Source of the DNA: an uncultured Planctomycetales bacterium
GTDB taxonomy: Bacteria; Omnitrophota; Gorgyraeia; Gygaellales; Profunditerraquicolaceae
DNA length: 64,000 nucleotides
NCBI GenBank assembly: GCA_964579435.1
Contig: CAZOGI010000012.1
Coordinates: 5,781 to 69,780 of the forward strand
Reading direction: 5' to 3'
Shown here piece by piece: positions 1 to 64,000 of this stretch. Position 1 is the first letter of the stretch. Each line of letters opens with the position of its first letter. The notes under the pieces were generated by a model, which saw only the letters and a list, made by a program, of their open reading frames with translations, was not told the DNA's origin and did no database searches. The position numbers were made by a program, and so were the translations under genes.

Positions 1-1003
1 GTTTCAGGACCCTGAACGGGCAGTCGAGACGGTGTTACGCTATTGCCCCCAGCTGCCGTACTGGCCGCAACTGCCCCGGCGCACTTTACGCGAAGGGATG
101 GTGGCCCAGTTCTGCGAAGGAGTCCCCTGCCTGCGCCTCGGCGATAAGGGGGTGCTTTTTGATCCCGGCCGCAAAGATGAGGAGCTGGAGGGTTTTTACG
201 CGCGCCTCATCGACAACGACACCGATTCCTTTGCTTTGAGCGAAGGGGCGGCCGCCGGGCTGTATGCGCTGCGCCGCCGCCTGCGCGCGGAGCCGCAGCT
301 CTGCGCCGGTATTTCCCACCTGAAATGCCATATCACCGGGCCGTTCACTATGGCGGCCAGCCTCCGTGACGAGCGCGGCGTGCTCCTGTTGCACGACCCG
401 GTTTTCGTGCAGGCCCTTATCCAATCTCTGACGCGCAAAGCGCTGTGGCAGGCCGTTTTCCTCCAGGAATTCAAAAAGCCCTTTATTATCTTCATCGACG
501 AACCGTACCTGGGTTGTTTCGGATCAGCCTATACGCCGCTCAACCGTGAAGAGGTCGTCAAGGGTCTGGCCGAACTTTCCGGCGCCCTGGCCCAGGAGGG
601 CATGCTCGTGGGGGTGCACTGCTGCGGCAATACCGACTGGTCGATCTTCACCGAGGTGCCGGGGATCGGGATCATCAACTTCGACGCCTACAGTTTTCTC
701 GATACGTTCGTTCTGTATGCCGATCCCCTGAAGGGGTTCCTGCAGCGGGGGGGCAGTCTCTGCTGGGGGATCGTTCCGACGAACGAGCCGGCAGAGCCGT
801 TTGCGGTCGCTGATCTGCTGGAGCGCCTCTCCCGGGGATGCGGCCGGCTCTGCGGCAAAGGGATCCCGGAACCGCTCCTGGCGCAGCGCCTCCTGGTGAG
901 TCCGGCCTGCGGGCTGGGGACGCTCTCGGAAGATGCGGCAGAAGCGCGGCTGCGCAGTCTCTCTGCCGTTTCCGCATCCCTGCGTCAGTCGGCTCCCGCA
1001 TAG
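1..1003 (+). CDS. MetE-like (cobalamin-independent methionine synthase catalytic-domain family) methyltransferase, 5'-truncated at window edge
   Basis: The frame is open from nt 2 to the stop at 1003. Motifs IDEP and HCCGNTDW fit the Zn-binding Meth_synt_2/URO-D-like fold. I did not verify it by alignment. Confidence 0.45.
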   Translation, partial: FQDPERAVETVLRYCPQLPYWPQLPRRTLREGMVAQFCEGVPCLRLGDKGVLFDPGRKDEELEGFYARLIDNDTDSFALSEGAAAGLYALRRRLRAEPQLCAGISHLKCHITGPFTMAASLRDERGVLLLHDPVFVQALIQSLTRKALWQAVFLQEFKKPFIIFIDEPYLGCFGSAYTPLNREEVVKGLAELSGALAQEGMLVGVHCCGNTDWSIFTEVPGIGIINFDAYSFLDTFVLYADPLKGFLQRGGSLCWGIVPTNEPAEPFAVADLLERLSRGCGRLCGKGIPEPLLAQRLLVSPACGLGTLSEDAAEARLRSLSAVSASLRQSAPA

Positions 1004-1030
1004 CCGCGGGATACCCCAAAAATAAAGTAA

Positions 1031-1058
1031 TTGACAAAAACAACAAAAGTCTTATAAT
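1031..1058 (+). promoter_or_regulatory. sigma70-type promoter TTGACA-N16-TATAAT upstream of the por operon
   Basis: ttgaca sits at 1031-1036 and tataat at 1053-1058, about 70 nt before the porG start in an AT-rich intergenic region. Confidence 0.5.
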
Positions 1059-1127
1059 AATTTCCCGGTTTGCCCAAGGGGAGTTTCTTACCTTTCGCCG
1101 CAACGCCAAATCCTAAGGAGTGCGTTC

Positions 1128-1673
1128 ATGAAAGAGATCCGTATCCACGCCCGCGCCGGGCAGGGCGCTATCACGACCGCGACGATCCTCGGCCACGCGT
1201 ATTTTCATAAAGGGATGTATCCGTATGCCTTCCCGCACTTTGGGGCAGCGCGCATGGGAGCGCCGATGAACGCATTCGTGAGGGTCGACGAGCGTCCGGT
1301 GCGCCTGCGCAGCCAGATCTACGAGCCGGATTATGTCATTATCCAGGATGCCACGCTCTTGCGCGGCTTCAATTGTTTTTCGGGATTGAAAGAGAAAGGG
1401 GTCGCGATCGTGAATGGCCGGGAAGGGGTCGAGATCCCCAAACTGAAGGCGAACCAGAGGCTGATCGTGGTTCCTGCCAACGAGATCGCGATGCAGACGA
1501 TCGGCAGGCCGTTGGGGAATACCGCGCTCCTGGGTGCCTTTTGCGCCGCGACCGCGGAGTTCGGGCTGGAAGCGCTGGAGGCGGCGATCAAGCAGCGTTT
1601 TTCGGGCAAGGCCCAGGAGGCCAATATCAAAGCCGTTGCGCAGGGATTCGCGTTCGTCAAAGGGAAAAAATAG
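1128..1673 (+). CDS. porG: pyruvate:ferredoxin oxidoreductase gamma subunit
   Basis: The 181-aa protein has the typical PorG N-terminus (IHARAGQGAITTATILGHA) and is the first gene of a por gene order G-D-A-B. Confidence 0.85.
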   Translation: MKEIRIHARAGQGAITTATILGHAYFHKGMYPYAFPHFGAARMGAPMNAFVRVDERPVRLRSQIYEPDYVIIQDATLLRGFNCFSGLKEKGVAIVNGREGVEIPKLKANQRLIVVPANEIAMQTIGRPLGNTALLGAFCAATAEFGLEALEAAIKQRFSGKAQEANIKAVAQGFAFVKGKK

Positions 1674-1688
1674 AAGAGGATAGACACC

Positions 1689-1952
1689 ATGTTCGGTCCG
1701 CTTATTTCAAAGCCTGGTTCAAGCGCGCGCAACAAAACCGGCTCCTGGCGCGTCGAGATGAAACCGAAGTTCCTGCAGAAAAATTGTATCGCCTGCAAGA
1801 TGTGCCTGTTGATCTGCCCGGAAGGCTGTATCAGCGGGGAAGGCAAGAACACGTATACCTGCGATTTGCTCTACTGCAAAGGCTGCGGCAACTGCGCCGC
1901 CATCTGTCCGAAAAAAGATATCGAGATGGTCAAAGAAGAGGCAAAGGACTAA
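1689..1952 (+). CDS. porD: pyruvate:ferredoxin oxidoreductase delta subunit (2x[4Fe-4S] ferredoxin)
   Basis: It is 87 aa with two CxxCxxCxxxCP motifs and lies between porG and porA. Confidence 0.85.
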   Translation: MFGPLISKPGSSARNKTGSWRVEMKPKFLQKNCIACKMCLLICPEGCISGEGKNTYTCDLLYCKGCGNCAAICPKKDIEMVKEEAKD

Positions 1953-1954
1953 CG

Positions 1955-3136
1955 ATGAAAGAATTCCTCGAAGGCTCCCAAGCAATAGCCGAAGCGGTCA
2001 GGCTCTGTAAGCCCGGCGTCATCTCCGCGTATCCGATTACGCCGCAGACGCACATCGTCGAAGAGCTTGCCGCGCTGGTCGCCGACGGAAAATTGAAGTC
2101 GCAGTTCGTCAACGTCGAGTCCGAGCATTCCGCCGCTTCGGTGGTGCTGGGCGGTTCGGCTGCCGGGGTGCGTTCCTATACCGCTACCAGCTCCCAGGGG
2201 CTCCTGCTCATGGGGGAGGTCGTTTTCAATATCGCCGGGCTGCGCCTGCCGGTGGTCATGACCTGCGCCAACCGCGCGATCTCCGCGCCGATCAATATCT
2301 GGAACGACCAGCAGGATTCGATCTCGCTGCGCGACAGCGGCTGGGTGCAGCTCTATGCCGAGAATCTCCAGGAGGCGGTTGACCAGCATTTCCTGGCGTA
2401 CCGGCTGGGAGAGGATGCCTCGGTCATGCTGCCGGTCATGGTGTGCATGGACGGCTTTATCCTGACGCACGGTATTGAAACGGTGGAGCTCCCCGACCAG
2501 CAGCAGGTGGAGCGGTTCCTGCCCGCATATAAGCCGTTATACAAGCTTGATCCGGCAGATCCGATGACCATTGGCCCTCTCGTCGATCCTGATGCGTATA
2601 TGGAGACCCGGTATGCCGTCGAACAGACGCTGGCGCGGGTCCTGGAGTTGTATCCGAAGGTAACCGCCGATTTTTCAAAGGTGTTCGGCCGTACCTATCC
2701 CGGCTTGATCGAAGGCTACCGCCTCGACGATGCGGAGCGCGCGATCGTGGCTATGGGGTCGGTCTGCGGGACGATCAAGGAAGTGATCGACGAACAGCGC
2801 AAGAAAGGCAAGAAGATCGGGCTCCTGAAGATCGTCGCCTACCGGCCGTTTCCCGCGCAGGAGGTGTACGAGGCCCTGAAGGACGTCAAGTGCGTCGGCG
2901 TCGTTGACCGCGCCCTCTCCCTCGGGGCGGTTGCGCCGCTCTCCTGCGACGTCCGGGCGCTCTTCTGCAATAAGAAGAAGCGACCTTCCGCCGTCAACAG
3001 TTTCGTCGTCGGCCTGGGCGGCAGGGACGTGACCCTCGATTCGATACGCGATATATGCAAGCTCCTCTGCGCCAAAGAGCGCCCGGCGGAGTTTATCGAC
3101 CTGAAGCCGGAACTATTGAAGGAAAAATATGAATAA
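1955..3136 (+). CDS. porA: pyruvate:ferredoxin oxidoreductase alpha subunit
   Basis: The ATG at 1955 follows the porD stop. The product begins MKEFLEGSQAIAEA..YPITPQT. The track ORF 1373..3136 is a spurious upstream extension overlapping porG/porD. Confidence 0.85.
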   Translation: MKEFLEGSQAIAEAVRLCKPGVISAYPITPQTHIVEELAALVADGKLKSQFVNVESEHSAASVVLGGSAAGVRSYTATSSQGLLLMGEVVFNIAGLRLPVVMTCANRAISAPINIWNDQQDSISLRDSGWVQLYAENLQEAVDQHFLAYRLGEDASVMLPVMVCMDGFILTHGIETVELPDQQQVERFLPAYKPLYKLDPADPMTIGPLVDPDAYMETRYAVEQTLARVLELYPKVTADFSKVFGRTYPGLIEGYRLDDAERAIVAMGSVCGTIKEVIDEQRKKGKKIGLLKIVAYRPFPAQEVYEALKDVKCVGVVDRALSLGAVAPLSCDVRALFCNKKKRPSAVNSFVVGLGGRDVTLDSIRDICKLLCAKERPAEFIDLKPELLKEKYE

Positions 3137-4007
3137 GACACTCTTCTCTTCGGGGCATACGGCCTGTGCCGGATGCGGCCAGTCCCTCGGCGCCCGGCTG
3201 GTCCTTGAGGCAGCCGGTCCCAATACGGTTATCGTGAACAATACCGGGTGCCTGGAAGTTTTCTCGACCAAGTATCCCGAATCGGCATGGGGGGTACCGT
3301 TTGTCCATTCGCTCTTTGAGAATGCGGCGGCGGTGGCTTCGGGGGTTGAGCAGGGCCTGATTGCCCTGGGCAAGAAAGAGACCATCAATGTCATCGCGCA
3401 GGCAGGCGACGGCGGAACGGCGGATATCGGTTTGCAGGCGCTCTCCGGGATGCTGGAACGCGGACACGACATCCTCTATGTCTGTTATGACAATGAGGCG
3501 TACATGAACACGGGCGTGCAGCGCAGCGGCCTGACCCCGTTCAACACCAACACCACGACCAGCCCTGCCGGGAGTCTGTCCCTGGGTAATCCGCGTCCGA
3601 AAAAGCCGATGCCGGAGATCGCCCGCGCGCACGGCATTCCCTATGTCGCCACCGCTTCGGTCGGCTATCCGCAGGATGTCCAGCGCAAGGTGAAGAAGGC
3701 CCTGGCGATCAAAGGCCCCAAATACATCCAGATCCACGTTCCCTGTCCGCTGGGCTGGCGCCATGAGTCGGCCTTGACCTATGAAGTGGCGAAACTGGCC
3801 GTTGAAACCGGACTTTTTCCGCTGTTTGAATACGAGAACGGGACGCTCCTGGCGCGGCAGATCCAGCCGAAACCGGTCCAGGAGTATCTGAAGCTGCAGG
3901 GACGGTTCCGGCATCTCCTGAATAACCCCGAGGCGATCAAACAGGTCCAGGCGGTCGCCGATGCCAATATCGAGAAGTATAATTTGCGCGTCTCCGCGCA
4001 GTCTTAA
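3129..4007 (+). CDS. porB: pyruvate:ferredoxin oxidoreductase beta subunit (TPP-binding)
   Basis: It has the CAGCG motif and the GDG..D TPP-binding region. Its start overlaps the porA stop. Confidence 0.85.
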   Translation: MNKTLFSSGHTACAGCGQSLGARLVLEAAGPNTVIVNNTGCLEVFSTKYPESAWGVPFVHSLFENAAAVASGVEQGLIALGKKETINVIAQAGDGGTADIGLQALSGMLERGHDILYVCYDNEAYMNTGVQRSGLTPFNTNTTTSPAGSLSLGNPRPKKPMPEIARAHGIPYVATASVGYPQDVQRKVKKALAIKGPKYIQIHVPCPLGWRHESALTYEVAKLAVETGLFPLFEYENGTLLARQIQPKPVQEYLKLQGRFRHLLNNPEAIKQVQAVADANIEKYNLRVSAQS

Positions 4008-4055
4008 ACCGGCGCCCGCAAGAGGCGCAGGCAACAGAGCAGTCAGGAGGTATCC

Positions 4056-4535
4056 ATGGGAAAACAGGCACGGGCAATATCAGGCATCAGTCTCAAGGAT
4101 CTGGTCAAGGATCTGAACAAGGCATATGCCGACGAATGGCTGGCATTCTATCTGTACTGGTACATGGCGCGTACCGTATCCGGCAAAGGGTATGAGGATA
4201 TGTCCGAGATGCTGGAGAAGCTGGCGAAAGATGAGTTGGAGCATGCGCAGGAGCTTGCCGATCATATCACCAAGCTGGGAGGGGTGCCGATCGCCAATCC
4301 GATGGAGCTGGAAAAGAACGCCAATGCCCCGTACATCATGCCTCCCAAGAACAGCGCCGATTACAACCGCATCATCCGTATCGTTGCCGATGCGGAGGCG
4401 ACTGCCATCGATGTCTATAACAAGCTGGCGCAGAAAACGCAGGGGAAAGACCACATTACCTACCAGCTGGTTGCCCATATTTTGACGGAAGAGACGGACC
4501 ACGAAGAGATGCTGGAAAACCTGTTAGAGCGTTAA
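4056..4535 (+). CDS. ferritin-like (Dps/bacterioferritin-type) diiron protein
   Basis: The 159-aa protein shows the E..H / E..H ferroxidase-like pattern (DELEHAQ, EETDHEE). Confidence 0.6.
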   Translation: MGKQARAISGISLKDLVKDLNKAYADEWLAFYLYWYMARTVSGKGYEDMSEMLEKLAKDELEHAQELADHITKLGGVPIANPMELEKNANAPYIMPPKNSADYNRIIRIVADAEATAIDVYNKLAQKTQGKDHITYQLVAHILTEETDHEEMLENLLER

Positions 4536-4551
4536 ACGGAGGGATACAGAG

Positions 4552-4731
4552 ATGGCGAAAGTTACGGTAGATGCGTCAACCTGCGTCGGGTGCGGTTTGT
4601 GCGAACAGATCTGTGCGGAGGTTTTCAAGGTCGAAGGTGACGGCATTGCCCATGTGATCGGAACGGGGCATGACGCCGCGGTCAAGGATGCCGCCGAGCA
4701 GTGCCCGGTCAGCGCTATTAAGGTCGCTTAA
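4552..4731 (+). CDS. small single-cluster [4Fe-4S]/[3Fe-4S] ferredoxin (59 aa)
   Basis: It is not in the ORF track. Translation MAKVTVDASTCVGCGLCEQICAEVFKV...CPVSAIKVA is a Pyrococcus/Thermotoga-type ferredoxin. Confidence 0.7.
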   Translation: MAKVTVDASTCVGCGLCEQICAEVFKVEGDGIAHVIGTGHDAAVKDAAEQCPVSAIKVA

Positions 4732-4754
4732 GAAGACGTCGCGCACGTATAAGA

Positions 4755-4789
4755 AGCCTCCCGGCTTTTCGGCCGGGAGGCTTTTTTTG
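4755..4789. terminator. rho-independent terminator (bidirectional, between convergent ferredoxin and ppiD-like genes)
   Basis: Stem gcctcccggc...gccgggaggc followed by a T7 run. Confidence 0.8.
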
Positions 4790-4809
4790 TCCTGCGTAAA
4801 CGCCAGGCC

Positions 4810-6243
4810 TTAGCGCTGCGCCTGTTCTTTCAGGGCGGTGATGAAGCGCACGAACTGTTCCTGTTTCTTCTGGGCCATCACCTTTTGGGTGAATGCCGGG
4901 AGCTCTTTCTGGAAGACCGCCTGGTCAAAGGCGGTCTTTTCCTTGAGGAGGATGAGGAAGTAGCCGTTGGCGGTGGTGATGATGTCGCTGCAGGCGCCTT
5001 CTTTCAGCGCCTGGGCGTTGAGCCAGAAGATATCCGAGGCGCCGATGCCTTCGATGTAGCTGTCGAAGGAGAATGGTTCGGACTGGGCGGCCTTGAGGCC
5101 GAAAGTCGCGGCGGTTTCCTGGAATTGTTGCGGCGTGGGTCTCTGGCCAAAGTCATCTTTGAATTTCCTGAGGCAGTCCCCGACTTTTGTTTTGGCACGC
5201 TGTGCCGCCTGTTCCTTGCGGTAAGCCTCTTTGACCTGTTCCTGTATCTGTTCCAGCGGCGGGACCGCCGGAGGGATGCGTTCTTTAACCCGAACGATAA
5301 AGAGCTGTTTTTCCGCCTGTATGGGGGGCAGATATTCCCCGTCTTTGGCTTTGAAAAGGAGTGAGGAGATCTGTACCGACCAGCCGATGCCGGGGATGGG
5401 GTCGGTTTCGGCGAAACGCCCGGTTTCTTTGACCTCCAGGCCAAAGGACTGCGCGACCGCGGCGAACGGTTCTTTGCGGCGCACCCGTGAGAGCATCTGT
5501 TTTGCTCGCCGCTGTATCTCTTCCGGCGCGGCGCTGCCTGCGTCGAGGGCGCAGAACTCCAGGTTAAAGGAGAGGGGTTGCTTGAACTCGACCGCATGCT
5601 CCTGGAAATAGGCGCGCAGTTCATCCGGGGAGGGTTCGATCTCGTTGAGGTAATCGGCCATGAGGCCCGCCGCATACCAGATGCTGATCTTCTCGTTGGC
5701 CTTGCGGTATTCCTCCTGTACCTCCTGTTCACTCGCTGAGACGCCTCCGGTGATCTCTTCGAAGAGCTGGGCGATGGCGAGGTTCTGGCGGGTCTGCTCC
5801 TCGAAAGCGCGGGGGCTCAGGCGCAGGTACGTCTGCAGGAACTGGGAATAACGCTGCCGGTCGAATCGCCCCGCGGCGTCGGCAAAGGGCAGGCGCAGGA
5901 TCTCCTGGATGACCGCGCTGTCCTTGACCCGGATGCCGCGCTTGCGCGCCTCCGCCAGCAGGAGCAGCCGTTCCCATGCCTGCGCCTCGAGGAAGAGGCT
6001 CTTTTCCACTTCGGGGAATTTTTCCCCGAAGCGCAGCAGCGCCTGGATGCGTACCGCATCGAGGGAGTCCTTGAATTCAAGCATCGAAATCGAGCGGCCG
6101 AAGATGCGGCCGACCGCGCGCTGGCTGTCGCGGGTACGCACGGCGCTGCCCCCTCCCCAGAAGATGAATGCCGGCACGATGATCGCGGCCAGGGTGATCC
6201 AGATGCGTTTTGCGGTTTTTTTGTTGCGTAAGAACTTAAGCAT
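4810..6243 (-). CDS. periplasmic chaperone PpiD/SurA-N-domain family protein with N-terminal membrane anchor
   Basis: The 477-aa protein has an N-terminal TM segment followed by a SurA_N-like region. The family call rests on overall architecture only. Confidence 0.55.
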   Translation of the reverse strand: MLKFLRNKKTAKRIWITLAAIIVPAFIFWGGGSAVRTRDSQRAVGRIFGRSISMLEFKDSLDAVRIQALLRFGEKFPEVEKSLFLEAQAWERLLLLAEARKRGIRVKDSAVIQEILRLPFADAAGRFDRQRYSQFLQTYLRLSPRAFEEQTRQNLAIAQLFEEITGGVSASEQEVQEEYRKANEKISIWYAAGLMADYLNEIEPSPDELRAYFQEHAVEFKQPLSFNLEFCALDAGSAAPEEIQRRAKQMLSRVRRKEPFAAVAQSFGLEVKETGRFAETDPIPGIGWSVQISSLLFKAKDGEYLPPIQAEKQLFIVRVKERIPPAVPPLEQIQEQVKEAYRKEQAAQRAKTKVGDCLRKFKDDFGQRPTPQQFQETAATFGLKAAQSEPFSFDSYIEGIGASDIFWLNAQALKEGACSDIITTANGYFLILLKEKTAFDQAVFQKELPAFTQKVMAQKKQEQFVRFITALKEQAQR

Positions 6244-6350
6244 GGTGCCGTCTCCCGGACTGAAGGTGAATACAGGGCGTGTTCAAGCCGCTTTGCCAAA
6301 CTGCCCTCCATTATAGGAGAAATGGGGGGGAATGCAATTATAAATTATCC

Positions 6351-6379
6351 TTTACAAACAATTGTTTCCCCGTTATAAT
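6351..6379 (+). promoter_or_regulatory. sigma70-type promoter TTTACA-N17-TATAAT for hisG, with 12-bp palindrome AAACAATTGTTT in the spacer
   Basis: tttaca sits at 6351-6356 and tataat at 6374-6379. The spacer holds a perfect palindrome that could be an operator. Confidence 0.45.
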
Positions 6380-6438
6380 AACTGCCCGAATCGCTTGTAT
6401 CGGCACGATATGCTTTGTCCAGAGAGAGGTAAACGCGT

Positions 6439-7335
6439 ATGACCGGCACCGGAAAAGGGCAGGTCCTGAAGATCGGACTTCCCAAGGGCAGCCTTCAGGA
6501 AGCGACCTTCAGGATGTTCCAGAAGGCCGGCTTTAACCTGTCGGTTTCCTCGCAACGTTCGTATTTCCCTTCGATCAACGATCCCCAGATAGAGGCGGTG
6601 CTGCTGCGCGCCCAGGAGATGTCGCGTTACGTCGCCGACGGTGCGCTTGACTGCGGTATAACCGGCAACGATTGGATCCTCGAGAACGGTTCCCGCGTCG
6701 TGCGCCTGGCCGATCTGACGTATGCCAAACAGAGCATGCACAGTGTGCGCTGGGTTGTGGCGGTGCCCGAGGCGTCGGGGATCAAGCGCCTGCAGCAACT
6801 GCGCGGCAAGCGTATCGCGACGGAACTGGTGCAGGTGACCAAAGGATATTTCCGCAAGCTGCGCATTCCGGTGGAGGTTGAGTTCAGCTGGGGGGCCACC
6901 GAGGTCAAGGTCCGTTCCGGGCTGGTTGATGCGATCGTAGAGTTGACCGAGACCGGCAGCAGCCTGCGGGCGAATAAACTCGTCGAGATCGCTACGGTTT
7001 GCGAATCGACGACGCAATTCATTAGCAATAAGGCGGCGGCGGCCGATCCCTTCAAGCGTTCCAAGATGGAAGAGATCGTGATGCTCCTGCGCGGGGCGAT
7101 TGCCGCCGAGGAAAAGGTCGGCCTGAAGATGAACGTGCGCCGCGAGGCGGTTGCGAAGGTCCTGTCCCTTTTGCCGGCCTTGAAGCGGCCGACAGTCTCG
7201 GGGTTGGCCGAGGACGGCTGGTTTGCGGTCGAGACGATCATCGACGAGCGCCTGGTGCGCACACTTATTCCGGCGCTGAAGCGCGCCGGGGCAGAAGGCA
7301 TCATCGAGTATCCGCTGAATAAGGTCATTGCCTGA
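6439..7335 (+). CDS. hisG: ATP phosphoribosyltransferase, long form
   Basis: The 298-aa protein has the [11 protein letters not shown]-terminus and a C-terminal regulatory domain. Confidence 0.9.
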
Positions 7336-7379
7336 GGTTTCAAGCGGGTTTCAACAACAGTGAGTGAGGGAGAGTCTGT

Positions 7380-7481
7380 ATGCCGTGCGGAAGAAAACGC
7401 AAGAGAAAGAAGATCCGGACGCATAAACGCAAGAAAATGCGCCGTCGTCTTCGCCATCTGAAGAAGCGCGATTGGGGTTGA
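7380..7481 (+). CDS. 33-aa extremely basic micro-protein, possibly ribosomal protein bS22-like
   Basis: It is not in the track. A GAGGGAG Shine-Dalgarno precedes the ATG. Translation is MPCGRKRKRKKIRTHKRKKMRRRLRHLKKRDWG (about 60% Arg/Lys), loosely similar to mycobacterial/Bacteroidetes bS22. Confidence 0.4.
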   Translation: MPCGRKRKRKKIRTHKRKKMRRRLRHLKKRDWG

Positions 7482-7624
7482 TGTAGTCTCTGGTGCCGAC
7501 GGCCGCGAGGCCGTCCCGCCTTACGCCTTGTGTCGGCAGCTTCCCCGGAGTACCGGGGAAGCTGCGGTTCTTTTCCGCGCGGCGCTGTGGTGCCGCGTCG
7601 CCGACACGAAAAATTCCATCCCGG

Positions 7625-8593
7625 ATGAAACCAAAAGTGGCGGTCGGTCTGTTGTGTGCACTCCTGCTGGCCTGTAGCGTCCCGACAGGCCAGGCGGCCG
7701 GTTTGGAGCGCCAGGCAAGCGCGGTCCTGACCCACTACATCCGGGCCGTGCTCTATGAGCGTAGCGGCCAGGCGGAGCAGGCTATCCGGGAGTACCGATC
7801 GGCCTTGCGCTACGAGCCCGATTCGGTGCAGCTGTCGCTGAATCTTGCCTTCGCCTACCTGAAGAAAGACGACGCCAAGCAGGCTGTCGAGACGCTCAAG
7901 CAGCTCATCCAGAAAGACCCCGCGGCGGTGGAGCCCCACGTAGTCCTGGCGCTCATCTATTCGACGCAGAACCGTGCGGAAGAGGCCAATAACGAATACG
8001 AGCTTGCCCTGCGCAACGCGACGAAGCTGGAGCCGGAAAACATCGACATTTACAAGACGCTCGGCTTGATGTACGTGCAGCGCAAGAAATTCGAAGCGGC
8101 GGAGCAGGCGTATACGGTCATCCTGAAACTGGCTCCTGGTGACGCGGAAACGCACTTTTATCTGGCGGATGTTTTCCTGAAGACAGAGCGGCCGGGTCCC
8201 GCCGAGGAGCAGTTGCGCCAGGCCCTCAAGATCAATCCCGAGTATCCCGAAGCGCTGAATTATCTGGGGTATCTCCTGGCCGATGCCAACCGCAATATCG
8301 ATGAGGCCGAGGCGCTGATCCGCCGGGCGCTCAAGGCCCAGCCGGAGAACGGCGCTTACCTCGATAGCCTGGGATGGGTGTATTTCCGCCGGGGCAAGCT
8401 CGCCGAAGCGAAAGAGACGATCGAAAAGGCCTCGACCCTGCTGGAAGACCCGGTGATCTTCGATCATCTCGGCGATGTCTATTTCGCGCTCGGGGATGCG
8501 GTGCGGGCGCGCGAAAACTGGGAACGGGCCCTGGCCCTCTCTCCGCAAGAGCGCGCGATAGAGGAAAAGATCAAGCGGCTGCAGCCATCGTGA
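7625..8593 (+). CDS. TPR-repeat lipoprotein
   Basis: Signal peptide with lipobox LLAC at the MKPKVAVGLL start, followed by multiple TPR repeats. The track ORF begins earlier, at 7493. Confidence 0.7.
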   Translation: MKPKVAVGLLCALLLACSVPTGQAAGLERQASAVLTHYIRAVLYERSGQAEQAIREYRSALRYEPDSVQLSLNLAFAYLKKDDAKQAVETLKQLIQKDPAAVEPHVVLALIYSTQNRAEEANNEYELALRNATKLEPENIDIYKTLGLMYVQRKKFEAAEQAYTVILKLAPGDAETHFYLADVFLKTERPGPAEEQLRQALKINPEYPEALNYLGYLLADANRNIDEAEALIRRALKAQPENGAYLDSLGWVYFRRGKLAEAKETIEKASTLLEDPVIFDHLGDVYFALGDAVRARENWERALALSPQERAIEEKIKRLQPS

Positions 8594-8620
8594 AGGCCGC
8601 AGGAGTGGATTAAGGAACAC

Positions 8621-9445
8621 ATGGAAAAAAACGAAACGGCTCTCGCGGCACTCAGGGACAAGGCCCGGCAGGTCCGCCGGCATATCGTGGAAATGATCGC
8701 CCACGCCGGCTCCGGGCATCCGGGAGGCAGCCTTTCCTCGACGGATCTGGTAGTGGCGCTCTTTTTCGGCGGGATCCTCAAACACGACCCGGCAAATCCC
8801 CGCTGGCCTGACCGTGACCGGTTCCATCTCTCCAAAGGCCATTGTTGTCCGCTCCTGTACGCGGTGCTGGCAGAGCGGGGTTATTTCCCCGTTTCGCACC
8901 TGATGACCCTGCGGCGCCTGGGTTCGGTCCTGCAGGGGCATCCCGACCGCCGCACCCCGGGCATCGAGGTTGCTTCGGGTTCTTTGGGGCAGGGGCTTTC
9001 GGTCGCCCTCGGGATGAGCCTGGCGGCGCGCGTCGACCAGAAGGCATACCGGGTGTATGTCCTCATGGGGGACGGCGAGATCCAGGAGGGGAACGTGTGG
9101 GAGGCGGCGATGGCCCTGAGCCACTACCGCTGCGACAATCTCTGCGCGATGCTGGATTACAACGGCTTCCAGATCGACGGGAAGACCTGCGAAGTCATGA
9201 ACCTGGAACCGGTCGCCGCGAAATGGCGCGCCTTCGGATGGCACGCCATCGAGATCGACGGCCACGATATGGGCCAGATCGTCTCTGCCTACGCCGAGGC
9301 CGCGACCGTGAAGGCCAAACCCACGATTATCATCGCCCGGACGGTCAAGGGCAAGGGCGTTTCGTTCATGGAGAATGTCTGCGATTTCCATGGCCGGGCT
9401 CCGACCAAAGAAGAGACGGCGCGGGCGCTTAAGGAGCTTTCCTGA
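8621..9445 (+). CDS. transketolase, N-terminal (TPP-binding) subunit
   Basis: Split transketolase with the GSGHPGGSLS motif. Confidence 0.85.
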   Translation: MEKNETALAALRDKARQVRRHIVEMIAHAGSGHPGGSLSSTDLVVALFFGGILKHDPANPRWPDRDRFHLSKGHCCPLLYAVLAERGYFPVSHLMTLRRLGSVLQGHPDRRTPGIEVASGSLGQGLSVALGMSLAARVDQKAYRVYVLMGDGEIQEGNVWEAAMALSHYRCDNLCAMLDYNGFQIDGKTCEVMNLEPVAAKWRAFGWHAIEIDGHDMGQIVSAYAEAATVKAKPTIIIARTVKGKGVSFMENVCDFHGRAPTKEETARALKELS

Positions 9446-9448
9446 AAA

Positions 9449-10384
9449 ATGGCGGAACAACTTTATCAGCGGGATGTTTACGGCAAGGCCCTGGTCGAAC
9501 TGGGCACACTCGATCCGTCGGTCGTGGTCCTGGACGCGGACCTCTCCAGCTCTACGCGCACCGCGCTCTTCGCCAAGGAATTCCCCGGGAGGTTTTTCAA
9601 TTGCGGGGTCGCCGAACAGAACATGATGGCTACCGCCGCCGGACTGGCCAGCTGCGGCAAGACCGTCTTCGTCTCTACGTTTGCGATCTTCGCCTCCGGG
9701 CGGGCCTGGGATCAGGTTCGTAACAGCATTGCCTATAATAATTTCAACGTCAAGATCGTCGCCTCGCACGCCGGCATTACCGTCGGGCCCGATGGGGCAA
9801 GTCACCAGGCCCTCGAAGACATCACCCTGATGCGCGTAATCCCCAATATGAAAGTGATCGTGCCCTGCGACGGGCCGCAGACGCGGGAAGCGGTCCTGGC
9901 CGCGGCAAAGACCCCGGGGCCGTTTTACCTCAGGCTGGGCAGGCCGAAGGTCACGACGATAGAGCCGAAGGAGCCTTTCCGTTTCGGGTCGGTGCAGGTC
10001 CTGCGGGAGGGGACCGACGCGGCGATCTTTGCCTGCGGGGTGATGGTTTCCGAGGCCCTGGCTGCCGCCGAAAAACTCGCGGCGCAGGGTGTGCGGGCGG
10101 GGGTCATCAATGTGCATACGCTCAAGCCCATCGATGCGGGCGGGATCGAGCGGGCGGCGGCGCCGGCGCGTCTGGTCGTCGTCTGCGAAGAGCATACCCT
10201 TATCGGCGGCCTGGCTTCCAGCATCGATGAGGTTCTCGCCGAGCGCTGCCCGAAGCGGGTTCTGCGCTTAGGCATCCGCGATCGTTTCGGCCAGTCCGGA
10301 GAGCCGGCCGAGTTGTTGAAAGAGTATCGTCTCACGAGCCAGGATATCGAAGCGGCGGTGCGCGAAGGTCTTGCGCAGCGCTGA
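9449..10384 (+). CDS. transketolase, C-terminal subunit
   Basis: Pyrimidine-binding and C-terminal transketolase domains, lying directly downstream of the N-terminal subunit. Confidence 0.85.
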   Translation: MAEQLYQRDVYGKALVELGTLDPSVVVLDADLSSSTRTALFAKEFPGRFFNCGVAEQNMMATAAGLASCGKTVFVSTFAIFASGRAWDQVRNSIAYNNFNVKIVASHAGITVGPDGASHQALEDITLMRVIPNMKVIVPCDGPQTREAVLAAAKTPGPFYLRLGRPKVTTIEPKEPFRFGSVQVLREGTDAAIFACGVMVSEALAAAEKLAAQGVRAGVINVHTLKPIDAGGIERAAAPARLVVVCEEHTLIGGLASSIDEVLAERCPKRVLRLGIRDRFGQSGEPAELLKEYRLTSQDIEAAVREGLAQR

Positions 10385-10415
10385 AGTATCTTGCGGAAGA
10401 CAGTCGCACGCGCAC

Positions 10416-11303
10416 GTGAACACACTCACCCTTCGTTCCTTTGCCAAGCTTAACTTGTATCTGCGCGTTACCGGCCGGCAAAGCGACTCCTATCATACCC
10501 TCAGCACCCTTTTTGAACGCATCGGCCTTTTCGATACGATACGGCTGCGTTTGCGCCGGGACGGAAAAATCCGTTTGACGGGCGCTCTGGCGGACGTCCC
10601 GCGGGACCCTTCCAACCTGGCATGGCGCGCGGCAGAGCTTTTTCGAAAGCATACCGGGCTTGCGGCGGGGGCGGATATCGTTTTGCGCAAGCGTATCCCG
10701 GTCGGTGCCGGCCTGGGCGGAGGCTCCAGCAATGCCGCGACCGTGCTCCTGGGCCTTAACCGCCTCTCCGGAGCCGGCCTGAGCACTGCGCAACTCGCGG
10801 GGTTGGCGCGCTCCCTGGGCGCCGACGTCGCGTTTTTCGTCTACGAGAGCCGTTTCGCGCTTGCTTCAGGACGGGGAGACCGTATCCGGCCGCTTCCGCA
10901 ATTTGAGCGCGTGCGTCTCTGGCATGTTCTGGTCGTTCCGCATCTTTCGGTCTCGACCCGCGAAATCTTCCATGCCTGGGACCGCATTTCGCTTCAAAAA
11001 GCGGCATTGACAAGCCCCCGGGAAAATGATAAACTTTCTATCTTGGCCGTCAAAATGGCCCTCCGGCAGGAATTAAAAGGCTTTCTCTTCAATAGCTTAG
11101 AGAAAGTGACCTTCGGATTGTATCCACAGCTGGCTTCGGTGCGCGCTGCGCTCCTGCGCTGCGGAGTCGAATCGGTTTTGATGTCCGGAAGCGGTTCTGC
11201 GGTGTTCGGCGTGGTCTCTTCCCGCAGAGAGGCGCTTTCGGTGCGAAGGCAACTAGAGAGACAGAGGCAGCGCTGGCGTATCTTCGTCGTCCCCGGCGCG
11301 TAG
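10416..11303 (+). CDS. ispE: 4-diphosphocytidyl-2-C-methyl-D-erythritol kinase
   Basis: GHMP kinase motif [18 protein letters not shown] start at 10416 is the likely start (the track begins at 10371). Confidence 0.8.
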
Positions 11304-11367
11304 CGGCTGTGGGCGAATTCTTTTCTCTGCTCTCGCTTCAGGGGAATGGATCGGCAAGGAGGGGCCC

Positions 11368-11784
11368 ATGGACATCACCGAGATAAAGATTTTCCTGAAG
11401 GATTCTCCTGACAAGAAACTGAAGGCCTACGTCACCGTTACCTTCGACAATGTTTTCGTCGTGCGCAACATCAAGGTGATCGAGGGGACGGGGGGCTTTT
11501 TCATTGCCATGCCTTCGCGCAAGGCAAAGCATCCGTGTCCCCAATGCAATTTCAAGAACGAGGTGCGCAGCAAATACTGCAACCAGTGCGCGGCTGCGTT
11601 GCCGGTCGTGGCGCATCCCCCCGGGCCGGAAGCGGCCCTGGAGGCTCAGGCGGAGCACAAGGACATTGCGCATCCGATCACCCAGTCGTTCCGCGAGTAC
11701 CTTCAGAAGAAGGTTATTGAAGCCTACGAGTACGAACGCAAGAAGGGGACGGTTTCCCATTCCGGCGGAGATTATCTGGACTAA
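11368..11784 (+). CDS. spoVG: SpoVG family protein with inserted CxxC...CxxC zinc-ribbon
   Basis: The N-terminus [12 protein letters not shown]...[19 protein letters not shown] is canonical Spo[21 protein letters not shown] insert precedes the conserved DIAHPI motif. The gene sits in an ispE-spoVG-glmU-prs-ctc-pth context. Confidence 0.8.
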
Positions 11785-11797
11785 AGGGTTCGGCTTT

Positions 11798-11868
11798 TGG
11801 GACGTCGTCCAATGGTAGGACACGAGAATTTGGGTCTCGCTATCATGGTTCGAATCCATGCGTCCCAA
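11798..11868 (+). tRNA. tRNA-Gln(TTG)
   Basis: Cloverleaf: acceptor TGGGACG/CGTCCCA, anticodon arm CGAGA-ATTTGGG-TCTCG, T-arm CATGG-TTCGAAT-CCATG. Confidence 0.8.
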
Positions 11869-11888
11869 TAGATCATAAGGATACCGCT

Positions 11889-13148
11889 ATGCCTAAACAC
11901 GAGATAGCCGTCATCATCCTGGCCGCTGGCAAAAGCACCCGCATGAAATCCGCGGTGCCGAAGGTGCTGCATGAGCTCTGCGGCAGGCCGATGCTTTCTT
12001 ATGTCACCGATCTGGCGAAAGCCGTGCGCGCCCGACGCACGATCGTCGTGCTGGGGCACCAGGCCGAAGCGGTCCGGCCCATCGTTCCGGCCGGCGTCGA
12101 GGTGGTGCTGCAGCGCCTGCAGAAAGGCACGGCGCACGCCGTCCGGCAGGCCCTGCCGCGGCTGCGCTCCTTCAGCGGGACGGTGCTGATCCTCTACGGC
12201 GATACGCCGCTGCTGCAGGCAGAGACCGTGAGGCGCCTGGTCCGCAAACACCGCGATTCCGGCGCCGCGGCGACGATCCTTACCGCGAAGCTGCAGAAAC
12301 CCGCCGGCTACGGCAGGATCGTGCGCGACGCCTATCAGTCGATCAGCGAAATCGTCGAGGAAAAAGACGCCGACGATTTCCAGAAAACGATCGATGAGAT
12401 CAATACCGGTTTCGTCTGTTTCCAGAAGGCGGCGTTGCAGAAGGTCCTTTCGGCGGTCAAGACGAATAACCGCAAAGGGGAGTTCTATCTGACCGACTGC
12501 ATCCGGCTGCTGGCCCGCCAGGGCAAGACCATCGCCGGCATGGATATCGGCGACGTCAACGAGGCGCTGGGGATCAATTCGCGCCTGGAGCTGGCCCAGG
12601 CGGCGGCGATCATCCAGCGGCGCATCAACGAGCGCCACATGAAGGCGGGGGTGACGATCGTTGATCCGGCGACTGCCTGGATCGCCTGGGGGGCGCGCAT
12701 CGGCGCGGATACGGTGATTTATCCCTTTACATTTATCGAAAAGGGTGTTAGCATCAAAGGCCGCTGTTCGGTCGGTCCTTTTGCCCGCCTGCGGGAAGGC
12801 ACCCGCCTGGAACAAGAAGTCGTCATCGGCAATTTCCTTGAGATAGTCCGTTCACGGATTTCCCCCCAGAGTCTCGCCAAGCACTTCGGCTATATCGGCG
12901 ACAGCCGCATCGGCCGCCGCGTCAATATCGGCGCCGGTACGGTCACCGCGAATTTCGACGGGAAGGCCAAGAACGAAACGATCATCCGGGACGGCGCCTT
13001 TATCGGTTCGGACAGTGTTCTGGTCGCACCGGTTTTCGTCGGTCGCGGCGCCGTAACGGGCGCGGGCGCGGTCCTGCCCCGGCGCACGCGCGTGCGCGCG
13101 GGAGAGACCGTGGTCGGCGTGCCGGCGCGCCGCTTGCAGAAGGATTAA
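11889..13148 (+). CDS. glmU: bifunctional UDP-N-acetylglucosamine pyrophosphorylase / glucosamine-1-phosphate N-acetyltransferase
   Basis: N-terminal LAAGKSTRM nucleotidyltransferase motif plus a C-terminal left-handed beta-helix hexapeptide region. Confidence 0.9.
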   Translation: MPKHEIAVIILAAGKSTRMKSAVPKVLHELCGRPMLSYVTDLAKAVRARRTIVVLGHQAEAVRPIVPAGVEVVLQRLQKGTAHAVRQALPRLRSFSGTVLILYGDTPLLQAETVRRLVRKHRDSGAAATILTAKLQKPAGYGRIVRDAYQSISEIVEEKDADDFQKTIDEINTGFVCFQKAALQKVLSAVKTNNRKGEFYLTDCIRLLARQGKTIAGMDIGDVNEALGINSRLELAQAAAIIQRRINERHMKAGVTIVDPATAWIAWGARIGADTVIYPFTFIEKGVSIKGRCSVGPFARLREGTRLEQEVVIGNFLEIVRSRISPQSLAKHFGYIGDSRIGRRVNIGAGTVTANFDGKAKNETIIRDGAFIGSDSVLVAPVFVGRGAVTGAGAVLPRRTRVRAGETVVGVPARRLQKD

Positions 13149-13167
13149 ACCTTAGGGAGCGTTCGCT

Positions 13168-14106
13168 ATGGACAAACTGGCGATTTTTACGGGCAACGCC
13201 AATCCGGCGCTGGCCGAGCGTATTTGCGCGTACCTGAAGATCGCGCTCTCCCAGGCCTCGGTCGGCCGTTTCAGCGAGGGAGAGATCCGCGTCAAGATCG
13301 ACGAGAACGTGCGGGGCAAGGACGTCTTTGTCGTTCAGCCGACCGCGCCGCCGACGAACGAGAACCTGATGGAGCTCCTGATCATGATGGATGCGTTGCG
13401 CCGCTCCTCGGCCCAGCGCATCACCGCGGTCATTCCCTATTTCGGCTATGCCCGCCAGGACCGCAAGGACCAGCCGCGGGTGCCGATCACCGCCAAGCTC
13501 GTCGCGAACCTCTTGACGACCGCGGGGGCCAACCGTATCCTGACGGTCGACCTGCATGCCGGGCAGATCCAGGGGTTTTTCGATATCCCGGTCGACCACC
13601 TCTTCGCCGTGGGGGTCTTCATAGATTATTTCGCCAAGATGCAGCTGAAGGATCTGGTCGTGGTTTCTCCCGATGTCGGCAGCATCAAGATGGCGCGCGC
13701 CTATGCCAAGCGCATGCGGGCGGCCCTTGCGGTCATCGATAAACGCCGGGATTCGCCCGAAAAGACCGAAGTGATGAACATCCTCGGCGATATCGCCGGC
13801 AAGAACGTCGTCATCGTCGATGACATCGTGGCGACGGGCAGTTCGCTGGTGGAGGCGGCCGAGGCCCTGGCCCGTGCCGGGGCAAAGAGCGTGCGCGCGG
13901 CGATTTCGCACGGCGTCCTGTCGGGGCCGGCGATCGAGCGCATCGAAAAGGCCCAGGCGCTGCAGGAGTTGGCGATCACGGATTCCATCCCGCTGGAGGG
14001 GCCCCGCCGGCATCCGCGCATACGGGTCTTGTCTATCGCGGAACTGTTGGGAGAGGCGATCCGCCGTATTCATAACGAAGAGTCGGTGAGCTGTTTGTTC
14101 GACTGA
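13168..14106 (+). CDS. prs: ribose-phosphate pyrophosphokinase
   Basis: PRPP-binding motifs throughout; 312 aa. Confidence 0.9.
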
Positions 14107-14139
14107 AGAAGCGCGTTTGAAAAACGGAGTGAGAGAGAA

Positions 14140-14811
14140 ATGGAACAGATAATCGTCGATGTTGTGAAACGTACGGAAACCGGCAGGGGCAAGGTCAAGG
14201 ACCTGCGGGAGGGCGGTTTCATCCCCGCGGTGATCTACGGCGAAGGTTCCTCCCAGGCGGTCAAGATCCCCAGCGGTGCCTTTTTGCACCTGTTGCACGA
14301 GCGGCGTCTGGAGAACGTGGTCCTGACCCTGCGGGTGAAGGACGACACCAAGAAAAGCCGCTCCTGTCTCATCAAGGATATTCAGTACGATCCCGTGCAC
14401 GGCCATATCGTGCACCTGGATTTCCATGAGATATCCCTGACCAAGATGATCAAGACCAACGTGCCGGTTGTCGCCAAGGGTGAGTCGGTCGGGGTCAAGC
14501 AGGACGGCGGCGCGCTTGAGCACATCATGTGGGAGATCGAGGTCGAGTGCTTGCCGACCGACATCCCCAAGGAGATCGCCGTTGATGTCACGTCGCTGAA
14601 GATCGGCGATGCGGTGCACGTGAAGGACCTGAACGTGCCCTCCAACGTCAAGGTGCTCAGCGACGCCGATGCGACGGTGCTTTCGGTGGCGGCGCCGATG
14701 AAGGAAGAGGTCGCGCCGGTTGCGGAAGAGGGCGCGGCACCGGCAGAGCCGGAGGTGATCCGGGAGAAGAAGGAGCAGCCTGCCGCTGAAGGCAAGGAAG
14801 AAGGCGCTTGA
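14140..14811 (+). CDS. rplY: 50S ribosomal protein L25 / general stress protein Ctc
   Basis: Long Ctc form with an acidic C-terminal extension. Confidence 0.85.
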   Translation: MEQIIVDVVKRTETGRGKVKDLREGGFIPAVIYGEGSSQAVKIPSGAFLHLLHERRLENVVLTLRVKDDTKKSRSCLIKDIQYDPVHGHIVHLDFHEISLTKMIKTNVPVVAKGESVGVKQDGGALEHIMWEIEVECLPTDIPKEIAVDVTSLKIGDAVHVKDLNVPSNVKVLSDADATVLSVAAPMKEEVAPVAEEGAAPAEPEVIREKKEQPAAEGKEEGA

Positions 14812-15398
14812 AGTTGATCGTCGGTTTGGGCAATCCCGGCACGCGCTACGCGGATACCCGCCACAATATAGGGTTTCTGGTGCTGAGGCAGTTGTGCGCC
14901 GACGCCGGTATTGTCCTGCGCCGGGACCTGCTGGGCCGTTGCCAGCAGGGACGCGGGATGCTGGAGGCAACGGCAATCCTGTGCGCGCTGCCCCTTTCGT
15001 ATATGAACCGTTCGGGAGCGGCCGTCTCGCGGCTGCTGAAGCGCCACCGGACCACGCTTCAGGATCTGCTGGTGGTGTGTGACGATATCGACCTGGCGTT
15101 CGGCAGGATCAGGATCAAGCCGTCGGGTTCCTCCGGCGGGCACCGGGGGCTGGGGTCGGTTATTGAGGCGCTGGGCGGTGATTCGGGATTCGCGCGGCTA
15201 CGCTGCGGCGTCGGGCGTCCGCAGGAGGGAAGGGACGCTGCCCAGTACGTTCTGGAGCCGTTCTCTGCGCAGGAGCGGCAGGAGTTGCCTGCGTTTATCA
15301 GGGAGGCTGCCGCGTGCTGCCGCCTCTGGGCGACCGAGGGGATAGAAGGGTGCATGAACCGGTTCAATACACACACAGTAAGTTCTACAAGGAGTTAG
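14808..15398 (+). CDS. pth: peptidyl-tRNA hydrolase
   Basis: LIVGLGNPG motif. The TTG start overlaps the rplY stop (TTGA). Confidence 0.85.
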   Translation: MKLIVGLGNPGTRYADTRHNIGFLVLRQLCADAGIVLRRDLLGRCQQGRGMLEATAILCALPLSYMNRSGAAVSRLLKRHRTTLQDLLVVCDDIDLAFGRIRIKPSGSSGGHRGLGSVIEALGGDSGFARLRCGVGRPQEGRDAAQYVLEPFSAQERQELPAFIREAAACCRLWATEGIEGCMNRFNTHTVSSTRS

Positions 15399-15401
15399 AG
15401 A

Positions 15402-15695
15402 ATGACGCACACGTATGAGGGGATGTTCATTGTCAAGCCTGACCTGGCCGAAGAGGAGCGCAAGACGCTCTTCGGGCAGATCACCGAGCTTATCACCCGG
15501 CACAAAGGCGAGATCGCCGCTGCCGATGTCTGGTCGGAGAAACGCAGGCTCTGTTTTCCGATCAAGAAGCAGCACGACGGCGTGTACTACCTGGTCCGCA
15601 TGAAGATCCCGCCGGAGGCGGTTTCTTCCCTGCAGAAACTGTACCGGCTCAACGAGCAGATCCTGCGGGTGATGTTCACCCGTGTGGCCGAGTGA
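15402..15695 (+). CDS. rpsF: 30S ribosomal protein S6
   Basis: YEGMFIV motif; first gene of the rpsF-ssb-rpsR-rplI operon. Confidence 0.9.
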   Translation: MTHTYEGMFIVKPDLAEEERKTLFGQITELITRHKGEIAAADVWSEKRRLCFPIKKQHDGVYYLVRMKIPPEAVSSLQKLYRLNEQILRVMFTRVAE

Positions 15696-15704
15696 GGGGG
15701 GCGT

Positions 15705-16169
15705 ATGGCTAGTTTCAACAAGTGCCTGCTGATGGGCAATCTGACCAAGGATCCGGAGCTGCGTTATACCCCGGGCGGGACTGCCGTGGTCAACCTGCGC
15801 ATGGCCGTCAGCCGCCGCTACCGCGATCGCAACAATCAGGAATGGAAAGAAGAGGTGTGTTTTGTGACCGTGGTCGCCTGGGACCGTCAGGCCGAGACCT
15901 GTAATCAGTATCTGCGCAAAGGCAGCCCCCTGTTCGTGGAGGGGAGGCTGCAGTCCCGTTCGTGGGAAGATCCCAACGGGCAGAAACGTTCGGTGATGGA
16001 GGTGCGTGCCGAGCGGGTGCAGTTCCTCGGTTCGGGCCAGGGCGCGCGCGGGGCTGCCGCGCCTGCGGCGGCGGGAGATGAGCCGCCCGCGGATCACCAC
16101 CCCGAGCCGGCTTCCGAAGGTGCATGGTTAGCTGAAGACAACGAGGAGGGAAGTATCAATGGTAGTTAA
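15705..16169 (+). CDS. ssb: single-stranded DNA-binding protein
   Basis: OB-fold N-terminus and a Gly/Pro/acidic tail. The C-terminus ends ...EDNEEGSINGS instead of the canonical D-I-P-F tip. Confidence 0.85.
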   Translation: MASFNKCLLMGNLTKDPELRYTPGGTAVVNLRMAVSRRYRDRNNQEWKEEVCFVTVVAWDRQAETCNQYLRKGSPLFVEGRLQSRSWEDPNGQKRSVMEVRAERVQFLGSGQGARGAAAPAAAGDEPPADHHPEPASEGAWLAEDNEEGSINGS

Positions 16170-16422
16170 AAAACCGAAGATGCGCGGCAAGCGCGAGCGC
16201 CGGCCGGGGGCGGGGGTATTCCGTAAAAAGTTCTGCCGGTTCTGCGCCGATAAGACGAAGGTGATCGACTATAAGGACACGAAGTTCCTCGAGCTGTTCA
16301 TGAAAGAACGCGGCAAGATCGTTTCCCGCCGCATGTCGGGCAATTGCGCCAAGCACCAGCGCCGCGTCGCCGAGGAGATCAAGAAGGCGCGGCATCTCTC
16401 GCTCTTGCCTTATGTTCGTTAA
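16159..16422 (+). CDS. rpsR: 30S ribosomal protein S18
   Basis: CRFCADK motif; overlaps the ssb 3' end. Confidence 0.9.
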   Translation: MVVKKPKMRGKRERRPGAGVFRKKFCRFCADKTKVIDYKDTKFLELFMKERGKIVSRRMSGNCAKHQRRVAEEIKKARHLSLLPYVR

Positions 16423-16458
16423 GAGCGCATCGCATTCTCCAGAAGAAGGGGTGAAGGT

Positions 16459-16902
16459 ATGGAAGTTATCCTGAGTCAGGACGTCCAGCGGCTCGGCTCA
16501 ACCGGCCAGGTCGTTAAAGTCAAAGACGGTTTCGCGCGCAACTACCTGTTCCCGCACAAGCTGGCGGTGCCGATGACTTCGGCTAACCTTAAGCTCATGG
16601 AGCAGGAGAAGGCACGCCGGCAGACCCAGCAGGAGCAGCGCCGCGCGGCGGCCCGGGAGCTGGCGGCCAAGATCGCCGCGGTCTCGTTGACCCTGCCGGT
16701 GCTCGTGCAGGAAGACGAATCGCTCTACGGCGCCATCGGTGCGCAGGATATCGCCCGCGCCCTCGCCGATGAAGGCATCGAGATCGACCGCAGCGTCATC
16801 GATCTTCCCGAGCCGATCAAGGGCCTGGGGGTATATGAGGTCCCGCTGCGGCTGCACCCGGAAGTCTCGGGAGTCGTGAAGATCTGGGTGGTCAAGAAAT
16901 AG
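16459..16902 (+). CDS. rplI: 50S ribosomal protein L9
   Basis: MEVILSQDV..LGSTGQVVKVKDGFARNYL N-terminus. Confidence 0.9.
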   Translation: MEVILSQDVQRLGSTGQVVKVKDGFARNYLFPHKLAVPMTSANLKLMEQEKARRQTQQEQRRAAARELAAKIAAVSLTLPVLVQEDESLYGAIGAQDIARALADEGIEIDRSVIDLPEPIKGLGVYEVPLRLHPEVSGVVKIWVVKK

Positions 16903-16965
16903 CCGTCCCAAGACACTGGAACGCCGGCCCCCCGCGGGGGCCGGTCTCGGCACGCACGTTCATTC

Positions 16966-18306
16966 ATGCCCGACCCAAGCGCACTAGAAAAACTCCCACC
17001 CCAAAACCTCGAAGCGGAGATGGCGGTTCTGGGGGCGATGATGATCGACGAGGAGTCGATTGCCACGGCCCTGGAGAATCTGGAGGTGTCGGCCTTCTAT
17101 AAGGAGGCGCACCGCACCATCTTCGAGGCGATCCTGGAGCTCTATAACGCCAGCAAGCCGGTCGATCTCATCACGCTGACGGATGAACTGAAGCGCCGCG
17201 GCAGTCTCGACCAGGTCGGCGGCGTCAGCTATCTGACCGCGCTGGCCAATGCCGTTGCCACCACCGCCAACGTCGGCCAATACGTCGCTATCGTCAAGGA
17301 GAAAGATGTCCTGCGTCACCTCATCCAGAGCGCGACGCGCATCGTGGGGCTCTGTTACGAGAGCGAAGGCAACGTCAGCGATATCGTCGATGACGCGGAA
17401 CGGCTGATCTTCGAGATAAGCAACAAGCGGGTCGCGGGTTCTTACCTGCGCCTGAAAGAGGTGATCAAGAAGAGCATCGAGACTATCGATGCGCTCTATC
17501 AGAAGAAGCAGCACGTCACCGGCGTCCCGACCGGTTTCGTGGAATTCGATACCAAGACCGCGGGGCTGCAGCCTTCCGACCTCATTATTATCGCCGGGCG
17601 TCCCTCGATGGGCAAGAGCGCCTTTGCCCTGGGGATGGCCGAGTACGCGGGGGTCGTCGAAAAGATCCCGACGGCGCTCTTCAGCCTGGAGATGTCCAAG
17701 GAACAGCTTTCGCAGCGGCTTCTCTGTTCCCACGCCCGGGTTGACGCGCACAAGGTGCGTACCGGCTTTCTGGCGGCGTCGGATTGGCCGCGGCTCACCG
17801 CTGCGGCAGGCAAGCTCTCCGAGGCGCCGATTTTCATCGACGATACTCCGGCGATCTCGGTCATGGAGCTGCGCGCCAAGGCGCGGCGGCTCAAGGCGCA
17901 AGAGAACATCCGTTTGGTGATCCTGGATTACCTGCAGCTGATGCGGGGGGTGGGCGGCCGCCTTGACAGCCGCCAGCAGGAGATATCTGATATTTCGCGC
18001 TCCCTGAAGGCGCTGGCACGGGAGCTGGACCTGCCGATCGTGGCGATCTCGCAGCTCTCCCGCGCCGTCGAGGCGCGCGAAGGGCACCGGCCGCAGTTGT
18101 CCGACCTGCGCGAGTCGGGCGCGATCGAACAGGATGCCGACGTGGTGGCGTTGCTGTTCCGCGAGGAGTATTACAAGCCGACCGCGGAGAACCAGGGCAT
18201 AGCCGAGGTGATCATCGCCAAGCAGCGCAACGGTCCGACCGGAACGGTCAAGCTTACCTTTATACGCGAATATACGCGTTTTGAGAACCTCGCCCGCAGC
18301 GAATAA
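16966..18306 (+). CDS. dnaB: replicative DNA helicase
   Basis: Walker A GRPSMGKSAF plus the DnaB N- and C-terminal domains. At 446 aa there is no intein. Confidence 0.9.
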   Translation: MPDPSALEKLPPQNLEAEMAVLGAMMIDEESIATALENLEVSAFYKEAHRTIFEAILELYNASKPVDLITLTDELKRRGSLDQVGGVSYLTALANAVATTANVGQYVAIVKEKDVLRHLIQSATRIVGLCYESEGNVSDIVDDAERLIFEISNKRVAGSYLRLKEVIKKSIETIDALYQKKQHVTGVPTGFVEFDTKTAGLQPSDLIIIAGRPSMGKSAFALGMAEYAGVVEKIPTALFSLEMSKEQLSQRLLCSHARVDAHKVRTGFLAASDWPRLTAAAGKLSEAPIFIDDTPAISVMELRAKARRLKAQENIRLVILDYLQLMRGVGGRLDSRQQEISDISRSLKALARELDLPIVAISQLSRAVEAREGHRPQLSDLRESGAIEQDADVVALLFREEYYKPTAENQGIAEVIIAKQRNGPTGTVKLTFIREYTRFENLARSE

Positions 18307-18358
18307 CGGCGCCGGCGCCGATAAAAGAGTTGATTTAGAAAAGAAAGTCCTCTATAAT

Positions 18359-20788
18359 ATGCCAATGCAAAAAAGCTCCGTTTGGTTTTTGGGAACAGTA
18401 TTCTTCTGCGGCATGATCCTTGCCCACTGCGTCTGTGGCGCCCAGGAATCCGCCTTGAGCGCCGGCTCCCCGGAGGCCGCCGCGGTTCCTGCGGATGAAG
18501 AGGTTCCCGCTGCGCCGGATGCCGCTGCTTCCGCAGAGGCGCCCGCCCCCGAGGAAACCTTCCCTTTTGTGACGGCGATCGAGATCCGCGGCAACACCGC
18601 GATCAGCAGCAATACCGTCGTCTCCAAGATGAAGACGCGCATCGGCAGCCCGTACCAGGAGACGATCATCAGCGACGACCTGAAGCGGCTCTATCTCCTG
18701 GGTTTTTTCAGCGACATCAAGGTCGATACCGAGCCGTATAAGGAGGGATTAAAGGTTATCGTGACGGTCCAGGAGCGGCCGATCATCGAAAAGATCGTTT
18801 TTTCCGGGATCCGGCGACTGACGATGAAGGAAGATAAGATCAAGGCGCAGTTGAAGTCGCGGGAGACGCAATACCTGGATTACCCCAACCTTGCCGAAGA
18901 CGTGCGCACGATCAAAAAGCTCTACGAGAAGATCGGCTACGGCGCCGCCCAGGTTACCGACGCGGTCGACCTGAACAAGCAGACGAACAAGGCGATCGTG
19001 CGCTTCGAGATCTCCGAGGGCCAGCGGATGAAGGTGCGCGAGATCGTCACGCGCGGCAATACCGCATTCTCCCGTAAGCGTCTCATCAAGCTCATGAAAA
19101 CGCGTAACGCCTGGCTCTTCAACGCCGGTGTCCTGAAGGAAGAGACGCTGAGCGAGGATATCGAGCGGGTACGGTCTTTCTACCGCCGGGAAGGGTATGC
19201 CGACGCCGAGGTCGATTACGACGTCGAACAGATCGGCGAGAAACCGCAGCTGCGCCTGATCCTCATGATCCAGGAGGGCAAAAAATATCTCGTGGGTACG
19301 GTGACGGTAGAGGGCTACCAGGATATCGCCGAGAAAGAGGTCCTCTCGCAGCTGAAGGTCTGCACGACGGGCGGGATCTTCAGCCAGGAGGGGATGCAGC
19401 AGGATATAGCCAACATCCAGTCGCTGTATTTCGAGCGCGGGTACATCTCGGTGCAGATCCAGGAGGCCAGCTCCCTCAACGCGCAGACCGGCCGTATCGA
19501 CATCAAATACCGGATTACGGAAAACGAGGTTTCGTTCGTCGACCGGATCAAGATCCGCGGCAACGTCAAGACCAAGGATGTCGTCATCCGCCGGGAACTG
19601 CGCATCTTCCCCGGCGACAAATTCGACGGAAAGAAGCTGCGCCGTTCCAAGGAGCGTCTGACCAATCTTGGCTTCTTCGAGGAGGTTTCCTACGACACGG
19701 AGGATACCGATACCCCGGATCGCAAAGACCTCATCGTGGATGTCAAGGAGTCCAAGACCGGCTCTTTCAGTTTCGGCGGCGGCTACAGCACGGTCGACCA
19801 GCTGGTCGGGTTCGTCGAGGTGGAGCAGAAGAATTTCGACTGGAAGAATTTCCCCTATTTCACCGGCGACGGCCAGGAGCTCAAGGCCCGCGCCTCCTTC
19901 GGTTCCATCAGCCAGGGGTATCTGCTGAGCTTCACCGAGCCGTGGATCTTCGACTATCCGGTGTCCTTCGGTTTCGACGGGTACAAGCGGGAAAACAAGC
20001 GGGAAGAGGATATCGGCTACGGGTATGACCAGGATATCTCCGGCGGTGACGTGCGGCTCTCCAAGGAGGTCGGCGAGTATATCCGCGCCAGCCTTACCTA
20101 CCGCAACGACACGATCCGGATCGCCAATATCGTCGATGACGCGACCGCCGACCTGAAGCAGGAAGAGGGCAAGAACAATATCAGTAGCCTCCAGATGGGC
20201 CTTTCCTTCGACAGCCGCGACAACATTTTCGATACCCATTCGGGGAATTATCTGCTCGGGACTTTCGAGGGGGCCGGCGGGCCGTTCGGGGGGGATAAGG
20301 ATTTCTGGAAATTTTCCGGCAGAGCGTCGCACTATTTCCCGCTCTGGCGTTCTTCGTCCCTGGAGGTGCGCGGCCGTGTCGGGGTCGTCAAGCCGTACGG
20401 CGATTCGGCGCGCGTGCCGATCTACGAACGTTTCTTCGCCGGCGGGGCGTATACGATCCGCGGGTACGACGAACGCAGCGTCGGCCCGATCGACGGGGTC
20501 ACCAAGGATCCGTTGGGCGGGGAGTCCCTGGCTGTCGGCAATATCGAATATACCTATCCGATCTTCGATTTCCTGAAAGCGGCGGTGTTCTATGATGTCG
20601 GTAATGTGTGGGCAAAGGTAGGGGATCTGGGTTCCGGCGGGTACAAATCGGGCATGGGTCTGGGGGTGCGTATCAAGACCCCGATCGGCCCGATCATGCT
20701 CGATTACGGGATTCCCCTGCAGAAAGAGCCAGGTGAGGAGAGCACCAAGAGCGGAAAACTCCATTTCAGCATGAGCCAGGGTTTTTGA
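18359..20788 (+). CDS. bamA: outer membrane protein assembly factor BamA
   Basis: Signal peptide, a low-complexity Ala/Pro linker, POTRA repeats and a C-terminal beta-barrel ending in F. The likely start is the ATG at 18359 (the track starts at 18281). Confidence 0.85.
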   Translation: MPMQKSSVWFLGTVFFCGMILAHCVCGAQESALSAGSPEAAAVPADEEVPAAPDAAASAEAPAPEETFPFVTAIEIRGNTAISSNTVVSKMKTRIGSPYQETIISDDLKRLYLLGFFSDIKVDTEPYKEGLKVIVTVQERPIIEKIVFSGIRRLTMKEDKIKAQLKSRETQYLDYPNLAEDVRTIKKLYEKIGYGAAQVTDAVDLNKQTNKAIVRFEISEGQRMKVREIVTRGNTAFSRKRLIKLMKTRNAWLFNAGVLKEETLSEDIERVRSFYRREGYADAEVDYDVEQIGEKPQLRLILMIQEGKKYLVGTVTVEGYQDIAEKEVLSQLKVCTTGGIFSQEGMQQDIANIQSLYFERGYISVQIQEASSLNAQTGRIDIKYRITENEVSFVDRIKIRGNVKTKDVVIRRELRIFPGDKFDGKKLRRSKERLTNLGFFEEVSYDTEDTDTPDRKDLIVDVKESKTGSFSFGGGYSTVDQLVGFVEVEQKNFDWKNFPYFTGDGQELKARASFGSISQGYLLSFTEPWIFDYPVSFGFDGYKRENKREEDIGYGYDQDISGGDVRLSKEVGEYIRASLTYRNDTIRIANIVDDATADLKQEEGKNNISSLQMGLSFDSRDNIFDTHSGNYLLGTFEGAGGPFGGDKDFWKFSGRASHYFPLWRSSSLEVRGRVGVVKPYGDSARVPIYERFFAGGAYTIRGYDERSVGPIDGVTKDPLGGESLAVGNIEYTYPIFDFLKAAVFYDVGNVWAKVGDLGSGGYKSGMGLGVRIKTPIGPIMLDYGIPLQKEPGEESTKSGKLHFSMSQGF

Positions 20789-20867
20789 GCGCGGCCGGTT
20801 TTAGACGGCTGCGGTTTTTAAAAAAGAGCGCCTGTAGTGCAGCGCGAAATAGTGAGAGGAGAGCAGC

Positions 20868-21383
20868 ATGAAGAGAGTGGCATCGGTGATGGCGGTGGTT
20901 GCGGTGAGCGTGTTGGTTTGGTCGGGAGCGGCTCGTGCGGCGGATAAACTGGGGTACGTCGATCTGAGCCGGATCTTCAGCGAGTACGAGAAGACAAAAC
21001 AGTACGATACGGTGCTCAGCGGCAAGGAACAGCAGTATACCGCGGAGCGCGAGAAGAAGGTCGGGGAGATCAAGAGCCTTCAGGAAAAGATGAACCTGAT
21101 GGATGATAAGGAAAAAGAGTCCAAAAAGGGAGAGCTTGACGCCAAGGTCAAGGCTTTGCAGGAATACGACCGCCAGAAGCAGATGGACCTGCGCAAAGAG
21201 CAGGACGAGAAGATGAAAGAGATCCTCAAGGACATCGAGGAGGCGGTGAAGGCTTTTGCCACCAAAGAAGGATATACGATGGTCTTCAACGACCGGGTGC
21301 TGGTCTATCAGGCGAAGAATTTGGATGTGACCGACCAGGTCATGGCAATCCTGAACAAGAACGCGGCAGCGAAGAAGAAATAA
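20868..21383 (+). CDS. skp: periplasmic chaperone Skp (OmpH)
   Basis: Signal peptide and a Lys/Glu-rich coiled coil, between bamA and lpxD. Confidence 0.8.
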   Translation: MKRVASVMAVVAVSVLVWSGAARAADKLGYVDLSRIFSEYEKTKQYDTVLSGKEQQYTAEREKKVGEIKSLQEKMNLMDDKEKESKKGELDAKVKALQEYDRQKQMDLRKEQDEKMKEILKDIEEAVKAFATKEGYTMVFNDRVLVYQAKNLDVTDQVMAILNKNAAAKKK

Positions 21384-21479
21384 GGTTTTTTCAATGGCGT
21401 AGCAGCTGAGCAACCCCACATCCTCCTTTGGCGCTTGAAGGGCGCCGGTCAAGCGGGTGTGGGGTTGTTTTAAGGACGT

Positions 21480-22517
21480 GTGATGCGCAAGACCGTCGCA
21501 GAGATCGCCCGGATGCTCGATGGAGAGGTCGTCGGTGATGCCGATACCGTGATCACCGGCGTTGCCGGCATCCGCGAGGCCCGGCCCGGGGATATCTCTT
21601 TTGTCGCCAACCCCAAATACCTGCCGCTGCTGGAGAAGACCCAGGCCTCCGCGGTGATCACGGCCCGGGACATCACCTCCGGCAAGACCCTTATCCGCAC
21701 GGATAATCCGTCGTTGTCGTTCACGCGCCTGATTGCCGAGGTGCTGCCGGAGACGGCCCATCATCCCCGCGGGATCCACCCCGGTGCGGTTATCGGTCCC
21801 GACGTGCGTCTGGGCAAAGACGTGGCAGTGGGAGCGTATGCGGTCATCGGGGAGGGGACCTCGATCGGGGCCGGCACGGTCATCTATCCGGGCTGTTACG
21901 TCGGCAGAGACTGTTCGATCGGGCAAGGATGTATCCTGTACCCGAATGTTTCGGTGCGCGAGCGCGTGACGATCGGGGCGCGGGTGATCGTCCATAGCGG
22001 CACGGTGATCGGCTCGGACGGGTTCGGCTTCACGACGATCGAGGGCCGCCATTACAAGATCCCGCAGGTCGGGACCGTTGAGATCGGCGATGACGTGGAG
22101 ATCGGCGCCAACGTCGCCATCGACCGGGCGCGTTTCGACAAGACGATCATCGGTTCCGGGACCAAGATCGATAACCTGGTCCATATCGCCCACAACGTGG
22201 TTATCGGCGAGGGGTCTTTGGTCGTTGCCCAGGTGGGGGTATCCGGGTCGACCGTCATCGGCAAGGGCGTGACCCTGGCCGGTCAGGCGGGGCTGGTCGG
22301 CCATATTACCGTCGGCGACCACGCGATCATCGCCGCGCAGGCCGGGGTGACCAAATCGGTTCCTGCCGGGGTGATGGTGTCGGGATATCCGGCAAAGCCG
22401 CATGCGCAGGCCCTGAAGGTCAATGCCTGCATCCAGAACCTGCCGAGGCTCTTGGAGACAATCAAGGAATTGCAGAAACGCATCGAGCACCTGGAACAAC
22501 AGGCGAAAAAGACATGA
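21480..22517 (+). CDS. lpxD: UDP-3-O-acylglucosamine N-acyltransferase
   Basis: Hexapeptide-repeat LbH domain with the LpxD N-terminal region. Confidence 0.85.
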
Positions 22518-23821
22518 GCGCACAACAGACCATCCGCGCCGAGACGAGCCTCAGCGGCGTCGGCCTCCATATCGGTTCCACCGTTACGGTCCGTTTCCTT
22601 CCCGCCCCGGCCGATGCCGGCGTGGTATTCGTGCGTACCGACCTTCCGGGCAGACCTTCGGTCAAGGTGGGGGTGGAGTCGCTGATCAGCGGCAATAAGA
22701 GTCCCCGCCGTTCCTCCCTGGGCAGTGACGCCTTCAAGGTGCATACGATCGAGCATCTCATGGCTTCCCTCGCCGGCCTGGGGATCGATAACCTGGTGGT
22801 TGAGATCAACAACGAGGAGGTCCCGGGTCTGGACGGCAGCAGTGTGCGTTTCGCCGAAGCCCTGCTTGAGACCGGGCTGGTCCAGCAGTCGGCGCCGCGG
22901 CGGTATTGCAGCGTGCGCGAGCCTATCGTCATCGAAGAGGACGGCGCCTCGATCGCGGCGTTGCCCGCGGAGGATTTCCGTATTTCCTATACCCTCAGCT
23001 ATCCCCATCCGCTCCTGCGCGCTCAGTACCTGGACCTGTCCATCGACCGCGAGGTGTTCCTGCGAGAGATCGCCCCTGCCCGTACGTTCTGCCTGGAGAG
23101 CGAGGCAGAGAAGCTGCTCTCCCAGGGGGTCGGCTGCGGTGCGACCTACGAAAATACGCTGGTGGTCGGGGAAAAAGGAGTGATCCGCAACACCGTGCGT
23201 TTTCCCGACGAGTTCGTGCGGCATAAGATGCTGGACCTGATGGGAGATCTCTACGTGTTGGGCGTTCCCCTGAAGGCGCATATCGTCGCGGTCAAGAGCG
23301 GGCACGCCTTGAATCTGAAGCTCCTGCAGCGTCTCGCCGGGCAGCCCGCTTCTTCCGGCTCCGGCGTTGCGCGCGGGGACGGGCCGTGGACGGCGCCGCT
23401 GGATATCAACGCGATCAAACGGATCCTGCCGCATCGCGAGCCCTTTTTGCTGGTTGACCGCATCATCAGCATGGAGGTGGGCAAGCGCGCGACGGGCCTC
23501 AAGAACGTCACGATAAACGAGTATTTTTTCAAAGGCCACTTCCCCGACCGTCCGGTGATGCCCGGGGTTTTGATCGTCGAGGCGATGGCCCAGGTCGGCG
23601 GGGTGATGATGCTGGCGGCTCCCGAGAACAAGGGAAAACTTGCTTTCTTCATGGCAGTCAATAACGTGAAGTTCCGCAAGACCGTCGTGCCGGGTGACCA
23701 GCTCACCTTCGAGGTGGAGGCGGGAAAGATCAAAGCCAGGACCGGCCAGGTCTTCGGCAAGGCGTTTGTCGAAGGCAAGCTGGTCTGTGAAGCCGAATTG
23801 CTGTTTGCGATAGTGGAATAA
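22514..23821 (+). CDS. lpxC/fabZ: bifunctional UDP-3-O-acyl-N-acetylglucosamine deacetylase / 3-hydroxyacyl-ACP dehydratase (LpxC-FabZ fusion)
   Basis: The N-terminal ~280 aa is LpxC-like (HTIEHLMAS..). The C-terminal ~150 aa is FabZ hotdog ([24 protein letters not shown]). Confidence 0.85.
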
Positions 23822-23824
23822 GAT

Positions 23825-24622
23825 ATGCGCGCCCATGCGACTGCGGTCGTTTCTGCGAAAGCCCGGATAGCCGACGATGTGGTGATCGGTCCCTTCTCTG
23901 TCGTCACCGACGGGGTGACGATCGGCGCCGGCTGTGCCATAGGTGCGCACTGCCTTATCGACGGCAATACCGTTCTGGGCGAGCGCTGCCAGGTCTTTAC
24001 CGGGGCTGTTGTCGGCAGCCGGCCCCAGGACCTGAAATTCAAGAATGAGCGTTCTTTCCTGGAGATCGGGGAGGGCACCATCATCCGCGAGTACTGCACC
24101 CTCAATCCCGGGACCGGCGAGGGGGGTAAGACCGTTGTCGGAAGCCACAATCTGTTCATGGCCTATTCGCACGTCGCCCATGACTGCCGGGTCGGCAGCA
24201 ACTGTGTTTTCGCCAACAACGCGACCCTCGCCGGGCATGTGACGGTCGAGGACCGCGCGGTGATCGGCGGGCTGGTGGCGGTACATCAGTTCGTGCGCGT
24301 CGGCATGCTTTCGATCATCGGCGGATGCTCGAAGGTGGTGCAGGATATCCCGCCCTTTTCCACCTGCGACGGCCATCCGGCACGCATCTTCGGCCTGAAT
24401 CTCATCGGCCTGCGCCGCAACAGCGTCTCCAAAGAATCGATACGCCAGCTCGATCAGGCCTTGCGCATACTCTTCAACTCCGGGCATACGATCACCGTTG
24501 CGCTCGCCGAACTGGAGCGCGCTGGCCTCTCGGGTCCGCAGGTCGACTACCTCAAGCAGTTCGTCCGCAGCTCCGAGCGCGGCATCAGCCGTTCCTGCTC
24601 CCGCAAGTCTTCAACCGCATGA
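23825..24622 (+). CDS. lpxA: acyl-ACP--UDP-N-acetylglucosamine O-acyltransferase
   Basis: Hexapeptide repeats and the LpxA C-terminal helical domain. Confidence 0.85.
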   Translation: MRAHATAVVSAKARIADDVVIGPFSVVTDGVTIGAGCAIGAHCLIDGNTVLGERCQVFTGAVVGSRPQDLKFKNERSFLEIGEGTIIREYCTLNPGTGEGGKTVVGSHNLFMAYSHVAHDCRVGSNCVFANNATLAGHVTVEDRAVIGGLVAVHQFVRVGMLSIIGGCSKVVQDIPPFSTCDGHPARIFGLNLIGLRRNSVSKESIRQLDQALRILFNSGHTITVALAELERAGLSGPQVDYLKQFVRSSERGISRSCSRKSSTA

Positions 24623-25425
24623 AGCAACCGATCGGCGTCATCGCCGGCAACAGGAAGTTTCCCCTCGAGTTCTGCAGGGCCGCCCGCGCCCAGGGTGTTG
24701 CGACGGTGGCTATCGCGATCAAGGGCGATACGGCGCGCGCGATCTCTTCGGTTGCCGATAAGGTCTACTGGGTCGGGCTCGAGGAGTTCAGCCGTCTGCC
24801 GCAGATCCTCAAGGCAGAGGGCGTCACTCAGGTGGTGATGGCCGGGCAGATCAGTCCGCACCGGCTTTTTTCGCCGCAGGTAAAGCAGGATGAAACCCTC
24901 GCGCGGCTGTTGGAGAGGCTCTCTAATAAGAAAGCGGATACGATCTTCGGCGCGATTGCCGGGTACCTCAAAGAGAACGGGCTGGAGCTGTTGTCTTCGA
25001 CCCTCTTCATCCAGGAGCTCTTTCCCAAAAAAGGGACACTGACCAAATCACAGCCGCATTTCGACGGATGGGAGGATGTTTATTTCGGTTTTGAGCTGGC
25101 CAAAGAGGTTGCCTTCCTGGATATCGGCCAGACCGTCGCAGTCAAGGAAAAAGCGGTCGTGGCGGTCGAAGCCCTCGAAGGCACGGATAATCTCATCCGC
25201 AGGGCCGGCGCCCTTGCGCGCGGCGGCATCACGGTGGTCAAGGTGGCGAAGCCGAATCAGGACCCCCGCTTCGACGTTCCGGTCGTCGGGTTGAATACCG
25301 TACGCACCCTGATCAAGGTCCGGGCGCGCACCCTGGCTATTGAGGGGGAGAAGACCCTTTTCTTCGACCTTAAGGAGAGCGTTGGGTTGGCTGACCGGGC
25401 AGGATTGTCGATCGTTGCCATCTGA
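24619..25425 (+). CDS. lpxI: UDP-2,3-diacylglucosamine pyrophosphatase LpxI (DUF1009)
   Basis: MKQPIGVIAGNRKFPLEF N-terminus. The ATG overlaps the lpxA stop. The track ORF 24325.. is an upstream extension. Confidence 0.7.
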   Translation: MKQPIGVIAGNRKFPLEFCRAARAQGVATVAIAIKGDTARAISSVADKVYWVGLEEFSRLPQILKAEGVTQVVMAGQISPHRLFSPQVKQDETLARLLERLSNKKADTIFGAIAGYLKENGLELLSSTLFIQELFPKKGTLTKSQPHFDGWEDVYFGFELAKEVAFLDIGQTVAVKEKAVVAVEALEGTDNLIRRAGALARGGITVVKVAKPNQDPRFDVPVVGLNTVRTLIKVRARTLAIEGEKTLFFDLKESVGLADRAGLSIVAI

Positions 25426-25431
25426 ATTTCC

Positions 25432-25460
25432 TTGACAGTCCCTAACACATTGTTTATAAT
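25432..25460 (+). promoter_or_regulatory. consensus sigma70 promoter TTGACA-N17-TATAAT
   Basis: ttgaca at 25432-25437 and tataat at 25455-25460, 24 nt upstream of the CBM48 gene start. Confidence 0.55.
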
Positions 25461-25483
25461 GGGGATAGAAGAAGGAGGGATCT

Positions 25484-25768
25484 ATGCCTAGACTTGTGAA
25501 AGCTGTCGCGGCAAAGACAACGCAGTTTAAGCTCTACGCGCCCGCTGCCCGTTCGGTAGCCGTTGCGGGAAGTTTCAACAATTGGAACGCGCAGGGCTTG
25601 ATTGCGAAAAAGGATTCCAAAGGCAACTGGTCGGCAAAGGTCAGTTTGAAACCGGGTCAGTATGAATACAAATTCGTCGTTGACGGCAATTGGATGAATG
25701 ATCCGGCCTGTTCCGCGACCGTCGGCAATTCCTTTGGTTCCGCGAATTCCGTTCTGCAGGTAAGGTAA
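25484..25768 (+). CDS. stand-alone CBM48 / glycogen-binding (AMPK-beta GBD / isoamylase-N-like) domain protein
   Basis: The 94-aa protein has a ..SVAVAGSFNNWN...YEYKFVVDGNW pattern. Confidence 0.55.
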   Translation: MPRLVKAVAAKTTQFKLYAPAARSVAVAGSFNNWNAQGLIAKKDSKGNWSAKVSLKPGQYEYKFVVDGNWMNDPACSATVGNSFGSANSVLQVR

Positions 25769-25774
25769 GTTTTT

Positions 25775-25825
25775 CACCCCACCCGGTTCGGATCGATAGT
25801 CGATTTCGGGTGGGGTGTTTTTTTA
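25775..25825 (+). terminator. rho-independent terminator
   Basis: Stem cacccccacccg...cgggtggggtg followed by a T7 run. Confidence 0.75.
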
Positions 25826-25851
25826 TCCGCGCCCCGGTAAACGTCTTCGGT

Positions 25852-26571
25852 ATGAAATATCTCTACGGTCCGCTGCGCTCCCGCAGGCTTGGTGTATCCC
25901 TGGGCATCAGCACCACCCCGTATAAGACCTGTAGCTACGATTGTATCTATTGCCAGCTCGGCAAGACAGACCGTACGGTCGCCGAGCGCGCGGAGTATGT
26001 CCCGTGCGCGGCGGTGATCGATGAATTGAAGGGGTGGCTGCGCGCGCATCCGCAGGAAGCCGGGCGGGTCGACTATCTTACTTTCTCCGGGACCGGAGAG
26101 CCGACTTTAAACAGCGGTATCGGCGAGTTGATCCGTCAGATCAAGGAGTTGACCGCGATCCCGGTCGCGGTGCTGACGAACGCCTCGTTGCTCTCGGTGC
26201 CCTCCGTACGCCGGGCTCTGTCCCAGGCCGACCTTATCGTTCCGTCGCTTGACGCCGCGACCGAGGAGGTGTTTGCGCGTATCGACCGGCCGGCGGCCGG
26301 GATCAGGCTCGATGAGGTCATCGAAGGGATCGTCAAGCTGCGGCAGGAATATCAAGGTAAGCTCTGGCTCGAGGTGATGCTGGTTGAGGGCGTCAATGAT
26401 CAGCCGCAGCATCTGGCGGCGCTCAAAGCGGCAATCGGGCTGATTTGTCCCGATAAGGTGCAGCTTAATTCTCCGGTCAGGGTGACGGCCGAGCCGGGGG
26501 TGGTTGGTCTTTCCCCGGAGCGGCTCAGGCAGATCTGCGCTTATTTGGGCAAAGCCTGCGAGATCGTTTAG
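25852..26571 (+). CDS. radical SAM domain protein
   Basis: CSYDCIYC (CX3CX2C) motif near the N-terminus after MKYLYGPLRSRRLGVSLGI. The subfamily is not resolved. Confidence 0.6.
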   Translation: MKYLYGPLRSRRLGVSLGISTTPYKTCSYDCIYCQLGKTDRTVAERAEYVPCAAVIDELKGWLRAHPQEAGRVDYLTFSGTGEPTLNSGIGELIRQIKELTAIPVAVLTNASLLSVPSVRRALSQADLIVPSLDAATEEVFARIDRPAAGIRLDEVIEGIVKLRQEYQGKLWLEVMLVEGVNDQPQHLAALKAAIGLICPDKVQLNSPVRVTAEPGVVGLSPERLRQICAYLGKACEIV

Positions 26572-26664
26572 CCGCCAACCCGAACGCAGTTGAAGGGGTG
26601 GGCACGTTTTTCAATTTTGCGCACCTTGCGCTCATGCGGTATTGCGCAAGTGCGCATTTACTAT

Positions 26665-26690
26665 GCGCCTATAGCTCAATTGGATAGAGC
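26665..26690 (+). pseudogene. tRNA-Arg 5'-half fragment (26 nt identical to the 5' end of the downstream tRNA-Arg, then a variant anticodon-stem strand CCAGC and the shared anticodon loop, then unrelated sequence)
   Basis: gcgcctatagctcaattggatagagc matches at 26665. It cannot form a cloverleaf. Confidence 0.6.
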
Positions 26691-26740
26691 GCCAGCCTTC
26701 GGAACAAATTTGACAAGTTTTGAGATGGTTTTAAGACACT

Positions 26741-26814
26741 GCGCCTATAGCTCAATTGGATAGAGCATCTGCCTTCGGAGCAGAGGGTTGGAGGTTCGAT
26801 TCCTCCTAGGCGCA
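26741..26814 (+). tRNA. tRNA-Arg(TCG)
   Basis: Full cloverleaf: acceptor GCGCCTA/TAGGCGC, anticodon arm TCTGC-CTTCGGA-GCAGA, T-arm GGAGG-TTCGATT-CCTCC. Confidence 0.8.
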
Positions 26815-27180
26815 TTTGAAAATGGTCCCTAAGCCAATTTGGTTTAGGGATTTTTTGTTGGTAGTATCACTTGGTGTGCAGGTATATCCTGTGGTATCGG
26901 TAAAGGATACTTTTTGGATACCAGACATTTTCACGGGATTTTAAGCCTAATGAAGCTTTTAAGATGTCTTTATAGAGCTTTAATTGTTTTTTATAAATAC
27001 CGCCAGTGCTATAATAATGTTATTTAGGGGGGTGATCTTGCAGATTATGGATACACAATCAAAAAGATCAGGAATACCCGGATCATGGGGCTGATGTTGG
27101 TTGGATGTTCGCTGTGCGCAGCGTTATATGTAGTGATGGGGCATCTTCGTCAGGGAAGATAAAACGCGGGAGGGCTGAAT

Positions 27181-28257
27181 ATGGAGAAGAAGAGTGTGCG
27201 TGTGGGCATCGTCGTGGTAGCGGCAGCAAGTACCCTAAATTTACTTACGGTTTTTCCGGCCGGAATTGATCGGGCAGAAGCCGAGATCGAGTCAGGCGCA
27301 TCATCGAGCGTTGTCTTGGTCCCTTCCGATGAAGACAGGGCCGGACCTTGGGGCGCCTTCACCGGAGGCAGCAGCAGGGTAAGGGAGATGTTCGATGGTG
27401 TTACGGACACGGGCGATTGGAAATTTGACGCGGCTCTTTCGCTTGATACCAACAAGACTATCGAGTCAATCAGTATCGCGCACAGCCTTCCCACAGAGCG
27501 AGACATTGACAGGGAGGGTTGGACGACATCGTCAAAGGTTCTGGTGTACGGAAAGACCGCGTATCCCCTGGTTGTCGATTACGGAGGCAAGCAGCTTAAT
27601 TTCGCCAATGACGATCCTTTGGGCAGTTATCCTGCAGGAACTCACCAGTTCAGCCTGTATGCGCAGAAGGAAAATTCGATTTTTTACGGCGGTACGCTGA
27701 GGATTAAATTTACCGACGGCAGCTCGGTGAGCGCGTCTATCCCTGCCCAAAGTATAGTGCAAGCAAAAGAGCCGTTTACTGAGTTGCCTTCGCCAAGGGA
27801 ATCCTCCGACGCGCGGCTTTCCGCGCAGTATCAACACGATCAGGAGAACCGCGTGGGCGGGTTTTATACCTTTGGTCCGGGTTCAGGAGGCTCGGCTGGG
27901 GAGCAGGACTTTAAATTCGAGGCAATCCTCGATATTGTATTGGTGAAGACACTTAAATCGATCGCGCTGATTCATTCCATCCCCGGACAAATATGGACTA
28001 CTGACCAGGGAAATTTGTATCCGATAGCGGTGTTCTATGGGGGAAGACAGTTGAACGATTCCTTCAATTCCCCTCTTGGCGAGTATCAGCCGGGAAGACA
28101 TGTGTTTGAACTGTATGTGCAGAAGGAGAGCCGCAATTTCGAAGGGGGTATCCTGACGTTTACTTTCGGCGACGGCACCAGCGCTTCCTGCACGTTGCCT
28201 AAAGAGGAAAGGACCGCCAAAGCGTTGAGCGAATCGTACCAAGAAGATGCCTATTAG
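27181..28257 (+). CDS. secreted hypothetical protein with two internal ~100-aa repeats, encoded inside a low-GC insert
   Basis: Signal peptide, then two homologous modules (..SISIAHSLP..WTTSSKVLVYGKTAYPLVVDYGGKQLN..PLGSYPAGTHQFSLYAQKE.. and ..SIALIHSIPGQIWTTDQGNLYPIAVFYGGRQLN..PLGEYQPGRHVFELYVQKE..). An AGGGCTGAAT Shine-Dalgarno-like stretch precedes the ATG. Confidence 0.65.
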   Translation: MEKKSVRVGIVVVAAASTLNLLTVFPAGIDRAEAEIESGASSSVVLVPSDEDRAGPWGAFTGGSSRVREMFDGVTDTGDWKFDAALSLDTNKTIESISIAHSLPTERDIDREGWTTSSKVLVYGKTAYPLVVDYGGKQLNFANDDPLGSYPAGTHQFSLYAQKENSIFYGGTLRIKFTDGSSVSASIPAQSIVQAKEPFTELPSPRESSDARLSAQYQHDQENRVGGFYTFGPGSGGSAGEQDFKFEAILDIVLVKTLKSIALIHSIPGQIWTTDQGNLYPIAVFYGGRQLNDSFNSPLGEYQPGRHVFELYVQKESRNFEGGILTFTFGDGTSASCTLPKEERTAKALSESYQEDAY

Positions 28258-28406
28258 AAGCATCGTTCTGACCGAGGGAGACCGGCATTGCTTATACTAC
28301 ATGCGGGGGAGGATACTGTTGTTAGCCGAGCGTAAGCCCCAATCCCAAGATTAAGCTTGTTGCTGAGGTGGACGGGTATAGCAAGGACTATCGTGCCACT
28401 TTTTTT

Positions 28407-28420
28407 GCGCCTATAGCTCA
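28407..28420 (+). repeat. 14-nt copy of the tRNA-Arg 5' end (gcgcctatagctca) followed by hairpin gccgc-N9-gcggc
   Basis: Direct sequence match, 59 nt upstream of the next tRNA. Confidence 0.5.
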
Positions 28421-28478
28421 GCCGCGAAATGCTTGCGGCATGATCTACAGGCGTAAGGAATAAAAACGTGTTATTATT

Positions 28479-28552
28479 GCGCCTATAGCTCAATTGGATA
28501 GAGCATCTGCCTTCGGAGCTGGGCGTTGCTGGTTCGAGTCCAGCTAGGCGCA
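28479..28552 (+). tRNA. tRNA-Arg(TCG), chimeric. The 5' 39 nt are identical to tRNA 26741, and the 3' half is a different allele, giving a U-U mismatch plus a G-U pair in the anticodon stem.
   Basis: Anticodon arm TCTGC-CTTCGGA-GCTGG and T-arm GCTGG-TTCGAGT-CCAGC. The 3' strand GCTGG would pair perfectly with the CCAGC strand carried by the fragment at 26692. Confidence 0.6.
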
Positions 28553-28754
28553 CGATTTTTCACCGCTGCTCATCTATTTTTTTCCTTCCCCTGAGATCTT
28601 TTCCTGCCGCTTCTCTCCCGTTATGCTTCACCGCATTTGCCGGTGTCTTTGTGTCTAGGGGCTTTTTAACGGAACTTTCTTCTGCCTCTTCCTGTCTAAT
28701 GGAGTGAAGAGGCAGGAGCGTAACCCCAAGCCGCGAGGACAAAAGGAGGCAGGT

Positions 28755-29144
28755 ATGAGACAGTGGGGAATCGCATTGGTGCTGGCAGGGGTCATTTTGG
28801 GAGGCGTATCGGTTTCTTACGCCAGTGACTGGGACGTCGCGGGCAAGGTTCTTACGGGAATCGAAGGGATGAGGATACTGACCGGCGGCAAGGTCGACCT
28901 GATCGGCACGATGACCGGGATAAACCGTCAGGACCGGGATCGCCACCGGGAATACGCCCACGGCCGTGGCCGCAACGAAAGCAGGGAATGCCGCAAAGTA
29001 TGGGTATCCCACTATGTCTGGGAGAAGCGGTGGGTCCCTGAGCATACCGAGCATGACCCGCGTTACGGCGAGATTGTCGTTGAAGGCCACTATGTCCGGT
29101 ACAGGGTTGAGCGCGGAGGCAGCTGGCGGTACGATTACCACTAA
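28755..29144 (+). CDS. small secreted hypothetical protein, Arg/Trp/Tyr-rich
   Basis: An AGGAGG Shine-Dalgarno precedes the ATG at 28755. Signal peptide MRQWGIALVLAGVILGGVSVSYA. Confidence 0.55.
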   Translation: MRQWGIALVLAGVILGGVSVSYASDWDVAGKVLTGIEGMRILTGGKVDLIGTMTGINRQDRDRHREYAHGRGRNESRECRKVWVSHYVWEKRWVPEHTEHDPRYGEIVVEGHYVRYRVERGGSWRYDYH

Positions 29145-29183
29145 CATAATCCGCTCAGGCAGTTCGGCATCCGGTTTTTTTTG

Positions 29184-29222
29184 GTGCGCATGCGCTTATT
29201 TTAGGCATGCGCACTTTTTTTC
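29184..29222 (+). terminator. rho-independent terminator
   Basis: gtgcgcatgc...gcatgcgcac stem followed by a T8 run. Confidence 0.75.
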
Positions 29223-29286
29223 CTTTAGGGGCGCCTTGGTGTCTCCCTGATGGCGTCCCCGTGTCCGTTTGTGAACTCAAAAATTC

Positions 29287-29315
29287 GTTTAAATCATGAT
29301 TTATTATGCTATAAT
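29287..29315 (+). promoter_or_regulatory. promoter with extended -10 (TGcTATAAT) upstream of the symporter operon. It is followed by a ~180-nt untranslated leader.
   Basis: AT-rich region with tgctataat at 29307-29315. The -35 match is weak. Confidence 0.4.
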
Positions 29316-29494
29316 GAATTCTCTGCATCGAAAGGCGGCCGATATCTTTTTGGATAAGATAACGGCTTATATTCCAAATAGATGAGTTCCTGCAAAAAGC
29401 GAACCGTGAGCGTATTTTCTGTGTGCTACATGCCCGTCCACTCGAAAACAATCCCCGAATCACCGGTACCGAGAAAAAAGCAAGGAGGTGCGTC

Positions 29495-29665
29495 ATGCTA
29501 GGGATCCAGGATCCGGGCGTATGGTTGGCGTATATTTTGTGCATCCTCAGCGCCGCCTTTTGCGCCGTGTACGGGTTCTCGCACTGGAATAAGGGCGAGG
29601 AACCGGTGTATACCGAAGACAAGAAATGGGTCGAGGCCGAAAAAGAGCTGGAAGAAAAACTCTAA
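29495..29665 (+). CDS. sodium:solute symporter small subunit (DUF4212-like), 56 aa
   Basis: An AGGAGG Shine-Dalgarno precedes it. It is a single-TM small protein immediately upstream of an SSS transporter, which is the typical pairing. Confidence 0.6.
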   Translation: MLGIQDPGVWLAYILCILSAAFCAVYGFSHWNKGEEPVYTEDKKWVEAEKELEEKL

Positions 29666-29681
29666 GAGCGGGGGAAACGGT

Positions 29682-31283
29682 ATGGATAATATGTTCATTC
29701 TCACCATTATCGTAGTCCTTTACCTGTTCGTGATCGGTTATTTGGGATATTACGGCTACCGAAGGACCAAAAACGCACTCGATTACCTGGTTGCCGGGCG
29801 CAGTATCCATCCCTTTGTCATGGCCGTTTCCTACGGTGCCACTTTTATCAGCACCTCGGCAATCGTCGGATTCGGGGGCGCGGCTGCGTTCTTCGGCATG
29901 GGGCTTTTGTGGCTGACCTTCCTTAATATATTCGTCGGTATCGCCATCGCCTTCATCGTCTTCGGCAAACGCACCCGCAAGATGGGCCATAACCTCGATG
30001 TACACACCTTTCCCGAGCTCCTCGGCCGCAGGTTTAATTCCACCTTTATCCAGGGTTTTGCCGGGCTGGTCGTATTCGTTTTCATGCCCCTGTATTCGGC
30101 CGCGGTCCTTATCGGAGCGGCGCGGTTCATAGAGATGACGTTTTCGACAACGATTAATTACAATGTGGCCCTTCTCATCTATACCTTGATTATCACCGCC
30201 TACGTGCTTGCCGGCGGGCTCAAGGGCGTCATGTACACCGATGCGCTGCAGGGGTCGATCATGTTCATGGGGATGGCGGCACTCCTGGTTCTGACGTATG
30301 CGAAACTGGGCGGCGTGGTCAACGCGCACCAGTCGCTCGCCGGGCTCCTGCCGCAGGTGCCGGAGAAGCTCAGCGCCCTCGGGCACCTGGGCTGGACCCA
30401 TATGCCCAAACCGGGGTCAAACCTGTGGTGGAACCTCGTTTCGACGATCGTTCTGGGCGTGGGTGTCGGCGTTCTCACCCAGCCGCAGCTGGCGGTACGT
30501 TTCATGACCGTCAAGAGCAACAAGGAGATTAACCGGGGTGTCGCCATCGGCGGCATCTTTATTCTGATGATGACCGGAGTCGCTTTTATCGTCGGCGCCC
30601 TCTCCAACGTCTATTTTTTCAATAACCCCGCTTTCGGCAAGATTTCCCTTGCGGTTGCCGGCGGCAACATCGATAAGATCATTCCACTCTACATCAACAG
30701 CGCCATGCCGGTCTGGTTCGTGTATCTCTTCATGCTCACGCTCCTGTCGGCGGCGATGTCGACAACCAGCTCGCAGTTTCATTCCATGGGCACCGCTATC
30801 GGCAGGGATTTCTTCGAGAAGACGCTCCTGCGCGGCAAGACCTCCAAATACACGATCCTCATCACGCGCATCGGTATCGTTATCGGCGTGCTGGTGACGG
30901 TGCTCTTGGGGTATAAGCTTCCCGGGAGTGTCATCGCGGTTGCCACGGCTATATTTTTCGGTCTCTGCGCCAACACCTTCCTGCCGACCTATGTCGGGAC
31001 CCTGTTCTGGAAAGGGATGACCAAGGCTGGCGCCATCGCCAGCATGCTCGCCGGATTCTGCGGCACCGCGTTCTGGCTGTTGTTCATCCACCAGAAGGAA
31101 TCCGAGGCGATAGGGCTGTGTAAGTTCATCTTCGATAAGCCGACGCTGGCGCAGTATCCTTGGACGGTGGTTGACCCGATCGTGGCGATATTGCCGGTCT
31201 CGTTCGCGGTTGCGCTGCTGGTGAGCCTGATCACCAAAAAGCCTTCCAAGGATTATATCGAACATTGTTTCAAGCATCTTTAA
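29682..31283 (+). CDS. sodium:solute symporter (SSS family) large subunit
   Basis: The 533-aa protein has about 13 TM helices and the SSS signature region GGLKGVMYTDALQ. Confidence 0.8.
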   Translation: MDNMFILTIIVVLYLFVIGYLGYYGYRRTKNALDYLVAGRSIHPFVMAVSYGATFISTSAIVGFGGAAAFFGMGLLWLTFLNIFVGIAIAFIVFGKRTRKMGHNLDVHTFPELLGRRFNSTFIQGFAGLVVFVFMPLYSAAVLIGAARFIEMTFSTTINYNVALLIYTLIITAYVLAGGLKGVMYTDALQGSIMFMGMAALLVLTYAKLGGVVNAHQSLAGLLPQVPEKLSALGHLGWTHMPKPGSNLWWNLVSTIVLGVGVGVLTQPQLAVRFMTVKSNKEINRGVAIGGIFILMMTGVAFIVGALSNVYFFNNPAFGKISLAVAGGNIDKIIPLYINSAMPVWFVYLFMLTLLSAAMSTTSSQFHSMGTAIGRDFFEKTLLRGKTSKYTILITRIGIVIGVLVTVLLGYKLPGSVIAVATAIFFGLCANTFLPTYVGTLFWKGMTKAGAIASMLAGFCGTAFWLLFIHQKESEAIGLCKFIFDKPTLAQYPWTVVDPIVAILPVSFAVALLVSLITKKPSKDYIEHCFKHL

Positions 31284-31298
31284 CCAAGGAGGAGTTGC

Positions 31299-32711
31299 AT
31301 GGCACGCCGAATTCTTATTTTTTTCGTTGCAGTGGCCTGTGCCGCGGCGTTCTCTGCCCAGGCGGGGTTCGCCCAGGAGAGCGCACCGCAGCCAAAGCAG
31401 TCCGATTTCAAGGGAAGCTGGGGCTCGGCATTCCGCATCCGGCATGAATATTGGAAAAACTGGCGGGATATGGATAACGACCAGCTGGATAACCGGAATT
31501 TCTTCCGGGTCAAGAGTTCGCTGTGGGGCAAGCTTGATTACCGCGAGGATATCTCTCTCTACGCCAAGCTGACCAACGAGTTCAAGCCCTATGCCTACTT
31601 TGCGAGCTCGACCGGTTCGGTCCCGGATAAATTCGCCACGAAAAAAGGGTACCATTTCGATATCAATGAAGTGGTCTTCGACAATCTTTACCTCGATATC
31701 CGCAATGTTTTGGATCTGCCGCTGGACCTGCGCATCGGCCGCCAGGATTTTCTGGGCGCCTACGGCGAAGGGCTGTTGATCATGGACGGCACCCCGCAGG
31801 ACGGCTCGCGGACCTATTACTTCAATGCGGTCAAAATCGGCCTGAAGGTCAACGATGAAAACACCGTCGATGCCATTTATCTGGCCGATCCCCGTGACGA
31901 GGAGATCCTTCCGGTCATCAATCGCCGCAGGCTGATCAACGTCAACGGTAACCGGAACGAGGACAAGCGGGTGAGCCTCCTGAATACCACGGATGAGCAG
32001 GGAGGGATCCTCTACTGGAAGAACAAGTCGATCGAAGGCCTGAGTTTGGAGGAGTATTATATCTTCAAGTACGAGGCAGAGGAAGGCGGTACCGGCCTGC
32101 AGGCTCAGAAGGGGTTGATCAATACCTTCGGTTCCTACGCCAAATACACCCGGGGAGGCTGGGGCGTGCGCGCCCAACTGGCCAGTCAGTTCGGCGATTA
32201 CGGGGATAACGACCGGGAAGGGCTGGGCGGGTTCGTGTATTTTGACCGCGAATGCGCGCAGCGCGCCTGGAAGCCCAAGGCAACCGTCGGCTACATCTAT
32301 CTCTCCGGTGACAAACGCAGCACCGCCAAGAACGAAGCCTGGGATCCGCTCTTTGCGCGGTATCCCTGGTTCTCCGAGATATACGTCAACAGCATGGCGA
32401 GCGAAACCGGCATTGCCGGCTACTGGACCAATATGCAGGCCTATCGCGCCGAGCTTTCGGTCAACCCGACCGCCAAGCTGAAGCTCTGCGGCGGCTACAG
32501 CTACCTGAGAGCCAATGCCCAGGTTGCGCCGAGCGCGATCTTCTCCGGCACCAACAAGAACCGCGGGCAGGTCCTGATGGGCAAGGTCGAATACGCCTTT
32601 AACAAGAACGTATCCGCCTACCTCCTGGGAGAGTATCTTATCCCCGGCAAGTTCTATAAGGATCAGGATCCCGCGATCTTCCTCAGGGAAGAGATCTCGA
32701 TCAAATTCTGA
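31299..32711 (+). CDS. outer-membrane beta-barrel porin, AlgE/alginate-export-like
   Basis: Signal peptide, alternating amphipathic beta-strand pattern and a C-terminal ..SIKF ending. Confidence 0.55.
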   Translation: MARRILIFFVAVACAAAFSAQAGFAQESAPQPKQSDFKGSWGSAFRIRHEYWKNWRDMDNDQLDNRNFFRVKSSLWGKLDYREDISLYAKLTNEFKPYAYFASSTGSVPDKFATKKGYHFDINEVVFDNLYLDIRNVLDLPLDLRIGRQDFLGAYGEGLLIMDGTPQDGSRTYYFNAVKIGLKVNDENTVDAIYLADPRDEEILPVINRRRLINVNGNRNEDKRVSLLNTTDEQGGILYWKNKSIEGLSLEEYYIFKYEAEEGGTGLQAQKGLINTFGSYAKYTRGGWGVRAQLASQFGDYGDNDREGLGGFVYFDRECAQRAWKPKATVGYIYLSGDKRSTAKNEAWDPLFARYPWFSEIYVNSMASETGIAGYWTNMQAYRAELSVNPTAKLKLCGGYSYLRANAQVAPSAIFSGTNKNRGQVLMGKVEYAFNKNVSAYLLGEYLIPGKFYKDQDPAIFLREEISIKF

Positions 32712-32803
32712 GCTTTTTTTCGACAGCGCAGATTATTGCTCTTTCCCGCTGAACGGGAATGGCGCGATAATCTGCGTTGCCGTCAGGAGCGGAAACGGAT
32801 CAC

Positions 32804-34537
32804 ATGGCTCATCAGCGAACGGATTTTTTGTCCGGCGACGAAGCTTTGGCCCAAGGCGCCTACGAGGCCGGGGTGCGGGTTGCCGCTTCGTATCCCGGCA
32901 CTCCGGCAACCGAGATCCTGGAGTACCTGGCGAAGCTTCCGCAGGTGCAGGCGCAGTGGGCGGTGAACGAAAAAGTCGCCTTCGAAGTCGCCGCGGGCGC
33001 CTCGGTCGCCGGGGTACGCGCCATTTTTAGCGCCAAGCACGTCGGCCTCAACGTCGCCATGGATCCCCTGATGACCTCGGCCTATGTCGGGGTGGGCGGG
33101 GGGTTCGTGGTGGTCAGCGGCGATGACCCCGGGATACACTCCTCGCAGAACGAGCAGGACAACCGGCTGCTGGCGCGCATGGCCGATATACCGCTCCTTG
33201 AGCCGTCGAGCCCCTCCGAGGCAAAGGATTTCGTGAAGCAGGCGCTGGCGCTGAGCGAGCGCTTCGACACCCCGGTCATGGTGCGCCTGACGACGCGCGT
33301 TTCGCACACCAAAGAGAACGTCGCGGTGGGGGAACGCGTATCGATCCCGCCGAAAGAATTCAAGATCGACGTCGAAAAATACGTTATGGTGCCGCGCAAC
33401 GCCTATAAGCGCCACCTGGAGTTGCGCGCGCGCATCGAGCGGCTCAAGCGCTATGCCGACCGCTCGCCCCTGAATGTCCAGACGCTCGGCAGCAGGAAAC
33501 TCGGTTTCATCACCGGCAGCGTCGCCTACCTGTACGCCAAAGAAATGTACCCGGACGCTTCATTCCTGAAGCTGGGGATGAGCTATCCGTTTCCCGAGAA
33601 GAAGATCCGCGCGTTTTGCCGCGCGGTCAAGGAAGTGCACGTGGTCGAGGAGCTGGAGCCGTTCCTCGAGGATGAACTGCGGCGCATGGGGCTGGCGGTC
33701 AAGGCCAAGCATCCGTCTTTTCGCGTCGGCGAGCTGCGGCCCGAGCTCATCCCGCAGATCGTTAAAAAAAAGAAAAAGGTGGAGCTGCCGGCTGCGACGC
33801 GCAAGCCGGTTCTGTGTCCCGGCTGCCCGCACCGCCAGTCTTTCTGGGTGCTCAAGAAGCTCAAGGCGGTGGTGCTGGGGGATATCGGCTGTTACACCCT
33901 CGGGGCGCTGCAGCCGTTGGGGGCGCTGCACACCTGCCTGTGCATGGGCAGCTCCGTAACCTTCCTGGAAGGCTTCCGGCGCGCCGGCCTCGGCAATACC
34001 GCGGCGGTTATCGGCGACTCGACGTTCGTGCATTCCGGAATTACCGGCCTGATCAACGCGGCGTACAACCGCTCGAAAGGATTGATCATCATCGTCGACA
34101 ACGCCACGACCGCGATGACCGGCAATCAGCCGCATCCGGGCACCGGGGTGACCGCCTCCGGGGTGCCGACGAAGCGCCTGAGCCTCGAAGAGATATGCAG
34201 GGTTTCGGGCGCCGACCACGTGGATGTCATTGATCCGTACCGGATCAAAGAATTCGAAACACTGGTGCAGAAGCGCATCGCCGAGGATGCGCTCTCGGTG
34301 ATCATCAGCCGTTTTCCCTGCCGGCTGATCGAACGCCTCAAGGCGCCTTCGCCCGTATACAATAAGGAGTTGTGCAAGAAGTGCGGTCTCTGCCTGGCGA
34401 TCAACTGCCCGTCGATTGAGAAGGCGCAGGACGGTTTTATCTCCATAAACAAGGCGGTATGCACCGGATGTAATCTCTGCACCACGGTTTGCGTCTACGG
34501 GGCTTTAAAGAAAAATGAAGAAAGAACGGATGCTTAA
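32804..34537 (+). CDS. iorA: indolepyruvate:ferredoxin oxidoreductase alpha subunit
   Basis: TPP-enzyme domains plus a C-terminal 2x4Fe-4S domain (CKKCGLC..CTGCNLC). Confidence 0.8.
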   Translation: MAHQRTDFLSGDEALAQGAYEAGVRVAASYPGTPATEILEYLAKLPQVQAQWAVNEKVAFEVAAGASVAGVRAIFSAKHVGLNVAMDPLMTSAYVGVGGGFVVVSGDDPGIHSSQNEQDNRLLARMADIPLLEPSSPSEAKDFVKQALALSERFDTPVMVRLTTRVSHTKENVAVGERVSIPPKEFKIDVEKYVMVPRNAYKRHLELRARIERLKRYADRSPLNVQTLGSRKLGFITGSVAYLYAKEMYPDASFLKLGMSYPFPEKKIRAFCRAVKEVHVVEELEPFLEDELRRMGLAVKAKHPSFRVGELRPELIPQIVKKKKKVELPAATRKPVLCPGCPHRQSFWVLKKLKAVVLGDIGCYTLGALQPLGALHTCLCMGSSVTFLEGFRRAGLGNTAAVIGDSTFVHSGITGLINAAYNRSKGLIIIVDNATTAMTGNQPHPGTGVTASGVPTKRLSLEEICRVSGADHVDVIDPYRIKEFETLVQKRIAEDALSVIISRFPCRLIERLKAPSPVYNKELCKKCGLCLAINCPSIEKAQDGFISINKAVCTGCNLCTTVCVYGALKKNEERTDA

Positions 34538-35036
34538 GCGGACGGTGAATATCCTCTTCTGCGGCACCGGCGGCCAGGGGGTGCTCTCCGCGGCGGAGAT
34601 CTGCGGCTGGGCGGCGCTCTTGGAGGGGTTTCACGTGAAAAAGTCGGAAGTGCACGGTATGGCCCAGCGCGGCGGTTCGGTCGAATCGCACCTGCGTTTC
34701 GGCGCCCGGGTCTATTCGCCGCTCATCCCTAGGGGGGCGGTTGATTTCCTGGTTCCCTTCCATGCCGACGAACAGGCGCGGCTTAAGGGTTTCCTGAAAC
34801 CCGGCGGGCACGACCTGCTGGCGCAGCTGGAAAAAGCGCAGCAGGCGGTTTCCGACCGGCGTTTCGTGAATATATACGTGCTGGGTGCTTTGTCCGTCTT
34901 TTTGCCGTTGCGGCAGGAGAGCTGGATGCGTTCGATCGAGAAGGTGCTCGCCGGCAAGCGCCTCGAGGAGAACAAAGAGGCTTTTTTAAAAGGGCGGGCC
35001 GCGGGAAAGATACGTCCTGAGCAGGAGGGTGCGTGA
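34515..35036 (+). CDS. iorB: indolepyruvate:ferredoxin oxidoreductase beta subunit
   Basis: FCGTGGQGV motif (PFOR gamma-like domain); overlaps the iorA 3' end. Confidence 0.8.
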   Translation: MKKERMLKRTVNILFCGTGGQGVLSAAEICGWAALLEGFHVKKSEVHGMAQRGGSVESHLRFGARVYSPLIPRGAVDFLVPFHADEQARLKGFLKPGGHDLLAQLEKAQQAVSDRRFVNIYVLGALSVFLPLRQESWMRSIEKVLAGKRLEENKEAFLKGRAAGKIRPEQEGA

Positions 35037-36337
35037 TGATCTGGAACGAGAAGATGGAGTGCTCCTCTCCCAAAGAGTTGAAGGCTCTGCAGAGCGGGAG
35101 GCTGGGGGAGACCGTCAAATATCTGTATAAGCACTCTGGCGTGTACCGGAAAAAGCTGGATGAGTTCGGGGTCGCTGCGGGGGACATCAAGAGTATAGAG
35201 GACATCGTCAAGCTTCCCTTTACGGTCAAGGACGACCTGCGGGACAGTTATCCGTTCAAGCTGTTTTCCGTTCCTCTTTCGGAGATAGCCGAGATCCATG
35301 TCTCCAGCGGCACCACCGGCAATCCGACCGTGGTCGGATACACCAAAGAGGACGTCAAGCTGTGGGCCGAGGTCATGGCGCGCACCCTCTGCTGCGCGGG
35401 GGCGCAACCCGGAGACATGATCCAGATCGCCTACGGCTACGGTCTCTTCACCGGGGGGCTGGGGTTCCATTACGGCGCGCACGAGATGGGATTGACGGTC
35501 ATCCCGACCTCTTCGGGCCAGACCAAGCGCCAGTTGAAGCTGATGAACGATTTCCGGCCGCGGATTTTGGCCTGCACGCCCAGCTATGCCCTGTACATGG
35601 TGGAAGAGGCAAAGGAAATGGGGATCGATCCCCGCGCATCGAGCTGGCAGATCGGCGTCTTCGGCGCCGAGCCGTGGAGCGAGCTGATGCGCAGGGAGAT
35701 CGAGAAGCGCTGGGATATGCTCGCCACCGACGTCTACGGGCTCTCGGAGATCATCGGCCCCGGGGTCGCGCAGGAGTGCACGCACAAGAAGGGGCTGCAT
35801 ATCTGGTGGGATGTCTTTTACCCGGAGGTCATCAATCCCAAGACCGGCGAGTATGCCAAAGAGGGCCAGGAGGGCGAGCTGGTGATCACCACGCTGACCA
35901 AGCGCGGGATCCCGCTGCTGCGTTACCGCACGCGCGACCGGGTGGCGATCACCTACGAGAAATGCAAATGCGGCCGGACCACCCCGCGCATCAGCAAGAT
36001 CACCGGGCGCACCGACGACATGATCATCGTGCGCGGCATCAACGTCTTCCCGTCGCAGATCGAGCACGTGCTGCTGGGGATCGAGGGCACCCAGCCGCAT
36101 TACCAGATCATCGTCGACCGCAAGGCAAGCCATCTGGACGAGCTGGAGGTGCTGGTGGAGGTGGAGCCGAAGATATTTTCCGACGAGCTCAAGCAGCTCA
36201 AGGCCCTGGAGGACAAGATCACCCGCGAGATCGAATCCGTGCTGGGTATCGGGGCGAAGGTGCGGCTGGTTGAGCCCAAGACGATCGAGCGCAGCGAAGG
36301 CAAGGCCAGGCGCGTCGTGGACAAACGAGTGCTCTAG
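35033..36337 (+). CDS. paaK: phenylacetate-CoA ligase family adenylate-forming enzyme
   Basis: SSGTTGNPTVV AMP-binding motif. Start is GTG 35033 or ATG 35036. Confidence 0.8.
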   Translation: MMIWNEKMECSSPKELKALQSGRLGETVKYLYKHSGVYRKKLDEFGVAAGDIKSIEDIVKLPFTVKDDLRDSYPFKLFSVPLSEIAEIHVSSGTTGNPTVVGYTKEDVKLWAEVMARTLCCAGAQPGDMIQIAYGYGLFTGGLGFHYGAHEMGLTVIPTSSGQTKRQLKLMNDFRPRILACTPSYALYMVEEAKEMGIDPRASSWQIGVFGAEPWSELMRREIEKRWDMLATDVYGLSEIIGPGVAQECTHKKGLHIWWDVFYPEVINPKTGEYAKEGQEGELVITTLTKRGIPLLRYRTRDRVAITYEKCKCGRTTPRISKITGRTDDMIIVRGINVFPSQIEHVLLGIEGTQPHYQIIVDRKASHLDELEVLVEVEPKIFSDELKQLKALEDKITREIESVLGIGAKVRLVEPKTIERSEGKARRVVDKRVL

Positions 36338-36346
36338 GAGGGGACG

Positions 36347-36778
36347 ATGAAACTGACGCAGATTTCGGTTTTTCTGGAGAACCGCAAGGGCCGGCTCCAC
36401 GATGTGTGCGCGCTCTTAGGCAAGAACAAGATCAATATCCGCGCCCTGACCGTCGCCGAGAGCCAGGATTTCGGGGTCTTGCGCGTCGTCGTCGACAAGC
36501 CGCAGGAGGCGCTGAACCTGCTGCGGGCGAACAATTTTACCGCCAATTTCACCGAGATCGTCGCGGTCGAGGTGGAGGATAAGCCCGGCGGCCTGGCGCG
36601 GATCCTGAAGCTCCTGCAGGACAACGCCATCAATGTCGAGTATATGTACGGTTTCGTCGAGAAATTCTCCAGCAAGGCTCTCTTGGTCTTCCGGTTCGAG
36701 AACACCGATAAGGCTTTGACGCTGCTTAAGAAACACAAGGTTTGCGTGATGCCTAAAGACAAGATCGTCCAGTTGTGA
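36347..36778 (+). CDS. ACT domain protein
   Basis: Tandem ACT fold, 143 aa, typical companion of PaaK/IOR genes. Confidence 0.7.
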   Translation: MKLTQISVFLENRKGRLHDVCALLGKNKINIRALTVAESQDFGVLRVVVDKPQEALNLLRANNFTANFTEIVAVEVEDKPGGLARILKLLQDNAINVEYMYGFVEKFSSKALLVFRFENTDKALTLLKKHKVCVMPKDKIVQL

Positions 36779-36788
36779 GTAGCCGGCC

Positions 36789-38099
36789 ATGGAAATCTCC
36801 TATTTCGACAAGAAAGCCGAAACGATCCCGCGTGCCCAACTGCGCCTCCTGCAGCTGAAGCGCCTGCGCCGAAGCGTTGATTCCGCGCTGCGGACACCCT
36901 TTTACCGGGCCCGCCTGCAGAAGGCCGGGATCCGCAGCGGCCGGGATATCCGTTCCCTCGAGGACATCAAGAATATCCCTTTCACCACCAAGGACGATCT
37001 GCGCGAGTGTTACCCCCACGGTTTGCTGGCGGTGAGCCTGGATAAGGTGGTGCGCCTGCATACCTCAAGCGGTACGACCGGGGTGCCGACGGTGATCTAC
37101 CACACCAAGGCCGACCTGAAGAGCTGGACGGAGCTGGTTGCCCGCTGCATCATGGCCAGCGGCGCCACGCACCGGGATGTTTTCCAGAACATGATCGGCT
37201 ACGGGCTTTTCACCGGGGGCTTGGGCCTGCATTATGGCGCCGAGCGGGTGGGGATGACGGTCATCCCGTCGGCCAGCGGCAACACCAAACGCCAGCTGCA
37301 GCTGATGAAGGATTTCGGCACGACGGTGATCCATGCCACTCCCAGCTATGCCCTGCACATCCACTCGCAGTTCGCCGAGAATAATATTACGCTTAAAAAC
37401 CTGAAGCTCAAGAAGGCCTTTTTGGGCGCCGAACCATACTCCGAGAATACCCGCAAAAAGCTGGAAGAGATCTACCGCATCGATGTCTATAACTCCTATG
37501 GTCTAAGCGAGATGAACGGCCCGGGGGTCAGTTTCGAGTGCGTGTATAAAGACGCGATGCACACCTGGGAGGACGCGTTTTTCCTTGAGCTGATCAATCC
37601 CAAGACCGGCGAAAACGTCAAGGATGGCCAGCAGGGGGAGATCGTCTTTACCACGCTCTGCCGCCAGGCGACGCCTTTGCTGCGCTATCGCACGCGGGAT
37701 CTCTCCTGCGTCGATCCGGCGCCGTGCCGCTGCAAACGCACCCACCGGCGCATCTGCCGCATCACCGGCCGCTCCGACGACATGCTGATCGTCAACGGCG
37801 TCAACGTCTTCCCCTCGCAGATCGAGGAAGTGATCATGAAGATCCCGGAGGTCGGCACCAACTACCAGGTGTACCTGGAAAAAGAGGGTGCGCTGGATAA
37901 GATGACGGTGAAGGTCGAGATCTATTCCAAGATGTTCAAGGGCGAGGTGTCCGAGCTGGACCGCCTGAAGCAGAAGATCCGCGAAGATCTGCACGCCTCG
38001 ATCATCCTGCGTCCCAGCGTCGAGCTGCACGAGCCGGGGAGTCTGCCGGTTTTCGAAGGCAAGGCAAAACGCGTGGTGGATAACCGCGCCAAGCTCTAA
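36789..38099 (+). CDS. paaK: phenylacetate-CoA ligase family enzyme, paralog 2
   Basis: SSGTTGVPTVI motif; about 40% identical to paralog 1 by eye. Confidence 0.8.
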   Translation: MEISYFDKKAETIPRAQLRLLQLKRLRRSVDSALRTPFYRARLQKAGIRSGRDIRSLEDIKNIPFTTKDDLRECYPHGLLAVSLDKVVRLHTSSGTTGVPTVIYHTKADLKSWTELVARCIMASGATHRDVFQNMIGYGLFTGGLGLHYGAERVGMTVIPSASGNTKRQLQLMKDFGTTVIHATPSYALHIHSQFAENNITLKNLKLKKAFLGAEPYSENTRKKLEEIYRIDVYNSYGLSEMNGPGVSFECVYKDAMHTWEDAFFLELINPKTGENVKDGQQGEIVFTTLCRQATPLLRYRTRDLSCVDPAPCRCKRTHRRICRITGRSDDMLIVNGVNVFPSQIEEVIMKIPEVGTNYQVYLEKEGALDKMTVKVEIYSKMFKGEVSELDRLKQKIREDLHASIILRPSVELHEPGSLPVFEGKAKRVVDNRAKL

Positions 38100-38119
38100 T
38101 TGCGCCGGAGGAGGTTGGT

Positions 38120-38545
38120 ATGGCCCAGGAAGTGAATGTGTTCGTCGATAACCGGCCGGGAAGGCTGCAGTCGGTGGCGGCGGTGCTGGCGGATAAGAAG
38201 ATCAACGTGCGCACCATGACGCTCCAGGACCGCACGGAATTCGGCCTGATGAAGCTGATCGTCGACAAGCCGGAGGCGGCGCACCTGGCCTTGAGCGAAA
38301 AAGGCTTTGCCTGTGCCCTCAAGGAGATCGTAGCGGTGCTCTTGGCCGATAGGCCGGGGAGCTTCCAGAAGCTGATGGACGTCTTTGCCAAGCACCAGGT
38401 CAATATCGTCGATGCCTACGGCTTCGTGATCGAGTCGAATAAGAGCGCCGTTTTCTGCGTCGAGGTCAAGGATCCGAAGAAGATGAAGGCGCAGCTGGAA
38501 AAAGAAGGGTTCAAGGTCCTCGAAGAAGAGCTCTACGTTTTTTAG
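38120..38545 (+). CDS. ACT domain protein, paralog 2
   Basis: Architecture mirrors the ORF at 36347. Confidence 0.7.
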   Translation: MAQEVNVFVDNRPGRLQSVAAVLADKKINVRTMTLQDRTEFGLMKLIVDKPEAAHLALSEKGFACALKEIVAVLLADRPGSFQKLMDVFAKHQVNIVDAYGFVIESNKSAVFCVEVKDPKKMKAQLEKEGFKVLEEELYVF

Positions 38546-38546
38546 C

Positions 38547-39368
38547 ATGATCATCGATATCCACACCCACGCCTGGCCGGATAAGATCGCGGCAAAGGCC
38601 CGCGAAAACCTGGAGACCCTTTTTAAGGTCAAGCTGGTCGGCGAGCCGACCGTTTCGACGCTGTTGGCGTACATGGACCGTAACCGGATCGATACGAGCG
38701 TCCTCTGCGGGGTGGCGACGCGGCCGGATCAGGTTCCCGGGATCAATGATTGGCTTTTAGGGCTGCGCAGCGAGCGGCTGAAGGTATTTTGCGCGCTGCA
38801 TCCTGATTATCCCGAATGGCAACAGGAGCTCTCGCGCATCCGGGCGCGCGGGGACGGGATCAAGTTCCAGCCGGAATTCCAGGATTTCTACGTCGATGAG
38901 GAGCGGCTGGGGCCGTTGTATGCCGAAATCGAACGGCTACAGCTGCCGGTCTTGTTCCACTGCGGCGAGGAGCTTTCCGGCACGATGCTGGTGCGTTCGG
39001 CGCCGAAGCGGATCCTGGCGGTGAAAGAGCGTTTTCCCCGTCTCATCCTCATTGCTGCTCATTTCGGCGGGTTCAACCTGCTCGCCGAATCGGAGCAGTA
39101 CATACTCGGGAGGGATATTTACCTCGATACCGCTTTTTTCTTCAATTATGTCGCGCCGCAGGAAGCGCGCCGGCTGCTTTTGCGGCATCGCCCCGACCGG
39201 CTGCTGTTCGGAACGGATTTTCCGCTGATCGACCAACAACAGGACTTGGATTATCTAAAAGGCCTGGCGTTGCCCGATGAGCTCATGGAGCGCATCCTGT
39301 ATCGCAACGCCCGGGAACTCCTGTGCGCATCTGCGGCTCATTGCAATAACGCATCAAATGACCTATAA
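38547..39368 (+). CDS. amidohydrolase-2 family metal-dependent TIM-barrel hydrolase
   Basis: IIDIHTHAWP N-terminus and HxH..H..D pattern. Confidence 0.65.
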   Translation: MIIDIHTHAWPDKIAAKARENLETLFKVKLVGEPTVSTLLAYMDRNRIDTSVLCGVATRPDQVPGINDWLLGLRSERLKVFCALHPDYPEWQQELSRIRARGDGIKFQPEFQDFYVDEERLGPLYAEIERLQLPVLFHCGEELSGTMLVRSAPKRILAVKERFPRLILIAAHFGGFNLLAESEQYILGRDIYLDTAFFFNYVAPQEARRLLLRHRPDRLLFGTDFPLIDQQQDLDYLKGLALPDELMERILYRNARELLCASAAHCNNASNDL

Positions 39369-39394
39369 TAATAGAAAAGCAAAAGAGGTGTAGC

Positions 39395-39766
39395 ATGGCA
39401 AGAACGATGGTTATGGTCCTGTGTGTGGCTGTTTTGGCGGGTATGAGCGGCTGTTCGTTTGCCCGCGTTCAGTCGTATTATGTGTATCAAGACGCGCGCG
39501 GCCTGCCGCCGACCGATCCCAACGCGGTCAAGATACTTCCCGAGTTCCCTGCGGACGGCTCGTTCATCGAGGTCGGCGAGATCGTGATGGATGTACCGCG
39601 CACGACGGCGGTGCTTGAGGGTTTCAAGATCCGTGCCGCGGAGATGGGAGGGGATGCGGTGGTTATTTCTGCCCGCCAGGAAAAGCAGGGCCGCCGATAC
39701 CTTTTGGCTCCGATCACCAAAACGGCTAAGGTCATCAAATACGGTTCCGCCGCAGAACCCCAATAG
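39395..39766 (+). CDS. lipoprotein, hypothetical
   Basis: Signal peptide with lipobox LAGMSGC. Confidence 0.55.
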   Translation: MARTMVMVLCVAVLAGMSGCSFARVQSYYVYQDARGLPPTDPNAVKILPEFPADGSFIEVGEIVMDVPRTTAVLEGFKIRAAEMGGDAVVISARQEKQGRRYLLAPITKTAKVIKYGSAAEPQ

Positions 39767-39777
39767 TTCTTCCCTTC

Positions 39778-39918
39778 ATGCCTGATTGGTCTTCGCCGGT
39801 TGCCTGTCCGCAGTGCCAAAGCACCGATACCCGATTCGTCGAGCCGCACTACGAGATGTCGATTTATGAATGTAACCGTTGCGGGTGCCGGTTTGAGGTG
39901 GAAGAGGAGGGTGGCTGA
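39778..39918 (+). CDS. 46-aa zinc-ribbon protein (CPQC...CNRCGC), FmdB-like motif in permuted order
   Basis: It is not in the track. Translation is MPDWSSPVACPQCQSTDTRFVEPHYEMSIYECNRCGCRFEVEEEGG. Its stop overlaps the next start (ATGA). Confidence 0.45.
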   Translation: MPDWSSPVACPQCQSTDTRFVEPHYEMSIYECNRCGCRFEVEEEGG

Positions 39919-40328
39919 TGTATAGAGCGATGGTTGCTTTTTGTCTGGTGTTTATTTTTTCCGGTTGCGCCACGACCGCCAAATACGAGGCCAAACTGAA
40001 CTCCTGGGTCGGTGCCAGCGAGAGCGCCCTGGTTTCTTCCTGGGGAGTCCCGGATAAGGTTTATGCGATGAACGACGGCAAGAAAGCCGTCGCCTACATT
40101 CACAAGGATACGGTCCAAAGCGGCGGCTATTCCTATGTGGTCCCGCAGACGACCTACCAGACCGGCACCATCGGGAACCAGACCTACAGCGGCACGGCGA
40201 CGACTTATGTGACCGAGACCGAGCCGGTGCATAAATACCGCCTGTTCTGCAAGACAAGTTTCATTATCAGCCACAACGGCACCATCGAGAGCTGGCATCA
40301 CGAAGGAAACAACTGTGTCGCTCAGTAG
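39918..40328 (+). CDS. lipoprotein, hypothetical
   Basis: Lipobox IFSGC followed by a Thr/Tyr-rich beta-type region. Confidence 0.55.
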   Translation: MYRAMVAFCLVFIFSGCATTAKYEAKLNSWVGASESALVSSWGVPDKVYAMNDGKKAVAYIHKDTVQSGGYSYVVPQTTYQTGTIGNQTYSGTATTYVTETEPVHKYRLFCKTSFIISHNGTIESWHHEGNNCVAQ

Positions 40329-40342
40329 GGGGGGGCGGGGGG

Positions 40343-40498
40343 ATGAAATGCCGGGAGTGCGCGTACTATAAGGCTATCGATGAGGAGCGCGGCAGCTGTT
40401 ACGGGGTGCTGATCCGCGGCGATCGCGACCCGCGCACTGAGTCCGACAAGTGCCGAGGAAAATTTTTCAAGCCGCGGGAATCGTCGCGGGGTCAGTGA
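40343..40498 (+). CDS. 51-aa Cys-rich small protein, hypothetical
   Basis: It is not in the track. Translation MKCRECAYYKAIDEERGSCYGVLIRGDRDPRTESDKCRGKFFKPRESSRGQ shows a four-Cys pattern. Confidence 0.35.
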   Translation: MKCRECAYYKAIDEERGSCYGVLIRGDRDPRTESDKCRGKFFKPRESSRGQ

Positions 40499-40669
40499 AG
40501 GAGCGGCTTGAGTAAGGCAACAGAGGCGCGAAATCTCTCTTTACAGTGCCTGCCAAATCTGGTATATTTGTATCCTCTCTTAAGTCTCTGATAGTGCTCC
40601 TCGCAGTATAATGGCAGGTTCTGTATCTGTGCGGAGTAGTTTTCTGACAAGTTATAGCTGGAAAACTTA

Positions 40670-40742
40670 GGGCCATTAGCTCAATTGGTAGAGCAGGACA
40701 CTCTTAATGTCAAGGTCGATGGTTCGACTCCATCATGGCCCA
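40670..40742 (+). tRNA. tRNA-Lys(CTT)
   Basis: Acceptor GGGCCAT/ATGGCCC, D-arm GCTC-AATTGGTA-GAGC, anticodon loop CTCTTAA, T-arm GATGG-TTCGACT-CCATC. Confidence 0.75.
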
Positions 40743-41056
40743 TTTTTTTCCTGCCGGTCGATGGTTCCCCCTCGCGTAAACGCTCCTCAGATCCCTTGAG
40801 GGAGTCTTCGGAGCACGCTTCGGGGTTAATTCGCGCATTTGACTTACGCTCCGTACCGTCGCGTAAGTCAAGCGCTCATTAAGACTCCATCATGGCCCAT
40901 TTTTTTCCTGCCGGTCGATGGTTCCCCCTCGCGTAAACGCTCCTCAGATCCCTTGAGGGAGTCTTCGGAGCACGCTTCGGGGTTAATTCGCGCATTTGAC
41001 TTACGCTCCGTACCGTCGCGTAAGTCAAGCGCTCATTAAGACTCCATCATGGCCCA
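40743..41056 (+). repeat. two tandem 157-bp direct repeats, each ending with the exact 17-nt 3' terminus of tRNA-Lys (gactccatcatggccca). att-site-like duplications or a structured small-RNA repeat.
   Basis: Units 40743..40899 and 40900..41056 are identical by eye. Each contains a ~15-bp hairpin (gcgcatttgacttacgc...gcgtaagtcaagcgc) and begins with a T-run plus a ggtcgatggttc tRNA-like segment. Confidence 0.8.
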
Positions 41057-41194
41057 TTTTCATTTTCCCGCCTTCGCAAGCGCTTCCCTCTTGCTTTATT
41101 TCCTCGGTAAATAGCCGTATAATACCAGTGGGAGTGTAGAGCCAGGAGCTTGGAATTGAGACTTCCTACTCCTCACCCCAAACTCCAGACTAAA

Positions 41195-41617
41195 ATGACC
41201 GCCCTGCCGTACCAACTCTTAGACCATACCGCCGATATCCGCGTCAGGATAACTGCCGCGACGCTCAAAGAGCTTTTTATAAAAGCGGCAGACGCACTTT
41301 TCGATATTGCGGCACAGCCCCGGACGCCCCGTATCAAAGCGCAGACTCGCGTTACCGTGTCTCTGGAGGCGGCTGAGACCGATGAGCTGTTTGTCGCCTG
41401 GCTCAATGAACTCATTTCTCTCGCGGCGGTGCGCGGGCTTGTTTTTACCCGCTTTCACCTGAACCGCTTTTCCCCTCAGGGTCTCAAGGCTCTTGTCTAC
41501 GGCGCGCCCGTGGCGTCTTTTGAGGTCAAAACCGAGATCAAGGCAGCGACGTTCCACTCTTTGAACGTCAGTAAACAAAAAAGCGGCTGGATCGCCGAAG
41601 TGATCTTCGATACATGA
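41195..41617 (+). CDS. archease (RtcB activator)
   Basis: DHTADIRV motif near the N-terminus; 140 aa; directly upstream of rtcB. Confidence 0.75.
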   Translation: MTALPYQLLDHTADIRVRITAATLKELFIKAADALFDIAAQPRTPRIKAQTRVTVSLEAAETDELFVAWLNELISLAAVRGLVFTRFHLNRFSPQGLKALVYGAPVASFEVKTEIKAATFHSLNVSKQKSGWIAEVIFDT

Positions 41618-43080
41618 AGGCAAAGGATATGTCAGAGATAAAGCTCGAGAAGATCGACGACTACCGCTGGCGTATTCCCAGAAACGCCTTTCCCGGCATG
41701 CGCGTCCCGGGGATCGTCTACGCCGACGAAAAACTGCTCAAGGATATCGCCCGGGATAAAGCGCTCGAGCAGGTGGCCAACGTCGCTTTTCTTCCCGGTA
41801 TCGTCGGCGCTTCCCTGGCCATGCCGGATGTGCACTGGGGATACGGTTTCCCGATCGGCGGCGTGGCGGCGACCGATATCTCCGAAGGAGGGGTGGTTTC
41901 GCCGGGCGGGGTGGGTTTTGACATAAATTGCGGCATCAGGATGCTGCGCACCAACCTGATGCTCGACGACGTCCGGCCGCGCCTGCAGGAACTGGTCTAT
42001 GCGCTCTTTTCCGGCATCCCCTCAGGCGTCGGTTCCAAGGGCGACATAAAACTGACCTGCCGAGAGCAAAAACAGATGCTGGTCAAAGGCGCCGGCTGGG
42101 CGGTTGCCCGGGGGTACGGCACCGAAGACGATCTTGAGTGCACCGAGGAACGCGGCGCCATCGCCGGGGCAGATCCGGATGCAGTCTCCGAGCGCGCGCT
42201 CGAGCGCGGGAAAGCCCAGTCCGGGACCCTGGGTTCGGGCAACCATTTCCTCGAGGTGCAGGTCATCGAGCAGCTCTATGCCCGCGACGCCTGCGACGCG
42301 CTGCATCTGGATGAAGGCCAGATCGTGGTGATGATCCACTCCGGCTCGCGGGGGTTCGGGTATCAGGTCTGCGACGAATCGGTGCGCTCGATGCTCTCCT
42401 GTCTTTCCAAATACCGCATCTGCGTGCCGGACCGTCAGCTTGCCTGTGCCCCGGTTGATTCCCCGGAAGGCCGGGCATATCTGGGAGCAATGCGCTGCGC
42501 CGCCAATTACGCCTGGGCAAACCGGCAGTGCCTGATGCACTTGACGCGCCAGGTTTTTGAGCGGGTCTTCGGCGCTTCCTGGGAAAAGCTGGGGATGTAT
42601 CTTATCTACGACGTTGCCCACAATATCGCCAAGGTAGAGACGCATTCGGTAGGCGGCGTTGAGAGAAAACTCTGCGTCCACCGCAAAGGCGCCACGCGTG
42701 CCTTCGGCCCCGGCCACCCGGCGCTTCCCGAGCGGTACCGGCCCCTGGGCCAGCCGGTGATCATTCCCGGGGATATGGGACGCAATTCGTATCTTCTGCT
42801 GGGCACGCAGCGCTCGATGGAGGAGACCTTCGGCAGCGCCTGTCACGGCGCCGGCAGGGTCAAATCCCGGACCGCAGCGACCCGTTCCATCGATCCACAT
42901 GCTTTGTTGAAAGAACTCGAATCAAAAGGTATAATAGTGAAAGCCTCGGGCCGCGGGACGCTCGTTGAAGAGGCGCCCAGCGCCTATAAAGACGTCAACG
43001 ACGTCGTCTCGGTCGTCCATGACGCGGGAATAGCGCGCCGCGTCTGCAGGATGCGCCCGCTGGGCGTCATTAAAGGTTGA
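41614..43080 (+). CDS. rtcB: RNA 3'-phosphate/2',3'-cyclic phosphate ligase RtcB
   Basis: The 488-aa protein has the conserved His/Cys metal ligands (GSGNHFLEV, HSGSRG, CHGAGR). Confidence 0.85.
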   Translation: MKAKDMSEIKLEKIDDYRWRIPRNAFPGMRVPGIVYADEKLLKDIARDKALEQVANVAFLPGIVGASLAMPDVHWGYGFPIGGVAATDISEGGVVSPGGVGFDINCGIRMLRTNLMLDDVRPRLQELVYALFSGIPSGVGSKGDIKLTCREQKQMLVKGAGWAVARGYGTEDDLECTEERGAIAGADPDAVSERALERGKAQSGTLGSGNHFLEVQVIEQLYARDACDALHLDEGQIVVMIHSGSRGFGYQVCDESVRSMLSCLSKYRICVPDRQLACAPVDSPEGRAYLGAMRCAANYAWANRQCLMHLTRQVFERVFGASWEKLGMYLIYDVAHNIAKVETHSVGGVERKLCVHRKGATRAFGPGHPALPERYRPLGQPVIIPGDMGRNSYLLLGTQRSMEETFGSACHGAGRVKSRTAATRSIDPHALLKELESKGIIVKASGRGTLVEEAPSAYKDVNDVVSVVHDAGIARRVCRMRPLGVIKG

Positions 43081-43093
43081 GGGAGGAGCAGGC

Positions 43094-44371
43094 ATGCTTG
43101 ATCTGAAATTCATCCGCGACAATGCCGATGCCGTGCGTCAGTCGCTTCGGGACCGGAACTCTTCGCTCGATATCAGCCGGCTCCTGGAGCTGGACGACCA
43201 GCGCCGCGCGGTGCTGCTTGAGGTCGAGGAGTTGCGCGCACAGAAGAACCGGGCCAATGACGAGATCTCCCGTCTCCTGAAAGAGAAGCAGGACCCCAAG
43301 CCCGCGATCGCCTCGATGAAAGAGGTCGCCGCCTCCATCGACGCGCTCGAGGTGCGCCTCAAAGCAGCGGAGAGCGAAATCAATGCCGTGCTGCTGACCA
43401 TTCCGAATGTCCCGCACGCCTCCATCCCGCGCGGGGATCCGTCGCACAACAAAGTCGTGCGCGCCTGGGGAGAGCCGCGGCAGTTCGATTTCAAGCCGTT
43501 GACCCATATCGAGATCGCGCAGAACCTGGATTGCGTTGATTTTGCCCGGGCCACCAAGATAACCGGCTCGAATTTCATACTCTTCAAAAAGTGGGGGGCG
43601 AAGCTTGAGCGGGCGCTGATCAATTTCATGCTCGACCTGCATACTTCCAAGCACGGGTATACCGAGGTCTTTCCGCCTTTCCTGGTCAACCGCGCCTCGA
43701 TGACCGGCACCGGCCAGCTGCCGAAGCTCGAAGAGGATATGTACCGTCTCAAGGACGACGATCTTTTCCTCATCCCGACCGCGGAAGTCCCGGTGACCAA
43801 TATCTTCCGCGACGACGTTTTGGAAGAAAAGGACCTGCCGGTCCTCTACACCGCCTACTCCGCCTGCTTCCGCCGCGAAGCCGGCTCCTACGGCAAGGAT
43901 ACCAAGGGGCTCATGCGCGTGCATCAGTTCGACAAGGTGGAGATGGTCAAATTCGTGAAGCCCGAGAGTTCCTACGATGAGCTGGAGCGGCTGGTCCGTG
44001 ACGCGGAGGAGGTCCTGCAGCTCCTGGGCCTGCCTTACCGCGTGGTGATGCTCTCGACCCAGGATATCAGCTTTGCGGCAAGCAAATGTTACGACCTGGA
44101 GGCGTATGCCGCGGGGATCGATAAGTGGCTGGAGGTTTCCAGCTGTTCGAATTTCGAGAATTTCCAGGCGCGCCGCGCCAATATCAGGTTCCGCCGCGCC
44201 GATACGCGCAAAATGGATTTCGTGCATACCTTGAACGGCTCGGGCGTCGCGCTGGCGCGCACCGTGGTTTGCATCCTGGAAAATTACCAGCAGAAGGACG
44301 GCAGCGTGACGGTCCCCGATGCCCTACGGAGATACCTGGATGGGAAGGAAACCCTTACCCCCGAACCCTGA
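43094..44371 (+). CDS. serS: seryl-tRNA synthetase
   Basis: N-terminal coiled-coil plus class II core motifs (FRREAGS, GSGVALAR). Confidence 0.9.
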   Translation: MLDLKFIRDNADAVRQSLRDRNSSLDISRLLELDDQRRAVLLEVEELRAQKNRANDEISRLLKEKQDPKPAIASMKEVAASIDALEVRLKAAESEINAVLLTIPNVPHASIPRGDPSHNKVVRAWGEPRQFDFKPLTHIEIAQNLDCVDFARATKITGSNFILFKKWGAKLERALINFMLDLHTSKHGYTEVFPPFLVNRASMTGTGQLPKLEEDMYRLKDDDLFLIPTAEVPVTNIFRDDVLEEKDLPVLYTAYSACFRREAGSYGKDTKGLMRVHQFDKVEMVKFVKPESSYDELERLVRDAEEVLQLLGLPYRVVMLSTQDISFAASKCYDLEAYAAGIDKWLEVSSCSNFENFQARRANIRFRRADTRKMDFVHTLNGSGVALARTVVCILENYQQKDGSVTVPDALRRYLDGKETLTPEP

Positions 44372-45035
44372 AGACAAGGATATCCCGGCGCCCGATTTCG
44401 TCGAGGTGCGCTCCGCGCCCCGCTTGAGCGGATTTCTGCAGCAGGCCTTTAATATCACGAAATTCGCGCTCGGCCTCTTTCTGGTGCCGTTCGTGTACGC
44501 GATTACCCGGTCTTTCCTGGAGGAGGTGAACGGCAAGATCCCCTGCGACCAGGCGTCTTTCTTCTGGTACGGCATCGTCAGTTTCCTCCTGATGCACCAC
44601 TTTATTTATGCCGGCGCCGGGTTCTATGCGCGCGGCCAGAAGATCCTTGAGGCACTCTTTTCCTTTTTCAAGCCTCTGGTCAAAGTCGCTCCGTATGTCC
44701 TTCCCGTCTATTCGATCATGCTCTTTTTGGTCTGTTGGCCGCTCTCGCTGGTCCTCAAGGGGGTGGTCCCGGTATTCCTGAGCCTCTTCGGCTTCTTCCT
44801 GGCGCTGCACCTGGTCTTTTCCGCCCGGACGATGCGTTCCAAACAAGGGGATCTCCTGCGCGCCAACTACCTCTTCGGGTTTTCCGTCGTCTTTATCCTC
44901 AACATTTTCGCCGCGGGGTTCTGTTTCAATTTCTTTTTCGACCGGTTTTCCCTTATCTCCTTCGCCAACCGTACCGTTCAGATCGGCGCAGCTATCCTGC
45001 GCGTCGTTTTCCTCCAGCTTTTTGTGAATGCATAA
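44319..45035 (+). CDS. polytopic membrane protein, hypothetical
   Basis: About 6 predicted TM helices. It overlaps the serS 3' end; an alternative start at 44340 is possible. Confidence 0.45.
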   Translation: MPYGDTWMGRKPLPPNPEDKDIPAPDFVEVRSAPRLSGFLQQAFNITKFALGLFLVPFVYAITRSFLEEVNGKIPCDQASFFWYGIVSFLLMHHFIYAGAGFYARGQKILEALFSFFKPLVKVAPYVLPVYSIMLFLVCWPLSLVLKGVVPVFLSLFGFFLALHLVFSARTMRSKQGDLLRANYLFGFSVVFILNIFAAGFCFNFFFDRFSLISFANRTVQIGAAILRVVFLQLFVNA

Positions 45036-45055
45036 CGCCGCAGCAGGGAAGAGCT

Positions 45056-46246
45056 ATGACTAGGTGCGCCTCGGGGATCTGGCAACGAATGGGGTTGCTC
45101 TGCGCCGCGACCGCGTGCGCCTTGTTGCTGGGTGAAGTATTCGCCCGGGCATTCAGCCCTGAGTGGCTGCGCGTGCGCATGCGCCAGCTCAACACCGGGG
45201 GGAACCGCAATTTTTACGACAGCGACCAGGAATGGCCTTTTTTGATGGAGCCCGATGGGAGGACGTACCAGTTTATCCCGGGCTCGTCGCTGCGCCAGGT
45301 CATTCCCGAGTACGATTTCACTGCCTCTATCGACCGTTGGGGCGGCCGCGTGACGACGTGCGGTTGCGCCCCGGATGAGCCCCTGGTGCCTTTTCTCGGT
45401 GACTCGATGCTGTTCGGCGTCGGGGTGGCTGATGAAGAGGCGTACCCGAGCCTGCTTTGCCGCCGGGTCCCCGGATACTGTTTTCTGAACCTGGGGATCC
45501 CCGGAAGCGGACCCGATCATTATTTCAAGGTGTTGAAACGCCGGCATCAAGCGCTTGGAGCGCCGTCGGTCTATGTGGTCAATTTTTTCATGGGGAATGA
45601 TTATACCGACGGGCCTTTCAAGGACCCTTCCGCCACAGGCCCGGTGGTGTCCGTTTCCGGCAGGCTGCGCGCAACGGCCCTCGCATTATTGCAGAAGATC
45701 AACCACGTTTGCGTTTACAACGCCTTTTTCAAGCGCTCCTATCTTGTCCAGCGCCTACGGCAGCAATTCTTTTCCTTGTACGTGCGTTTTTCCGGCCGGG
45801 GGGGATACTATTCCTTTTTCCAGATTGCGCATACGCGCCTGTTCAAGGATGTCCAGCAGGACTCCCTCCGGCGCATCCGGGGTATCCTGGACCAGTTTGC
45901 GCAGGCCCGCGCGGATATGGGCATCGAGATCCTTTTTGTCCTTTTGCCCGACAAATTCCAGCTCTATGATCACGAACGCAAGGTGAAAGCGGAATTTTAC
46001 GGCTTGGCGTTCGAGGAACTAGACCCCGCGAAGCTGAACCGTATCATTTCGGAAGAATTGGCTGCGCGGCAATTTACGTTTATCGATCTTACTGAATGCG
46101 TGCGGGCACAGAAAGCGCAGCCGCTCTATTACCGCGCGGATTTTCATTTCACTGCCTACGGCAACCGGGTGTGCGCGGAGTGTCTGGGGCCCGGATTGGA
46201 GGCGGCGCTCAGGAAGTGGTCTTCGCGTAACGCCGCAGGGGAGTAG
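45056..46246 (+). CDS. SGNH/GDSL-type hydrolase domain protein with N-terminal membrane anchor
   Basis: GDS motif (FLGDSMLFG) and a C-terminal D-x-H-like block (ADFHFT). The track ORF starts earlier, at 44735. Confidence 0.5.
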   Translation: MTRCASGIWQRMGLLCAATACALLLGEVFARAFSPEWLRVRMRQLNTGGNRNFYDSDQEWPFLMEPDGRTYQFIPGSSLRQVIPEYDFTASIDRWGGRVTTCGCAPDEPLVPFLGDSMLFGVGVADEEAYPSLLCRRVPGYCFLNLGIPGSGPDHYFKVLKRRHQALGAPSVYVVNFFMGNDYTDGPFKDPSATGPVVSVSGRLRATALALLQKINHVCVYNAFFKRSYLVQRLRQQFFSLYVRFSGRGGYYSFFQIAHTRLFKDVQQDSLRRIRGILDQFAQARADMGIEILFVLLPDKFQLYDHERKVKAEFYGLAFEELDPAKLNRIISEELAARQFTFIDLTECVRAQKAQPLYYRADFHFTAYGNRVCAECLGPGLEAALRKWSSRNAAGE

Positions 46247-46249
46247 ACG

Positions 46250-46288
46250 TCGCTGGCTTCGGGACGAATTTGCTGAAGAGAGAGAGCG
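46250..46288 (+). repeat. 39-nt direct repeat, copy 1 (copy 2 at 46664..46702, immediately upstream of tRNA-Ser)
   Basis: tcgctggcttcgggacgaatttgctgaag[a/t]gagagagcg occurs twice, 414 nt apart. Confidence 0.7.
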
Positions 46289-46381
46289 TTTGTCCCGACT
46301 TATAAGCAATGCCAAAATTCTCTGCGATAATTTTGGCATATGCGTCGGGATTTCGCTGGATTTTCTTGTTTGTGTGCTCAA

Positions 46382-46399
46382 GGTGGGGTGGCAGAGCGG
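46382..46399 (+). pseudogene. 18-nt fragment identical to the 5' end of tRNA-Ser (ggtggggtggcagagcgg)
   Basis: Exact match to 46710..46727; no cloverleaf follows. Confidence 0.6.
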
Positions 46400-46426
46400 C
46401 GACCGAGTGTTTACCCGTTTTTATGC

Positions 46427-46566
46427 AGGTGAGCACGAAGGAGTCCTGCGAGAAACTAGGTGGTTTTACCCGGACGAGCAGGACCAAGAGTGCGTGCCCG
46501 GGAAAATATAGGTGAGCACGAGGGAGTCCTGCGAGAAACTAGGTGGTTTTACCCGGACGAGCAGGA
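46427..46566 (+). repeat. two copies of a 57-nt direct repeat (46427..46483 and 46510..46566, one mismatch) containing stem gtcctgc...gcaggac
   Basis: aggtgagcacga[a/g]ggagtcctgcgagaaactaggtggttttacccggacgagcagga occurs twice with an 83-nt period. Confidence 0.75.
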
Positions 46567-46663
46567 TCGAATGCATCAAGGCGATGCCACCGGGCGGGTG
46601 AGATTGATTTTGGTCCCTCGCCAAAGCGCTCGTGCAATTTCAGGGATGCCGTGAAATTGCACA

Positions 46664-46702
46664 TCGCTGGCTTCGGGACGAATTTGCTGAAGTAAGAGAG
46701 CG
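46664..46702 (+). repeat. 39-nt direct repeat, copy 2, preceded by near-perfect hairpin gtgcaatttcag-N7-gtgaaattgcac
   Basis: See copy 1. Confidence 0.7.
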
Positions 46703-46709
46703 AAATTCG

Positions 46710-46800
46710 GGTGGGGTGGCAGAGCGGTCGAATGCGGCAGTCTTGAAAACTGTTGTCCCGCTTCGCGGGACCGTGAGTTCGAATCTCACCCCCACCGCCA
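46710..46800 (+). tRNA. tRNA-Ser(TGA), class II with long variable arm, CCA encoded
   Basis: Acceptor GGTGGGG/CCCCACC, anticodon loop CTTGAAA, variable arm GTCCCG-cttc-CGGGAC, T-arm GTGAG-TTCGAAT-CTCAC, discriminator G. Confidence 0.8.
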
Positions 46801-46846
46801 ATGTCTCGGAGTACGCTTTTTGTGCCGGGCAGGCCGGAAGAGCCCT

Positions 46847-47794
46847 ATGCCGAAGAGAGTCATCGTCGCCACTACGATACAGCATCCGACCCGGGCTATC
46901 GAACAATTCGACCGGCTTGCGGACTGGACGTTGATCGTTGTCGGCGACCTGAAAACACCGAAGCGATATAAGTTAAAAAGAGGCCTGTATCTTTCGCCCG
47001 CCGAACAGGAGGGACTTGACCCGAAGCTCTCCGATGCCATCGGTTGGAATACCCACGCGAGAAGGAATTTCGGGCATCTACTGGCAGCGCGGATGGGGGC
47101 GGATATTGTGGCGGTGGTTGATGACGATAACGTCCCGCTTGCCCATTGGGGCAAGGCGCTGCTGTTGGGCCGGCAGGTACGGGTGAATTATTACGATATC
47201 GCTGCAGACGCCTTCGACCCGGTCGGCGCCACCAACTATCCCTATCTTTGGCACCGGGGTTTTCCGGTGCAATTGGTCGGCGCCCGCAAATATCCGAAAC
47301 CGGAATCCAGGGTGATGACGTCCGATATCCAGGCCGATTTTTGGAACGGGGATCCGGATATCGACGCGATGGCGCGGATCCTCTATAGACCGCGCTGCAG
47401 TTTTTCCCGCGCTTTTTTCCCTCTCGCCTCCAATAAGCCGAGTCCTTTTAATTCGCAGAACACTTTTTTAACCCGGCAAGTGCTCCCGTACTGTTTCTTT
47501 CTGCCCCATGTTTCGCCTCTGGGCAGGCAGAGCGATATCTGGATGTCCTATCATCTGTTCTCCCTGGGATTCAAGACAATCTACGGGAAGCCATCCGTGT
47601 GCCAGCAGCGCAATATGCACGATCCCGTCGTCGATCTGCGGGATGAGCTTATCGGATACGAGAAGAATGCGGCTATCGTCGCCGCCATCAACGACGGTTC
47701 GTACCGCAAAGAGAACTTTTGGCCGGAAAGGACTTGCCGGGCCTATGCGCTCTATCGGAAATGGTTTATAAAAAATTCTTCTCCCGGGGCATAA
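46847..47794 (+). CDS. putative GT-A-like glycosyltransferase (DXD motif VVDDDN), hypothetical
   Basis: N-terminal Rossmann-like VIVATTIQHP..LIVVGDLKTP and a DDD motif. The family is uncertain. Confidence 0.35.
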   Translation: MPKRVIVATTIQHPTRAIEQFDRLADWTLIVVGDLKTPKRYKLKRGLYLSPAEQEGLDPKLSDAIGWNTHARRNFGHLLAARMGADIVAVVDDDNVPLAHWGKALLLGRQVRVNYYDIAADAFDPVGATNYPYLWHRGFPVQLVGARKYPKPESRVMTSDIQADFWNGDPDIDAMARILYRPRCSFSRAFFPLASNKPSPFNSQNTFLTRQVLPYCFFLPHVSPLGRQSDIWMSYHLFSLGFKTIYGKPSVCQQRNMHDPVVDLRDELIGYEKNAAIVAAINDGSYRKENFWPERTCRAYALYRKWFIKNSSPGA

Positions 47795-48957
47795 CCGCAT
47801 GGGCAAATGATTATCACGCCTGTCCGGTGGAAGACGCCAAATGGCACCTGCGGCCGCTGGGGGTGCGTTTCATCGACCGTTCGTTATCCGGTTCCTGGAG
47901 GCTCTTTTACAAAATCGATCCCGCCTGGCGGCTGAGGGTCATCAACCGAGACAATGTGGTTGGCCCTTACGAGTTCGGGAAATTCGACCGGCTGGCGCGT
48001 CTTTTCGCCGCAGAGTACGGTCCATGGATAAACCGTAACGTCGATTTTTTCTACTGCAGCTTCGTTCCGCACCTGTGCCATCTTTTCCTCTATTTTCGCA
48101 AACCCATCCTGCTCCATGCCAGTTTCCGGTTCGAAGGAAATCATCCGATTCCCGGGAATGAAATCGAAAAATTGTCGGGAATGTTGCGTGATCTGCGCCG
48201 AGAAGGGAGGCTGACGGTTGCCGCCACCAACCGTTACGACGCAGCGTACCTGCGTCATTTCTGCGGGGGCGAGCCGGTGGAGTTGCCTGCAACCGCGCTG
48301 TATGCCAAGGGAGTTCGCTATGCTCCGCGTAGAGCCGAGATCCTGATCGGCCCCTCCCGGTTTTCCGGCGGCGGCGAACAGGCGGTGGAGGAGATGAAAC
48401 AGTGGTTTTCTGCGCACGCACGCAGGTTTCTCCTGCGGACGATCCGCGAGCTGTATCCCCGACGGCATGCATGGGCGGATCTTGCGCGGCATCCGGCGAT
48501 TGTCGTTATCCCGTATTCCGTCCATGCCTTCGCGATCACGGAGTATCTTGCGATGGGAATCCCGCTTTTCTTTCCGTCGAGATCATTCCTCGTGCAATTG
48601 CACCTGAGGCGCTATATTCTGCAGGAGAGAAAGGCCGATCTGGAGCCGGCAGCATCCTCCTTGGTCAGCCCCGATCCTGCCGCGCCGGCGGCGCCGGATC
48701 CCAACAACGATTTCGACGCTGCGGCGCTGGATCACTGGCTGTCGTTCTGCGATTGGTACGGATGGCCCGTTGTCTACTTCGACTCCTGGGAGGATCTGGC
48801 GGTGAAGTTAGAGACAACCGACTTGCGCGCATACCACCGGACTTTGGTGGAGTTCGGCGCGCAGCAGGAAAGGGGAGTGGCAAAGACGTGGGAAGAGGTA
48901 TTGCTCAAGATGGGCGTTTTGCGACAGCATAAAGGAGGGACAGATGGAACAGGATAA
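47761..48957 (+). CDS. hypothetical protein, possibly GT-B-like glycosyltransferase
   Basis: Long ORF. The C-terminal region (..HAFAITEYLAMGIPLFFPS..) resembles the GT-B sugar-donor domain. The start is uncertain (ATG 47761 overlaps the upstream gene by 34 nt). Confidence 0.3.
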   Translation: MVYKKFFSRGITAWANDYHACPVEDAKWHLRPLGVRFIDRSLSGSWRLFYKIDPAWRLRVINRDNVVGPYEFGKFDRLARLFAAEYGPWINRNVDFFYCSFVPHLCHLFLYFRKPILLHASFRFEGNHPIPGNEIEKLSGMLRDLRREGRLTVAATNRYDAAYLRHFCGGEPVELPATALYAKGVRYAPRRAEILIGPSRFSGGGEQAVEEMKQWFSAHARRFLLRTIRELYPRRHAWADLARHPAIVVIPYSVHAFAITEYLAMGIPLFFPSRSFLVQLHLRRYILQERKADLEPAASSLVSPDPAAPAAPDPNNDFDAAALDHWLSFCDWYGWPVVYFDSWEDLAVKLETTDLRAYHRTLVEFGAQQERGVAKTWEEVLLKMGVLRQHKGGTDGTG

Positions 48958-49363
48958 GTTGGCGCGTTACTGCAACAGCGGCTTGCTTATTTTGCGTCTG
49001 GGGATCGGGGCGTTGTTTCTCTTCCACGGGTATCCGAAACTCATCGGCGGACCTGCGGGCTGGGAAAAACTCGGCGCGGCCGTTTCGTATGCCGGTATTC
49101 CCGGCGGTTTCGTGTTCTTCGGATTTTTGGCCGCCTGCGCCGAGTTCCTGGGGGCACTCTGCTTGATCCTCGGGTTCTGTTTCCGGCCGGCCTGTATCCT
49201 GATGACCATCACCATGGCGGTCGCGGCGAACATGCATCTTGCCACCGGCGGGGGCTTGAGCGCGGCTTCGCATGCCCTCGAGGTCGGTTTTGTCTTCCTG
49301 AGCCTCGTCCTGATCGGGCCGGGCGGCTACAGCATAGGCAAAACCAAATCGTGCTGTTCATAA
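48944..49363 (+). CDS. DoxX family membrane protein
   Basis: Four TM helices with the LRLGIGALFLFHGYPK motif. Confidence 0.75.
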   Translation: MEQDKLARYCNSGLLILRLGIGALFLFHGYPKLIGGPAGWEKLGAAVSYAGIPGGFVFFGFLAACAEFLGALCLILGFCFRPACILMTITMAVAANMHLATGGGLSAASHALEVGFVFLSLVLIGPGGYSIGKTKSCCS

Positions 49364-49464
49364 TACAGGCTGCTGGCACACCGGACGTTTTTTTGCTATA
49401 ATACAGCTGCCGCCGGTAGAGTGCGGTCGGTATTTTTCCCCGCGACGATTCGGATAAACCCGTT

Positions 49465-50133
49465 ATGGATAAACTCGAAGTAGTCCCTTCTTTGCTTTCC
49501 GCCGATTTTTCCGTGCTCTCCCAGGAGCTCGAAAAGGTTAAGGCTGCCGGCTGTATCCGGCTCCACCTGGATGTTATGGACGGTCATTTCGTGCCGAATC
49601 TCACTATCGGTCCGGTGGTTATCCGGTCCCTGCGTAAAAAGACGGACCTTTTGTTCGATACGCACCTGATGATCGAGCATCCCGAGGATTTCATCAAGCC
49701 TTTCTACGAGGCGGGCTCCGATTGCATCACCGTTCATAAGGAGGCCTGCGCGGATTTCGAGAAGACGATACGCGCGATCAAGAAGTGCGGCATCGACGCC
49801 GGCGTTTCGCTGCGGCCCAAGACCCCGGTCGAGAGCCTGCGCGGCGCGCTGCGGGATGTCGATTTCATCCTGGTGATGAGCGTGGAGCCGGGTTTCGGCG
49901 GCCAGGCCTATATCGAAGGTTCCGAGGAGAAAGTACGCCAGGTGCGCGCGCTCCTTCAGGAGGAAGGCCGGGATATTCCCATCGGCATCGACGGCGGGAT
50001 CAATCCCAAGACCGCCGCACTTGCCGCGGCTGCAGGCGCAACACGCCTTATCGCCGGAAACGCGGTTTTCGGGGGCGACGTAATCGGTAACGTGAAGGCT
50101 ATACTGGAAAGTGCGCGGAGGGCCTTGTCATGA
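49465..50133 (+). CDS. rpe: ribulose-phosphate 3-epimerase
   Basis: PSLLSADF and HLDVMDGHFVPN motifs. Confidence 0.9.
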   Translation: MDKLEVVPSLLSADFSVLSQELEKVKAAGCIRLHLDVMDGHFVPNLTIGPVVIRSLRKKTDLLFDTHLMIEHPEDFIKPFYEAGSDCITVHKEACADFEKTIRAIKKCGIDAGVSLRPKTPVESLRGALRDVDFILVMSVEPGFGGQAYIEGSEEKVRQVRALLQEEGRDIPIGIDGGINPKTAALAAAAGATRLIAGNAVFGGDVIGNVKAILESARRALS

Positions 50134-50600
50134 AGAAGCCGTCGGTGGTCCTCGGTTCGGACCATGCGGGTTTCGCCTGCAAGGAGAGCGTGAAGGATTT
50201 CCTGGAGGCACAAGGCATCTTGGTCGAGGACGCCGGGACCTTTTCTACGGAGAGCGTCGACTATCCGGATTATGCCGAACGGGTTTGCCTGCGGGTGCGC
50301 GCGGCACGGGGGACGGTGGGGATCCTTTCTTGCGGCACCGGTATCGGCGCGGCGATCAGCGCCAACAAAATACCCGGGATCCGGGCGGCGCTCGTGCGCA
50401 GCGTCAGGGAAGCGCGCCTGAGCAGGCAGCATAACGACGCCAACGTGTTGGTGGTTGCAGGCAGGCCTTTTAACCGGCAGTTGCTGCACCGTATCGTGCG
50501 GGCATGGTTGACCACGCCGTTCGAAGGCGGCAGGCACCTGCGCCGCATCCGTAAGATCAGACAATTGGAGCGCCGGTATAGCCGTCGCGCATCCGTATAG
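50130..50600 (+). CDS. rpiB: ribose-5-phosphate isomerase B
   Basis: LGSDHAGF and CGTGIG motifs. Confidence 0.85.
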   Translation: MKKPSVVLGSDHAGFACKESVKDFLEAQGILVEDAGTFSTESVDYPDYAERVCLRVRAARGTVGILSCGTGIGAAISANKIPGIRAALVRSVREARLSRQHNDANVLVVAGRPFNRQLLHRIVRAWLTTPFEGGRHLRRIRKIRQLERRYSRRASV

Positions 50601-50613
50601 GAGAGATGGCTTC

Positions 50614-51708
50614 ATGGAGAAAATGATCCTGGAAAAACTGGCTGCCGCAGGCCAGAGTATTTGGCTTGATTTCATAAGCCGCCGCCTTATCGAGAGCGGA
50701 CGGCTGGCGTCGTTGATCCGGTTGGGGCTGCGCGGGATGACCTCGAATCCGGCTATTTTTGACCAGGCGATCAGCCAGACCAGCGATTACGACGAAGAGA
50801 TCCGGCGGCTCAAGGCGCTGAATAAGAACGCCTTTGAGATCTATGACGAGCTGAGCGTCGAAGACATACAGGATGCGGCCGACATGTTCTTTCCCGTCTA
50901 TGAGCGTACGGACGGCCTTGACGGGTACGTGAGCCTGGAGATCGACCCGCGCCTCGCGCACGACACGCACGCGACGATCCGCGAAGGGGTCCGGGTGCAT
51001 GCGAAGGTCAACCGTCTCAACTGCATGGTCAAGGTGCCCTGTACCGACGCCGGATACCCGGCGATCGAGGAATTGGTTGCCGCGGGGATTCCGGTCAATG
51101 CAACGCTCATTTTCTCCCTGTCGCAGTATGAGCAGGCGGCGCGCGCGTATACGGCCGGCCTGGGCCGGCTCAAGCACCCTGCGGGGGTGCGTTCCGTCGC
51201 CAGCGTTTTCGTCTCCCGGTTCGATACCTCAATCGATGCTTCCTTGAAAGAGCGGGGCGGCTGTGAGGCGCTTTTGGGCCAGGCTGCGCTCGCCAATGCC
51301 CGGCTCATTTATTTCCGGGCCCGGGAAATTTTCGGCGAGGAATCGTTCCTGCGCCTGGAACGCAGCGGGGCGCACCGCCAGCGGGTCCTCTGGGCGTCGA
51401 CCGGAACGAAGAATCCGCAGTACAGCGACATCAAATACATTACCGAGCTGATCGCCCCGGATACGGTCAACACCGTCCCCGAAAAGACGCTCGAGGCTTT
51501 CCTTGATCACGGGAGCGTGCGGGAAGCGATGGCGGGGACCGTTGCCCAGGGGCAGGCGGTGTTGCGGGGGCTGGCAGATGCGGGGATCGATACCGCGTCC
51601 GTTTTCGACGCCTTGCTTGCCGACGGGGTGTCGAGTTTCCAGAAAGCATTCGGGAACCTGTTGGGGTCGATCGAAAAGAAGGCGGCAGCGGAGAAGAGCC
51701 GTGTCTGA
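50614..51708 (+). CDS. tal: transaldolase
   Basis: The 364-aa long-type transaldolase with the [12 protein letters not shown] motif. Confidence 0.85.
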
Positions 51709-53362
51709 GCGCGCGCGATCCGGTTTGCCTAAAACGGTTTTGGTGAGCGCCCGGCCGGAGTGGAAGGCCTTGGCGGCGCACGCCGCGCAGGTACAGCGCC
51801 TGCACCTGCGTGAGTTGTTCTCCCGGGAGCCTGGCCGCGCCGAGCGGTTTTCTTTCGAAGCCGCGGGGCTCTTTGCCGATCTTTCCAAGAACCGCATCAC
51901 CGCAGAGACCGTTTCGCTGTTGACGGCCTTGGCGCGGGAGTGCGATTTAGAGCGGCGCATCAAAGCGCTGGTGCGGGGAGAAAAGGTGAATGTGACGGAA
52001 AACCGCGCCGCCCTTCATACCGCCCTGCGTTCGCCCCGGGATATTTCCCTCCTGGTCGACGGGACGGATGTTATCCCGCAGGTCCATGCTGTCCTGGATA
52101 AGATGGCCGTTTTTTCCGGGCAGGTGCGCAGCGGTGCCTGGAAAGGCGCAACCGGCAAGCGTATCCGCGCGGTCGTCAATATCGGAATCGGCGGCTCGGA
52201 TCTGGGGCCGGCAATGGCCCTGGAGGCGCTGCGGTATTACGCGCAGCGGGATATTTCTTTCCGGTTTGTCTCCAACGTCGATGGGACCGATCTGGCCGAA
52301 GCGACGCGCGATCTGAACCCGGAAGAAACGCTTTTTATCGTCGCCTCCAAGACGTTCACCACGCTGGAGACGATGGCCAACGCCCAGGCGGCGCGCGCCT
52401 GGGCGCTTGAGCGCCTGAACGACCCGGGTGCGATCGCCAAGCACTTCGTGGCGGTTTCCACCAATGCCCCGGCGGTCAAAGAGTTCGGCATCGACACGCA
52501 GAACATGTTCGGCTTCTGGGACTGGGTTGGCGGCCGGTTTTCCCTCTGTTCGGCGATCGGCCTGTCCGTGATGATCGCCCTGGGGGAAGAGCGGTTCCGC
52601 GAGATGCTCGACGGTTTCAGGGAGATGGACGAGCATTTCTGCGCCGCGCCGTTTGACCGTAATCTCCCGGTCCTGATGGGCCTGCTTTCGGTCTGGTACA
52701 GCGATTTTTTCAACGCCCAGTCGATCGCCGTCCTGCCGTACGAGCAGTACCTGAGGCGTTTTCCTGCCTACCTGCAGCAGTTGGTCATGGAGAGCAACGG
52801 CAAGTGCGTGACGCTCTCGGGAGAGCGCATCCCGTACGAGACCAGCCCCGTTGTCTGGGGAGAGCCCGGGACCAACGGCCAGCATTCGTTCTTTCAGTTA
52901 CTGCATCAGGGCACGAAGCTGGTGCCGTGCGATTTCATCGGCTTCTGCAGGACCCTGAATCCCGTCGGGAACCAACAGCAGCTTTTGCTGGCGAACATGA
53001 TCGCCCAGTCAGAAGCCCTCGCCTTCGGCAAGACGGCGGCATCGGTGCGTCAAGACGGGGTCGCCGACGAATTGGTGGCGCATCGCACCTTTGAAGGAAA
53101 CCGGCCTTCGACGGTCATACTTGCCGATCTTCTGACTCCCCGGATCCTCGGTTCCCTCATCGCGCTCTATGAGCACAGCGTGTTTGTCCAGGGGATGATC
53201 TGGGGGATCAATCCGTTCGACCAATGGGGGGTAGAGTTGGGTAAGGTCCTGGCCAAGCGCGTTGCCGAAGAACTCCAGAACCCACACGAGCCGTCCCTGC
53301 AGCACGATGCCTCCACCAATGCGTTGATCCGGCGCTGCCGGCAGCGCCGGAATCCTGCATAG
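51701..53362 (+). CDS. pgi: glucose-6-phosphate isomerase
   Basis: PGI family motifs ([10 protein letters not shown], ..SKTFTT.E). The likely GTG start at 51701 overlaps the tal stop. The track ORF 51503.. is an upstream extension. Confidence 0.85.
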
Positions 53363-53398
53363 ACAGGGTGCGCAACGGACCACAAACACCTTTCTCTT

Positions 53399-55045
53399 AT
53401 GGCCCTTCATCCTCTCGCCGGAAAAAAAGCGCCTCCTGAGCAGCTTATCGACGTGGATGCCCTCAAGCGCGCCTATTTCCAGCGTCATCCCGATTTTTCC
53501 GATCCCGCACGGGAGGTCAGTTTCGGCACCAACGGCCACCGCGGGTCTGCGTTCGACGGAACCTTTAATGAAGAGCACGTTTTGGCGATCGCCCAGGCGA
53601 TCTGCGATTACCGCCGTCAGGCGCGTATAACCGGGCCGCTCTTCGTCGGTAAAGATACGCACGCCCTTTCCTCTCCGGCCGAAAAGACCGCCTTGGAGGT
53701 CTTTATCGCCAACGATGTCGAGACGTTCGTGCAGTCCGGGGACGGCTTTACGCCTACCCCCGCGATCTCGCGCGCCATCATCACGTATAACCACGGCAAG
53801 CAACAGGGGCGGGCGGATGGCGTCGTGCTCACTCCGTCGCATAATCCCCCGGCCGACGGCGGTTTCAAATACAACGCAACGCACGGCGGCCCCGCAGATA
53901 CCGAAGCGACCCTCTGGATCCAGGAGCGGGCCAATCAGCTGTTGCGTACGGGCACCGCCGCCATCAGGCGCACTCCTTTTTCCGCGCAGCGCTGCGTTGC
54001 CCGTCTGCATCAGTACGACTTCGTGCGGCCGTATGTCGAGGACCTGACGCGCGTCATCGATTGCGGGCTCATCCGCGCTTCAGGCATCAAAGTCGGCGTC
54101 GATCCGCTCGGCGGCGCGTCTCTGGGCTATTGGGGGCCGCTGCGCCAGCACTACCATCTTGATCTGACGGTGGTCAATCCGTCGATGGATGCGACCTTCG
54201 GGTTCATGACGCTCGACTACGACGGGAAGATCCGCATGGATTGTTCCAGTCCCTTTGTCATGGCCGGTTCGCTTCCGTTGCGGGACCGTTTTGACGTTCT
54301 CTTCGGCAACGACGCAGACGCCGACCGTCACGGGATCATTACCCGTTCTTCGGGGCTGCTCAATCCGAATCATTTCCTGGCAGTGGCGATCTCCTATCTG
54401 CTGCAGAGCCGTCTGCGCTGGTCCAGCGGCGCCGCGATCGGCAAAACCCTTGTTTCCAGCAGCCTCATCGACCGGGTGGTCGAGTTGGCGCACCGGCGTT
54501 TATGGGAGGTCCCGGTTGGTTTCAAGTGGTTCGTACCCGGGCTGGCGGACGGATCGGTTTGTTTCGGGGGCGAAGAGAGCGCCGGTGCCAGTTTCCTTTG
54601 TTTTGACGGTTCGGTCTGGACCACGGATAAAGACGGGATCCTGATGGGGCTTCTGGCCGCGGAGATGACCGCGCGCACCGGCAAGGATCCGGGGGCACTC
54701 TATGCCGAGCTGGCCGGCCGTTTCCAGGCGCCGTTGTATACACGCATCGATCTTCCCGCGACGCCGCAGCTGAAGGCGAGACTGAAGAATCTCTCGATAC
54801 CCGAAGGCTCGATCGGCAGTATTGCCGGGGAGCCCGTCGTGCAGGTTCTCACCCGTGCCCCGGGCAATGACGCCCCGATAGGCGGGCTTAAAATAGTCAC
54901 GCCGAGCGGCTGGTTCGCGGCGCGGCCCTCGGGGACGGAAGACGTCTATAAAATATACGCGGAAAGTTTTAAAGGTCAGCAGCACCTGGACGATCTCCTC
55001 ACCGAGGCTCAGCGGCTTATTACCGATTTGGCGAAGGCGGCGTAA
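53399..55045 (+). CDS. pgm: phosphoglucomutase (alpha-D-glucose phosphate-specific)
   Basis: Active-site TPSHNP motif; 548 aa. Confidence 0.85.
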   Translation: MALHPLAGKKAPPEQLIDVDALKRAYFQRHPDFSDPAREVSFGTNGHRGSAFDGTFNEEHVLAIAQAICDYRRQARITGPLFVGKDTHALSSPAEKTALEVFIANDVETFVQSGDGFTPTPAISRAIITYNHGKQQGRADGVVLTPSHNPPADGGFKYNATHGGPADTEATLWIQERANQLLRTGTAAIRRTPFSAQRCVARLHQYDFVRPYVEDLTRVIDCGLIRASGIKVGVDPLGGASLGYWGPLRQHYHLDLTVVNPSMDATFGFMTLDYDGKIRMDCSSPFVMAGSLPLRDRFDVLFGNDADADRHGIITRSSGLLNPNHFLAVAISYLLQSRLRWSSGAAIGKTLVSSSLIDRVVELAHRRLWEVPVGFKWFVPGLADGSVCFGGEESAGASFLCFDGSVWTTDKDGILMGLLAAEMTARTGKDPGALYAELAGRFQAPLYTRIDLPATPQLKARLKNLSIPEGSIGSIAGEPVVQVLTRAPGNDAPIGGLKIVTPSGWFAARPSGTEDVYKIYAESFKGQQHLDDLLTEAQRLITDLAKAA

Positions 55046-55100
55046 CCAATGAGGCTGCAGAAAGTTTTGCGCCAGGCTTGATCCGCAAAGCACTTGTGTA

Positions 55101-55129
55101 TTGACAGACGCCGGGGTGTGTGTTATACT
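55101..55129 (+). promoter_or_regulatory. consensus sigma70 promoter TTGACA-N17-TATACT driving the riboswitch and rib operon
   Basis: ttgaca at 55101-55106 and tatact at 55124-55129. Confidence 0.55.
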
Positions 55130-55130
55130 C

Positions 55131-55250
55131 CAAAGACTAATCTTCGGGGAAGGGTGAAATTCCCGACCGGCGGTAAAGCCCGCGAGCCTTTCCAAGTGAA
55201 GGCAGATCCGGCGAGATTCCGGAGCCGATGGTGCCGCAGAAAGCTGCACA
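55131..55250 (+). promoter_or_regulatory. FMN riboswitch (RFN element) aptamer
   Basis: CTTCGGGGAAGGGTGAAATTCCCGACCGGCGGTAAAGCCCGCGAGC...CCGGCGAGATTCCGGAGCCGA matches the RFN consensus core. It lies upstream of ribBA. Confidence 0.85.
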
Positions 55251-55362
55251 CTGAGCCATCCTTTTGGCTCAGGTGTGACGCAAGCTGCACACTGAGCCAT
55301 CCTTTTGGCTCAGGTGTGACGCAAGCTGCACATGAGCCATCCTTTTGGCTCAGTGTGTAAGG
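55241..55362 (+). repeat. three tandem ~41-nt repeats, each an extended hairpin (cacactgagcc-atcctttt-ggctcaggtgtg), inside the riboswitch expression platform
   Basis: Units 55241..55281, 55282..55322 and 55323..55362. The third has small differences. The first unit starts inside the aptamer 3' end. Confidence 0.8.
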
Positions 55363-55496
55363 CTCTCTGCGCAAACGCCAAACTAATCGGACGGCTTGGG
55401 AGTACGCTTTTCGCGTAACTCCAAACTATCCGTTAAGTTTGGGGTTACGCTTTCCGCGTAAAGTCCAGATGAAAGAAGATTAGCAGTACCCCCATA

Positions 55497-55525
55497 CCCG
55501 AAGAGTCTCTTCGGGCTTTTTTTTT
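55497..55525 (+). terminator. riboswitch expression-platform terminator
   Basis: cccgaagag...ctcttcggg stem followed by a T9 run, immediately upstream of the ribBA Shine-Dalgarno. Confidence 0.8.
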
Positions 55526-55541
55526 GAAGGAGGGCAGTGCG

Positions 55542-56783
55542 GTGTTAGATTCGATTCCGGACATACTGAACGACTTGAAACAGGCTCGCATGGTCATTGT
55601 CGTCGACGACGAGGAGCGCGAGAACGAAGGGGATCTGGTGATGGCCGCGCAGTTCGTGCGGCCCGAAGATATCAATTTCATGGCCAAATACGGACGCGGC
55701 CTGATCTGTGTCCCCATGGAACAGGAACGCCTGCGCTCTCTGGAGCTGGAACCGATGCTCAAAGAGGGCCTGTTGCAGGAATCGCGCGATCCCTATGCCA
55801 CCGCCTGGATGATCTCGGTCGATGCCAGCCACGGTATCACGACGGGGATCTCGGCGCACGACCGCGCGCATACGATCAAGATACTGCTCGATCCTTCGAG
55901 TGCGCCGAAGGATCTGGTGCGTCCCGGGCATCTGTTTCCGCTGCGCGCGGTGCCGGGCGGGGTCCTGGTGCGCGCCGGTCATACGGAGGCCTCGGTTGAC
56001 CTGACGCGCCTGGCAGGGTTATATCCTGCAGGGGTTATCTGCGAGATCCTGAACGAGGACGGCACGATGGCGCGGCTGCCCCAGCTGCTGCGTTTTGCCC
56101 AGGAGCACGGCTTGAAGATATGCTCCATAGCTGACTTAATTGAATACCGCAGACGTTCCGAGCGGCTCATAGAAAAGCTCTCCGAAGCCCAGTTACCGAC
56201 CGAGAACGGGATCTACCGGTTTATGGTGTACCGCGACCGCCTGACCCAACAGGTGCATGTCGCCCTCGTCCGGGGCGATGTGGGCACGGATGAGCCGGTT
56301 CTGGTACGGGTCCATTCCGAATGCCTCACCGGAGATGTCTTCGGGTCGCTTCGCTGCGATTGCGGCAGGCAACTCAAGAAATCCATGGAGCGCATCGACG
56401 CGCTCGGCCGCGGTGTCATTCTTTATATGAACCAGGAAGGACGCGGCATCGGCCTGGTCGATAAGATCCGCGCCTACGGCCTGCAGGAACAGGGTATGGA
56501 TACGGTCCAGGCCAACCAGGCGCTGGGCTATGAGCCGGACCTGCGCGATTACGGTATCGGGGCGCAGATCCTTGCTGATCTGGGGGTGAAGAATATCCGC
56601 CTTCTGACGAACAACCCCCGCAAGATCGTCGGCCTGCAGGGCTACGGCCTGAAAGTCGTGGAGCGCGTCTCCCTTGAGATAGAGCCGCATGAGTGGAATT
56701 ACAAGTATCTGAAGACCAAGAAGGAAAAGCTGGGGCATGACCTTTCTCTTTTAACCCGGCCGGAAGATAAAAAGGAGGAGTAA
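55542..56783 (+). CDS. ribBA: bifunctional 3,4-dihydroxy-2-butanone-4-phosphate synthase / GTP cyclohydrolase II
   Basis: RibB N-domain (ENEGDLV) plus RibA C-domain (CxxGxxxxxxxCDCG). A GTG start at 55542 with a GAAGGAGGG Shine-Dalgarno is likely. The track's TTG at 55524 lies inside the terminator T-run. Confidence 0.85.
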
Positions 56784-56784
56784 G

Positions 56785-57252
56785 ATGGCGACGATGATTC
56801 AGGGTGTGTTGGCTGCCAAGGGCAGGAAATTCGCGGTGGTTGCATCGCGGTTCAACGATTTTGTGACCAAGGAACTGGTGTCCGGCTGTCTGGATATGCT
56901 GCTGCGCCATGGGGCTGCGGAAAAAGACATCACCCTGGTTTGGGTGCCGGGGGCCTTCGAGATCCCGCTTCTGGCCAAACGCCTGGCGCAGGCCGGCAAG
57001 AACGATGCGGTCATCTGCCTGGGGACGGTCATCCGCGGAGCGACGCCGCATTTCGATTATATCGCTTCCGAAGTCTCCAAGGGTATCGCCGCGGTTTCTC
57101 TGGAGACAGGAGTCCCGGTCGTCTTCGGCGTCATTACCGCCGATACGATCGAGCAGGCGATCGAGCGTGGGGGAACGAAAGACGGCAACAAAGGCGCGGA
57201 TGCGGCGCTGACCGCCATCGAAATGGCGGATCTGGTCCCGCAGGTAAAATAA
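56785..57252 (+). CDS. ribH: 6,7-dimethyl-8-ribityllumazine synthase
   Basis: The 155-aa protein has FAVVASRFN and GAFEIP motifs. Confidence 0.9.
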
Positions 57253-57263
57253 AGGAGACAGCG

Positions 57264-57677
57264 ATGCGTAAACGCAGTCTCGCGCGCGAATTCGCCGTCC
57301 AGGTGCTCTACCAGCTGGATATCGCGCCGGAAGATTGCCAGAGGGCGCTCAACGCCTTCTGGATGAGCCAGGAGACCGCCCCGAGCCAGGAGGTCAAGAC
57401 CTTTACCGGCGAGCTCGTTGCCGGGACGCTCGCCAGGCGCGAGGAGATAGACGAGCGGCTGCGCAGCTACTCGAACAACTGGCGGCTGGAGCGTATGGCT
57501 TTCGTCGACCGCAATATTTTGCGCCTGGGCTGTTATGAGCTGCTCTTCCGGGGGGATATCCCGCCGAAGGTGACGATCAACGAGGCGGTAGACCTGGCCA
57601 AGAAATACTCCGGCCCCGAAGCCGGGAAGTTCGTCAACGGCATCCTCGACAAGATCAACCAAGAGAAAAGCGCATGA
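57264..57677 (+). CDS. nusB: transcription antitermination factor NusB
   Basis: REFAVQVLYQLD motif; downstream of ribH as in many bacteria. Confidence 0.85.
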   Translation: MRKRSLAREFAVQVLYQLDIAPEDCQRALNAFWMSQETAPSQEVKTFTGELVAGTLARREEIDERLRSYSNNWRLERMAFVDRNILRLGCYELLFRGDIPPKVTINEAVDLAKKYSGPEAGKFVNGILDKINQEKSA

Positions 57678-58510
57678 AGAGCGCCGATCTGCATGTCCAT
57701 ACCCTTTTTTCCGACGGATCGCTCTCTCCCGAAGCGCTGGTGACCGAGGCGGCACGCGCCGGGCTTGACTGTATCTCGGTGGTCGACCATGACACCGTCG
57801 ACGGGGTAGCTGCTTCCTGCCGGGCGGGGGAACGTGCCGGAGTCGAGGTGCTCCCCGGGATCGAGCTGACCGCGGAGCACGAAGGGTGCGAGGTGCATAT
57901 CCTGGGTTACCTCTTTGACCCTGGGCATCCGGCGCTGCGGCGGCAACTCGTCGTGCTCAAGGAGCTGCGCCGGGAGCGCGTCCTGAAAATGGTCGAGCGC
58001 CTGCGCGAGCGTATGGCGGTGAGCGTCTCCGCGGACCGGGTCTTTGCCCTCGCCGGAAACGGGACAGTGGGCAGGCTGCACCTTGCCTGGGCGCTGCAGG
58101 AAGAGGGGGTTGTTTCTTCGCTGCAGGAGGCATTCCAGAAATATATCGGTGACCGCTCTCCGGGGTATGTCTGCGGCTTCCGGTTCTCGCCCGCCGAGGC
58201 CGTCGCGTTGATCAGGGAAGCCGGCGGCATCCCTGTTCTGGCGCATCCGTTCGTGATCGGAAGCGACGAACTTATCATTTCCTTCATCGAGAGCGGAATC
58301 CGCGGCATCGAGGTCCATTATCCGGAGCATTCGCAGGGCGCGGTGAATCATTTCCTGGCGCTTGCCCAAGAGCACGATCTTCTGGTGACGGGTGGTTCGG
58401 ATTATCACGGCAAGGCCAAGCCCGATGTCAAGCTCGGCGCCGTGCGGCTTCCCTACGAGTGCGTCGAGCGTCTTAAAGAAGCCGCGGCAGAAGGTCAAAC
58501 GAAAGGGTGA
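57674..58510 (+). CDS. PHP-domain phosphoesterase (TrpH/YciV-like)
   Basis: DLHVHTLFSDGS N-terminus (PHP motif I). Confidence 0.7.
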   Translation: MKSADLHVHTLFSDGSLSPEALVTEAARAGLDCISVVDHDTVDGVAASCRAGERAGVEVLPGIELTAEHEGCEVHILGYLFDPGHPALRRQLVVLKELRRERVLKMVERLRERMAVSVSADRVFALAGNGTVGRLHLAWALQEEGVVSSLQEAFQKYIGDRSPGYVCGFRFSPAEAVALIREAGGIPVLAHPFVIGSDELIISFIESGIRGIEVHYPEHSQGAVNHFLALAQEHDLLVTGGSDYHGKAKPDVKLGAVRLPYECVERLKEAAAEGQTKG

Positions 58511-59646
58511 TGCCTGTGGCGGTCCGATACGCATACCGGCAGGAGTTTATGGACCTGGCGCTGCGCCTGGCACGGCGCGGACGCCGCAGCTGCAGTCCTA
58601 ATCCGATGGTCGGCGCCGTCGTGGTGCGGGGGGAGAGGATCGTCGGCAAAGGGTATCACCGGCGAGCCGGCGAGAACCACGCCGAGGTTAATGCCCTCGA
58701 TCAGGCAGGGGATAAAGCCCGGGGTGCGGCGCTCTATGTGACGCTTGAGCCCTGCGCCCATTACGGCAGGACCCCGCCCTGCACCGGCCGGATCATCAAA
58801 AGCGGCATCAGCCGGGTTTTTGTCGCGATGCTCGATCCCAATCCCGTCAACAATGGCCGCGGGGTGGCCCAGCTGCGCCAACACGGGATCGGCGTAAGCG
58901 TCGGCCACCGCGAACAGGAGGCGCTTACCCTTAACGAGGTCTTCATCAAATATATCACCCGCCGGCTTCCCTTCGTGACCGTCAAGGTCGGCCAGTCACT
59001 CGACGGCAGGATCGCGACCGTTTCGGGCAGTTCCCAATGGATCACCGGCGAGGAATCCCGCCGGTATGCGCACCGGCTGCGCGGCGATTTCGATGCCATC
59101 ATGGTCGGCGTCAACACCGTCCTGCGGGATAATCCGAAGCTGGACGCCTGGTTTTCCCGGCGTCAGCCGGTCAAGGTGATCGTGGACAGTCGCCTGAGCA
59201 CGCCGACGGACGCCACCCTTTTTGCCGGGGGCGCGCGGGTGGTCATCGCCACGCTGCCCGAACAGCCCGGACAGGAGACGCAGAACCGCGCTGCCTTGGC
59301 GCGGACGACGCAGATACTGGAGGTAAAGGAGCTCTCGGGCCAGGTAAACCTGCGGGATCTGCTTAAGAAACTGGCGCGCCTGGAGATCTCCAGTGTCCTG
59401 GTCGAGGGCGGAGGTAACCTGATCGGATCGCTCTTCGACGAAGGCCTCGTCGACCGGGTTCTTTTCTTCATCAATCCCCGTATCATCGGCGGCAAAGACG
59501 CTATCGGCTCGGTTATGGGCAAGGGGGTTTCGCGCGTGGACGCAGCCTGGTGTTTGCGTCAGGTGCGCCTGAAACGGATCGGGGAGGATTTTCTGGTCGA
59601 AGGAAGGGTGGCGGATCGATGTTCTCCGGGATCGTCGAAGAGCTAG
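58507..59646 (+). CDS. ribD: bifunctional diaminohydroxyphosphoribosylaminopyrimidine deaminase / 5-amino-6-(5-phosphoribosylamino)uracil reductase
   Basis: CMP/dCMP deaminase zinc motif HAEVNAL..PCAHYG plus a C-terminal reductase domain. Confidence 0.85.
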   Translation: MMPVAVRYAYRQEFMDLALRLARRGRRSCSPNPMVGAVVVRGERIVGKGYHRRAGENHAEVNALDQAGDKARGAALYVTLEPCAHYGRTPPCTGRIIKSGISRVFVAMLDPNPVNNGRGVAQLRQHGIGVSVGHREQEALTLNEVFIKYITRRLPFVTVKVGQSLDGRIATVSGSSQWITGEESRRYAHRLRGDFDAIMVGVNTVLRDNPKLDAWFSRRQPVKVIVDSRLSTPTDATLFAGGARVVIATLPEQPGQETQNRAALARTTQILEVKELSGQVNLRDLLKKLARLEISSVLVEGGGNLIGSLFDEGLVDRVLFFINPRIIGGKDAIGSVMGKGVSRVDAAWCLRQVRLKRIGEDFLVEGRVADRCSPGSSKS

Positions 59647-60191
59647 GCAGGGTCGTTTCTTTGGAGCGCGCCGGCGGCGGCGCGCGGCTGCACCTTGAGG
59701 CCCGCGTGGCCTGCGCAGGCACGCGGGTGGGGGACAGTATCAGCGTCAACGGTGTCTGCCTTACCGTGGTCTCCCGCAGCGATACAGCCCTTTCCTTCGA
59801 CCTGCTCGCCGAGACGCTGCGCTGCACGAATCTGGGAAGCGTGCGCCGGGGAGAGCGCGTTAACCTGGAGCGCGCGCTCCAGGTGGGGGAGCGCGTCAGC
59901 GGCCATTTTGTCACCGGGCATATCGACTGCGTCGGCACGGTCAGGCGCACCTGGATTCAGCAGGGAGGCCGCGCCTTCGAGATCGCCTGCGCTTCCCGGA
60001 TTCCCGCGCCCCTGGTCCCCAAGGGGTCGCTTGCCGTCGACGGCATCAGCCTGACGGTTGCCGCCCTCCGCGGCGCGGTGGTGACCGTCTATATCATTGC
60101 GCATACGGCCCGTGAAACGACGCTGGGATTCAAGCAGGCTTCATCCCGCGTGAACATCGAATTCGATATCCTTGCCAAACGCCCCACGTAG
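59619..60191 (+). CDS. ribE: riboflavin synthase alpha subunit
   Basis: MFSGIVEELG start with duplicated lumazine-binding halves. It overlaps the ribD 3' end in another frame. Confidence 0.85.
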   Translation: MFSGIVEELGRVVSLERAGGGARLHLEARVACAGTRVGDSISVNGVCLTVVSRSDTALSFDLLAETLRCTNLGSVRRGERVNLERALQVGERVSGHFVTGHIDCVGTVRRTWIQQGGRAFEIACASRIPAPLVPKGSLAVDGISLTVAALRGAVVTVYIIAHTARETTLGFKQASSRVNIEFDILAKRPT

Positions 60192-60215
60192 CGGTCCTCC
60201 TTCCTTTTGCGTGCG

Positions 60216-61388
60216 ATGCGCCTGAAGATAAAATGTGCGCCTGAAGATTTCGTGGTCGAGGAGCTGGCGGCGGTCAAGCCGGGGGGTGCCGGCGCCTATG
60301 GGCTCTATTGTCTGCGCAAGAGCGGCTATAATACCGCCGATGCGTTGCGTACGGTTGCCCGGGCGCTGCGGGTGCAGCCGGAGGCTTTTGCCTACGGCGG
60401 CCGCAAAGACCGGCATGCCCTGACCACCCAGTATGTCACGGTGCGCAGCAGCCAGGAGCTTTCGTATGAAAAGGGAGCGCTGAGCTTGAGGTTCCTGGGC
60501 AGGATAGAGCGCCCGATGGGGCCGGATCTCATCGAAGGGAACCGGTTCTCCATCGTTGTGCGTTCCCTGAGGCAAGAAGATGCTTTGTGGGCACGCGACG
60601 GGGCGGCGGCAATCGCCCGCGACGGGTATCTCAACTATTTCGACGACCAGCGCTTCGGCAGCTGCGATCTTTCCCAGGGTTTTGTGGCCGAGCGGTTGCT
60701 TAAGAAACAATGCAACGGCGCGCTGAGGCTGTTGCTCACGGCGGCGTATGCCGGCGATAAACAGGCGGTGCGTCTTCAGAAAGAGCATTTTCAGCGGCAC
60801 TGGGGCGATTGGGAGGCGTGCCTCAAGCGGGCGCATACGTCGTTTGAGCGCCGGATTTTTTCCTGCCTGAAAGACGACCCCCGCGCTTTCCTCAAGGCTC
60901 TTTCCCTGCTTCCCGCGCAGGAGCTGGGTCTGCATTACAGCGCCTTTCAGGCATTTATATGGAACGAGACGGCGCGGCGTTTGTGCCGGTTCAGGAAGAT
61001 GAGTTGCGACGGCGCTTATCCCGGGGTTGCGGGCCGCTACTTGTTCTACCGCCCCAACACGGCGCAGGCGGCGCAGGTCGTCCCGACCGTAGCGGCACGC
61101 CTGGAGGCGCCTTCGGAGATCGTTTCACTTATCGATGAGATCCTTGCAGAACGGGGGGTGCGCCGTCCGCTGTTCAATGCGCTGCTTCTGCGTGCGGTCC
61201 GTTTCCGTTCGGCAGGGCGCGCGTTGGCGGTAAAGCCGTCGTCGTTGAAGGTCGAGGTCTTGCCGGATGAGAAGTACGCGCTGAGGCGTTGCCTGCGCTG
61301 CTGTTTTGTTCTGCCGCGCGGCAGCTTCGGGACGATGTTCCTGAAACGCCTGTTTGCGCAGCCCCTTATTGACGAGGCAGCGTCTTAG
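60216..61388 (+). CDS. truD: tRNA pseudouridine(13) synthase TruD
   Basis: PEDFVVEE N-terminal motif and the catalytic GGRKDRHA block. Start is ATG 60216 (the track gives TTG 60207). Confidence 0.7.
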   Translation: MRLKIKCAPEDFVVEELAAVKPGGAGAYGLYCLRKSGYNTADALRTVARALRVQPEAFAYGGRKDRHALTTQYVTVRSSQELSYEKGALSLRFLGRIERPMGPDLIEGNRFSIVVRSLRQEDALWARDGAAAIARDGYLNYFDDQRFGSCDLSQGFVAERLLKKQCNGALRLLLTAAYAGDKQAVRLQKEHFQRHWGDWEACLKRAHTSFERRIFSCLKDDPRAFLKALSLLPAQELGLHYSAFQAFIWNETARRLCRFRKMSCDGAYPGVAGRYLFYRPNTAQAAQVVPTVAARLEAPSEIVSLIDEILAERGVRRPLFNALLLRAVRFRSAGRALAVKPSSLKVEVLPDEKYALRRCLRCCFVLPRGSFGTMFLKRLFAQPLIDEAAS

Positions 61389-61389
61389 T

Positions 61390-61941
61390 TTACGGCAGGA
61401 GCAGTCCGGCACGAACCTGGCGCGCCTTGTCCTTGCCCACAAGCGCCTCGACGATCGCCAAGGCAAAGAGCAGGGCGGTTCCGGGTCCGCGACTGGTTAT
61501 CATCTGGCCGTCCACAACGACCGGATCGGCCGAGTGGCGGGTTGAGGCAGAGAAGGAGCTTTCCATTCCCGGGTAGCAGGTCGCTTTTTTGCCGTCAAGC
61601 AGCCCCAGGGGTGCCAGGACAATCGCGGGGGAGGCGCAGATCGCTGCGATCAGTTTGCCTGAAGAGGCCATCTGCTGCAGGAGTTTCTGGAGCGGCGCCG
61701 AAGCGGCCAGATGGGAGGCTCCCGGCATGCCGCCGGGCAGGACAATGCAATCCGCCTCGCCGCCGTATTCTGCGAGGGTCGTCTCTGCCTGGACGACGAT
61801 GCCCCGGCTTCCCCGCACCGTGCGCTGGACCAGGCCGATAACCGAGACCGTGATGCCGCCGCGCCGCAGGACGTCTATGGCGCTGGTAGCCTCAATCTCT
61901 TCGAACCCTTCTGCCAAGATAATCGCAGCTTTTTTTTCCAT
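61390..61941 (-). CDS. DJ-1/PfpI family protein
   Basis: AICASP nucleophile-elbow motif. Start is the ATG for MEKKAAIIL (the track extends to 61992). Confidence 0.8.
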   Translation of the reverse strand: MEKKAAIILAEGFEEIEATSAIDVLRRGGITVSVIGLVQRTVRGSRGIVVQAETTLAEYGGEADCIVLPGGMPGASHLAASAPLQKLLQQMASSGKLIAAICASPAIVLAPLGLLDGKKATCYPGMESSFSASTRHSADPVVVDGQMITSRGPGTALLFALAIVEALVGKDKARQVRAGLLLP

Positions 61942-62015
61942 CGTGCGCCTCCTTCTTTCTTTATTGTATACCCGCCGCAGAGCCCTGCGCAATACCTTTT
62001 GGTTCGAAAAAGCGG

Positions 62016-62044
62016 TTGACAGTGGCGAGGGGGTAGGGTATTAT
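62016..62044 (+). promoter_or_regulatory. consensus sigma70 promoter TTGACA-N17-TATTAT, followed by the palindromic TTATT-N3-AATAA candidate Fur/PerR box at 62047..62062
   Basis: ttgaca at 62016-62021 and tattat at 62039-44. An AT-rich inverted repeat lies between the -10 and the Shine-Dalgarno. Confidence 0.45.
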
Positions 62045-62071
62045 CGGTAATTATTCCTAATAAGGAGCAGG

Positions 62072-62473
62072 GTGGTGCTTCGCAGACAGACCCGGCAACG
62101 CACGGTGATACTGGAGTTGCTCAACGCAGAGCGTGCGCACCCGCATGCGCGCCAGCTCCTGCGTTCCCTGCGCCGGCACCTGCCGCATATCAGCCTGGGG
62201 ACGGTGTATCGCAACCTCGGCCTTTTGTGCAGGCAGGGCAGTGTCCGGGCACTGGTTTTCGGCGAGGGGCCGGTCCGTTTTGACGCGGTAACGCAGGAGC
62301 ATGCCCATTTTTATTGCGAGCGCTGCGGGCATGTTTCCGATATTACATTTTCTGAGTTGAACAGCCGGTTGAAGGCACGCATAGAAAAACAGACGGGAGG
62401 CATGGTCCTGGACGTTTCTGTCGCGATACGGGGCCGCTGCGCCGCCTGCGTACGCTCGAAGGGAAAAAAGTAA
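62072..62473 (+). CDS. Fur family transcriptional regulator (Fur/PerR-like)
   Basis: Winged-helix N-terminus followed by HxH and CxxC...CxxC metal sites. It is adjacent to rubrerythrin, which suggests a PerR-like role. Confidence 0.8.
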   Translation: MVLRRQTRQRTVILELLNAERAHPHARQLLRSLRRHLPHISLGTVYRNLGLLCRQGSVRALVFGEGPVRFDAVTQEHAHFYCERCGHVSDITFSELNSRLKARIEKQTGGMVLDVSVAIRGRCAACVRSKGKK

Positions 62474-62503
62474 CCGATCCGTTACCAGCAAAAGGAGGCG
62501 TTT

Positions 62504-63082
62504 ATGGCACCGTCATTGAAAGGGACCCGGACCGAAAAGAACCTCTTGGCCGCGTTCGCCGGAGAGTCGCAGGCCCGTAACCGCTACACGTATTTCGCCA
62601 GCGCCGCGCGCAAAGAGGGATACGAGCAGATCGCCAATATTTTCGCCGAGACTGCCGAGAACGAAAAAGAGCACGCCAAGGTTTTCTTCAAGCACCTGGA
62701 GGGGGGCGAGGCCGAGATCACCGCTACGTATCCCTCCGGCGCGATCAAGGATACCCTGACGAACCTACAGGCCGCAGCGGAAGGCGAAAAGATGGAGTGG
62801 ACGGCGATCTATCAGGATTTCGCCAAAGTCGCCAAGGAGGAGGGGTTTACCGGGGCAGCGCGCTCCTTCGAGCAGGTGGCGAAAGTCGAGCGGTTCCATG
62901 AAGCCAGGTACCGTTCGCTGATCGAGCATGTCCGTAGCGGCAGCGTTTTCAAGAGGAAGGCGTCCGTGAAATGGCACTGCATCAATTGCGGCTACGTTAT
63001 TGAGGGCAGCGAAGCTCCCCGGGAGTGTCCCGCGTGCCAGCACCCGCAGGCGTTCTATGAGGTATTGGCTGAGAATTATTAA
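62504..63082 (+). CDS. rbr: rubrerythrin
   Basis: Diiron ferritin-like domain (E..H motifs) plus a C-terminal rubredoxin CxxC...CxxC. Confidence 0.9.
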   Translation: MAPSLKGTRTEKNLLAAFAGESQARNRYTYFASAARKEGYEQIANIFAETAENEKEHAKVFFKHLEGGEAEITATYPSGAIKDTLTNLQAAAEGEKMEWTAIYQDFAKVAKEEGFTGAARSFEQVAKVERFHEARYRSLIEHVRSGSVFKRKASVKWHCINCGYVIEGSEAPRECPACQHPQAFYEVLAENY

Positions 63083-63123
63083 AGCGGCCGGTAGGCGGCC
63101 GGGCGAGCACGGAGGAGACTGCG

Positions 63124-63456
63124 ATGCCGGTTATGGAGATCAGTTTCATCCCGATCGGGACCAGAAGTACTTCGGTGAGCAGTTTTATAGCCGCCTGCGA
63201 GCGGGTGTTGCTGGATACCCCCGGGATTTCTTTTCAGATCACCGCGATGGGGACGCTCGTACAGTCCGCTTCGCTGAAACGCCTTTTTGCCGTCGCAGCG
63301 GCAATGCACGAGCGGCTCGCCGCTGAGGGCGTCCGGCGGATCTTTTCGGTGATCAAGATCGACGACCGCAGGGATAAGCGGGTGACGATCCAGGGGAAGG
63401 TCGATGCGGTCCTGGCGAAGCTGCCGCGGGGCAGCGGCAGCCGCATGAGCGGGTAG
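63124..63456 (+). CDS. MTH1187/YkoF family protein (DUF77)
   Basis: IPIGTRSTSVS motif near the N-terminus. Confidence 0.65.
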   Translation: MPVMEISFIPIGTRSTSVSSFIAACERVLLDTPGISFQITAMGTLVQSASLKRLFAVAAAMHERLAAEGVRRIFSVIKIDDRRDKRVTIQGKVDAVLAKLPRGSGSRMSG

Positions 63457-63526
63457 TGAAGATTCCTGCCGGTTGTGCTATACTGTACGCACGCGGCCCG
63501 CAGCATACGCGATCAAAGGTAACGGG

Positions 63527-63829
63527 ATGTTCATACTCTCAAATTTTTTGGTAGCGACGGCAAATGTCCTGGATATTGCGCTTACTATCCTGTACTGGCT
63601 CATTTTAGTCCGGGCCCTGTTAAGCTGGGTGAACCCCGATCCGTACAACCCGATCGTCCAGTTTCTGCATAAATCGACCGAACCTTTCCTGTACCCGTTC
63701 CGGAAATTCCTGCCGTTTACCTACCGTATCGGCCTCGATCTTTCCCCGATACTGGCGTTCCTGGCGATTTATTTTCTCCGGTCATTCCTGGTCAGGACGC
63801 TGCTTGATTTGGCATTTCGCCTGCGTTGA
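63527..63829 (+). CDS. YggT family membrane protein
   Basis: WLILVRALLSW..NP motif with two TM helices. Confidence 0.7.
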   Translation: MFILSNFLVATANVLDIALTILYWLILVRALLSWVNPDPYNPIVQFLHKSTEPFLYPFRKFLPFTYRIGLDLSPILAFLAIYFLRSFLVRTLLDLAFRLR

Positions 63830-64000
63830 TGCATACGAAAACGCAAAGACGGAGCCGCCTGTTACGGGCCGGGGGGCTTTTTTGTGTCTTGGTGTTTTTG
63901 GCGGTGGTGACCGCCCGTTTCTGGCTGCCGCTGCCGGCAACGGCGCTCCTGGCGGAGGATACGATCGGCCAGGCGGACTGCATCGTCCCTTTGTGGGGAG
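63829..64000 (+). CDS. membrane-anchored protein, possibly DUF218 (YdcF/ElyC-like), 3'-truncated at window edge
   Basis: The ATG overlaps the yggT stop (TGATG). A TM helix is followed by QADCIVPLWG, which resembles the DUF218 ADAIVVLGG motif. Confidence 0.3.
   Translation, partial: MHTKTQRRSRLLRAGGLFCVLVFLAVVTARFWLPLPATALLAEDTIGQADCIVPLWG

Follow-up and report, generated by a model that had tools for sequence, protein, structure and literature searches.

How did about 1.8 kb of low-GC DNA come to lie among several whole and partial copies of one tRNA-Arg gene? The question was addressed in a window of 64 kb, the whole stretch of DNA analysed here, on a contig which is evidently metagenome-derived (sample run SRR12133403). 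We find that the segment is a piece of foreign DNA which interrupts a tRNA-Arg gene of an uncultivated Omnitrophota-like bacterium at the anticodon loop. All features described below are on the forward strand, and coordinates are those of the window.

A tRNA-Arg gene split in its anticodon loop

A search for GCGCCTATAGCTCA with at most one mismatch gave four matches, at 26665, 26741, 28407 and 28479, and none in 100 shuffles, confirming the four tRNA-Arg 5′ ends listed in the initial annotation. ARAGORN and Rfam called a tRNA-Arg(TCG) at two of these places, 26741–26814 (73.6 bits) and 28479–28552 (61.3 bits), the latter with one non-standard pair flagged in its anticodon stem. The former, tRNA B, is indeed the intact gene with the anticodon stem TCTGC/GCAGA that had been described there; it is a foreign-type tRNA-Arg(UCG) with the T stem GGAGG/CCTCC. 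A terminator-like hairpin of the intrinsic type, with 13 pairs and a T run, is located directly 3′ of it (26824–26862).

The copy at 26665, fragment A (26665–26703), is a displaced 5′ half of 39 nt which corresponds to positions 1–38 of the resident tRNA-Arg(UCG), here called type N, and forms the left junction. It reads ...GAGCG-CCAGC-CTTCGGA, ends with the anticodon loop CTTCGGA (26697–26703) and then departs from the tRNA (ACAAATTTG...). The first DNA of the insert is an AT-rich spacer of 37 nt between fragment A and tRNA B (26704–26740, GC 0.297). The right junction is tRNA D (28479–28552), a hybrid tRNA-Arg(UCG) which reads ...GAGCA-TCTGC-CTTCGGA-GCTGG. Residues 28479–28510 of tRNA D are element-derived and identical to tRNA B, 28511–28519 (CTTCGGAGC) form a shared segment holding the crossover, and 28520–28552 represent the resident 3′ half of type N; the gene thus joins the halves of two alleles, as had been proposed. 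The 5′ stem strand of fragment A makes five of five pairs with the 3′ strand of tRNA D (GCTGG, 28518–28522), in line with the fit noticed earlier, and fragment A together with the 3′ half of tRNA D rebuilds the perfect tRNA called N. These are the two halves of one gene, and the segment is an insertion that split the resident tRNA-Arg in the anticodon loop. The whole insert extends over 26704–28517 (1,814 bp), its ends being ambiguous within a core of 7–9 bp.

The split is exact. Fragment A provides positions 1–38 of N and tRNA D continues from position 39–41 onward, with no resident base lost, and the compensatory stem differences at 27:43 and 29:41 match between the two across 1.8 kb. The empty site was reconstructed in silico as GAGCGCCAGCCTTCGGAGCTGGGCG. 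The crossover is confined to the 7–9 bp of CTTCGGA(GC), which agrees with the earlier placement of the breakpoint in the anticodon loop. tRNAs B and N are identical at 63 of 74 positions, with 26 identical bases at the 5′ end (positions 1–26) and five compensatory pair differences; the crossover is located outside this identical block, in the last 7–9 nt of the homology. The two junctions of the insert share a 7-bp core, as expected for conservative recombination. An insertion of the transposon or MITE type was considered and rejected, as a search for repeats gave no inverted pair that would connect the ends of 26704–28517. A group I intron was rejected as well, because an Rfam search of 24000–31000 at E up to 1 gave tRNA only and because both a protein gene and a full tRNA lie within the insert.

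When the anticodon stem of the hybrid is paired out base by base, it is not normal: the pairs are U27·G43, C-G, U29·U41, G-C and C-G, and the U29·U41 mismatch stands. Cloverleaf energies are −29.9 kcal/mol for B, −31.6 kcal/mol for the reconstructed N and −27.2 kcal/mol for tRNA D, which loses 4.4 kcal/mol compared to N. tRNA D is of full length, and the intact tRNA B is present as a back-up. In all the DNA fetched, 127 of 131 tRNA-Arg(TCG) anticodon arms have five of five pairs, the only exceptions being fragment A, tRNA D and two 5′ halves in the loci L179 and L184; the hybrid arm was seen in none of the about 125 other arms surveyed.

The remaining copy, fragment C (28407–28420), consists of 14 nt of a tRNA-Arg 5′ end which reaches the D loop and is followed by the hairpin CCGCGAAATGCTTGCGG; a spacer with a GC of about 0.42 (28421–28478) separates it from tRNA D. 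It had been counted as part of the recombined tRNA set, and this assignment has to be withdrawn. Fragment C is an older scar of the D-loop type, a kind common in the lineage, which is carried within the insert and is separate from the anticodon-loop crossover. The same pattern is seen in eight other loci, where 5′ fragments of 11–19 nt are located 53–414 nt upstream.

Composition, cargo and relatives of the insert

Measured in windows of 300 nt, the GC of the 64 kb has a mean of 0.594 (sd 0.045), and all windows below 0.41 are found at 26701–26901, with a minimum of 0.383. The GC is 0.493 for the whole insert and 0.402 for the non-coding stretch 26815–27180 (0.355 over 26800–27100), so that the AT-rich character claimed for this stretch relative to its flanks is evident on measurement; the GC of the relatives is 0.43–0.455. 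The stretch holds the ribosome-binding site of the cargo gene and one TATAAT (27011–27016). Promoter-like TATAAT boxes of its own had been ascribed to it, and while this box exists, promoter-like sites are not enriched (one found against 2.3 expected) and the promoter claim was rejected.

The low-GC insert carries a single secreted-protein gene, as described earlier. This cargo gene (27181–28257) encodes 358 aa with a signal-peptide-like N-terminus, and its GC3 is 0.588 as compared to 0.73–0.86 in most of its neighbours. An uncharacterised extracytoplasmic domain rich in beta structure occurs twice in the protein, the two copies being 39% identical to each other. The protein has 210 homologues, the best with 51% identity, and gave no Pfam match; in other proteins the domain co-occurs with DsbA-like, PG_binding_1 and dockerin domains. 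Modelling from the single sequence with AlphaFold reached a mean pLDDT of 45.9, too low for a fold search. No nuclease domain (GIY-YIG, HNH or LAGLIDADG) is present in this only ORF of the insert, and no recombinase domain was detected in the insert or in the approximately 45 ORFs scanned across the window, consistent with the earlier observation that an integrase is absent.

Comparison with related genomes had been put forward as a decisive check. A single uninterrupted tRNA-Arg(UCG), which may stand for the empty site, is present directly after the radical-SAM gene at the syntenic site of L001, L082–L086, L118, L126 and L170, all of them distant relatives with about 60% identity in the flanking protein. 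The flanks of the insert are syntenic with the relatives on both sides. A same-species empty site was sought through the flanking radical-SAM protein, for which the genome collection held nothing closer than 58% identity and the protein search reached a maximum of 61%. At six of the syntenic sites (L001, L082, L085, L086, L118 and L170) the tRNA is N-like, being identical to N at 64–70 and to B at 59–61 of 74 positions. Moreover, positions 18–74 of N are found exact and uninterrupted, with an identical N-type arm, in the groundwater contig L145. Judged from these sequences, N is the vertical allele. tRNA B is identical at 72 of 74 positions to the gene at the same syntenic site in L126, which supports the earlier view that the insert brought a second, foreign-type tRNA-Arg. 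B and N also have two features in common that are absent from the relatives, namely a T-A pair at 6:67 and the D loop AATTGG.

Apart from its tRNA, the insert resembles nothing in phages, plasmids, viral contigs or the fetched loci. A phage or plasmid origin was rejected, as phages and plasmids gave matches of tRNA length only. Viral contigs contained no match for the tRNA arm pattern, the cargo protein or the predicted circular junction (...GTTATTATTGCGCCTATAGC...ATCTGCCTTCGGAACAAATTTGAC). Local alignment of the 37-nt spacer with the flanks of the relatives revealed no significant similarity; the spacer as a remnant of the 3′ end of a donor radical-SAM gene was likewise rejected, its alignments being no better than those of shuffles (p 0.04–0.45). 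The site is a conserved hot spot, with the radical-SAM gene, tRNA-Arg, a variable interval, tRNA-Lys and archease-RtcB following one another. The tRNA-Arg to tRNA-Lys interval is 0.1 to 5 kb in the relatives, with variable content, and 12 kb here.

Possible routes of integration

We consider it rather probable that a circular foreign DNA of about 1.8 kb, from a lower-GC donor, integrated by one reciprocal crossover in the anticodon loop, and that a recombinase supplied in trans or since lost was the most likely agent. The circle would have entered the resident tRNA-Arg(UCG) gene inside the 7–9 bp which encode the loop, using a copy of the type-B tRNA-Arg 5′ half as the attachment site of the element. 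Integration would then have pushed the resident 5′ half leftward, leaving it as the dead fragment A, and fused the 5′ half of the element to the resident 3′ half to give the hybrid D with its one U·U mismatch. Since the insert includes a full tRNA-Arg(UCG) of type B, followed by a terminator of its own, the supply of this tRNA would be independent of the hybrid. The donor was probably a different member of this Omnitrophota-like lineage, lower in GC and with a tRNA-Arg(UCG) of type B. If a site-specific enzyme acted on the anticodon loop, the crossover would be expected in the last 7–9 nt, as observed, and not in the 26-nt identical block; the likeliest candidate would be a tyrosine-type site-specific recombinase. 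A tyrosine-integrase crossover had been suggested before; its position fits the anticodon-centred class of tDNA islands, while the enzyme itself is one that we infer only. Against this reading, the half-tRNA of the circle so predicted precedes a complete copy of that tRNA by 37 nt, a layout that itself requires an earlier event. The reading is also weakened by the lack of a detected recombinase domain in the insert and the approximately 45 ORFs scanned, by the small size of the insert, by the rarity of the 5′-fragment configuration among known tDNA islands and by the many other partial tRNA duplications of the lineage.

The position of the crossover also weighs against uptake by homology alone, in which DNA of a related lineage (for example, a circle, or homology-facilitated illegitimate recombination) would have used the tRNA-Arg as a RecA anchor, with a truncated tRNA copy on the incoming DNA setting the end of the left copy. 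The 26 identical 5′ bases and the overall similarity of B and N are compatible with such uptake, as are the failure to find a recombinase and the variable length of the interval up to tRNA-Lys in relatives, and the match of B to the L126 gene means that the donor could be a simple orthologous locus. However, the crossover took place past three mismatches, in the last 7–9 nt, rather than in the identical block; 38 nt of imperfect homology is close to or less than the usual RecA minimum; an exact reciprocal split with zero resident bases lost is unusual for illegitimate joining; and the 37-nt spacer lacks significant similarity to the flanks of the relatives. We regard this route as unlikely. 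The reciprocal retention of the resident halves argues against a homing-like repair, in which a nuclease-triggered break in the anticodon loop would have been mended from an insert-bearing foreign template, as in free-standing homing-endonuclease cassettes, because homing copies both flanks of the donor. In favour of such a repair, L144 contains two tandem cassettes downstream of a tRNA-Arg(TCG), in each of which a GIY-YIG ORF (Pfam PF01541, 44.4 bits) precedes a tRNA 3′ end duplicated from the T loop onward, and a GIY-YIG ORF adjoins tRNA-Phe in L184. With no nuclease ORF in the insert or its vicinity and a secreted protein as cargo, homing seems quite improbable here.

Two further explanations would dispense with an integration event. 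An old local duplication of the tRNA-Arg followed by divergence, with B converting the 5′ half of D and A being an unrelated truncated pseudogene, would require no foreign DNA; the 6:67 T-A pair and AATTGG loop common to B and N might reflect common descent or homogenisation within the genome, and partial tRNA duplicates are common in the window. Yet fragment A stops exactly where the chimerism of D starts, which is too neat for independent events, and B is nearly identical to the gene of another lineage and five compensatory pair differences away from N. The insert also has the lowest GC in the window and a cargo gene of atypical GC3, and we give this reading very little credence. Still more remote is an artefact of assembly or binning, in which two strains or organisms would have been wrongly fused at a repeated tRNA. 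The metagenomic source of the contig and the breaking of the Logan contig L081 at the repeat (...CTTCGGAGC), which implies a branch of the graph there, would be in keeping with it. But both junctions need real k-mers across type-specific bases 12–13 nt apart (12 nt in tRNA D), and the shared path sequence is at most 10 nt, far under the k of any assembler; for a de Bruijn graph to join the paths wrongly, the k-1-mer in common could be no longer than this. L081 independently reproduces fragment C, the spacer and the B-type 5′ half, being exact over 26836–28519, and the synteny of both flanks with relatives points in the same direction.

Integration at the anticodon loop would make the insert a small, integrase-less case of a well-known event, foreign DNA in a tRNA gene. 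It is an ordinary kind of genomic islet, unusually small and without an integrase. In the Islander collection of tDNA-integrated genomic islands (Hudson, Lau and Williams 2015, PMC4383910), no class is as frequent as that with an anticodon-centred site (2083 of 3919 islands), and the configuration with a 5′ fragment is a minority (159 of 3919), the 3′ part being replaced in the other 3760. As in those islands, the two ends are an intact or regenerated tRNA and, in the same orientation, a displaced fragment of the cognate gene, here the 5′ fragment A upstream of tRNA D on the same strand, with foreign composition between them; the crossover in CTTCGGA(GC) falls in one of the accepted subsites (anticodon loop, T loop, T/acceptor junction). 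In contrast to them, the insert replaces the 5′ part, regenerates an imperfect hybrid and adds a complete tRNA-Arg. Islander also expects a length of 2–200 kb and an integrase (PF00589) in or overlapping the island, whereas the insert is below the 2-kb cut-off and its single ORF has no Pfam match. It is smaller than known self-sufficient islands, and since Islander-like finders filter by size and integrase and would pass it over, a class of very small islets would be hidden from such tools. The insert would also be evidence of gene flow from one Omnitrophota lineage to another at this hot spot.

A close parallel is the tRNA-Thr(GGU) of Caldiarchaeum subterraneum, where a 5′ fragment is located 1.8 kb upstream of the full gene and the intervening sequence has been read as a mobile element that used the tRNA gene as its integration site (Sugahara et al. 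2012, PMC3293823). Both loci have a tRNA 5′ fragment, about 1.8 kb in between and a mobile-element reading; that of the archaeon encodes a DNA recombinase, occurs in six copies and involves a tRNA with introns, whereas the present insert is a single known copy with no recombinase detected. T4 SegB provides a precedent for a homing nuclease at work in the region of tRNA genes (PMC13096335). Homing cassettes at tRNA genes, such as T4 SegB and the GIY-YIG units of L144, have tRNA targets, duplicated tRNA ends and tandem units; they differ from the insert, with its reciprocal split and no nuclease, in that they encode a nuclease, involve the T loop or 3′ end in the cases seen and spread by gene conversion in one direction. 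Short, integrase-less cargo regions bounded by attL/attR-like sites are also known from Streptococcus as cis-mobilisable elements (CIMEs); they probably rely on the integrase of a related element or are a product of decay, and their definition involves a cognate ICE, either adjacent or joined by accretion, at the 3′ end of a protein gene. The insert resembles them in its short cargo DNA, attL/attR-like ends and lack of a recombinase of its own; in contrast to CIMEs, it has no known cognate element and is located in a tRNA gene.

Similar scars and a small structured element

A displaced 5′ half recurs in two other metagenomic loci. In L184, a 5′ fragment ending at position 41 is followed by 1.2 kb with one secreted-protein gene and then by an intact tRNA-Arg. 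In L179, the resident tRNA is split at 37/38 by an insert carrying a replacement tRNA-Arg; that insertion is of the transposon or MITE type. Partial tRNA duplicates are present at three of the four tRNA loci of the window and in many relatives. Those of the window include tRNA-Lys and tRNA-Ser, and some of the duplicates enclose a structured element which is described in no database. The other partial duplications of the lineage, in the D loop and T loop, may have arisen by a different mechanism. This wider pattern is a more interesting lead than the insert alone.

It is conceivable, though rather unlikely, that the insert is a cargo-bearing member of a lineage-wide, undescribed group of elements which invade tRNA genes of Omnitrophota-like bacteria with the help of a trans-acting enzyme recognising the hairpin loops of tRNA genes. 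Such elements would enter D, anticodon or T loops and supply a substitute for part or all of the tRNA, allowing the host to survive; their smallest members would be non-coding, 125–200 nt in length, with a conserved two-domain fold. If mobile, the structured element would represent a new kind of tRNA-gene parasite, in a phylum without cultured members.

The small element is absent from Rfam, and in viral contigs at least 120 matches to a loose pattern were obtained, none of which passed the covariance model, which marks them as chance matches. A hammerhead reading of the AUGAG...CGAA motif was rejected, as conservation is lacking at C3, G5 and A15.1 and Rfam gave no match. The fold combines a CCCC...GGGG domain and a covarying hairpin with a helix TNAATGAGC/GCGAATTN'A that contains tandem G·A pairs. 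The elements occur in tandem arrays adjoining the conserved archease-RtcB operon, and their copy number differs between samples, with more units in L082 than in L083 and L084.

The tRNA-Arg locus and its resident gene

The 14-mer GCGCCTATAGCTCA from the 5' end of tRNA-Arg matches the 64-kb window at exactly four places (26665, 26741, 28407 and 28479, all on the + strand), as the initial annotation had listed them, and none of 100 shuffles contains it. Two of these copies belong to tRNA-Arg(TCG) genes identified by both ARAGORN and Rfam on the + strand, namely B (26741-26814, 73.6 bits) and D (28479-28552, 61.3 bits, with one non-standard anticodon-stem pair flagged). The other two are + strand fragments. 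Fragment A (26665-26703, 39 nt) covers the tRNA from its 5'-terminal base up to and including the whole anticodon loop (…GAGCG CCAGC CTTCGGA); the DNA that follows is AT-rich and unrelated. Fragment C (28407-28420, 14 nt) breaks off within the D loop.

Over its first 41 nt (through …TCTGC CTTCGGA GC) D has the same sequence as B, and then continues into a 3' half unlike that of B (TGG GCGTT GCTGG TTCGAGT CCAGC TAGGCGCA). The resulting anticodon stem (U27·G43, C-G, U29·U41, G-C, C-G) does not pair normally, with U29·U41 inside the stem, while the 5' strand of A (CCAGC) and the 3' strand of D (GCTGG) pair perfectly, confirming the initial description of D as a chimera. Cloverleaf energies are -29.9 kcal/mol for B, -27.2 kcal/mol for D and -31.6 kcal/mol for N, the composite of A and the 3' half of D. 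Among the D-arms and anticodon arms of tRNA-Arg(TCG) surveyed in all fetched DNA (n=131), 127 have all five stem pairs, and the four that do not are A, D and two 5' halves from the loci L179 and L184. Because nearly all surveyed arms are fully paired, D is a true hybrid, and A and the 3' half of D are the halves of the resident gene.

The genes upstream of the locus (BamA, OmpH, LpxD, LpxC-FabZ, LpxA, LpxI, a CBM48 protein and a radical-SAM protein) keep their order in Candidatus Omnitrophota metagenome-assembled genomes, which also provide the best matches of the radical-SAM protein, at an identity of only 55-61%. These relatives carry one tRNA-Arg(UCG) 3' of the radical-SAM gene and, further on, tRNA-Lys(CUU), usually with archease-RtcB-SerS. 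The window keeps this order: tRNA-Lys (40670) and archease (41150) precede RtcB and SerS. The syntenic tRNA-Arg of L001, L082, L085, L086, L118 and L170 agrees with N at 64-70 of 74 positions and with B at 59-61, and that of L126 agrees with N at 61 and with B at 72, differing from B only at pair 6:67. In the groundwater contig L145, tRNA-Arg positions 18-74 are identical to N and the anticodon arm is uninterrupted. Judged by these comparisons, N is a genuine tRNA type and the vertically inherited one at this site.

Composition and cargo of the insert

The DNA between the two resident halves is compositionally foreign. GC of the window is 0.594 (sd 0.045 in 300-nt windows), and all 300-nt windows with GC below 0.41 lie at 26701-26901 (minimum 0.383), so the depressed GC noted earlier holds when measured; the insert as a whole (26704-28517) has a GC of 0.493. 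The cargo gene has a GC3 of 0.588 against 0.73-0.86 in most neighbours, the CBM48 and archease genes being low too. Related Omnitrophota loci have a GC of 0.43-0.455, and an origin in a lower-GC relative fits the composition as well as the identity of B. A terminator hairpin of 13 pairs with a T run is located directly 3' of B. As for the proposed TATAAT promoter, the box is there (27011), but the sequence shows no enrichment of promoter-like sites.

The single secreted-protein gene predicted in the insert is indeed one ORF (27181-28257) of 358 aa. Its N-terminus resembles a signal peptide, and a ~140-aa domain is present twice, the copies being 39% identical to each other. The protein has no match in Pfam. 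A word-indexed search returned the protein itself and one weak match, and an exhaustive HMMER search returned 210 homologues among representative proteins (E up to 1e-3), the best with 51% identity over 329 aa and encoded in an ordinary chromosomal operon with no nearby tRNA. Many homologues are proteins of 1000-2000 aa, and the domain is often repeated in secreted ones (P0123-P0271). Since its partners in larger proteins are DsbA-like, PG_binding_1 (peptidoglycan-binding), dockerin and Ig-like domains, it represents an uncharacterised extracytoplasmic family without a Pfam model. A single-sequence structure model of the protein was too poor in quality for use.

No recombinase was found among ~45 ORFs across the window scanned against Pfam, in agreement with the reported lack of an integrase, and the Pfam-matching ORFs are all housekeeping or metabolic. 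The 12 kb from D to tRNA-Lys have host-like GC3 and encode a sodium:solute symporter, a porin, IorAB, two phenylacetate-CoA ligases, ACT-domain proteins and an amidohydrolase. Outside its tRNA, nothing in the insert resembled phages, plasmids, viral contigs or the fetched loci.

Mode of insertion and parallel architectures

A single reciprocal exchange between the chromosomal sequence …CCAGC-CTTCGGA-GCTGG… and an element carrying …TCTGC-CTTCGGA-ACAAATTTG… would generate both junctions, at which no resident bases are lost. The exchange is limited to CTTCGGA at the left junction and CTTCGGAGC at the right. The anticodon-centred site is the largest class of tDNA islands in the Islander catalogue (2083 of 3919; PMC4383910), where an element-supplied 5' part with a displaced 5' fragment is known but rare (159 of 3919; PMC4383910). 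The insert shares the anticodon-loop crossover with these islands and the 5'-fragment configuration with that minority, whereas its size (< 2 kb) and lack of an integrase would cause the Islander filters to reject it. From the junctions and this comparison we consider it fairly probable that a Campbell-type insertion occurred at the anticodon loop, most likely via a tyrosine recombinase acting in trans. The insertion, its position and an imported tRNA, as initially proposed, are supported, while the enzyme and current mobility stay inferential.

Acquisition of a RecA type, anchored by homology, is an unlikely alternative. The B-type and N-type 5' halves do offer a perfect 26-nt identical block (positions 1-26), but the exchange took place beyond it, in a short block past three mismatches at the inner edge of homology; this position and the anticodon-centred class of the site speak for a site-specific enzyme rather than general homologous recombination. 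Homing-type break repair seems improbable, and local duplication with gene conversion marginally more so. An assembly artefact is the least credible explanation, because the type-specific bases flanking each junction are only 12-13 nt apart, so that junction k-mers of any assembler come from real reads, and because the Logan assembly matches 26836-28519 exactly.

Under the Campbell-type insertion, the circle would have carried a half-tRNA attachment site with the complete B gene 37 nt downstream, an arrangement that looks like the scar of an earlier similar event in a B-type host. The islet is an unusually small, integrase-less addition to tRNA-integrated islands.

Other loci show that the event is not unique. 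In L184 (1195-2695, minus strand) a tRNA-Arg(TCG) 5' fragment reaches as far as position 41. Behind it come ~1.2 kb with a single gene, whose product is a signal-peptide protein unrelated to the window cargo, then an intact tRNA-Arg(TCG) and a 3' fragment that begins within the T loop; no recombinase lies near the locus. L179 (1755-2023, minus strand) shows Omnitrophota synteny and has one tRNA gene nested in another: a ~195-nt insert with a complete tRNA-Arg(UCG) of its own interrupts a different, perfect tRNA-Arg(UCG) at 37/38. The insert ends in imperfect inverted repeats (GTCCCTCG...CGAGGGGC) with a possible 2-3-bp target duplication. Given these architectures, the initially proposed logic of disrupting the gene and bringing a substitute is seen independently. 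A GIY-YIG ORF adjoins tRNA-Phe in L184 (4148-4393).

Partial tRNA duplicates and a conserved structured element

The pattern of tRNA-gene scars and an undescribed structured element are more novel leads than the islet. After tRNA-Lys(CUU) (40670-40742) lie two identical tandem 157-nt units (40743-41056), each repeating the 3' portion of tRNA-Lys from the variable loop onward, with a 115-nt structured element (folding z-score -6.6, no Rfam match) inserted into the T loop at 56/57. The element combines a helix TTAATGAGC/GCGAATTAA, in which G·A pairs occur in tandem, with a covarying hairpin and a CCCC...GGGG domain. A copy of tRNA-Ser(UGA) positions 1-18 (46382-46399) is present 328 nt upstream of tRNA-Ser(UGA) (46710-46800). 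Here ~40 nt of upstream flank are duplicated (46250-46290 and 46664-46705), the inserted DNA has an internal tandem repeat (about 46427-46560), and tRNA positions 19-26 (TCGAATGC) reappear 3' of it. With tRNA-Arg, three of the four tRNA loci in the window therefore carry partial duplicates. Relatives have 5' fragments of 11-19 nt located 53-414 nt upstream of intact tRNA-Arg genes, a class to which fragment C belongs, and downstream 3' fragments that begin within the T loop.

Within many such units lies a conserved element that comprises a helix TNAATGAGC/GCGAATTN'A containing tandem G·A pairs, covariation at N/N' (TTAAT/ATTAA, TAAAT/ATTTA, TCAAT/ATTGA), a hairpin with compensatory changes at 9 of 12 pairs and a second domain CCCC…GGGG. 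Folding z-scores are -4.5 to -6.8, better on the TTAATGAGC strand, and Rfam gave no match. Its covariance model matches the tRNA-Lys units of the window (40822-40882 and 40979-41039, minus strand) and otherwise only sites beside tRNA-Arg or tRNA-Lys in Omnitrophota-type loci, with no match in ~2.4 Mb of other DNA. In Omnitrophota relatives (L082 6725-7930 and 8440-8860, the same region of L083 and L084, L001 2600-3040, L085 11922-11984, L086 7545-7611, L118 1026-1134, L179 2074-2133 and 3311-3386) the element follows 12-17-nt 5' fragments of tRNA-Arg or tRNA-Lys that break off at a D-loop junction, sits reversed within 3' halves interrupted in the T loop, or lies directly 3' of the tRNA-Lys end, upstream of archease or other genes. 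Tandem copy number varies between samples with an identical flanking protein, downstream units being more numerous in L082 than in L083 and L084.

Conserved beside this tRNA-Arg/tRNA-Lys hot spot across Omnitrophota relatives are the archease-RtcB (RNA ligase) operon and SerS (41150-44371 in the window; L082-L086), and RtcB of L086 contains an intein. In L144, from another lineage, two tandem ~325-nt cassettes (2340-2990, minus strand) lie downstream of tRNA-Arg(TCG), each with an 87-aa GIY-YIG nuclease ORF (PF01541, 44.4 bits), behind which the final 17 nt of the tRNA are repeated from the T loop on. A 5' fragment of 15 nt is also present 55 nt upstream. GC-rich palindromes also occur within tRNA-Arg copies: one of 30 nt (TCCGCCGTAGGCGGATCCGCCTGCGGCGGA) interrupts the D loop of a gene that is N-type in all other respects (L145 1099-1203, minus strand), and one of 14 nt (GTCGCCGCGGCGAC) replaces the anticodon-stem 5' strand in a downstream copy near a 3' fragment in L186.

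Follow-up and report, generated by a model that had tools for sequence, protein, structure and literature searches.

A predicted exported protein with two modules of a previously uncatalogued Ig-like domain family, encoded on a small insert in a tRNA-Arg gene of a probable Omnitrophota bacterium

The window analyzed here, a stretch of 64,000 nt from a metagenome-assembled genome (MAG), contains an insert whose sole long ORF encodes a protein of two homologous modules, P0001; the remaining ORFs of the insert overlap this one in other frames. The features of the locus are collected in Table 1. The initial annotation had described a low-GC insert with a single ORF, and this description was borne out, with split tRNA halves bounding the insert on both sides. 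A complete tRNA-Arg gene, passed over in the initial annotation, is likewise contained in the insert. The GC content of the insert is 49.3%, as compared to 59.4% for the window, and that of the spacer upstream of the ORF is only 40.3%, while the GC3 value of the ORF is 0.588 versus 0.73-0.86 (about 0.78) in most of the neighboring genes.

Table 1. Features of the insert and its borders (coordinates refer to the window)
Feature	Coordinates	Strand	Remarks
Displaced native 5' half of tRNA-Arg(TCG), left junction (attL-like)	26665..26703	+	Acceptor stem to anticodon loop, ends ...CCAGCCTTCGGA
Insert, ~1.81 kb	26704..28517	+	Native tRNA half on each side; boundaries uncertain within the shared core GCCTTCGGA(GC)
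tRNA-Arg(TCG) A, complete, insert-borne	26740..26815	+	ARAGORN; Rfam tRNA, 73.6 bits
Terminator-like hairpin	26824..26852	+	13 pairs, then T run; directly after tRNA-Arg A
Sigma-70-like promoter match	26990..27018	+	TTTATA-17-AATAAT, weak consensus; in the spacer upstream of the ORF; 1 found vs 2.3 expected by chance
Shine-Dalgarno sequence	27168..27174	+	GGGAGGG, read from sequence; 6 nt upstream of the ATG of the ORF
ORF of P0001, predicted exported two-module protein	27181..28257	+	ATG to TAG, 358 aa
Predicted N-terminal export signal, aa 1-34	27181..27282	+	MEKKSVR, hydrophobic core, PAGIDRAEA/E
Module 1, aa 39-190	27295..27750	+	Predicted beta-sandwich with extra insert (TERDIDRE ... SSKVLVYGKT); family profile, domain E-value 4.7e-42
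Module 2, aa 209-342	27805..28206	+	Predicted beta-sandwich; family profile, domain E-value 1.4e-38
Extra copy of tRNA 5' end, 15 nt	28407..28421	+	GCGCCTATAGCTCAG; 72 nt upstream of tRNA-Arg B
Hybrid tRNA-Arg(TCG) B, right junction (attR-like)	28479..28553	+	ARAGORN; Rfam, 61.3 bits

The alignment of the tRNA copies reveals complementary native halves on the two sides of the insert, from which it follows that ~1.81 kb were inserted into the anticodon loop of a tRNA-Arg gene over a core of 9-11 nt. On the left, non-tRNA sequence starts right after the native 5' half, so that the cut falls directly past the anticodon loop. The strand CCAGC of this half is the same as in the tRNA-Arg of a syntenic relative (L004, see below), and it pairs perfectly with GCTGG at positions 28518-28522, i.e. 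on the far side of the insert. The tRNA gene at the right junction is a hybrid: its 5' part (28479-28517) matches the insert-borne tRNA-Arg A exactly, while its 3' half (28518-28553; GCTGGGCGTTGCTGGTTCGAGTCCAGC, with the segments GCTGG GCGTT GCTGG TTCGAGT CCAGC) is of the native type and resembles the tRNA of L004. The anticodon stem of the hybrid (TCTGC/GCTGG) consequently contains a T:T mismatch, whereas that of tRNA-Arg A (TCTGC/GCAGA) is fully paired; the T arm of the latter (GGAGG/CCTCC) is unlike the native type. Upstream of both tRNA-Arg A and tRNA-Arg B lies an incomplete copy of the tRNA 5' end, and the 15-nt fragment in front of the latter may be the scar of an earlier event. No integrase gene was found in the insert, among 10 genes tested at 22.5-34.5 kb or among another 10 at 34.5-43.1 kb, nor in the 12 kb up to tRNA-Lys, and neither inverted repeats nor an excisionase gene remain in the insert. 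The anatomy of the junctions is what suggests that the insertion occurred by site-specific integration.

A metagenome scan with the radical-SAM protein encoded upstream identified the relative L004, in which this protein is 55% identical to its counterpart in the window. L004 is a distant relative (55-75% amino acid identity), collinear with the window at 18.6-26.6 kb and at 41.4-45.0 kb, and exhibits the gene order radical SAM, one intact tRNA-Arg(TCG), 115 nt, tRNA-Lys(CTT) and, later, tRNA-Ser(TGA). Together with the split native tRNA-Arg and the deviating composition, the uninterrupted tRNA in this relative upholds the view that the ORF is encoded on an island. The 80 loci related to the region of the window all lack the module (0/80), i.e. 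no chromosomally conserved syntenic homolog of it was found. Concerning the host, the best matches with organism names for the LpxC-FabZ fusion protein of the window come from Candidatus Omnitrophica MAGs and share 66-68% identity with it, and judging from this similarity the host most likely belongs to Omnitrophota. Signs of a viral origin of the insert were looked for and not found: two protein-profile scans of IMG/VR and an exact scan for the insert tRNA came back empty, PHROGs gave no match, and a blastn comparison with phage genomes matched the tRNAs only.

The insert segment was also found in an independent assembly. The Logan contig L001 (run SRR12133403, 1685 bp) begins at window position 26835, and its last 40 nt correspond to the repeated tRNA 5' half, ending at 28519; compared by span and translation, the interval 26835-28519 comprises exactly 1685 nt and the gene encodes the same 358-aa protein. 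As this contig ends inside the tRNA repeat, it leaves the outer joins unconfirmed.

The two halves of P0001 are homologous (a BLASTP comparison of residues 1-190 with residues 191-358 aligned 141 columns at 38% identity, E-value 3e-27), a similarity far above chance, which identifies an internal duplication. Thus, the initial annotation was right to recognize two homologous modules, and the peptide strings it quoted were both found in the translation of the ORF, but its size estimate of ~100 aa was too low, since the modules comprise ~135-150 aa (~140 aa). The conserved part begins at a motif E-D/N-R-x-G...F-x-P-G...D-W/F, with one extra N-terminal strand. The mature protein, with 43 D+E vs 27 K+R, is acidic and contains one Cys.

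The N-terminus of P0001 reveals the basic residues K3, K4 and R7, a hydrophobic stretch V8-I29 with a core of 18-22 residues (Kyte-Doolittle maximum 2.18 at aa 8-22 in a 15-residue window), a P/G break and the sequence A32-E-A34 before E35. This arrangement is consistent with a Sec signal peptide that would be cleaved at an AXA site, and a hydrophobic N-terminal segment is present in all three orthologue-like proteins (3/3). A hydrophobic stretch of 18-22 residues is long for a signal peptide of a diderm, so the segment could possibly be a signal anchor and P0001 may remain tethered to the inner membrane. A Sec signal by itself takes a protein of a diderm cell no further than the periplasm. 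The proposal of the initial annotation that the protein is secreted is accordingly plausible as far as the N-terminal sequence goes.

Comparison with curated libraries yielded no assignment for the module. P0001 matched 0 families of Pfam (Pfam-A 2025) at E-value ≤ 10; a set of 87 family modules compared with Pfam gave no consistent family, none of the families matching more than two members and those only weakly; NCBIfam 20, PHROGs 4 and PADLOC 2 contained nothing relevant for the module; and a profile of the 87 modules found no better match among the sequences of the PDB than one with an E-value of 1.2. No housekeeping domain emerged from any of these searches, nor did the literature, searched for earlier descriptions of such a domain, offer anything specific. 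A role in a defense system was rejected, with no match in PADLOC. A word-indexed search of the whole P0001 against 5.8 billion proteins returned only P0001 itself and one weak relative, and the alignment of 87 modules found no matches in a word-indexed homology search. The initial annotation had proposed to search metagenomes with a profile of the repeat. This search was carried out as an exhaustive HMMER comparison of a profile built from three modules with 1.84 billion cluster representatives, and it identified 304 clusters at E-value ≤ 1e-3, 206 at ≤ 1e-10 and 41 at ≤ 1e-30. In the light of these 304 clusters, the scarcity of matches in the word-indexed searches reflects a limitation of the index, and the lack of matches in the curated libraries indicates a domain family that is real yet uncurated. 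Judged by sequence comparison, the module is a genuine and previously uncatalogued domain family.

Members of this family are proteins of up to about 2,000 aa. Among the 151 best proteins, 98 contain one full-length module and 42 contain two, with a maximum of six; in the six-module member HMMER reported eight matched stretches. The positions D, W, T, Q and D are near-invariant across the 87 modules, which share on average ~33% identity with the query module, and all of these residues are kept in both modules of P0001. Pfam domains that accompany the module in 52 members include PG_binding_1 (19), Kre9_KNH (Ig-like; 10), TIG (7), PKD (6), dockerin (3) and DsbA/thioredoxin (3), as well as isolated lectin-like or CBM domains; every type of partner domain is extracytoplasmic. 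In 77 of the 151 matches the last module lies no more than 60 aa from the C-terminus, and a short amphipathic helix often comes after it. The six named members originate from Patescibacteria (P0018 and P0026), Candidatus Omnitrophota (P0011), Diapherotrites/Iainarchaeum (P0152), Nanoarchaeota (P0008) and a Planctomycetales MAG (P0007).

Two of these, P0007 (329 aa) and P0008 (451 aa, from a Nanoarchaeota MAG), exhibit the same layout as P0001, namely a hydrophobic N-terminus, a first module with the same insert and a second module with an IPGQIW motif. Among the three proteins, first modules are 48-51% identical to each other and second modules 49-55%, while first and second modules share only 38-44%. 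Since identity within a module type exceeds that between the types, the duplication is older than the divergence of P0001, P0007 and P0008, and both copies have been maintained. The genome scan for orthologues used the alignment of these three proteins, and the analysis of genomic neighborhood revealed no synteny in any pairing of the P0007 locus, the P0008 locus and the window, and no tRNA gene was found near the P0007 and P0008 loci. Both orthologue loci are of near-ambient GC content (~57% in a genome of ~60% and ~33% in a genome of ~32%). The archaeal orthologue is located among genes for Cys-rich extracellular proteins, and the planctomycetal one adjoins a gene for a DPBB lytic-transglycosylase-like protein and DUF3108 genes.

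Structure prediction for module 2 (aa 216-345, AlphaFold2 with the 87 aligned modules) gave a confident all-beta model (pLDDT 94.3, pTM 0.88) with seven strands (28-37, 41-50, 56-58, 65-71, 90-99, 108-114 and 119-124). The model of full-length P0001 (pLDDT 80.8, pTM 0.68) consists of two sandwiches with an additional strand before each of them and with the seven-strand pattern seen in both modules; its N-terminus and C-terminal helix are of low confidence. The predicted models confidently place the module in the broad structural class of Ig-like beta-sandwiches. The module had initially been reported as being of unknown fold, and this holds in so far as it matches neither a curated family nor a solved structure, but not with respect to the predicted fold: given the confident seven-strand beta-sandwich, the family is unfamiliar but its architecture is not. 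The Foldseek comparison of a module model suggested in the initial annotation detected no close solved structure: there was no PDB match at E-value ≤ 1e-3, the best ones (E-value 0.014-0.1, TM-score ≤ 0.43) being assorted Ig-like sandwiches, and a search of BFVD gave no better match. With the full-length model, the best PDB matches were MSCRAMM N2N3 regions, integrin legs, transglutaminase barrels and RbmA, with TM-scores of 0.13-0.24. The MSCRAMM matches (FnBPA: 4b60; SdrG: 1r19; SdrE: 5wtb; ClfB: 4f27) have E-values of 3e-6 to 1e-4, but given TM-scores of only 0.18-0.24 and an rmsd of ~17 Å their resemblance to P0001 is limited to the presence of two sandwiches in a row.

Taken together, we propose that P0001 is an exported two-module envelope protein with a non-enzymatic role in binding or adhesion, whose gene was acquired on a small element targeting tRNA-Arg, and we assign to this reading a probability of roughly 0.6. 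A small integrative element would have brought the P0001 gene as its only protein-coding cargo. Its recombination with the resident tRNA-Arg(TCG) gene, in the anticodon loop and over the 9-11 nt core, would have displaced the native 5' half of the tRNA and supplied an intact tRNA-Arg from the element. The integrase would since have been lost, and an empty site or the circular junction of the element would be expected to read ...ATCTGCCTTCGGA directly followed by ACAAATTTG... P0001 itself would represent the minimal free-standing form of a module exposed in the envelope of the cell. That binding or adhesion is the most likely role of the module is suggested by its partner domains, its frequent terminal position and the strong conservation of polar and aromatic residues. 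The view of the initial annotation that such proteins are often adhesins, binding proteins or effectors receives contextual support, as the module accompanies known surface domains in large proteins outside the cytoplasm that consist of many domains.

This proposal has to be weighed against several others, of which one concerns the role of the module itself. Ig-like sandwiches are inert spacers as often as they are binders, and the module could be a passive stalk, spacer or envelope scaffold with no specific ligand, in which case P0001 would be a small structural component of the envelope. Such a role would agree with the generic nature of the fold, with the occurrence of six or more repeats within one protein, with the interleaving of the module with the classical stalk domains Kre9_KNH, TIG and PKD, and with the integrin legs, transglutaminase barrels and comparable generic tandem sandwiches found among the full-length Foldseek matches. 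It is harder to reconcile with the unusually strong conservation across the 87 modules, which involves many polar positions, with the preference of the module for the terminal position (77/151), as in the adhesive domains of fibrillar adhesins, and with a free-standing two-module layout kept across bacteria and archaea. We regard a purely structural role as unlikely on balance, but as the main alternative to our proposal. An identification with a periplasmic copper chaperone domain of the PCuAC, YcnI or CopC type would be suggested by PCuAC, PmoF, YcnI and a CopC-like domain among the top Foldseek matches of the single module; these matches are, however, non-significant (E-value 0.027-0.11, TM-score 0.20-0.41), module 2 contains no Met, the family has no conserved His/Met motif, and the partner domains are adhesin-like rather than metal-handling. 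With the copper-binding His/Met motif absent, we dropped this reading as extremely improbable.

Other alternatives concern the gene and the insert. The P0001 gene might be a non-functional passenger, the remnant of a decaying mobile element that is unexpressed or useless to the host, as could be expected of an element that is only 1.8 kb long, has lost its integrase, shows a promoter match at chance level only and has not drifted in composition toward that of the host. Yet all 358 codons are intact, the Shine-Dalgarno sequence is strong, the near-invariant residues are kept in both modules and the same sequence occurs in an independent assembly, so that a dead passenger appears quite improbable to us. 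Even less probable is an assembly artifact, in which a 1.7-kb segment of another organism would have been threaded into the contig via the repeated tRNA sequence. The segment does lie between two identical 41-nt tRNA 5' halves, the Logan contig ends exactly in the tRNA repeat, and the source is a MAG, but the diagnostic joins fall at the 9-11 nt core, away from the 41-nt repeat, which makes mis-assembly unlikely; moreover, a k-mer mis-join would not leave complementary native tRNA halves flanking the insert.

Beyond the proposal of an envelope protein for binding or adhesion, we speculate that the module could be a domain for the recognition of hosts or partners, specific to ultra-small cell-associated prokaryotes (Patescibacteria, DPANN, Omnitrophota) and exchanged across the boundary between bacteria and archaea; P0001 would then be its minimal mobile form, carried on a miniature tRNA-Arg-targeting element with a spare tRNA that allows the host gene to be broken safely. 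This extended version is tentative and, in our estimate, rather unlikely as it stands. Omnitrophota are reported to consist largely of ultra-small cells, to show traits of host dependence and to encode giant surface ORFs that are poorly annotated, with similar large proteins cited in Patescibacteria and Nanohaloarchaeota (PMC10066038).

Partner recognition and attachment by nano-sized episymbionts and parasites are largely obscure, and their big surface proteins are mostly unannotated. Against this background, a module of ~140 aa with a confident model and clear boundaries, common to surface proteins of three such lineages (six named members), could be curated as a new family, which would annotate several hundred protein clusters. 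The two-module P0001, putatively soluble, would be a handy construct for studies of structure and ligands, and the split tRNA provides a clean and datable case of horizontal acquisition, with unusual integration geometry, in a phylum represented by MAGs only. Should the module turn out to be a plain spacer, the outcome would amount to a new Ig-like family entry; as a recognition domain specific to nano-sized symbionts it would be of greater significance.

The insert can be compared with two kinds of known elements. Islands in tRNA genes, as defined by Islander, have a displaced fragment at one end and a regenerated tRNA at the other (PMC4383910); the insert resembles them in its split target, displaced fragment, regenerated tRNA gene, foreign composition and absence from a relative. 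It differs from the usual islands of this kind (PMC4383910) in displacing the 5' rather than the 3' half, in its size of 1.8 kb, in the absence of an integrase gene, in the stem mismatch of the regenerated tRNA, in the short core and in carrying a tRNA of matching isotype. The last two features are shared with the tRNA-dependent lysogeny of actinobacteriophages (Guerrero-Bustamante and Hatfull 2024, PMC10865867), where a core of ~10 bp lies inside the tRNA gene and a tRNA of matching isotype carried by the element can compensate for the damage to the host gene: the insert likewise combines a core of 9-11 nt with its own tRNA-Arg(TCG). Unlike in that system (PMC10865867), the insert has neither phage genes nor an integrase gene, a hybrid tRNA is regenerated at the right junction, and the host belongs to the uncultivated diderms rather than to the actinobacteria.

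As to the protein, its two successive predicted beta-sandwiches after a putative signal peptide are reminiscent of the N2-N3 region of MSCRAMMs, but P0001 has no LPXTG anchor, latch motif or C-terminal hydrophobic segment and its host is a diderm; with the low TM-scores mentioned above (0.18-0.24), an adhesin of MSCRAMM type was rejected. There is also a likeness to the fibrillar adhesins, whose stalk and adhesive beta-sandwich domains have been surveyed by Monzon and Bateman (PMC8286594, PMC9210967), and it extends to extracytoplasmic, non-enzymatic, tandem Ig-like sandwiches in long, multi-domain proteins anchored at one of their ends (by PG_binding_1 in the family of the module), with the module often in the terminal position. 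The module differs from the catalogued adhesive and stalk families, to none of which it has a sequence match or a significant structural match, and it also occurs as a small free-standing two-domain protein. The class of Ig-like surface domains is already familiar, and what is new here is an uncurated Ig-like family of extracytoplasmic domains within it.

The first 15 nt of tRNA-Arg recur at window positions 28407-28421, 72 nt upstream of tRNA-Arg B (the hybrid gene at the right junction of the insert), a spacing that mirrors the 76 nt by which the displaced native fragment precedes tRNA-Arg A, the complete copy carried by the insert. A single insertion into the native tRNA-Arg leaves this 15-nt copy unaccounted for.

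Beyond the insert, the interval from tRNA-Arg B to tRNA-Lys comprises ~12 kb in the window, as compared to only 115 nt in the collinear relative with an intact tRNA-Arg (L004). The GC content of this block is normal, no integrase was found in it, and its genes are listed in the table together with ordinary housekeeping features that help to place the host. The lpxC-fabZ fusion, lpxA and lpxI identify the host as a diderm with lipid A; nearly all genes of that region are on the + strand.

Features in the window and in proteins of the module family
Feature	Sequence	Position
lpxC-fabZ fusion, lpxA, lpxI; archease-rtcB pair	window	22514-25425 and 41150-43080
Small exported protein	window	within 28554-40669
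SSS symporter and small accessory ORF	window	within 28554-40669
Alginate_exp-type porin	window	within 28554-40669
Indolepyruvate-type ferredoxin oxidoreductase subunits	window	within 28554-40669
Phenylacetate-CoA-ligase-like genes (two)	window	within 28554-40669
ACT proteins (two)	window	within 28554-40669
Amidohydrolase	window	within 28554-40669
Uncurated region, ~130 aa	P0047	aa ~250-350
Uncurated region, ~130 aa	P0050	aa ~170-290
Uncurated region, ~130 aa	P0011	aa ~230-330

In many Patescibacteria-type members of the module family (P0009, P0014, P0018, P0021, P0043, P0046 and others) the last module is followed by 25-35 aa up to the protein end, with a short amphipathic helix of the pattern [AS]-x-[WFIL]-D-[AS]-[ILM]-x3-[ILF]. 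This helix may be a signal for C-terminal sorting or anchoring that has so far escaped recognition. In some non-CPR members the module is accompanied by another uncurated region (~130 aa), with the motifs W-x-G-x-W ... VFDA-x-W ... GYYHG-x-LSCD-x-K ... GDW. The archaeal orthologue P0008, itself bearing a Cys-rich C-terminal extension, is surrounded by a run of Cys-rich secreted proteins with galaxin-like repeats, DUF4215, MopE-type motifs, STIG1-like and Laminin_G_3 (L003 5240-11912, Nanoarchaeota MAG JBBSYD010000001).

Between tRNA-Lys(CTT) on one side and the archease/rtcB genes on the other, a 157-nt unit is present in 2.1 perfectly identical tandem copies (window 40726-41060), each opening with the final 17 nt of the tRNA gene, GACTCCATCATGGCCCA; this array looks like a series of att-type scars or like a tandem duplication of recent origin.

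Follow-up and report, generated by a model that had tools for sequence, protein, structure and literature searches.

MITEs with a 3-bp TWA/TAA target duplication belong to the IS5 / PIF-Harbinger ('Tourist-like') type, and foldback MITEs are represented by the Correia elements of Neisseria. Integration into tDNA is classically recognized by an intact tRNA that is accompanied by a displaced 3' fragment starting from the T-loop (Islander, PMC4383910), and tandem arrays of tDNA islands are on record (PMC4383910). The locus described here lies within a 64,000-nt stretch of DNA, referred to as the window. It resembles a tDNA island in that an intact tRNA is followed by a same-orientation exact 3' copy beginning in the T-loop. 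However, it differs from such islands, as it has neither integrase nor cargo, the interval measures 140 nt instead of kilobases, and the would-be attR is split into a 12-mer and a 17-mer with an element between them. Furthermore, 5' fragments of tRNA genes are as common as 3' fragments in the Omnitrophota loci compared. The locus looks like a scar of mobile DNA and not like an integrated island or a new RNA gene.

An intact tRNA-Lys(CTT) gene was located on the + strand at 40670-40742 (ARAGORN; Rfam RF00005, 69.1 bits), and the features described below lie on the same strand. It is followed by two perfect 157-bp units, as had been predicted from the DNA alone. The tandem array at 40726-41060 has a period of 157 and 2.1 copies with 100% matches and no indels (TRF). 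A repeat search of the window found the units, taken from one 17-mer to the next (40726-40882 and 40883-41039), to be 100% identical, and their base-by-base identity holds. The last 17 nt of the tRNA (GACTCCATCATGGCCCA) occur at exactly three sites in 64 kb, namely at 40726-40742 inside the intact gene, at 40883-40899 and at 41040-41056 (chance expectation 0), in line with the two recurrences that had been announced. No fourth copy was found across the 64 kb with two mismatches tolerated, and the suggestion of a further 17-mer serving as distal attR was thus not borne out in this stretch.

Each unit is composed of a 13-nt trailer, a copy of tRNA positions 45-56, a 115-nt insert and tRNA positions 57-73. 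By direct reading, unit 1 opens with the tRNA trailer TTTTTTTCCTGCC (40743-40755) and continues with GGTCGATGGTTC (40756-40767), an exact copy of tRNA 45-56 comprising variable loop, T-stem 5' arm and the first 3 nt of the T-loop. The opening thus reads T7, CCTGCC and GGTCGATGGTTC, which is the T-run with a copy of the tRNA variable/T-stem region that had been noticed before. It is followed by the first copy of the 115-nt insert, named E1, in single-arm form (40768-40882; alignment, consensus fold, P2 covariation, nhmmer E = 5e-16) and by the second 17-mer (40883-40899), which corresponds to tRNA 57-73, that is, the T-loop 3' part, the T-stem 3' arm, the acceptor 3' strand and the discriminator. 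Unit 2 repeats this order with perfect 157-bp periodicity: trailer copy at 40900-40912, tRNA 45-56 copy at 40913-40924, a second E1 copy of the same sequence at 40925-41039 and the third 17-mer at 41040-41056. Thereafter, the native trailer and the archease 5' region (41057-41194) lead to archease (41195-41617, Pfam PF01951) and rtcB (41614-43080, Pfam PF01139).

The tRNA-derived pieces of a unit add up to a 29-nt partial 3' copy (positions 45-73) that stands 13 nt behind the intact gene and is split exactly at T-loop position 56/57, between TTC and GAC, with neither target duplication nor loss. The repeated 17-mers and the tRNA are on the same strand with 100% identity, and the interval between the repeats is 140 nt. 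The unit 1 trailer TTTTTTTCCTGCC resembles the native trailer TTTTCATTTTCCCGCC (41057-41072). It was also observed that the tRNA-derived pieces match the tRNA with 100% identity, yet the 13-16 nt trailers differ from one another; gene conversion, selection or a coincidental similarity of the trailers could account for this.

Within E1 of the window, P0 (CCCC/GGGG) is followed by the P1 hairpin with an AAAC internal loop, the GGGGTTAATTC box and P2, a long hairpin at 40826-40882 that terminates in CTCATTAA. Two hairpins per unit had been foreseen and are present, but the perfect one measures 11 bp (TTGACTTACGC/GCGTAAGTCAA), fewer than the approximately 15 bp stated before. Past a 2-nt bulge it gains 4 bp (GCGC), and past a UC/UC internal loop another 5 bp. 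The two ORFs annotated at 40685-40882 and 40839-41039 (65-66 aa) run over the repeat from TTG starts located within it or within the tRNA gene, and were rightly regarded as artefacts.

The 115-nt insert belongs to a family of dispersed two-hairpin repeats, of which it is a full-length copy. For comparison, the 80 best RtcB-encoding loci in species-representative genomes were collected, nearly all of them from Omnitrophota MAGs and at most 79% identical. The source of the window is itself a member of Candidatus Omnitrophota. A BLAST search of the unit against these loci gave recurrent weak matches to the 3' hairpin at many unrelated positions, and 17 element copies were recovered from the best 80 RtcB-anchored Omnitrophota loci with an nhmmer profile. 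A degenerate pattern of the hairpin's 3' half matched at least 120 metagenome stretches. In total, the family has at least 224 copies in 201 sequences (1.56 Mb), with up to five per contig; the 201 sequences are Omnitrophota MAG loci, unlabelled metagenome contigs and the window. The exact pattern of GGTCGATGGTTC, 100-130 nt and the 17-mer had no match among genome contigs and metagenome contigs. A search for the unit elsewhere, as had been proposed, thus yielded no exact unit, while its 115-nt element proved to be dispersed in relatives. The original prediction had set its reading against that of a dispersed REP/MITE, and this is largely what was found, since such a repeat makes up 115 of the 157 bp and most of its copies lie off tRNAs.

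The window's 115 nt align from the first to the last base with 15 other full elements. In the shared architecture, P0 (CCC/GGG) encloses P1a (GCCU/AGGC type), with an AAAC-type internal loop and a variable stem-loop, and the 3' part contains a GGGATWAATTC box, P2 and the CTCATTWA ending. P2 has a variable apex on a 10-bp stem (around ACTTACG/CGTAAGT); below this stem come a 2-nt bulge, GCGC and a UC/UC internal loop, and a 5-bp outer stem forms the base. The conserved ends of the element are TAAGTGAGG... and ...GCTCATTWA. In 76 sequences among the matches listed, 97.2% of the cells of the 19 P2 pairs were paired, compared to 23-43% in slid controls. Compensatory changes were detected in 10 of the 19 pairs (162 cells), a value that none of 500 shuffles equalled, and P0 and P1a show compensatory changes in the consensus fold, too. 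The pairs are 96% Watson-Crick, and the ratio of G-U to A-C pairs (13 vs 5) is too weak to assign a strand.

The family appears to be undescribed. At gathering thresholds, an Rfam scan of the whole window returned tRNAs and known riboswitches only; at 40500-41250, the tRNA alone scored with E up to 10, and the element copies in two of the loci (L020 and L005) had no match with E up to 1. Literature of limited coverage contained no description of the element or of Omnitrophota repeats. Two motifs were followed through the window and discarded. The only other match of the GGGRTWAATTY box (12570) sits in apparent coding sequence, and GCTTCGGGR is enriched (11 vs 2.8 expected), but the extra sites that were read (57.6 kb and 61.3 kb) look coding.

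Two types of ends were distinguished, A (...GCTCATTWA) and B (...GTCCTCACTTA). Among the matches listed, 50 of the 55 adjacent minus/plus hairpin pairs examined are at most 130 nt apart, and about 50 inverted pairs have a common central P1 with a spacing of 0-130 nt. These composites measure 143-288 nt and have TIR-like ends, TAAGTGAGGAC... and ...GCGCTCATTTA. Such terminal inverted repeats belong to the composites only; the window copy is a single-arm form that is devoid of the left arm. Composites open with TAA and close with TAA or TTA. In 12 of 31 oriented composites among the matches listed, the upstream gene takes its stop codon from the first TAA of the element, and a TGA at +5 to +7 was found in three more of these 31. 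The next start codon is at most 40 nt away from the A end in 27/31, mostly at 0-3 nt. Considering all copies among the matches listed, 103 of 162 A ends are followed within 60 nt by the start of a long same-strand ORF, as opposed to 4 of 37 B ends. Sixty-three of the 103 A-end starts are at -1 to +3, and about 25 at 10-15 nt, typically after AGGAGG. Most copies among the matches listed adjoin protein-coding genes and not tRNAs.

These arrangements are most simply read as those of a non-autonomous element with TAA/TWA as its insertion site, which it might duplicate; such an element would persist mainly in the narrow gaps between stop and start codons of compact operons. As regards target duplication, composites have TAA at the left end and TAA or TTA at the right end, and the T-loop junctions of the window and of one relative (L023) are free of duplications. 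The orientation bias toward the downstream start codon is not accounted for by this simplest reading. An autonomous parent or transposase was not found; from five wide gaps (873-4117 nt) only the 873-nt one of L143 was inspected, and it turned out to hold ordinary genes between outward-facing hairpins. No large ORF was embedded in or fused to the element among the copies inspected. An outward promoter was considered as well and discarded: TTGACA in P1 followed by TTTAAT is restricted to a subset of copies, and neither promoter nor terminator was predicted inside the window units.

The gene order around the repeats is old. Across the phylum, tRNA-Arg(TCG), tRNA-Lys(CTT), archease, RtcB, SerRS and, further on, tRNA-Ser follow each other in a conserved order. 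Of 57 spacers measured between tRNA-Lys and archease, 36 are at most 43 nt long (usually 6-43 nt); in the window the spacer has 452 nt, and long spacers were seen only where hairpin elements or duplications sit. Given this conserved synteny and the mostly short spacers, archease-rtcB is the ancestral neighbour of tRNA-Lys and not cargo, and the repeats intrude between them. The idea that an element or its cargo might reach into archease-rtcB was therefore dropped, because the order tRNA-Lys(CTT)-archease-RtcB-SerRS is conserved across Omnitrophota. The nearest archease other than the source's own is 53% identical, with one genome of this lineage compared, and the exact archease and RtcB proteins of the window are not on record. 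Besides archease, RtcB and SerRS, the neighbouring genes in the window encode an amidohydrolase and two proteins that match no Pfam family.

Repeated integration and excision at the tRNA 3' end had been suggested as the origin of the units. The layout agrees with this (PMC4383910), whereas integrase, cargo, distal repeat and island are missing. In detail, no integrase was detected by Pfam among the ten largest ORFs of 36.8-46.2 kb, and the 140-nt interval between the tRNA fragments contains nothing but the artefactual TTG ORFs. The GC content is flat (0.55-0.63), with no sign of a compositional island, and neither kilobase-scale cargo nor a distal repeat was found within 64 kb. Two RNA identities that the neighbourhood brings to mind were rejected. 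A Y RNA/YrlA-like RNA had no Rfam match and no Rsr/TROVE gene among the neighbours tested, and for a self-cleaving ribozyme acting as RtcB substrate, no hammerhead-like core was visible by eye and no Rfam match was obtained.

The association of such elements with partial tRNA genes recurs in other genomes. In L023, an intact tRNA-Lys is followed after about 120 nt by GGTTC, the element and GATTCCAAGGCGGCTCA, an 18-nt 3' fragment. These flanks match the tRNA-Lys of that genome, the 3' 17-mer of which differs from the one in the window at several positions, and the T-stem 5' half is not conserved there. At tRNA-Gly(TCC) of L181, a degenerate second 3' half, the P2 hairpin and a 31-nt exact 3' fragment were found, and in L051 the element separates the intact tRNA-Arg gene from an 18-nt copy of its 5' end. 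A related element that ends with ...ATTTCGCTA-N-TTGTGGTGCTC precedes T-loop-to-3'-end fragments of tRNA-Lys and tRNA-Met (L022, L133), and another one ending with ...GAGCGACG precedes 3' fragments of tRNA-Lys and tRNA-Arg (L035, L076). In five loci (L005, L020, L070, L141, L198), the element is inverted and its A end abuts a tRNA 3' end, and in L158 the A end abuts the 5' end of tRNA-Pro.

A scan of all tRNAs in the loci showed that exact partial copies are widespread. Copies of the 5' end comprise tRNA positions 1 to 13-18 and are located 46-60 nt upstream of tRNA-Lys, tRNA-Arg and tRNA-Met, with longer ones upstream of tRNA-Ser; 3' copies begin at positions 44-61. Lys, Arg, Met and Gly tRNAs are all among those with 3' fragments that start in the T-loop, and the window itself also has fragments at both tRNA-Arg genes and at tRNA-Ser. 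In general, the fragment boundaries cluster at loops and at exact gene ends. Two distant genomes share the T-loop site between TTC and GA, and in five loci the 3' fragments begin at positions 57-61. The shared site and the clustered starts point to a site preference or a coupled mechanism over a chance hit on an older duplicate.

At this tRNA gene, selfish repeat DNA has left a composite scar. A local duplication of the tRNA 3' end, followed by insertion of the element and a recent tandem amplification, is the favoured account of its origin, and we put the probability of this order and mechanism at roughly 60%. In the first step, the 3' end of tRNA-Lys, or the whole gene, would have been duplicated locally, and one copy would have decayed later. 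Whole-gene tandem duplication occurs in the phylum, as two tandem tRNA-Lys genes are present in L051. The element would then have landed in the T-loop of the redundant copy. With neither TAA nor a target duplication at the T-loop junction, this would not have been a canonical TAA...TAA insertion. In the third step, the 157-bp block of trailer, 12-mer, element and 17-mer may have been amplified between the 21-nt direct repeats (17-mer plus TTTT), either by unequal recombination or by slippage during replication, possibly aided by the strong hairpins. This amplification would be very recent, given that the two units are 100% identical. The units probably have no dedicated function, and the locus itself is probably a neutral scar. 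Its main effect would be to put about 310 nt of strongly folding DNA between tRNA-Lys and archease-rtcB, which are near-contiguous in most relatives.

The alternative that survives best is a miniature or decayed integrative element, although we regard it as rather unlikely. In this case, a 157-bp circle with a T-loop attP (tRNA 45-73) would have been integrated twice by a tyrosine integrase acting in trans; the 17-mers would be att cores and the hairpin element a part of the arms. A regenerated tRNA with a displaced 3' fragment in the same orientation is the signature of tDNA islands, and attP sites in the T-stem region are the commonest class (PMC4383910). The block of identity spans the T-loop to the discriminator base, T-loop fragments are found at four kinds of tRNA, and the order in L022 (tRNA core, X'-Y-element, core, ancestral trailer) is the one that core-by-core integration of small circles would give. 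Against this, no integrase was detected between or beside the repeats among the ten largest ORFs of 36.8-46.2 kb, the unit has merely 157 bp and no cargo, and the attR-like 29-mer is non-contiguous, as the element splits the presumed crossover point. Moreover, the family resides mostly at stop/start junctions, which a tRNA-specific integrase leaves unexplained, and 5' fragments, very common here, are rare for integrases (159 of 3919 islands; PMC4383910).

An undescribed mobile system would accommodate these 5' fragments, and we consider it a speculative option of somewhat lower standing. A recombinase acting on folded ssDNA hairpins would also target the tRNA T-loop, D-loop and exact gene ends, and each event would leave an intact tRNA and an exact end fragment. 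The 157-bp units of the window would then correspond to two rounds of such events and not to passive slippage. This would explain the abundant partial 5' and 3' tRNA copies that flank Omnitrophota tRNA genes, the reuse of the TTC-GA site in distant genomes, and boundaries directly behind ...AGCTCA, a sequence similar to the element's own terminus. The proposal covers E1 and its relatives ending with ...GCTCA[A/T][A/T]. Still, passive duplication, insertion and slippage are preferred.

Equally doubtful is a functional RNA, in which the element, with or without its tRNA-like flanks, would be a transcribed leader or processing module with tRNA-Lys and archease-rtcB. The T-stem halves would close the structure, the acceptor 3' strand and the U-run would form a tRNA-like end, and the duplication would double the dose. 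P0, P1 and P2 show strong covariation, the unit has a stable fold on the + strand (z = -4.5), G-U exceeds A-C mildly in the sense strand, and the tRNA-derived flanks remain 100% identical to the tRNA. In addition, the A end stands in sense orientation directly before AGGAGG and ATG, before ATG alone, or before a tRNA 5' end (L158). However, the minus strand folds better (-71.2 kcal/mol, z = -6.7), and the pure Watson-Crick pairing (96%) is rather that of a DNA palindrome. Inverted copies abut tRNA 3' ends in the five loci named above, and a gene start follows neither of the window units. The acceptor 5' strand is absent and, as a consequence, no RNase P or CCA-type minihelix is formed. The T-stem 5' half varies in L023, and the units contain no predicted promoter or terminator. 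The fold and covariance-model check that had been proposed therefore gave a stable fold and covariation, but no Rfam family. The earlier alternative of a small structured RNA gene was half right: the core is a conserved structured element with covariation, but probably not a dedicated RNA gene.

The number of units is supported by reads. A Logan contig (L201, run SRR12133403) is 100% identical to the window from 41031 onwards, and it ends exactly 30 nt before the point at which a transition from unit to unit diverges from that of unit to archease. This equals k-1 at k=31, the value used by Logan. The 30-mer at which the contig stops is GCTCATTAAGACTCCATCATGGCCCATTTT, and the two continuations in the window are TTTCCTGCC and CATTTTCCC. 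As the contig ends at the expected branch of the de Bruijn graph, the reads hold two or more units or stem from a population of mixed copy number. This supports that at least two units, or a copy-number mixture, are real, with the limitation that the run may not be independent of the source assembly. A single true unit around which the assembler circled twice is very unlikely: the units are perfectly identical, the source is probably metagenome-assembled and the sole 100% match is one NCBI contig, but one unit alone would give GCTCATTAAGACTCCATCATGGCCCATTTT a single continuation, and the stop of L201 is expected only if both TTTCCTGCC and CATTTTCCC are in the reads.

For the annotation of the locus, this means that the ORFs on the repeat are artefacts, that there is no island and that archease-rtcB is not cargo. 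Beyond the locus, it exposes an apparently undescribed repeat family of the Omnitrophota, abundant and structurally conserved. Omnitrophota are an uncultivated phylum of mostly ultra-small cells. Elements of this kind can lead to excess ORF calls and broken assemblies and can disturb the expression of operons, and they are useful as markers in strain typing. Should the association with tRNA loops reflect an insertion mechanism, it would represent a new kind of small mobile element that targets tRNA genes. The element family and its systematic tie to tRNA-end fragments merit genome-wide attention.

Apart from tDNA islands, four groups of known systems invite comparison. PATEs of IS200/IS605 and the TnpB omega-RNA are similar in being hairpin-rich and about 115 nt long, in a T-loop insertion free of target duplication and in a scaffold with about 17 nt of flanking sequence behind it. 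However, the family has no conserved 5' target motif (the flanks are TGT, TAT, AAT, TTA, TTG, TTC and others), no TnpA, TnpB or IscB ORF lies beside the copies inspected, and the window keeps the intact 'target' (GGTTC and the 17-mer) 140 nt away. Integron attC sites likewise are folded imperfect hairpins with a short outer stem, an unpaired UC/UC spacer, an extrahelical bulge and a variable apical loop, and are found directly upstream of the next ORF. The RYYYAAC / GTTRRRY cores are lacking in the family, where the AAC/GTT positions vary (GAC/GTC, GGC/GTC, AAT/ATT), and the copies are flanked by housekeeping genes in conserved synteny instead of cassette arrays, with no IntI seen.

REP, BIME and REPIN sequences (RAYT, Y1/HUH) are closer. 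They are imperfect palindromic hairpins of high copy number in extragenic positions, and the pairs in alternating orientation with a linker resemble those outlined in the reviews PMC2817692 and PMC3184786. The hairpin of the family differs in its length (about 60 nt versus 20-40 nt), in having no 5' GTAG tetranucleotide but conserved GGGATWAATTC and CTCATTWA flanks, and in being wedged exactly between stop and start codons.

With MITEs, the family has in common that it is non-autonomous and non-coding, that it measures 115-290 nt and that many dispersed intergenic copies are found near gene starts. Its composites also have imperfect terminal inverted repeats, with TAA at the start and TAA or TTA at the end. 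It departs from MITEs in that no parent IS or transposase was found (among the wide gaps, the one of L143 was inspected), each arm is itself a hairpin of about 60 nt with a conserved bulge and internal loop, the single-arm form is common (as in the window), the orientation toward the downstream start codon is strongly biased, and the T-loop and D-loop junctions have neither TAA nor target duplication. As neither a transposase or autonomous copy nor a description in Rfam or the literature was found, a new MITE/REP-like family is the best label, in keeping with its frequent inverted pairs, which fit tightly between a TAA stop and the start codon that follows.

The order tRNA-Arg(TCG), tRNA-Lys(CTT), archease, RtcB, SerRS and, further along, the tRNA-Ser genes is conserved across the Omnitrophota (RtcB-anchored loci L001-L080; window 26740-46800). 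In the Omnitrophota RtcB loci, the archease start usually lies just 6-43 nt from tRNA-Lys, and this short spacing suggests that the tRNA is co-transcribed with the RNA-ligase operon.

In the window, a Cys-rich ORF of 51 aa (MKCRECAYYKAIDEERGSCYGV...CRGKFF...; 40343-40498) is preceded by a long G-run and lies just upstream of tRNA-Lys; it gave no Pfam match. The RtcB locus L051 carries two tandem tRNA-Lys(CTT) genes that are separated by a masked run of N (5334-5430), and the second of them is preceded by a module consisting of a hairpin and GGATTTCGCTA. In an Omnitrophota MAG (L020), a c-di-GMP-I riboswitch was detected between tRNA-Arg and tRNA-Lys on the minus strand (1326-1420, 71 bits). 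Elsewhere in the window, an FMN riboswitch (55136-55248, 79 bits) precedes a perfect tandem array of three 41-nt units, the whole arrangement spanning 55136-55363. Each unit includes the hairpin TGAGCC-ATCCTTTT-GGCTCA, which resembles an expression-platform or terminator hairpin that has been triplicated.

Among the metagenome-scan loci bearing copies of the repeat family (L081-L200), composites of two inverted copies fit exactly between a TAA stop codon and the next start codon, for example in L197 (3004-3179) and L151 (1256-1422). The first three nucleotides of the composite are themselves the TAA stop codon, and the downstream gene starts 0-3 nt past its last base. The orientation bias is strong, with the A end (...GCTCATTWA) facing the downstream gene.

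Intact tRNA-Lys, tRNA-Arg and tRNA-Met genes of many Omnitrophota have an exact copy of tRNA nt 1 to 13-18 located 46-60 nt upstream. Such 5' copies were found in the window (26664-26705 and 28406-28421) and in the RtcB loci L005, L008, L014, L016, L019, L029, L030, L035, L037, L051, L061, L065, L067 and L071, among others. Some also include the leader, and the copy in L005 comprises 30 nt. Typically, the copy is followed by a variable hairpin and then by a conserved (G)GATTTCGCTA motif. The sequence of the copy tracks that of the local tRNA. Vertical inheritance as a leader feature, gene conversion and repeated insertion are possible origins.

Upstream of tRNA-Ser(TGA) in the window (46253-46710), a hairpin module with the end GGGATTTCGCT...TTGTGTGCTCAA adjoins an 18-nt 5' copy of tRNA-Ser (46382-46399). 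Next comes an 83-nt tandem repeat with 86% identity (46405-46566), and the 28-nt sequence GCTGGCTTCGGGACGAATTTGCTGAAG occurs as a direct repeat, with copies at positions 46253 and 46667. The layout is the theme that is also found at tRNA-Lys.
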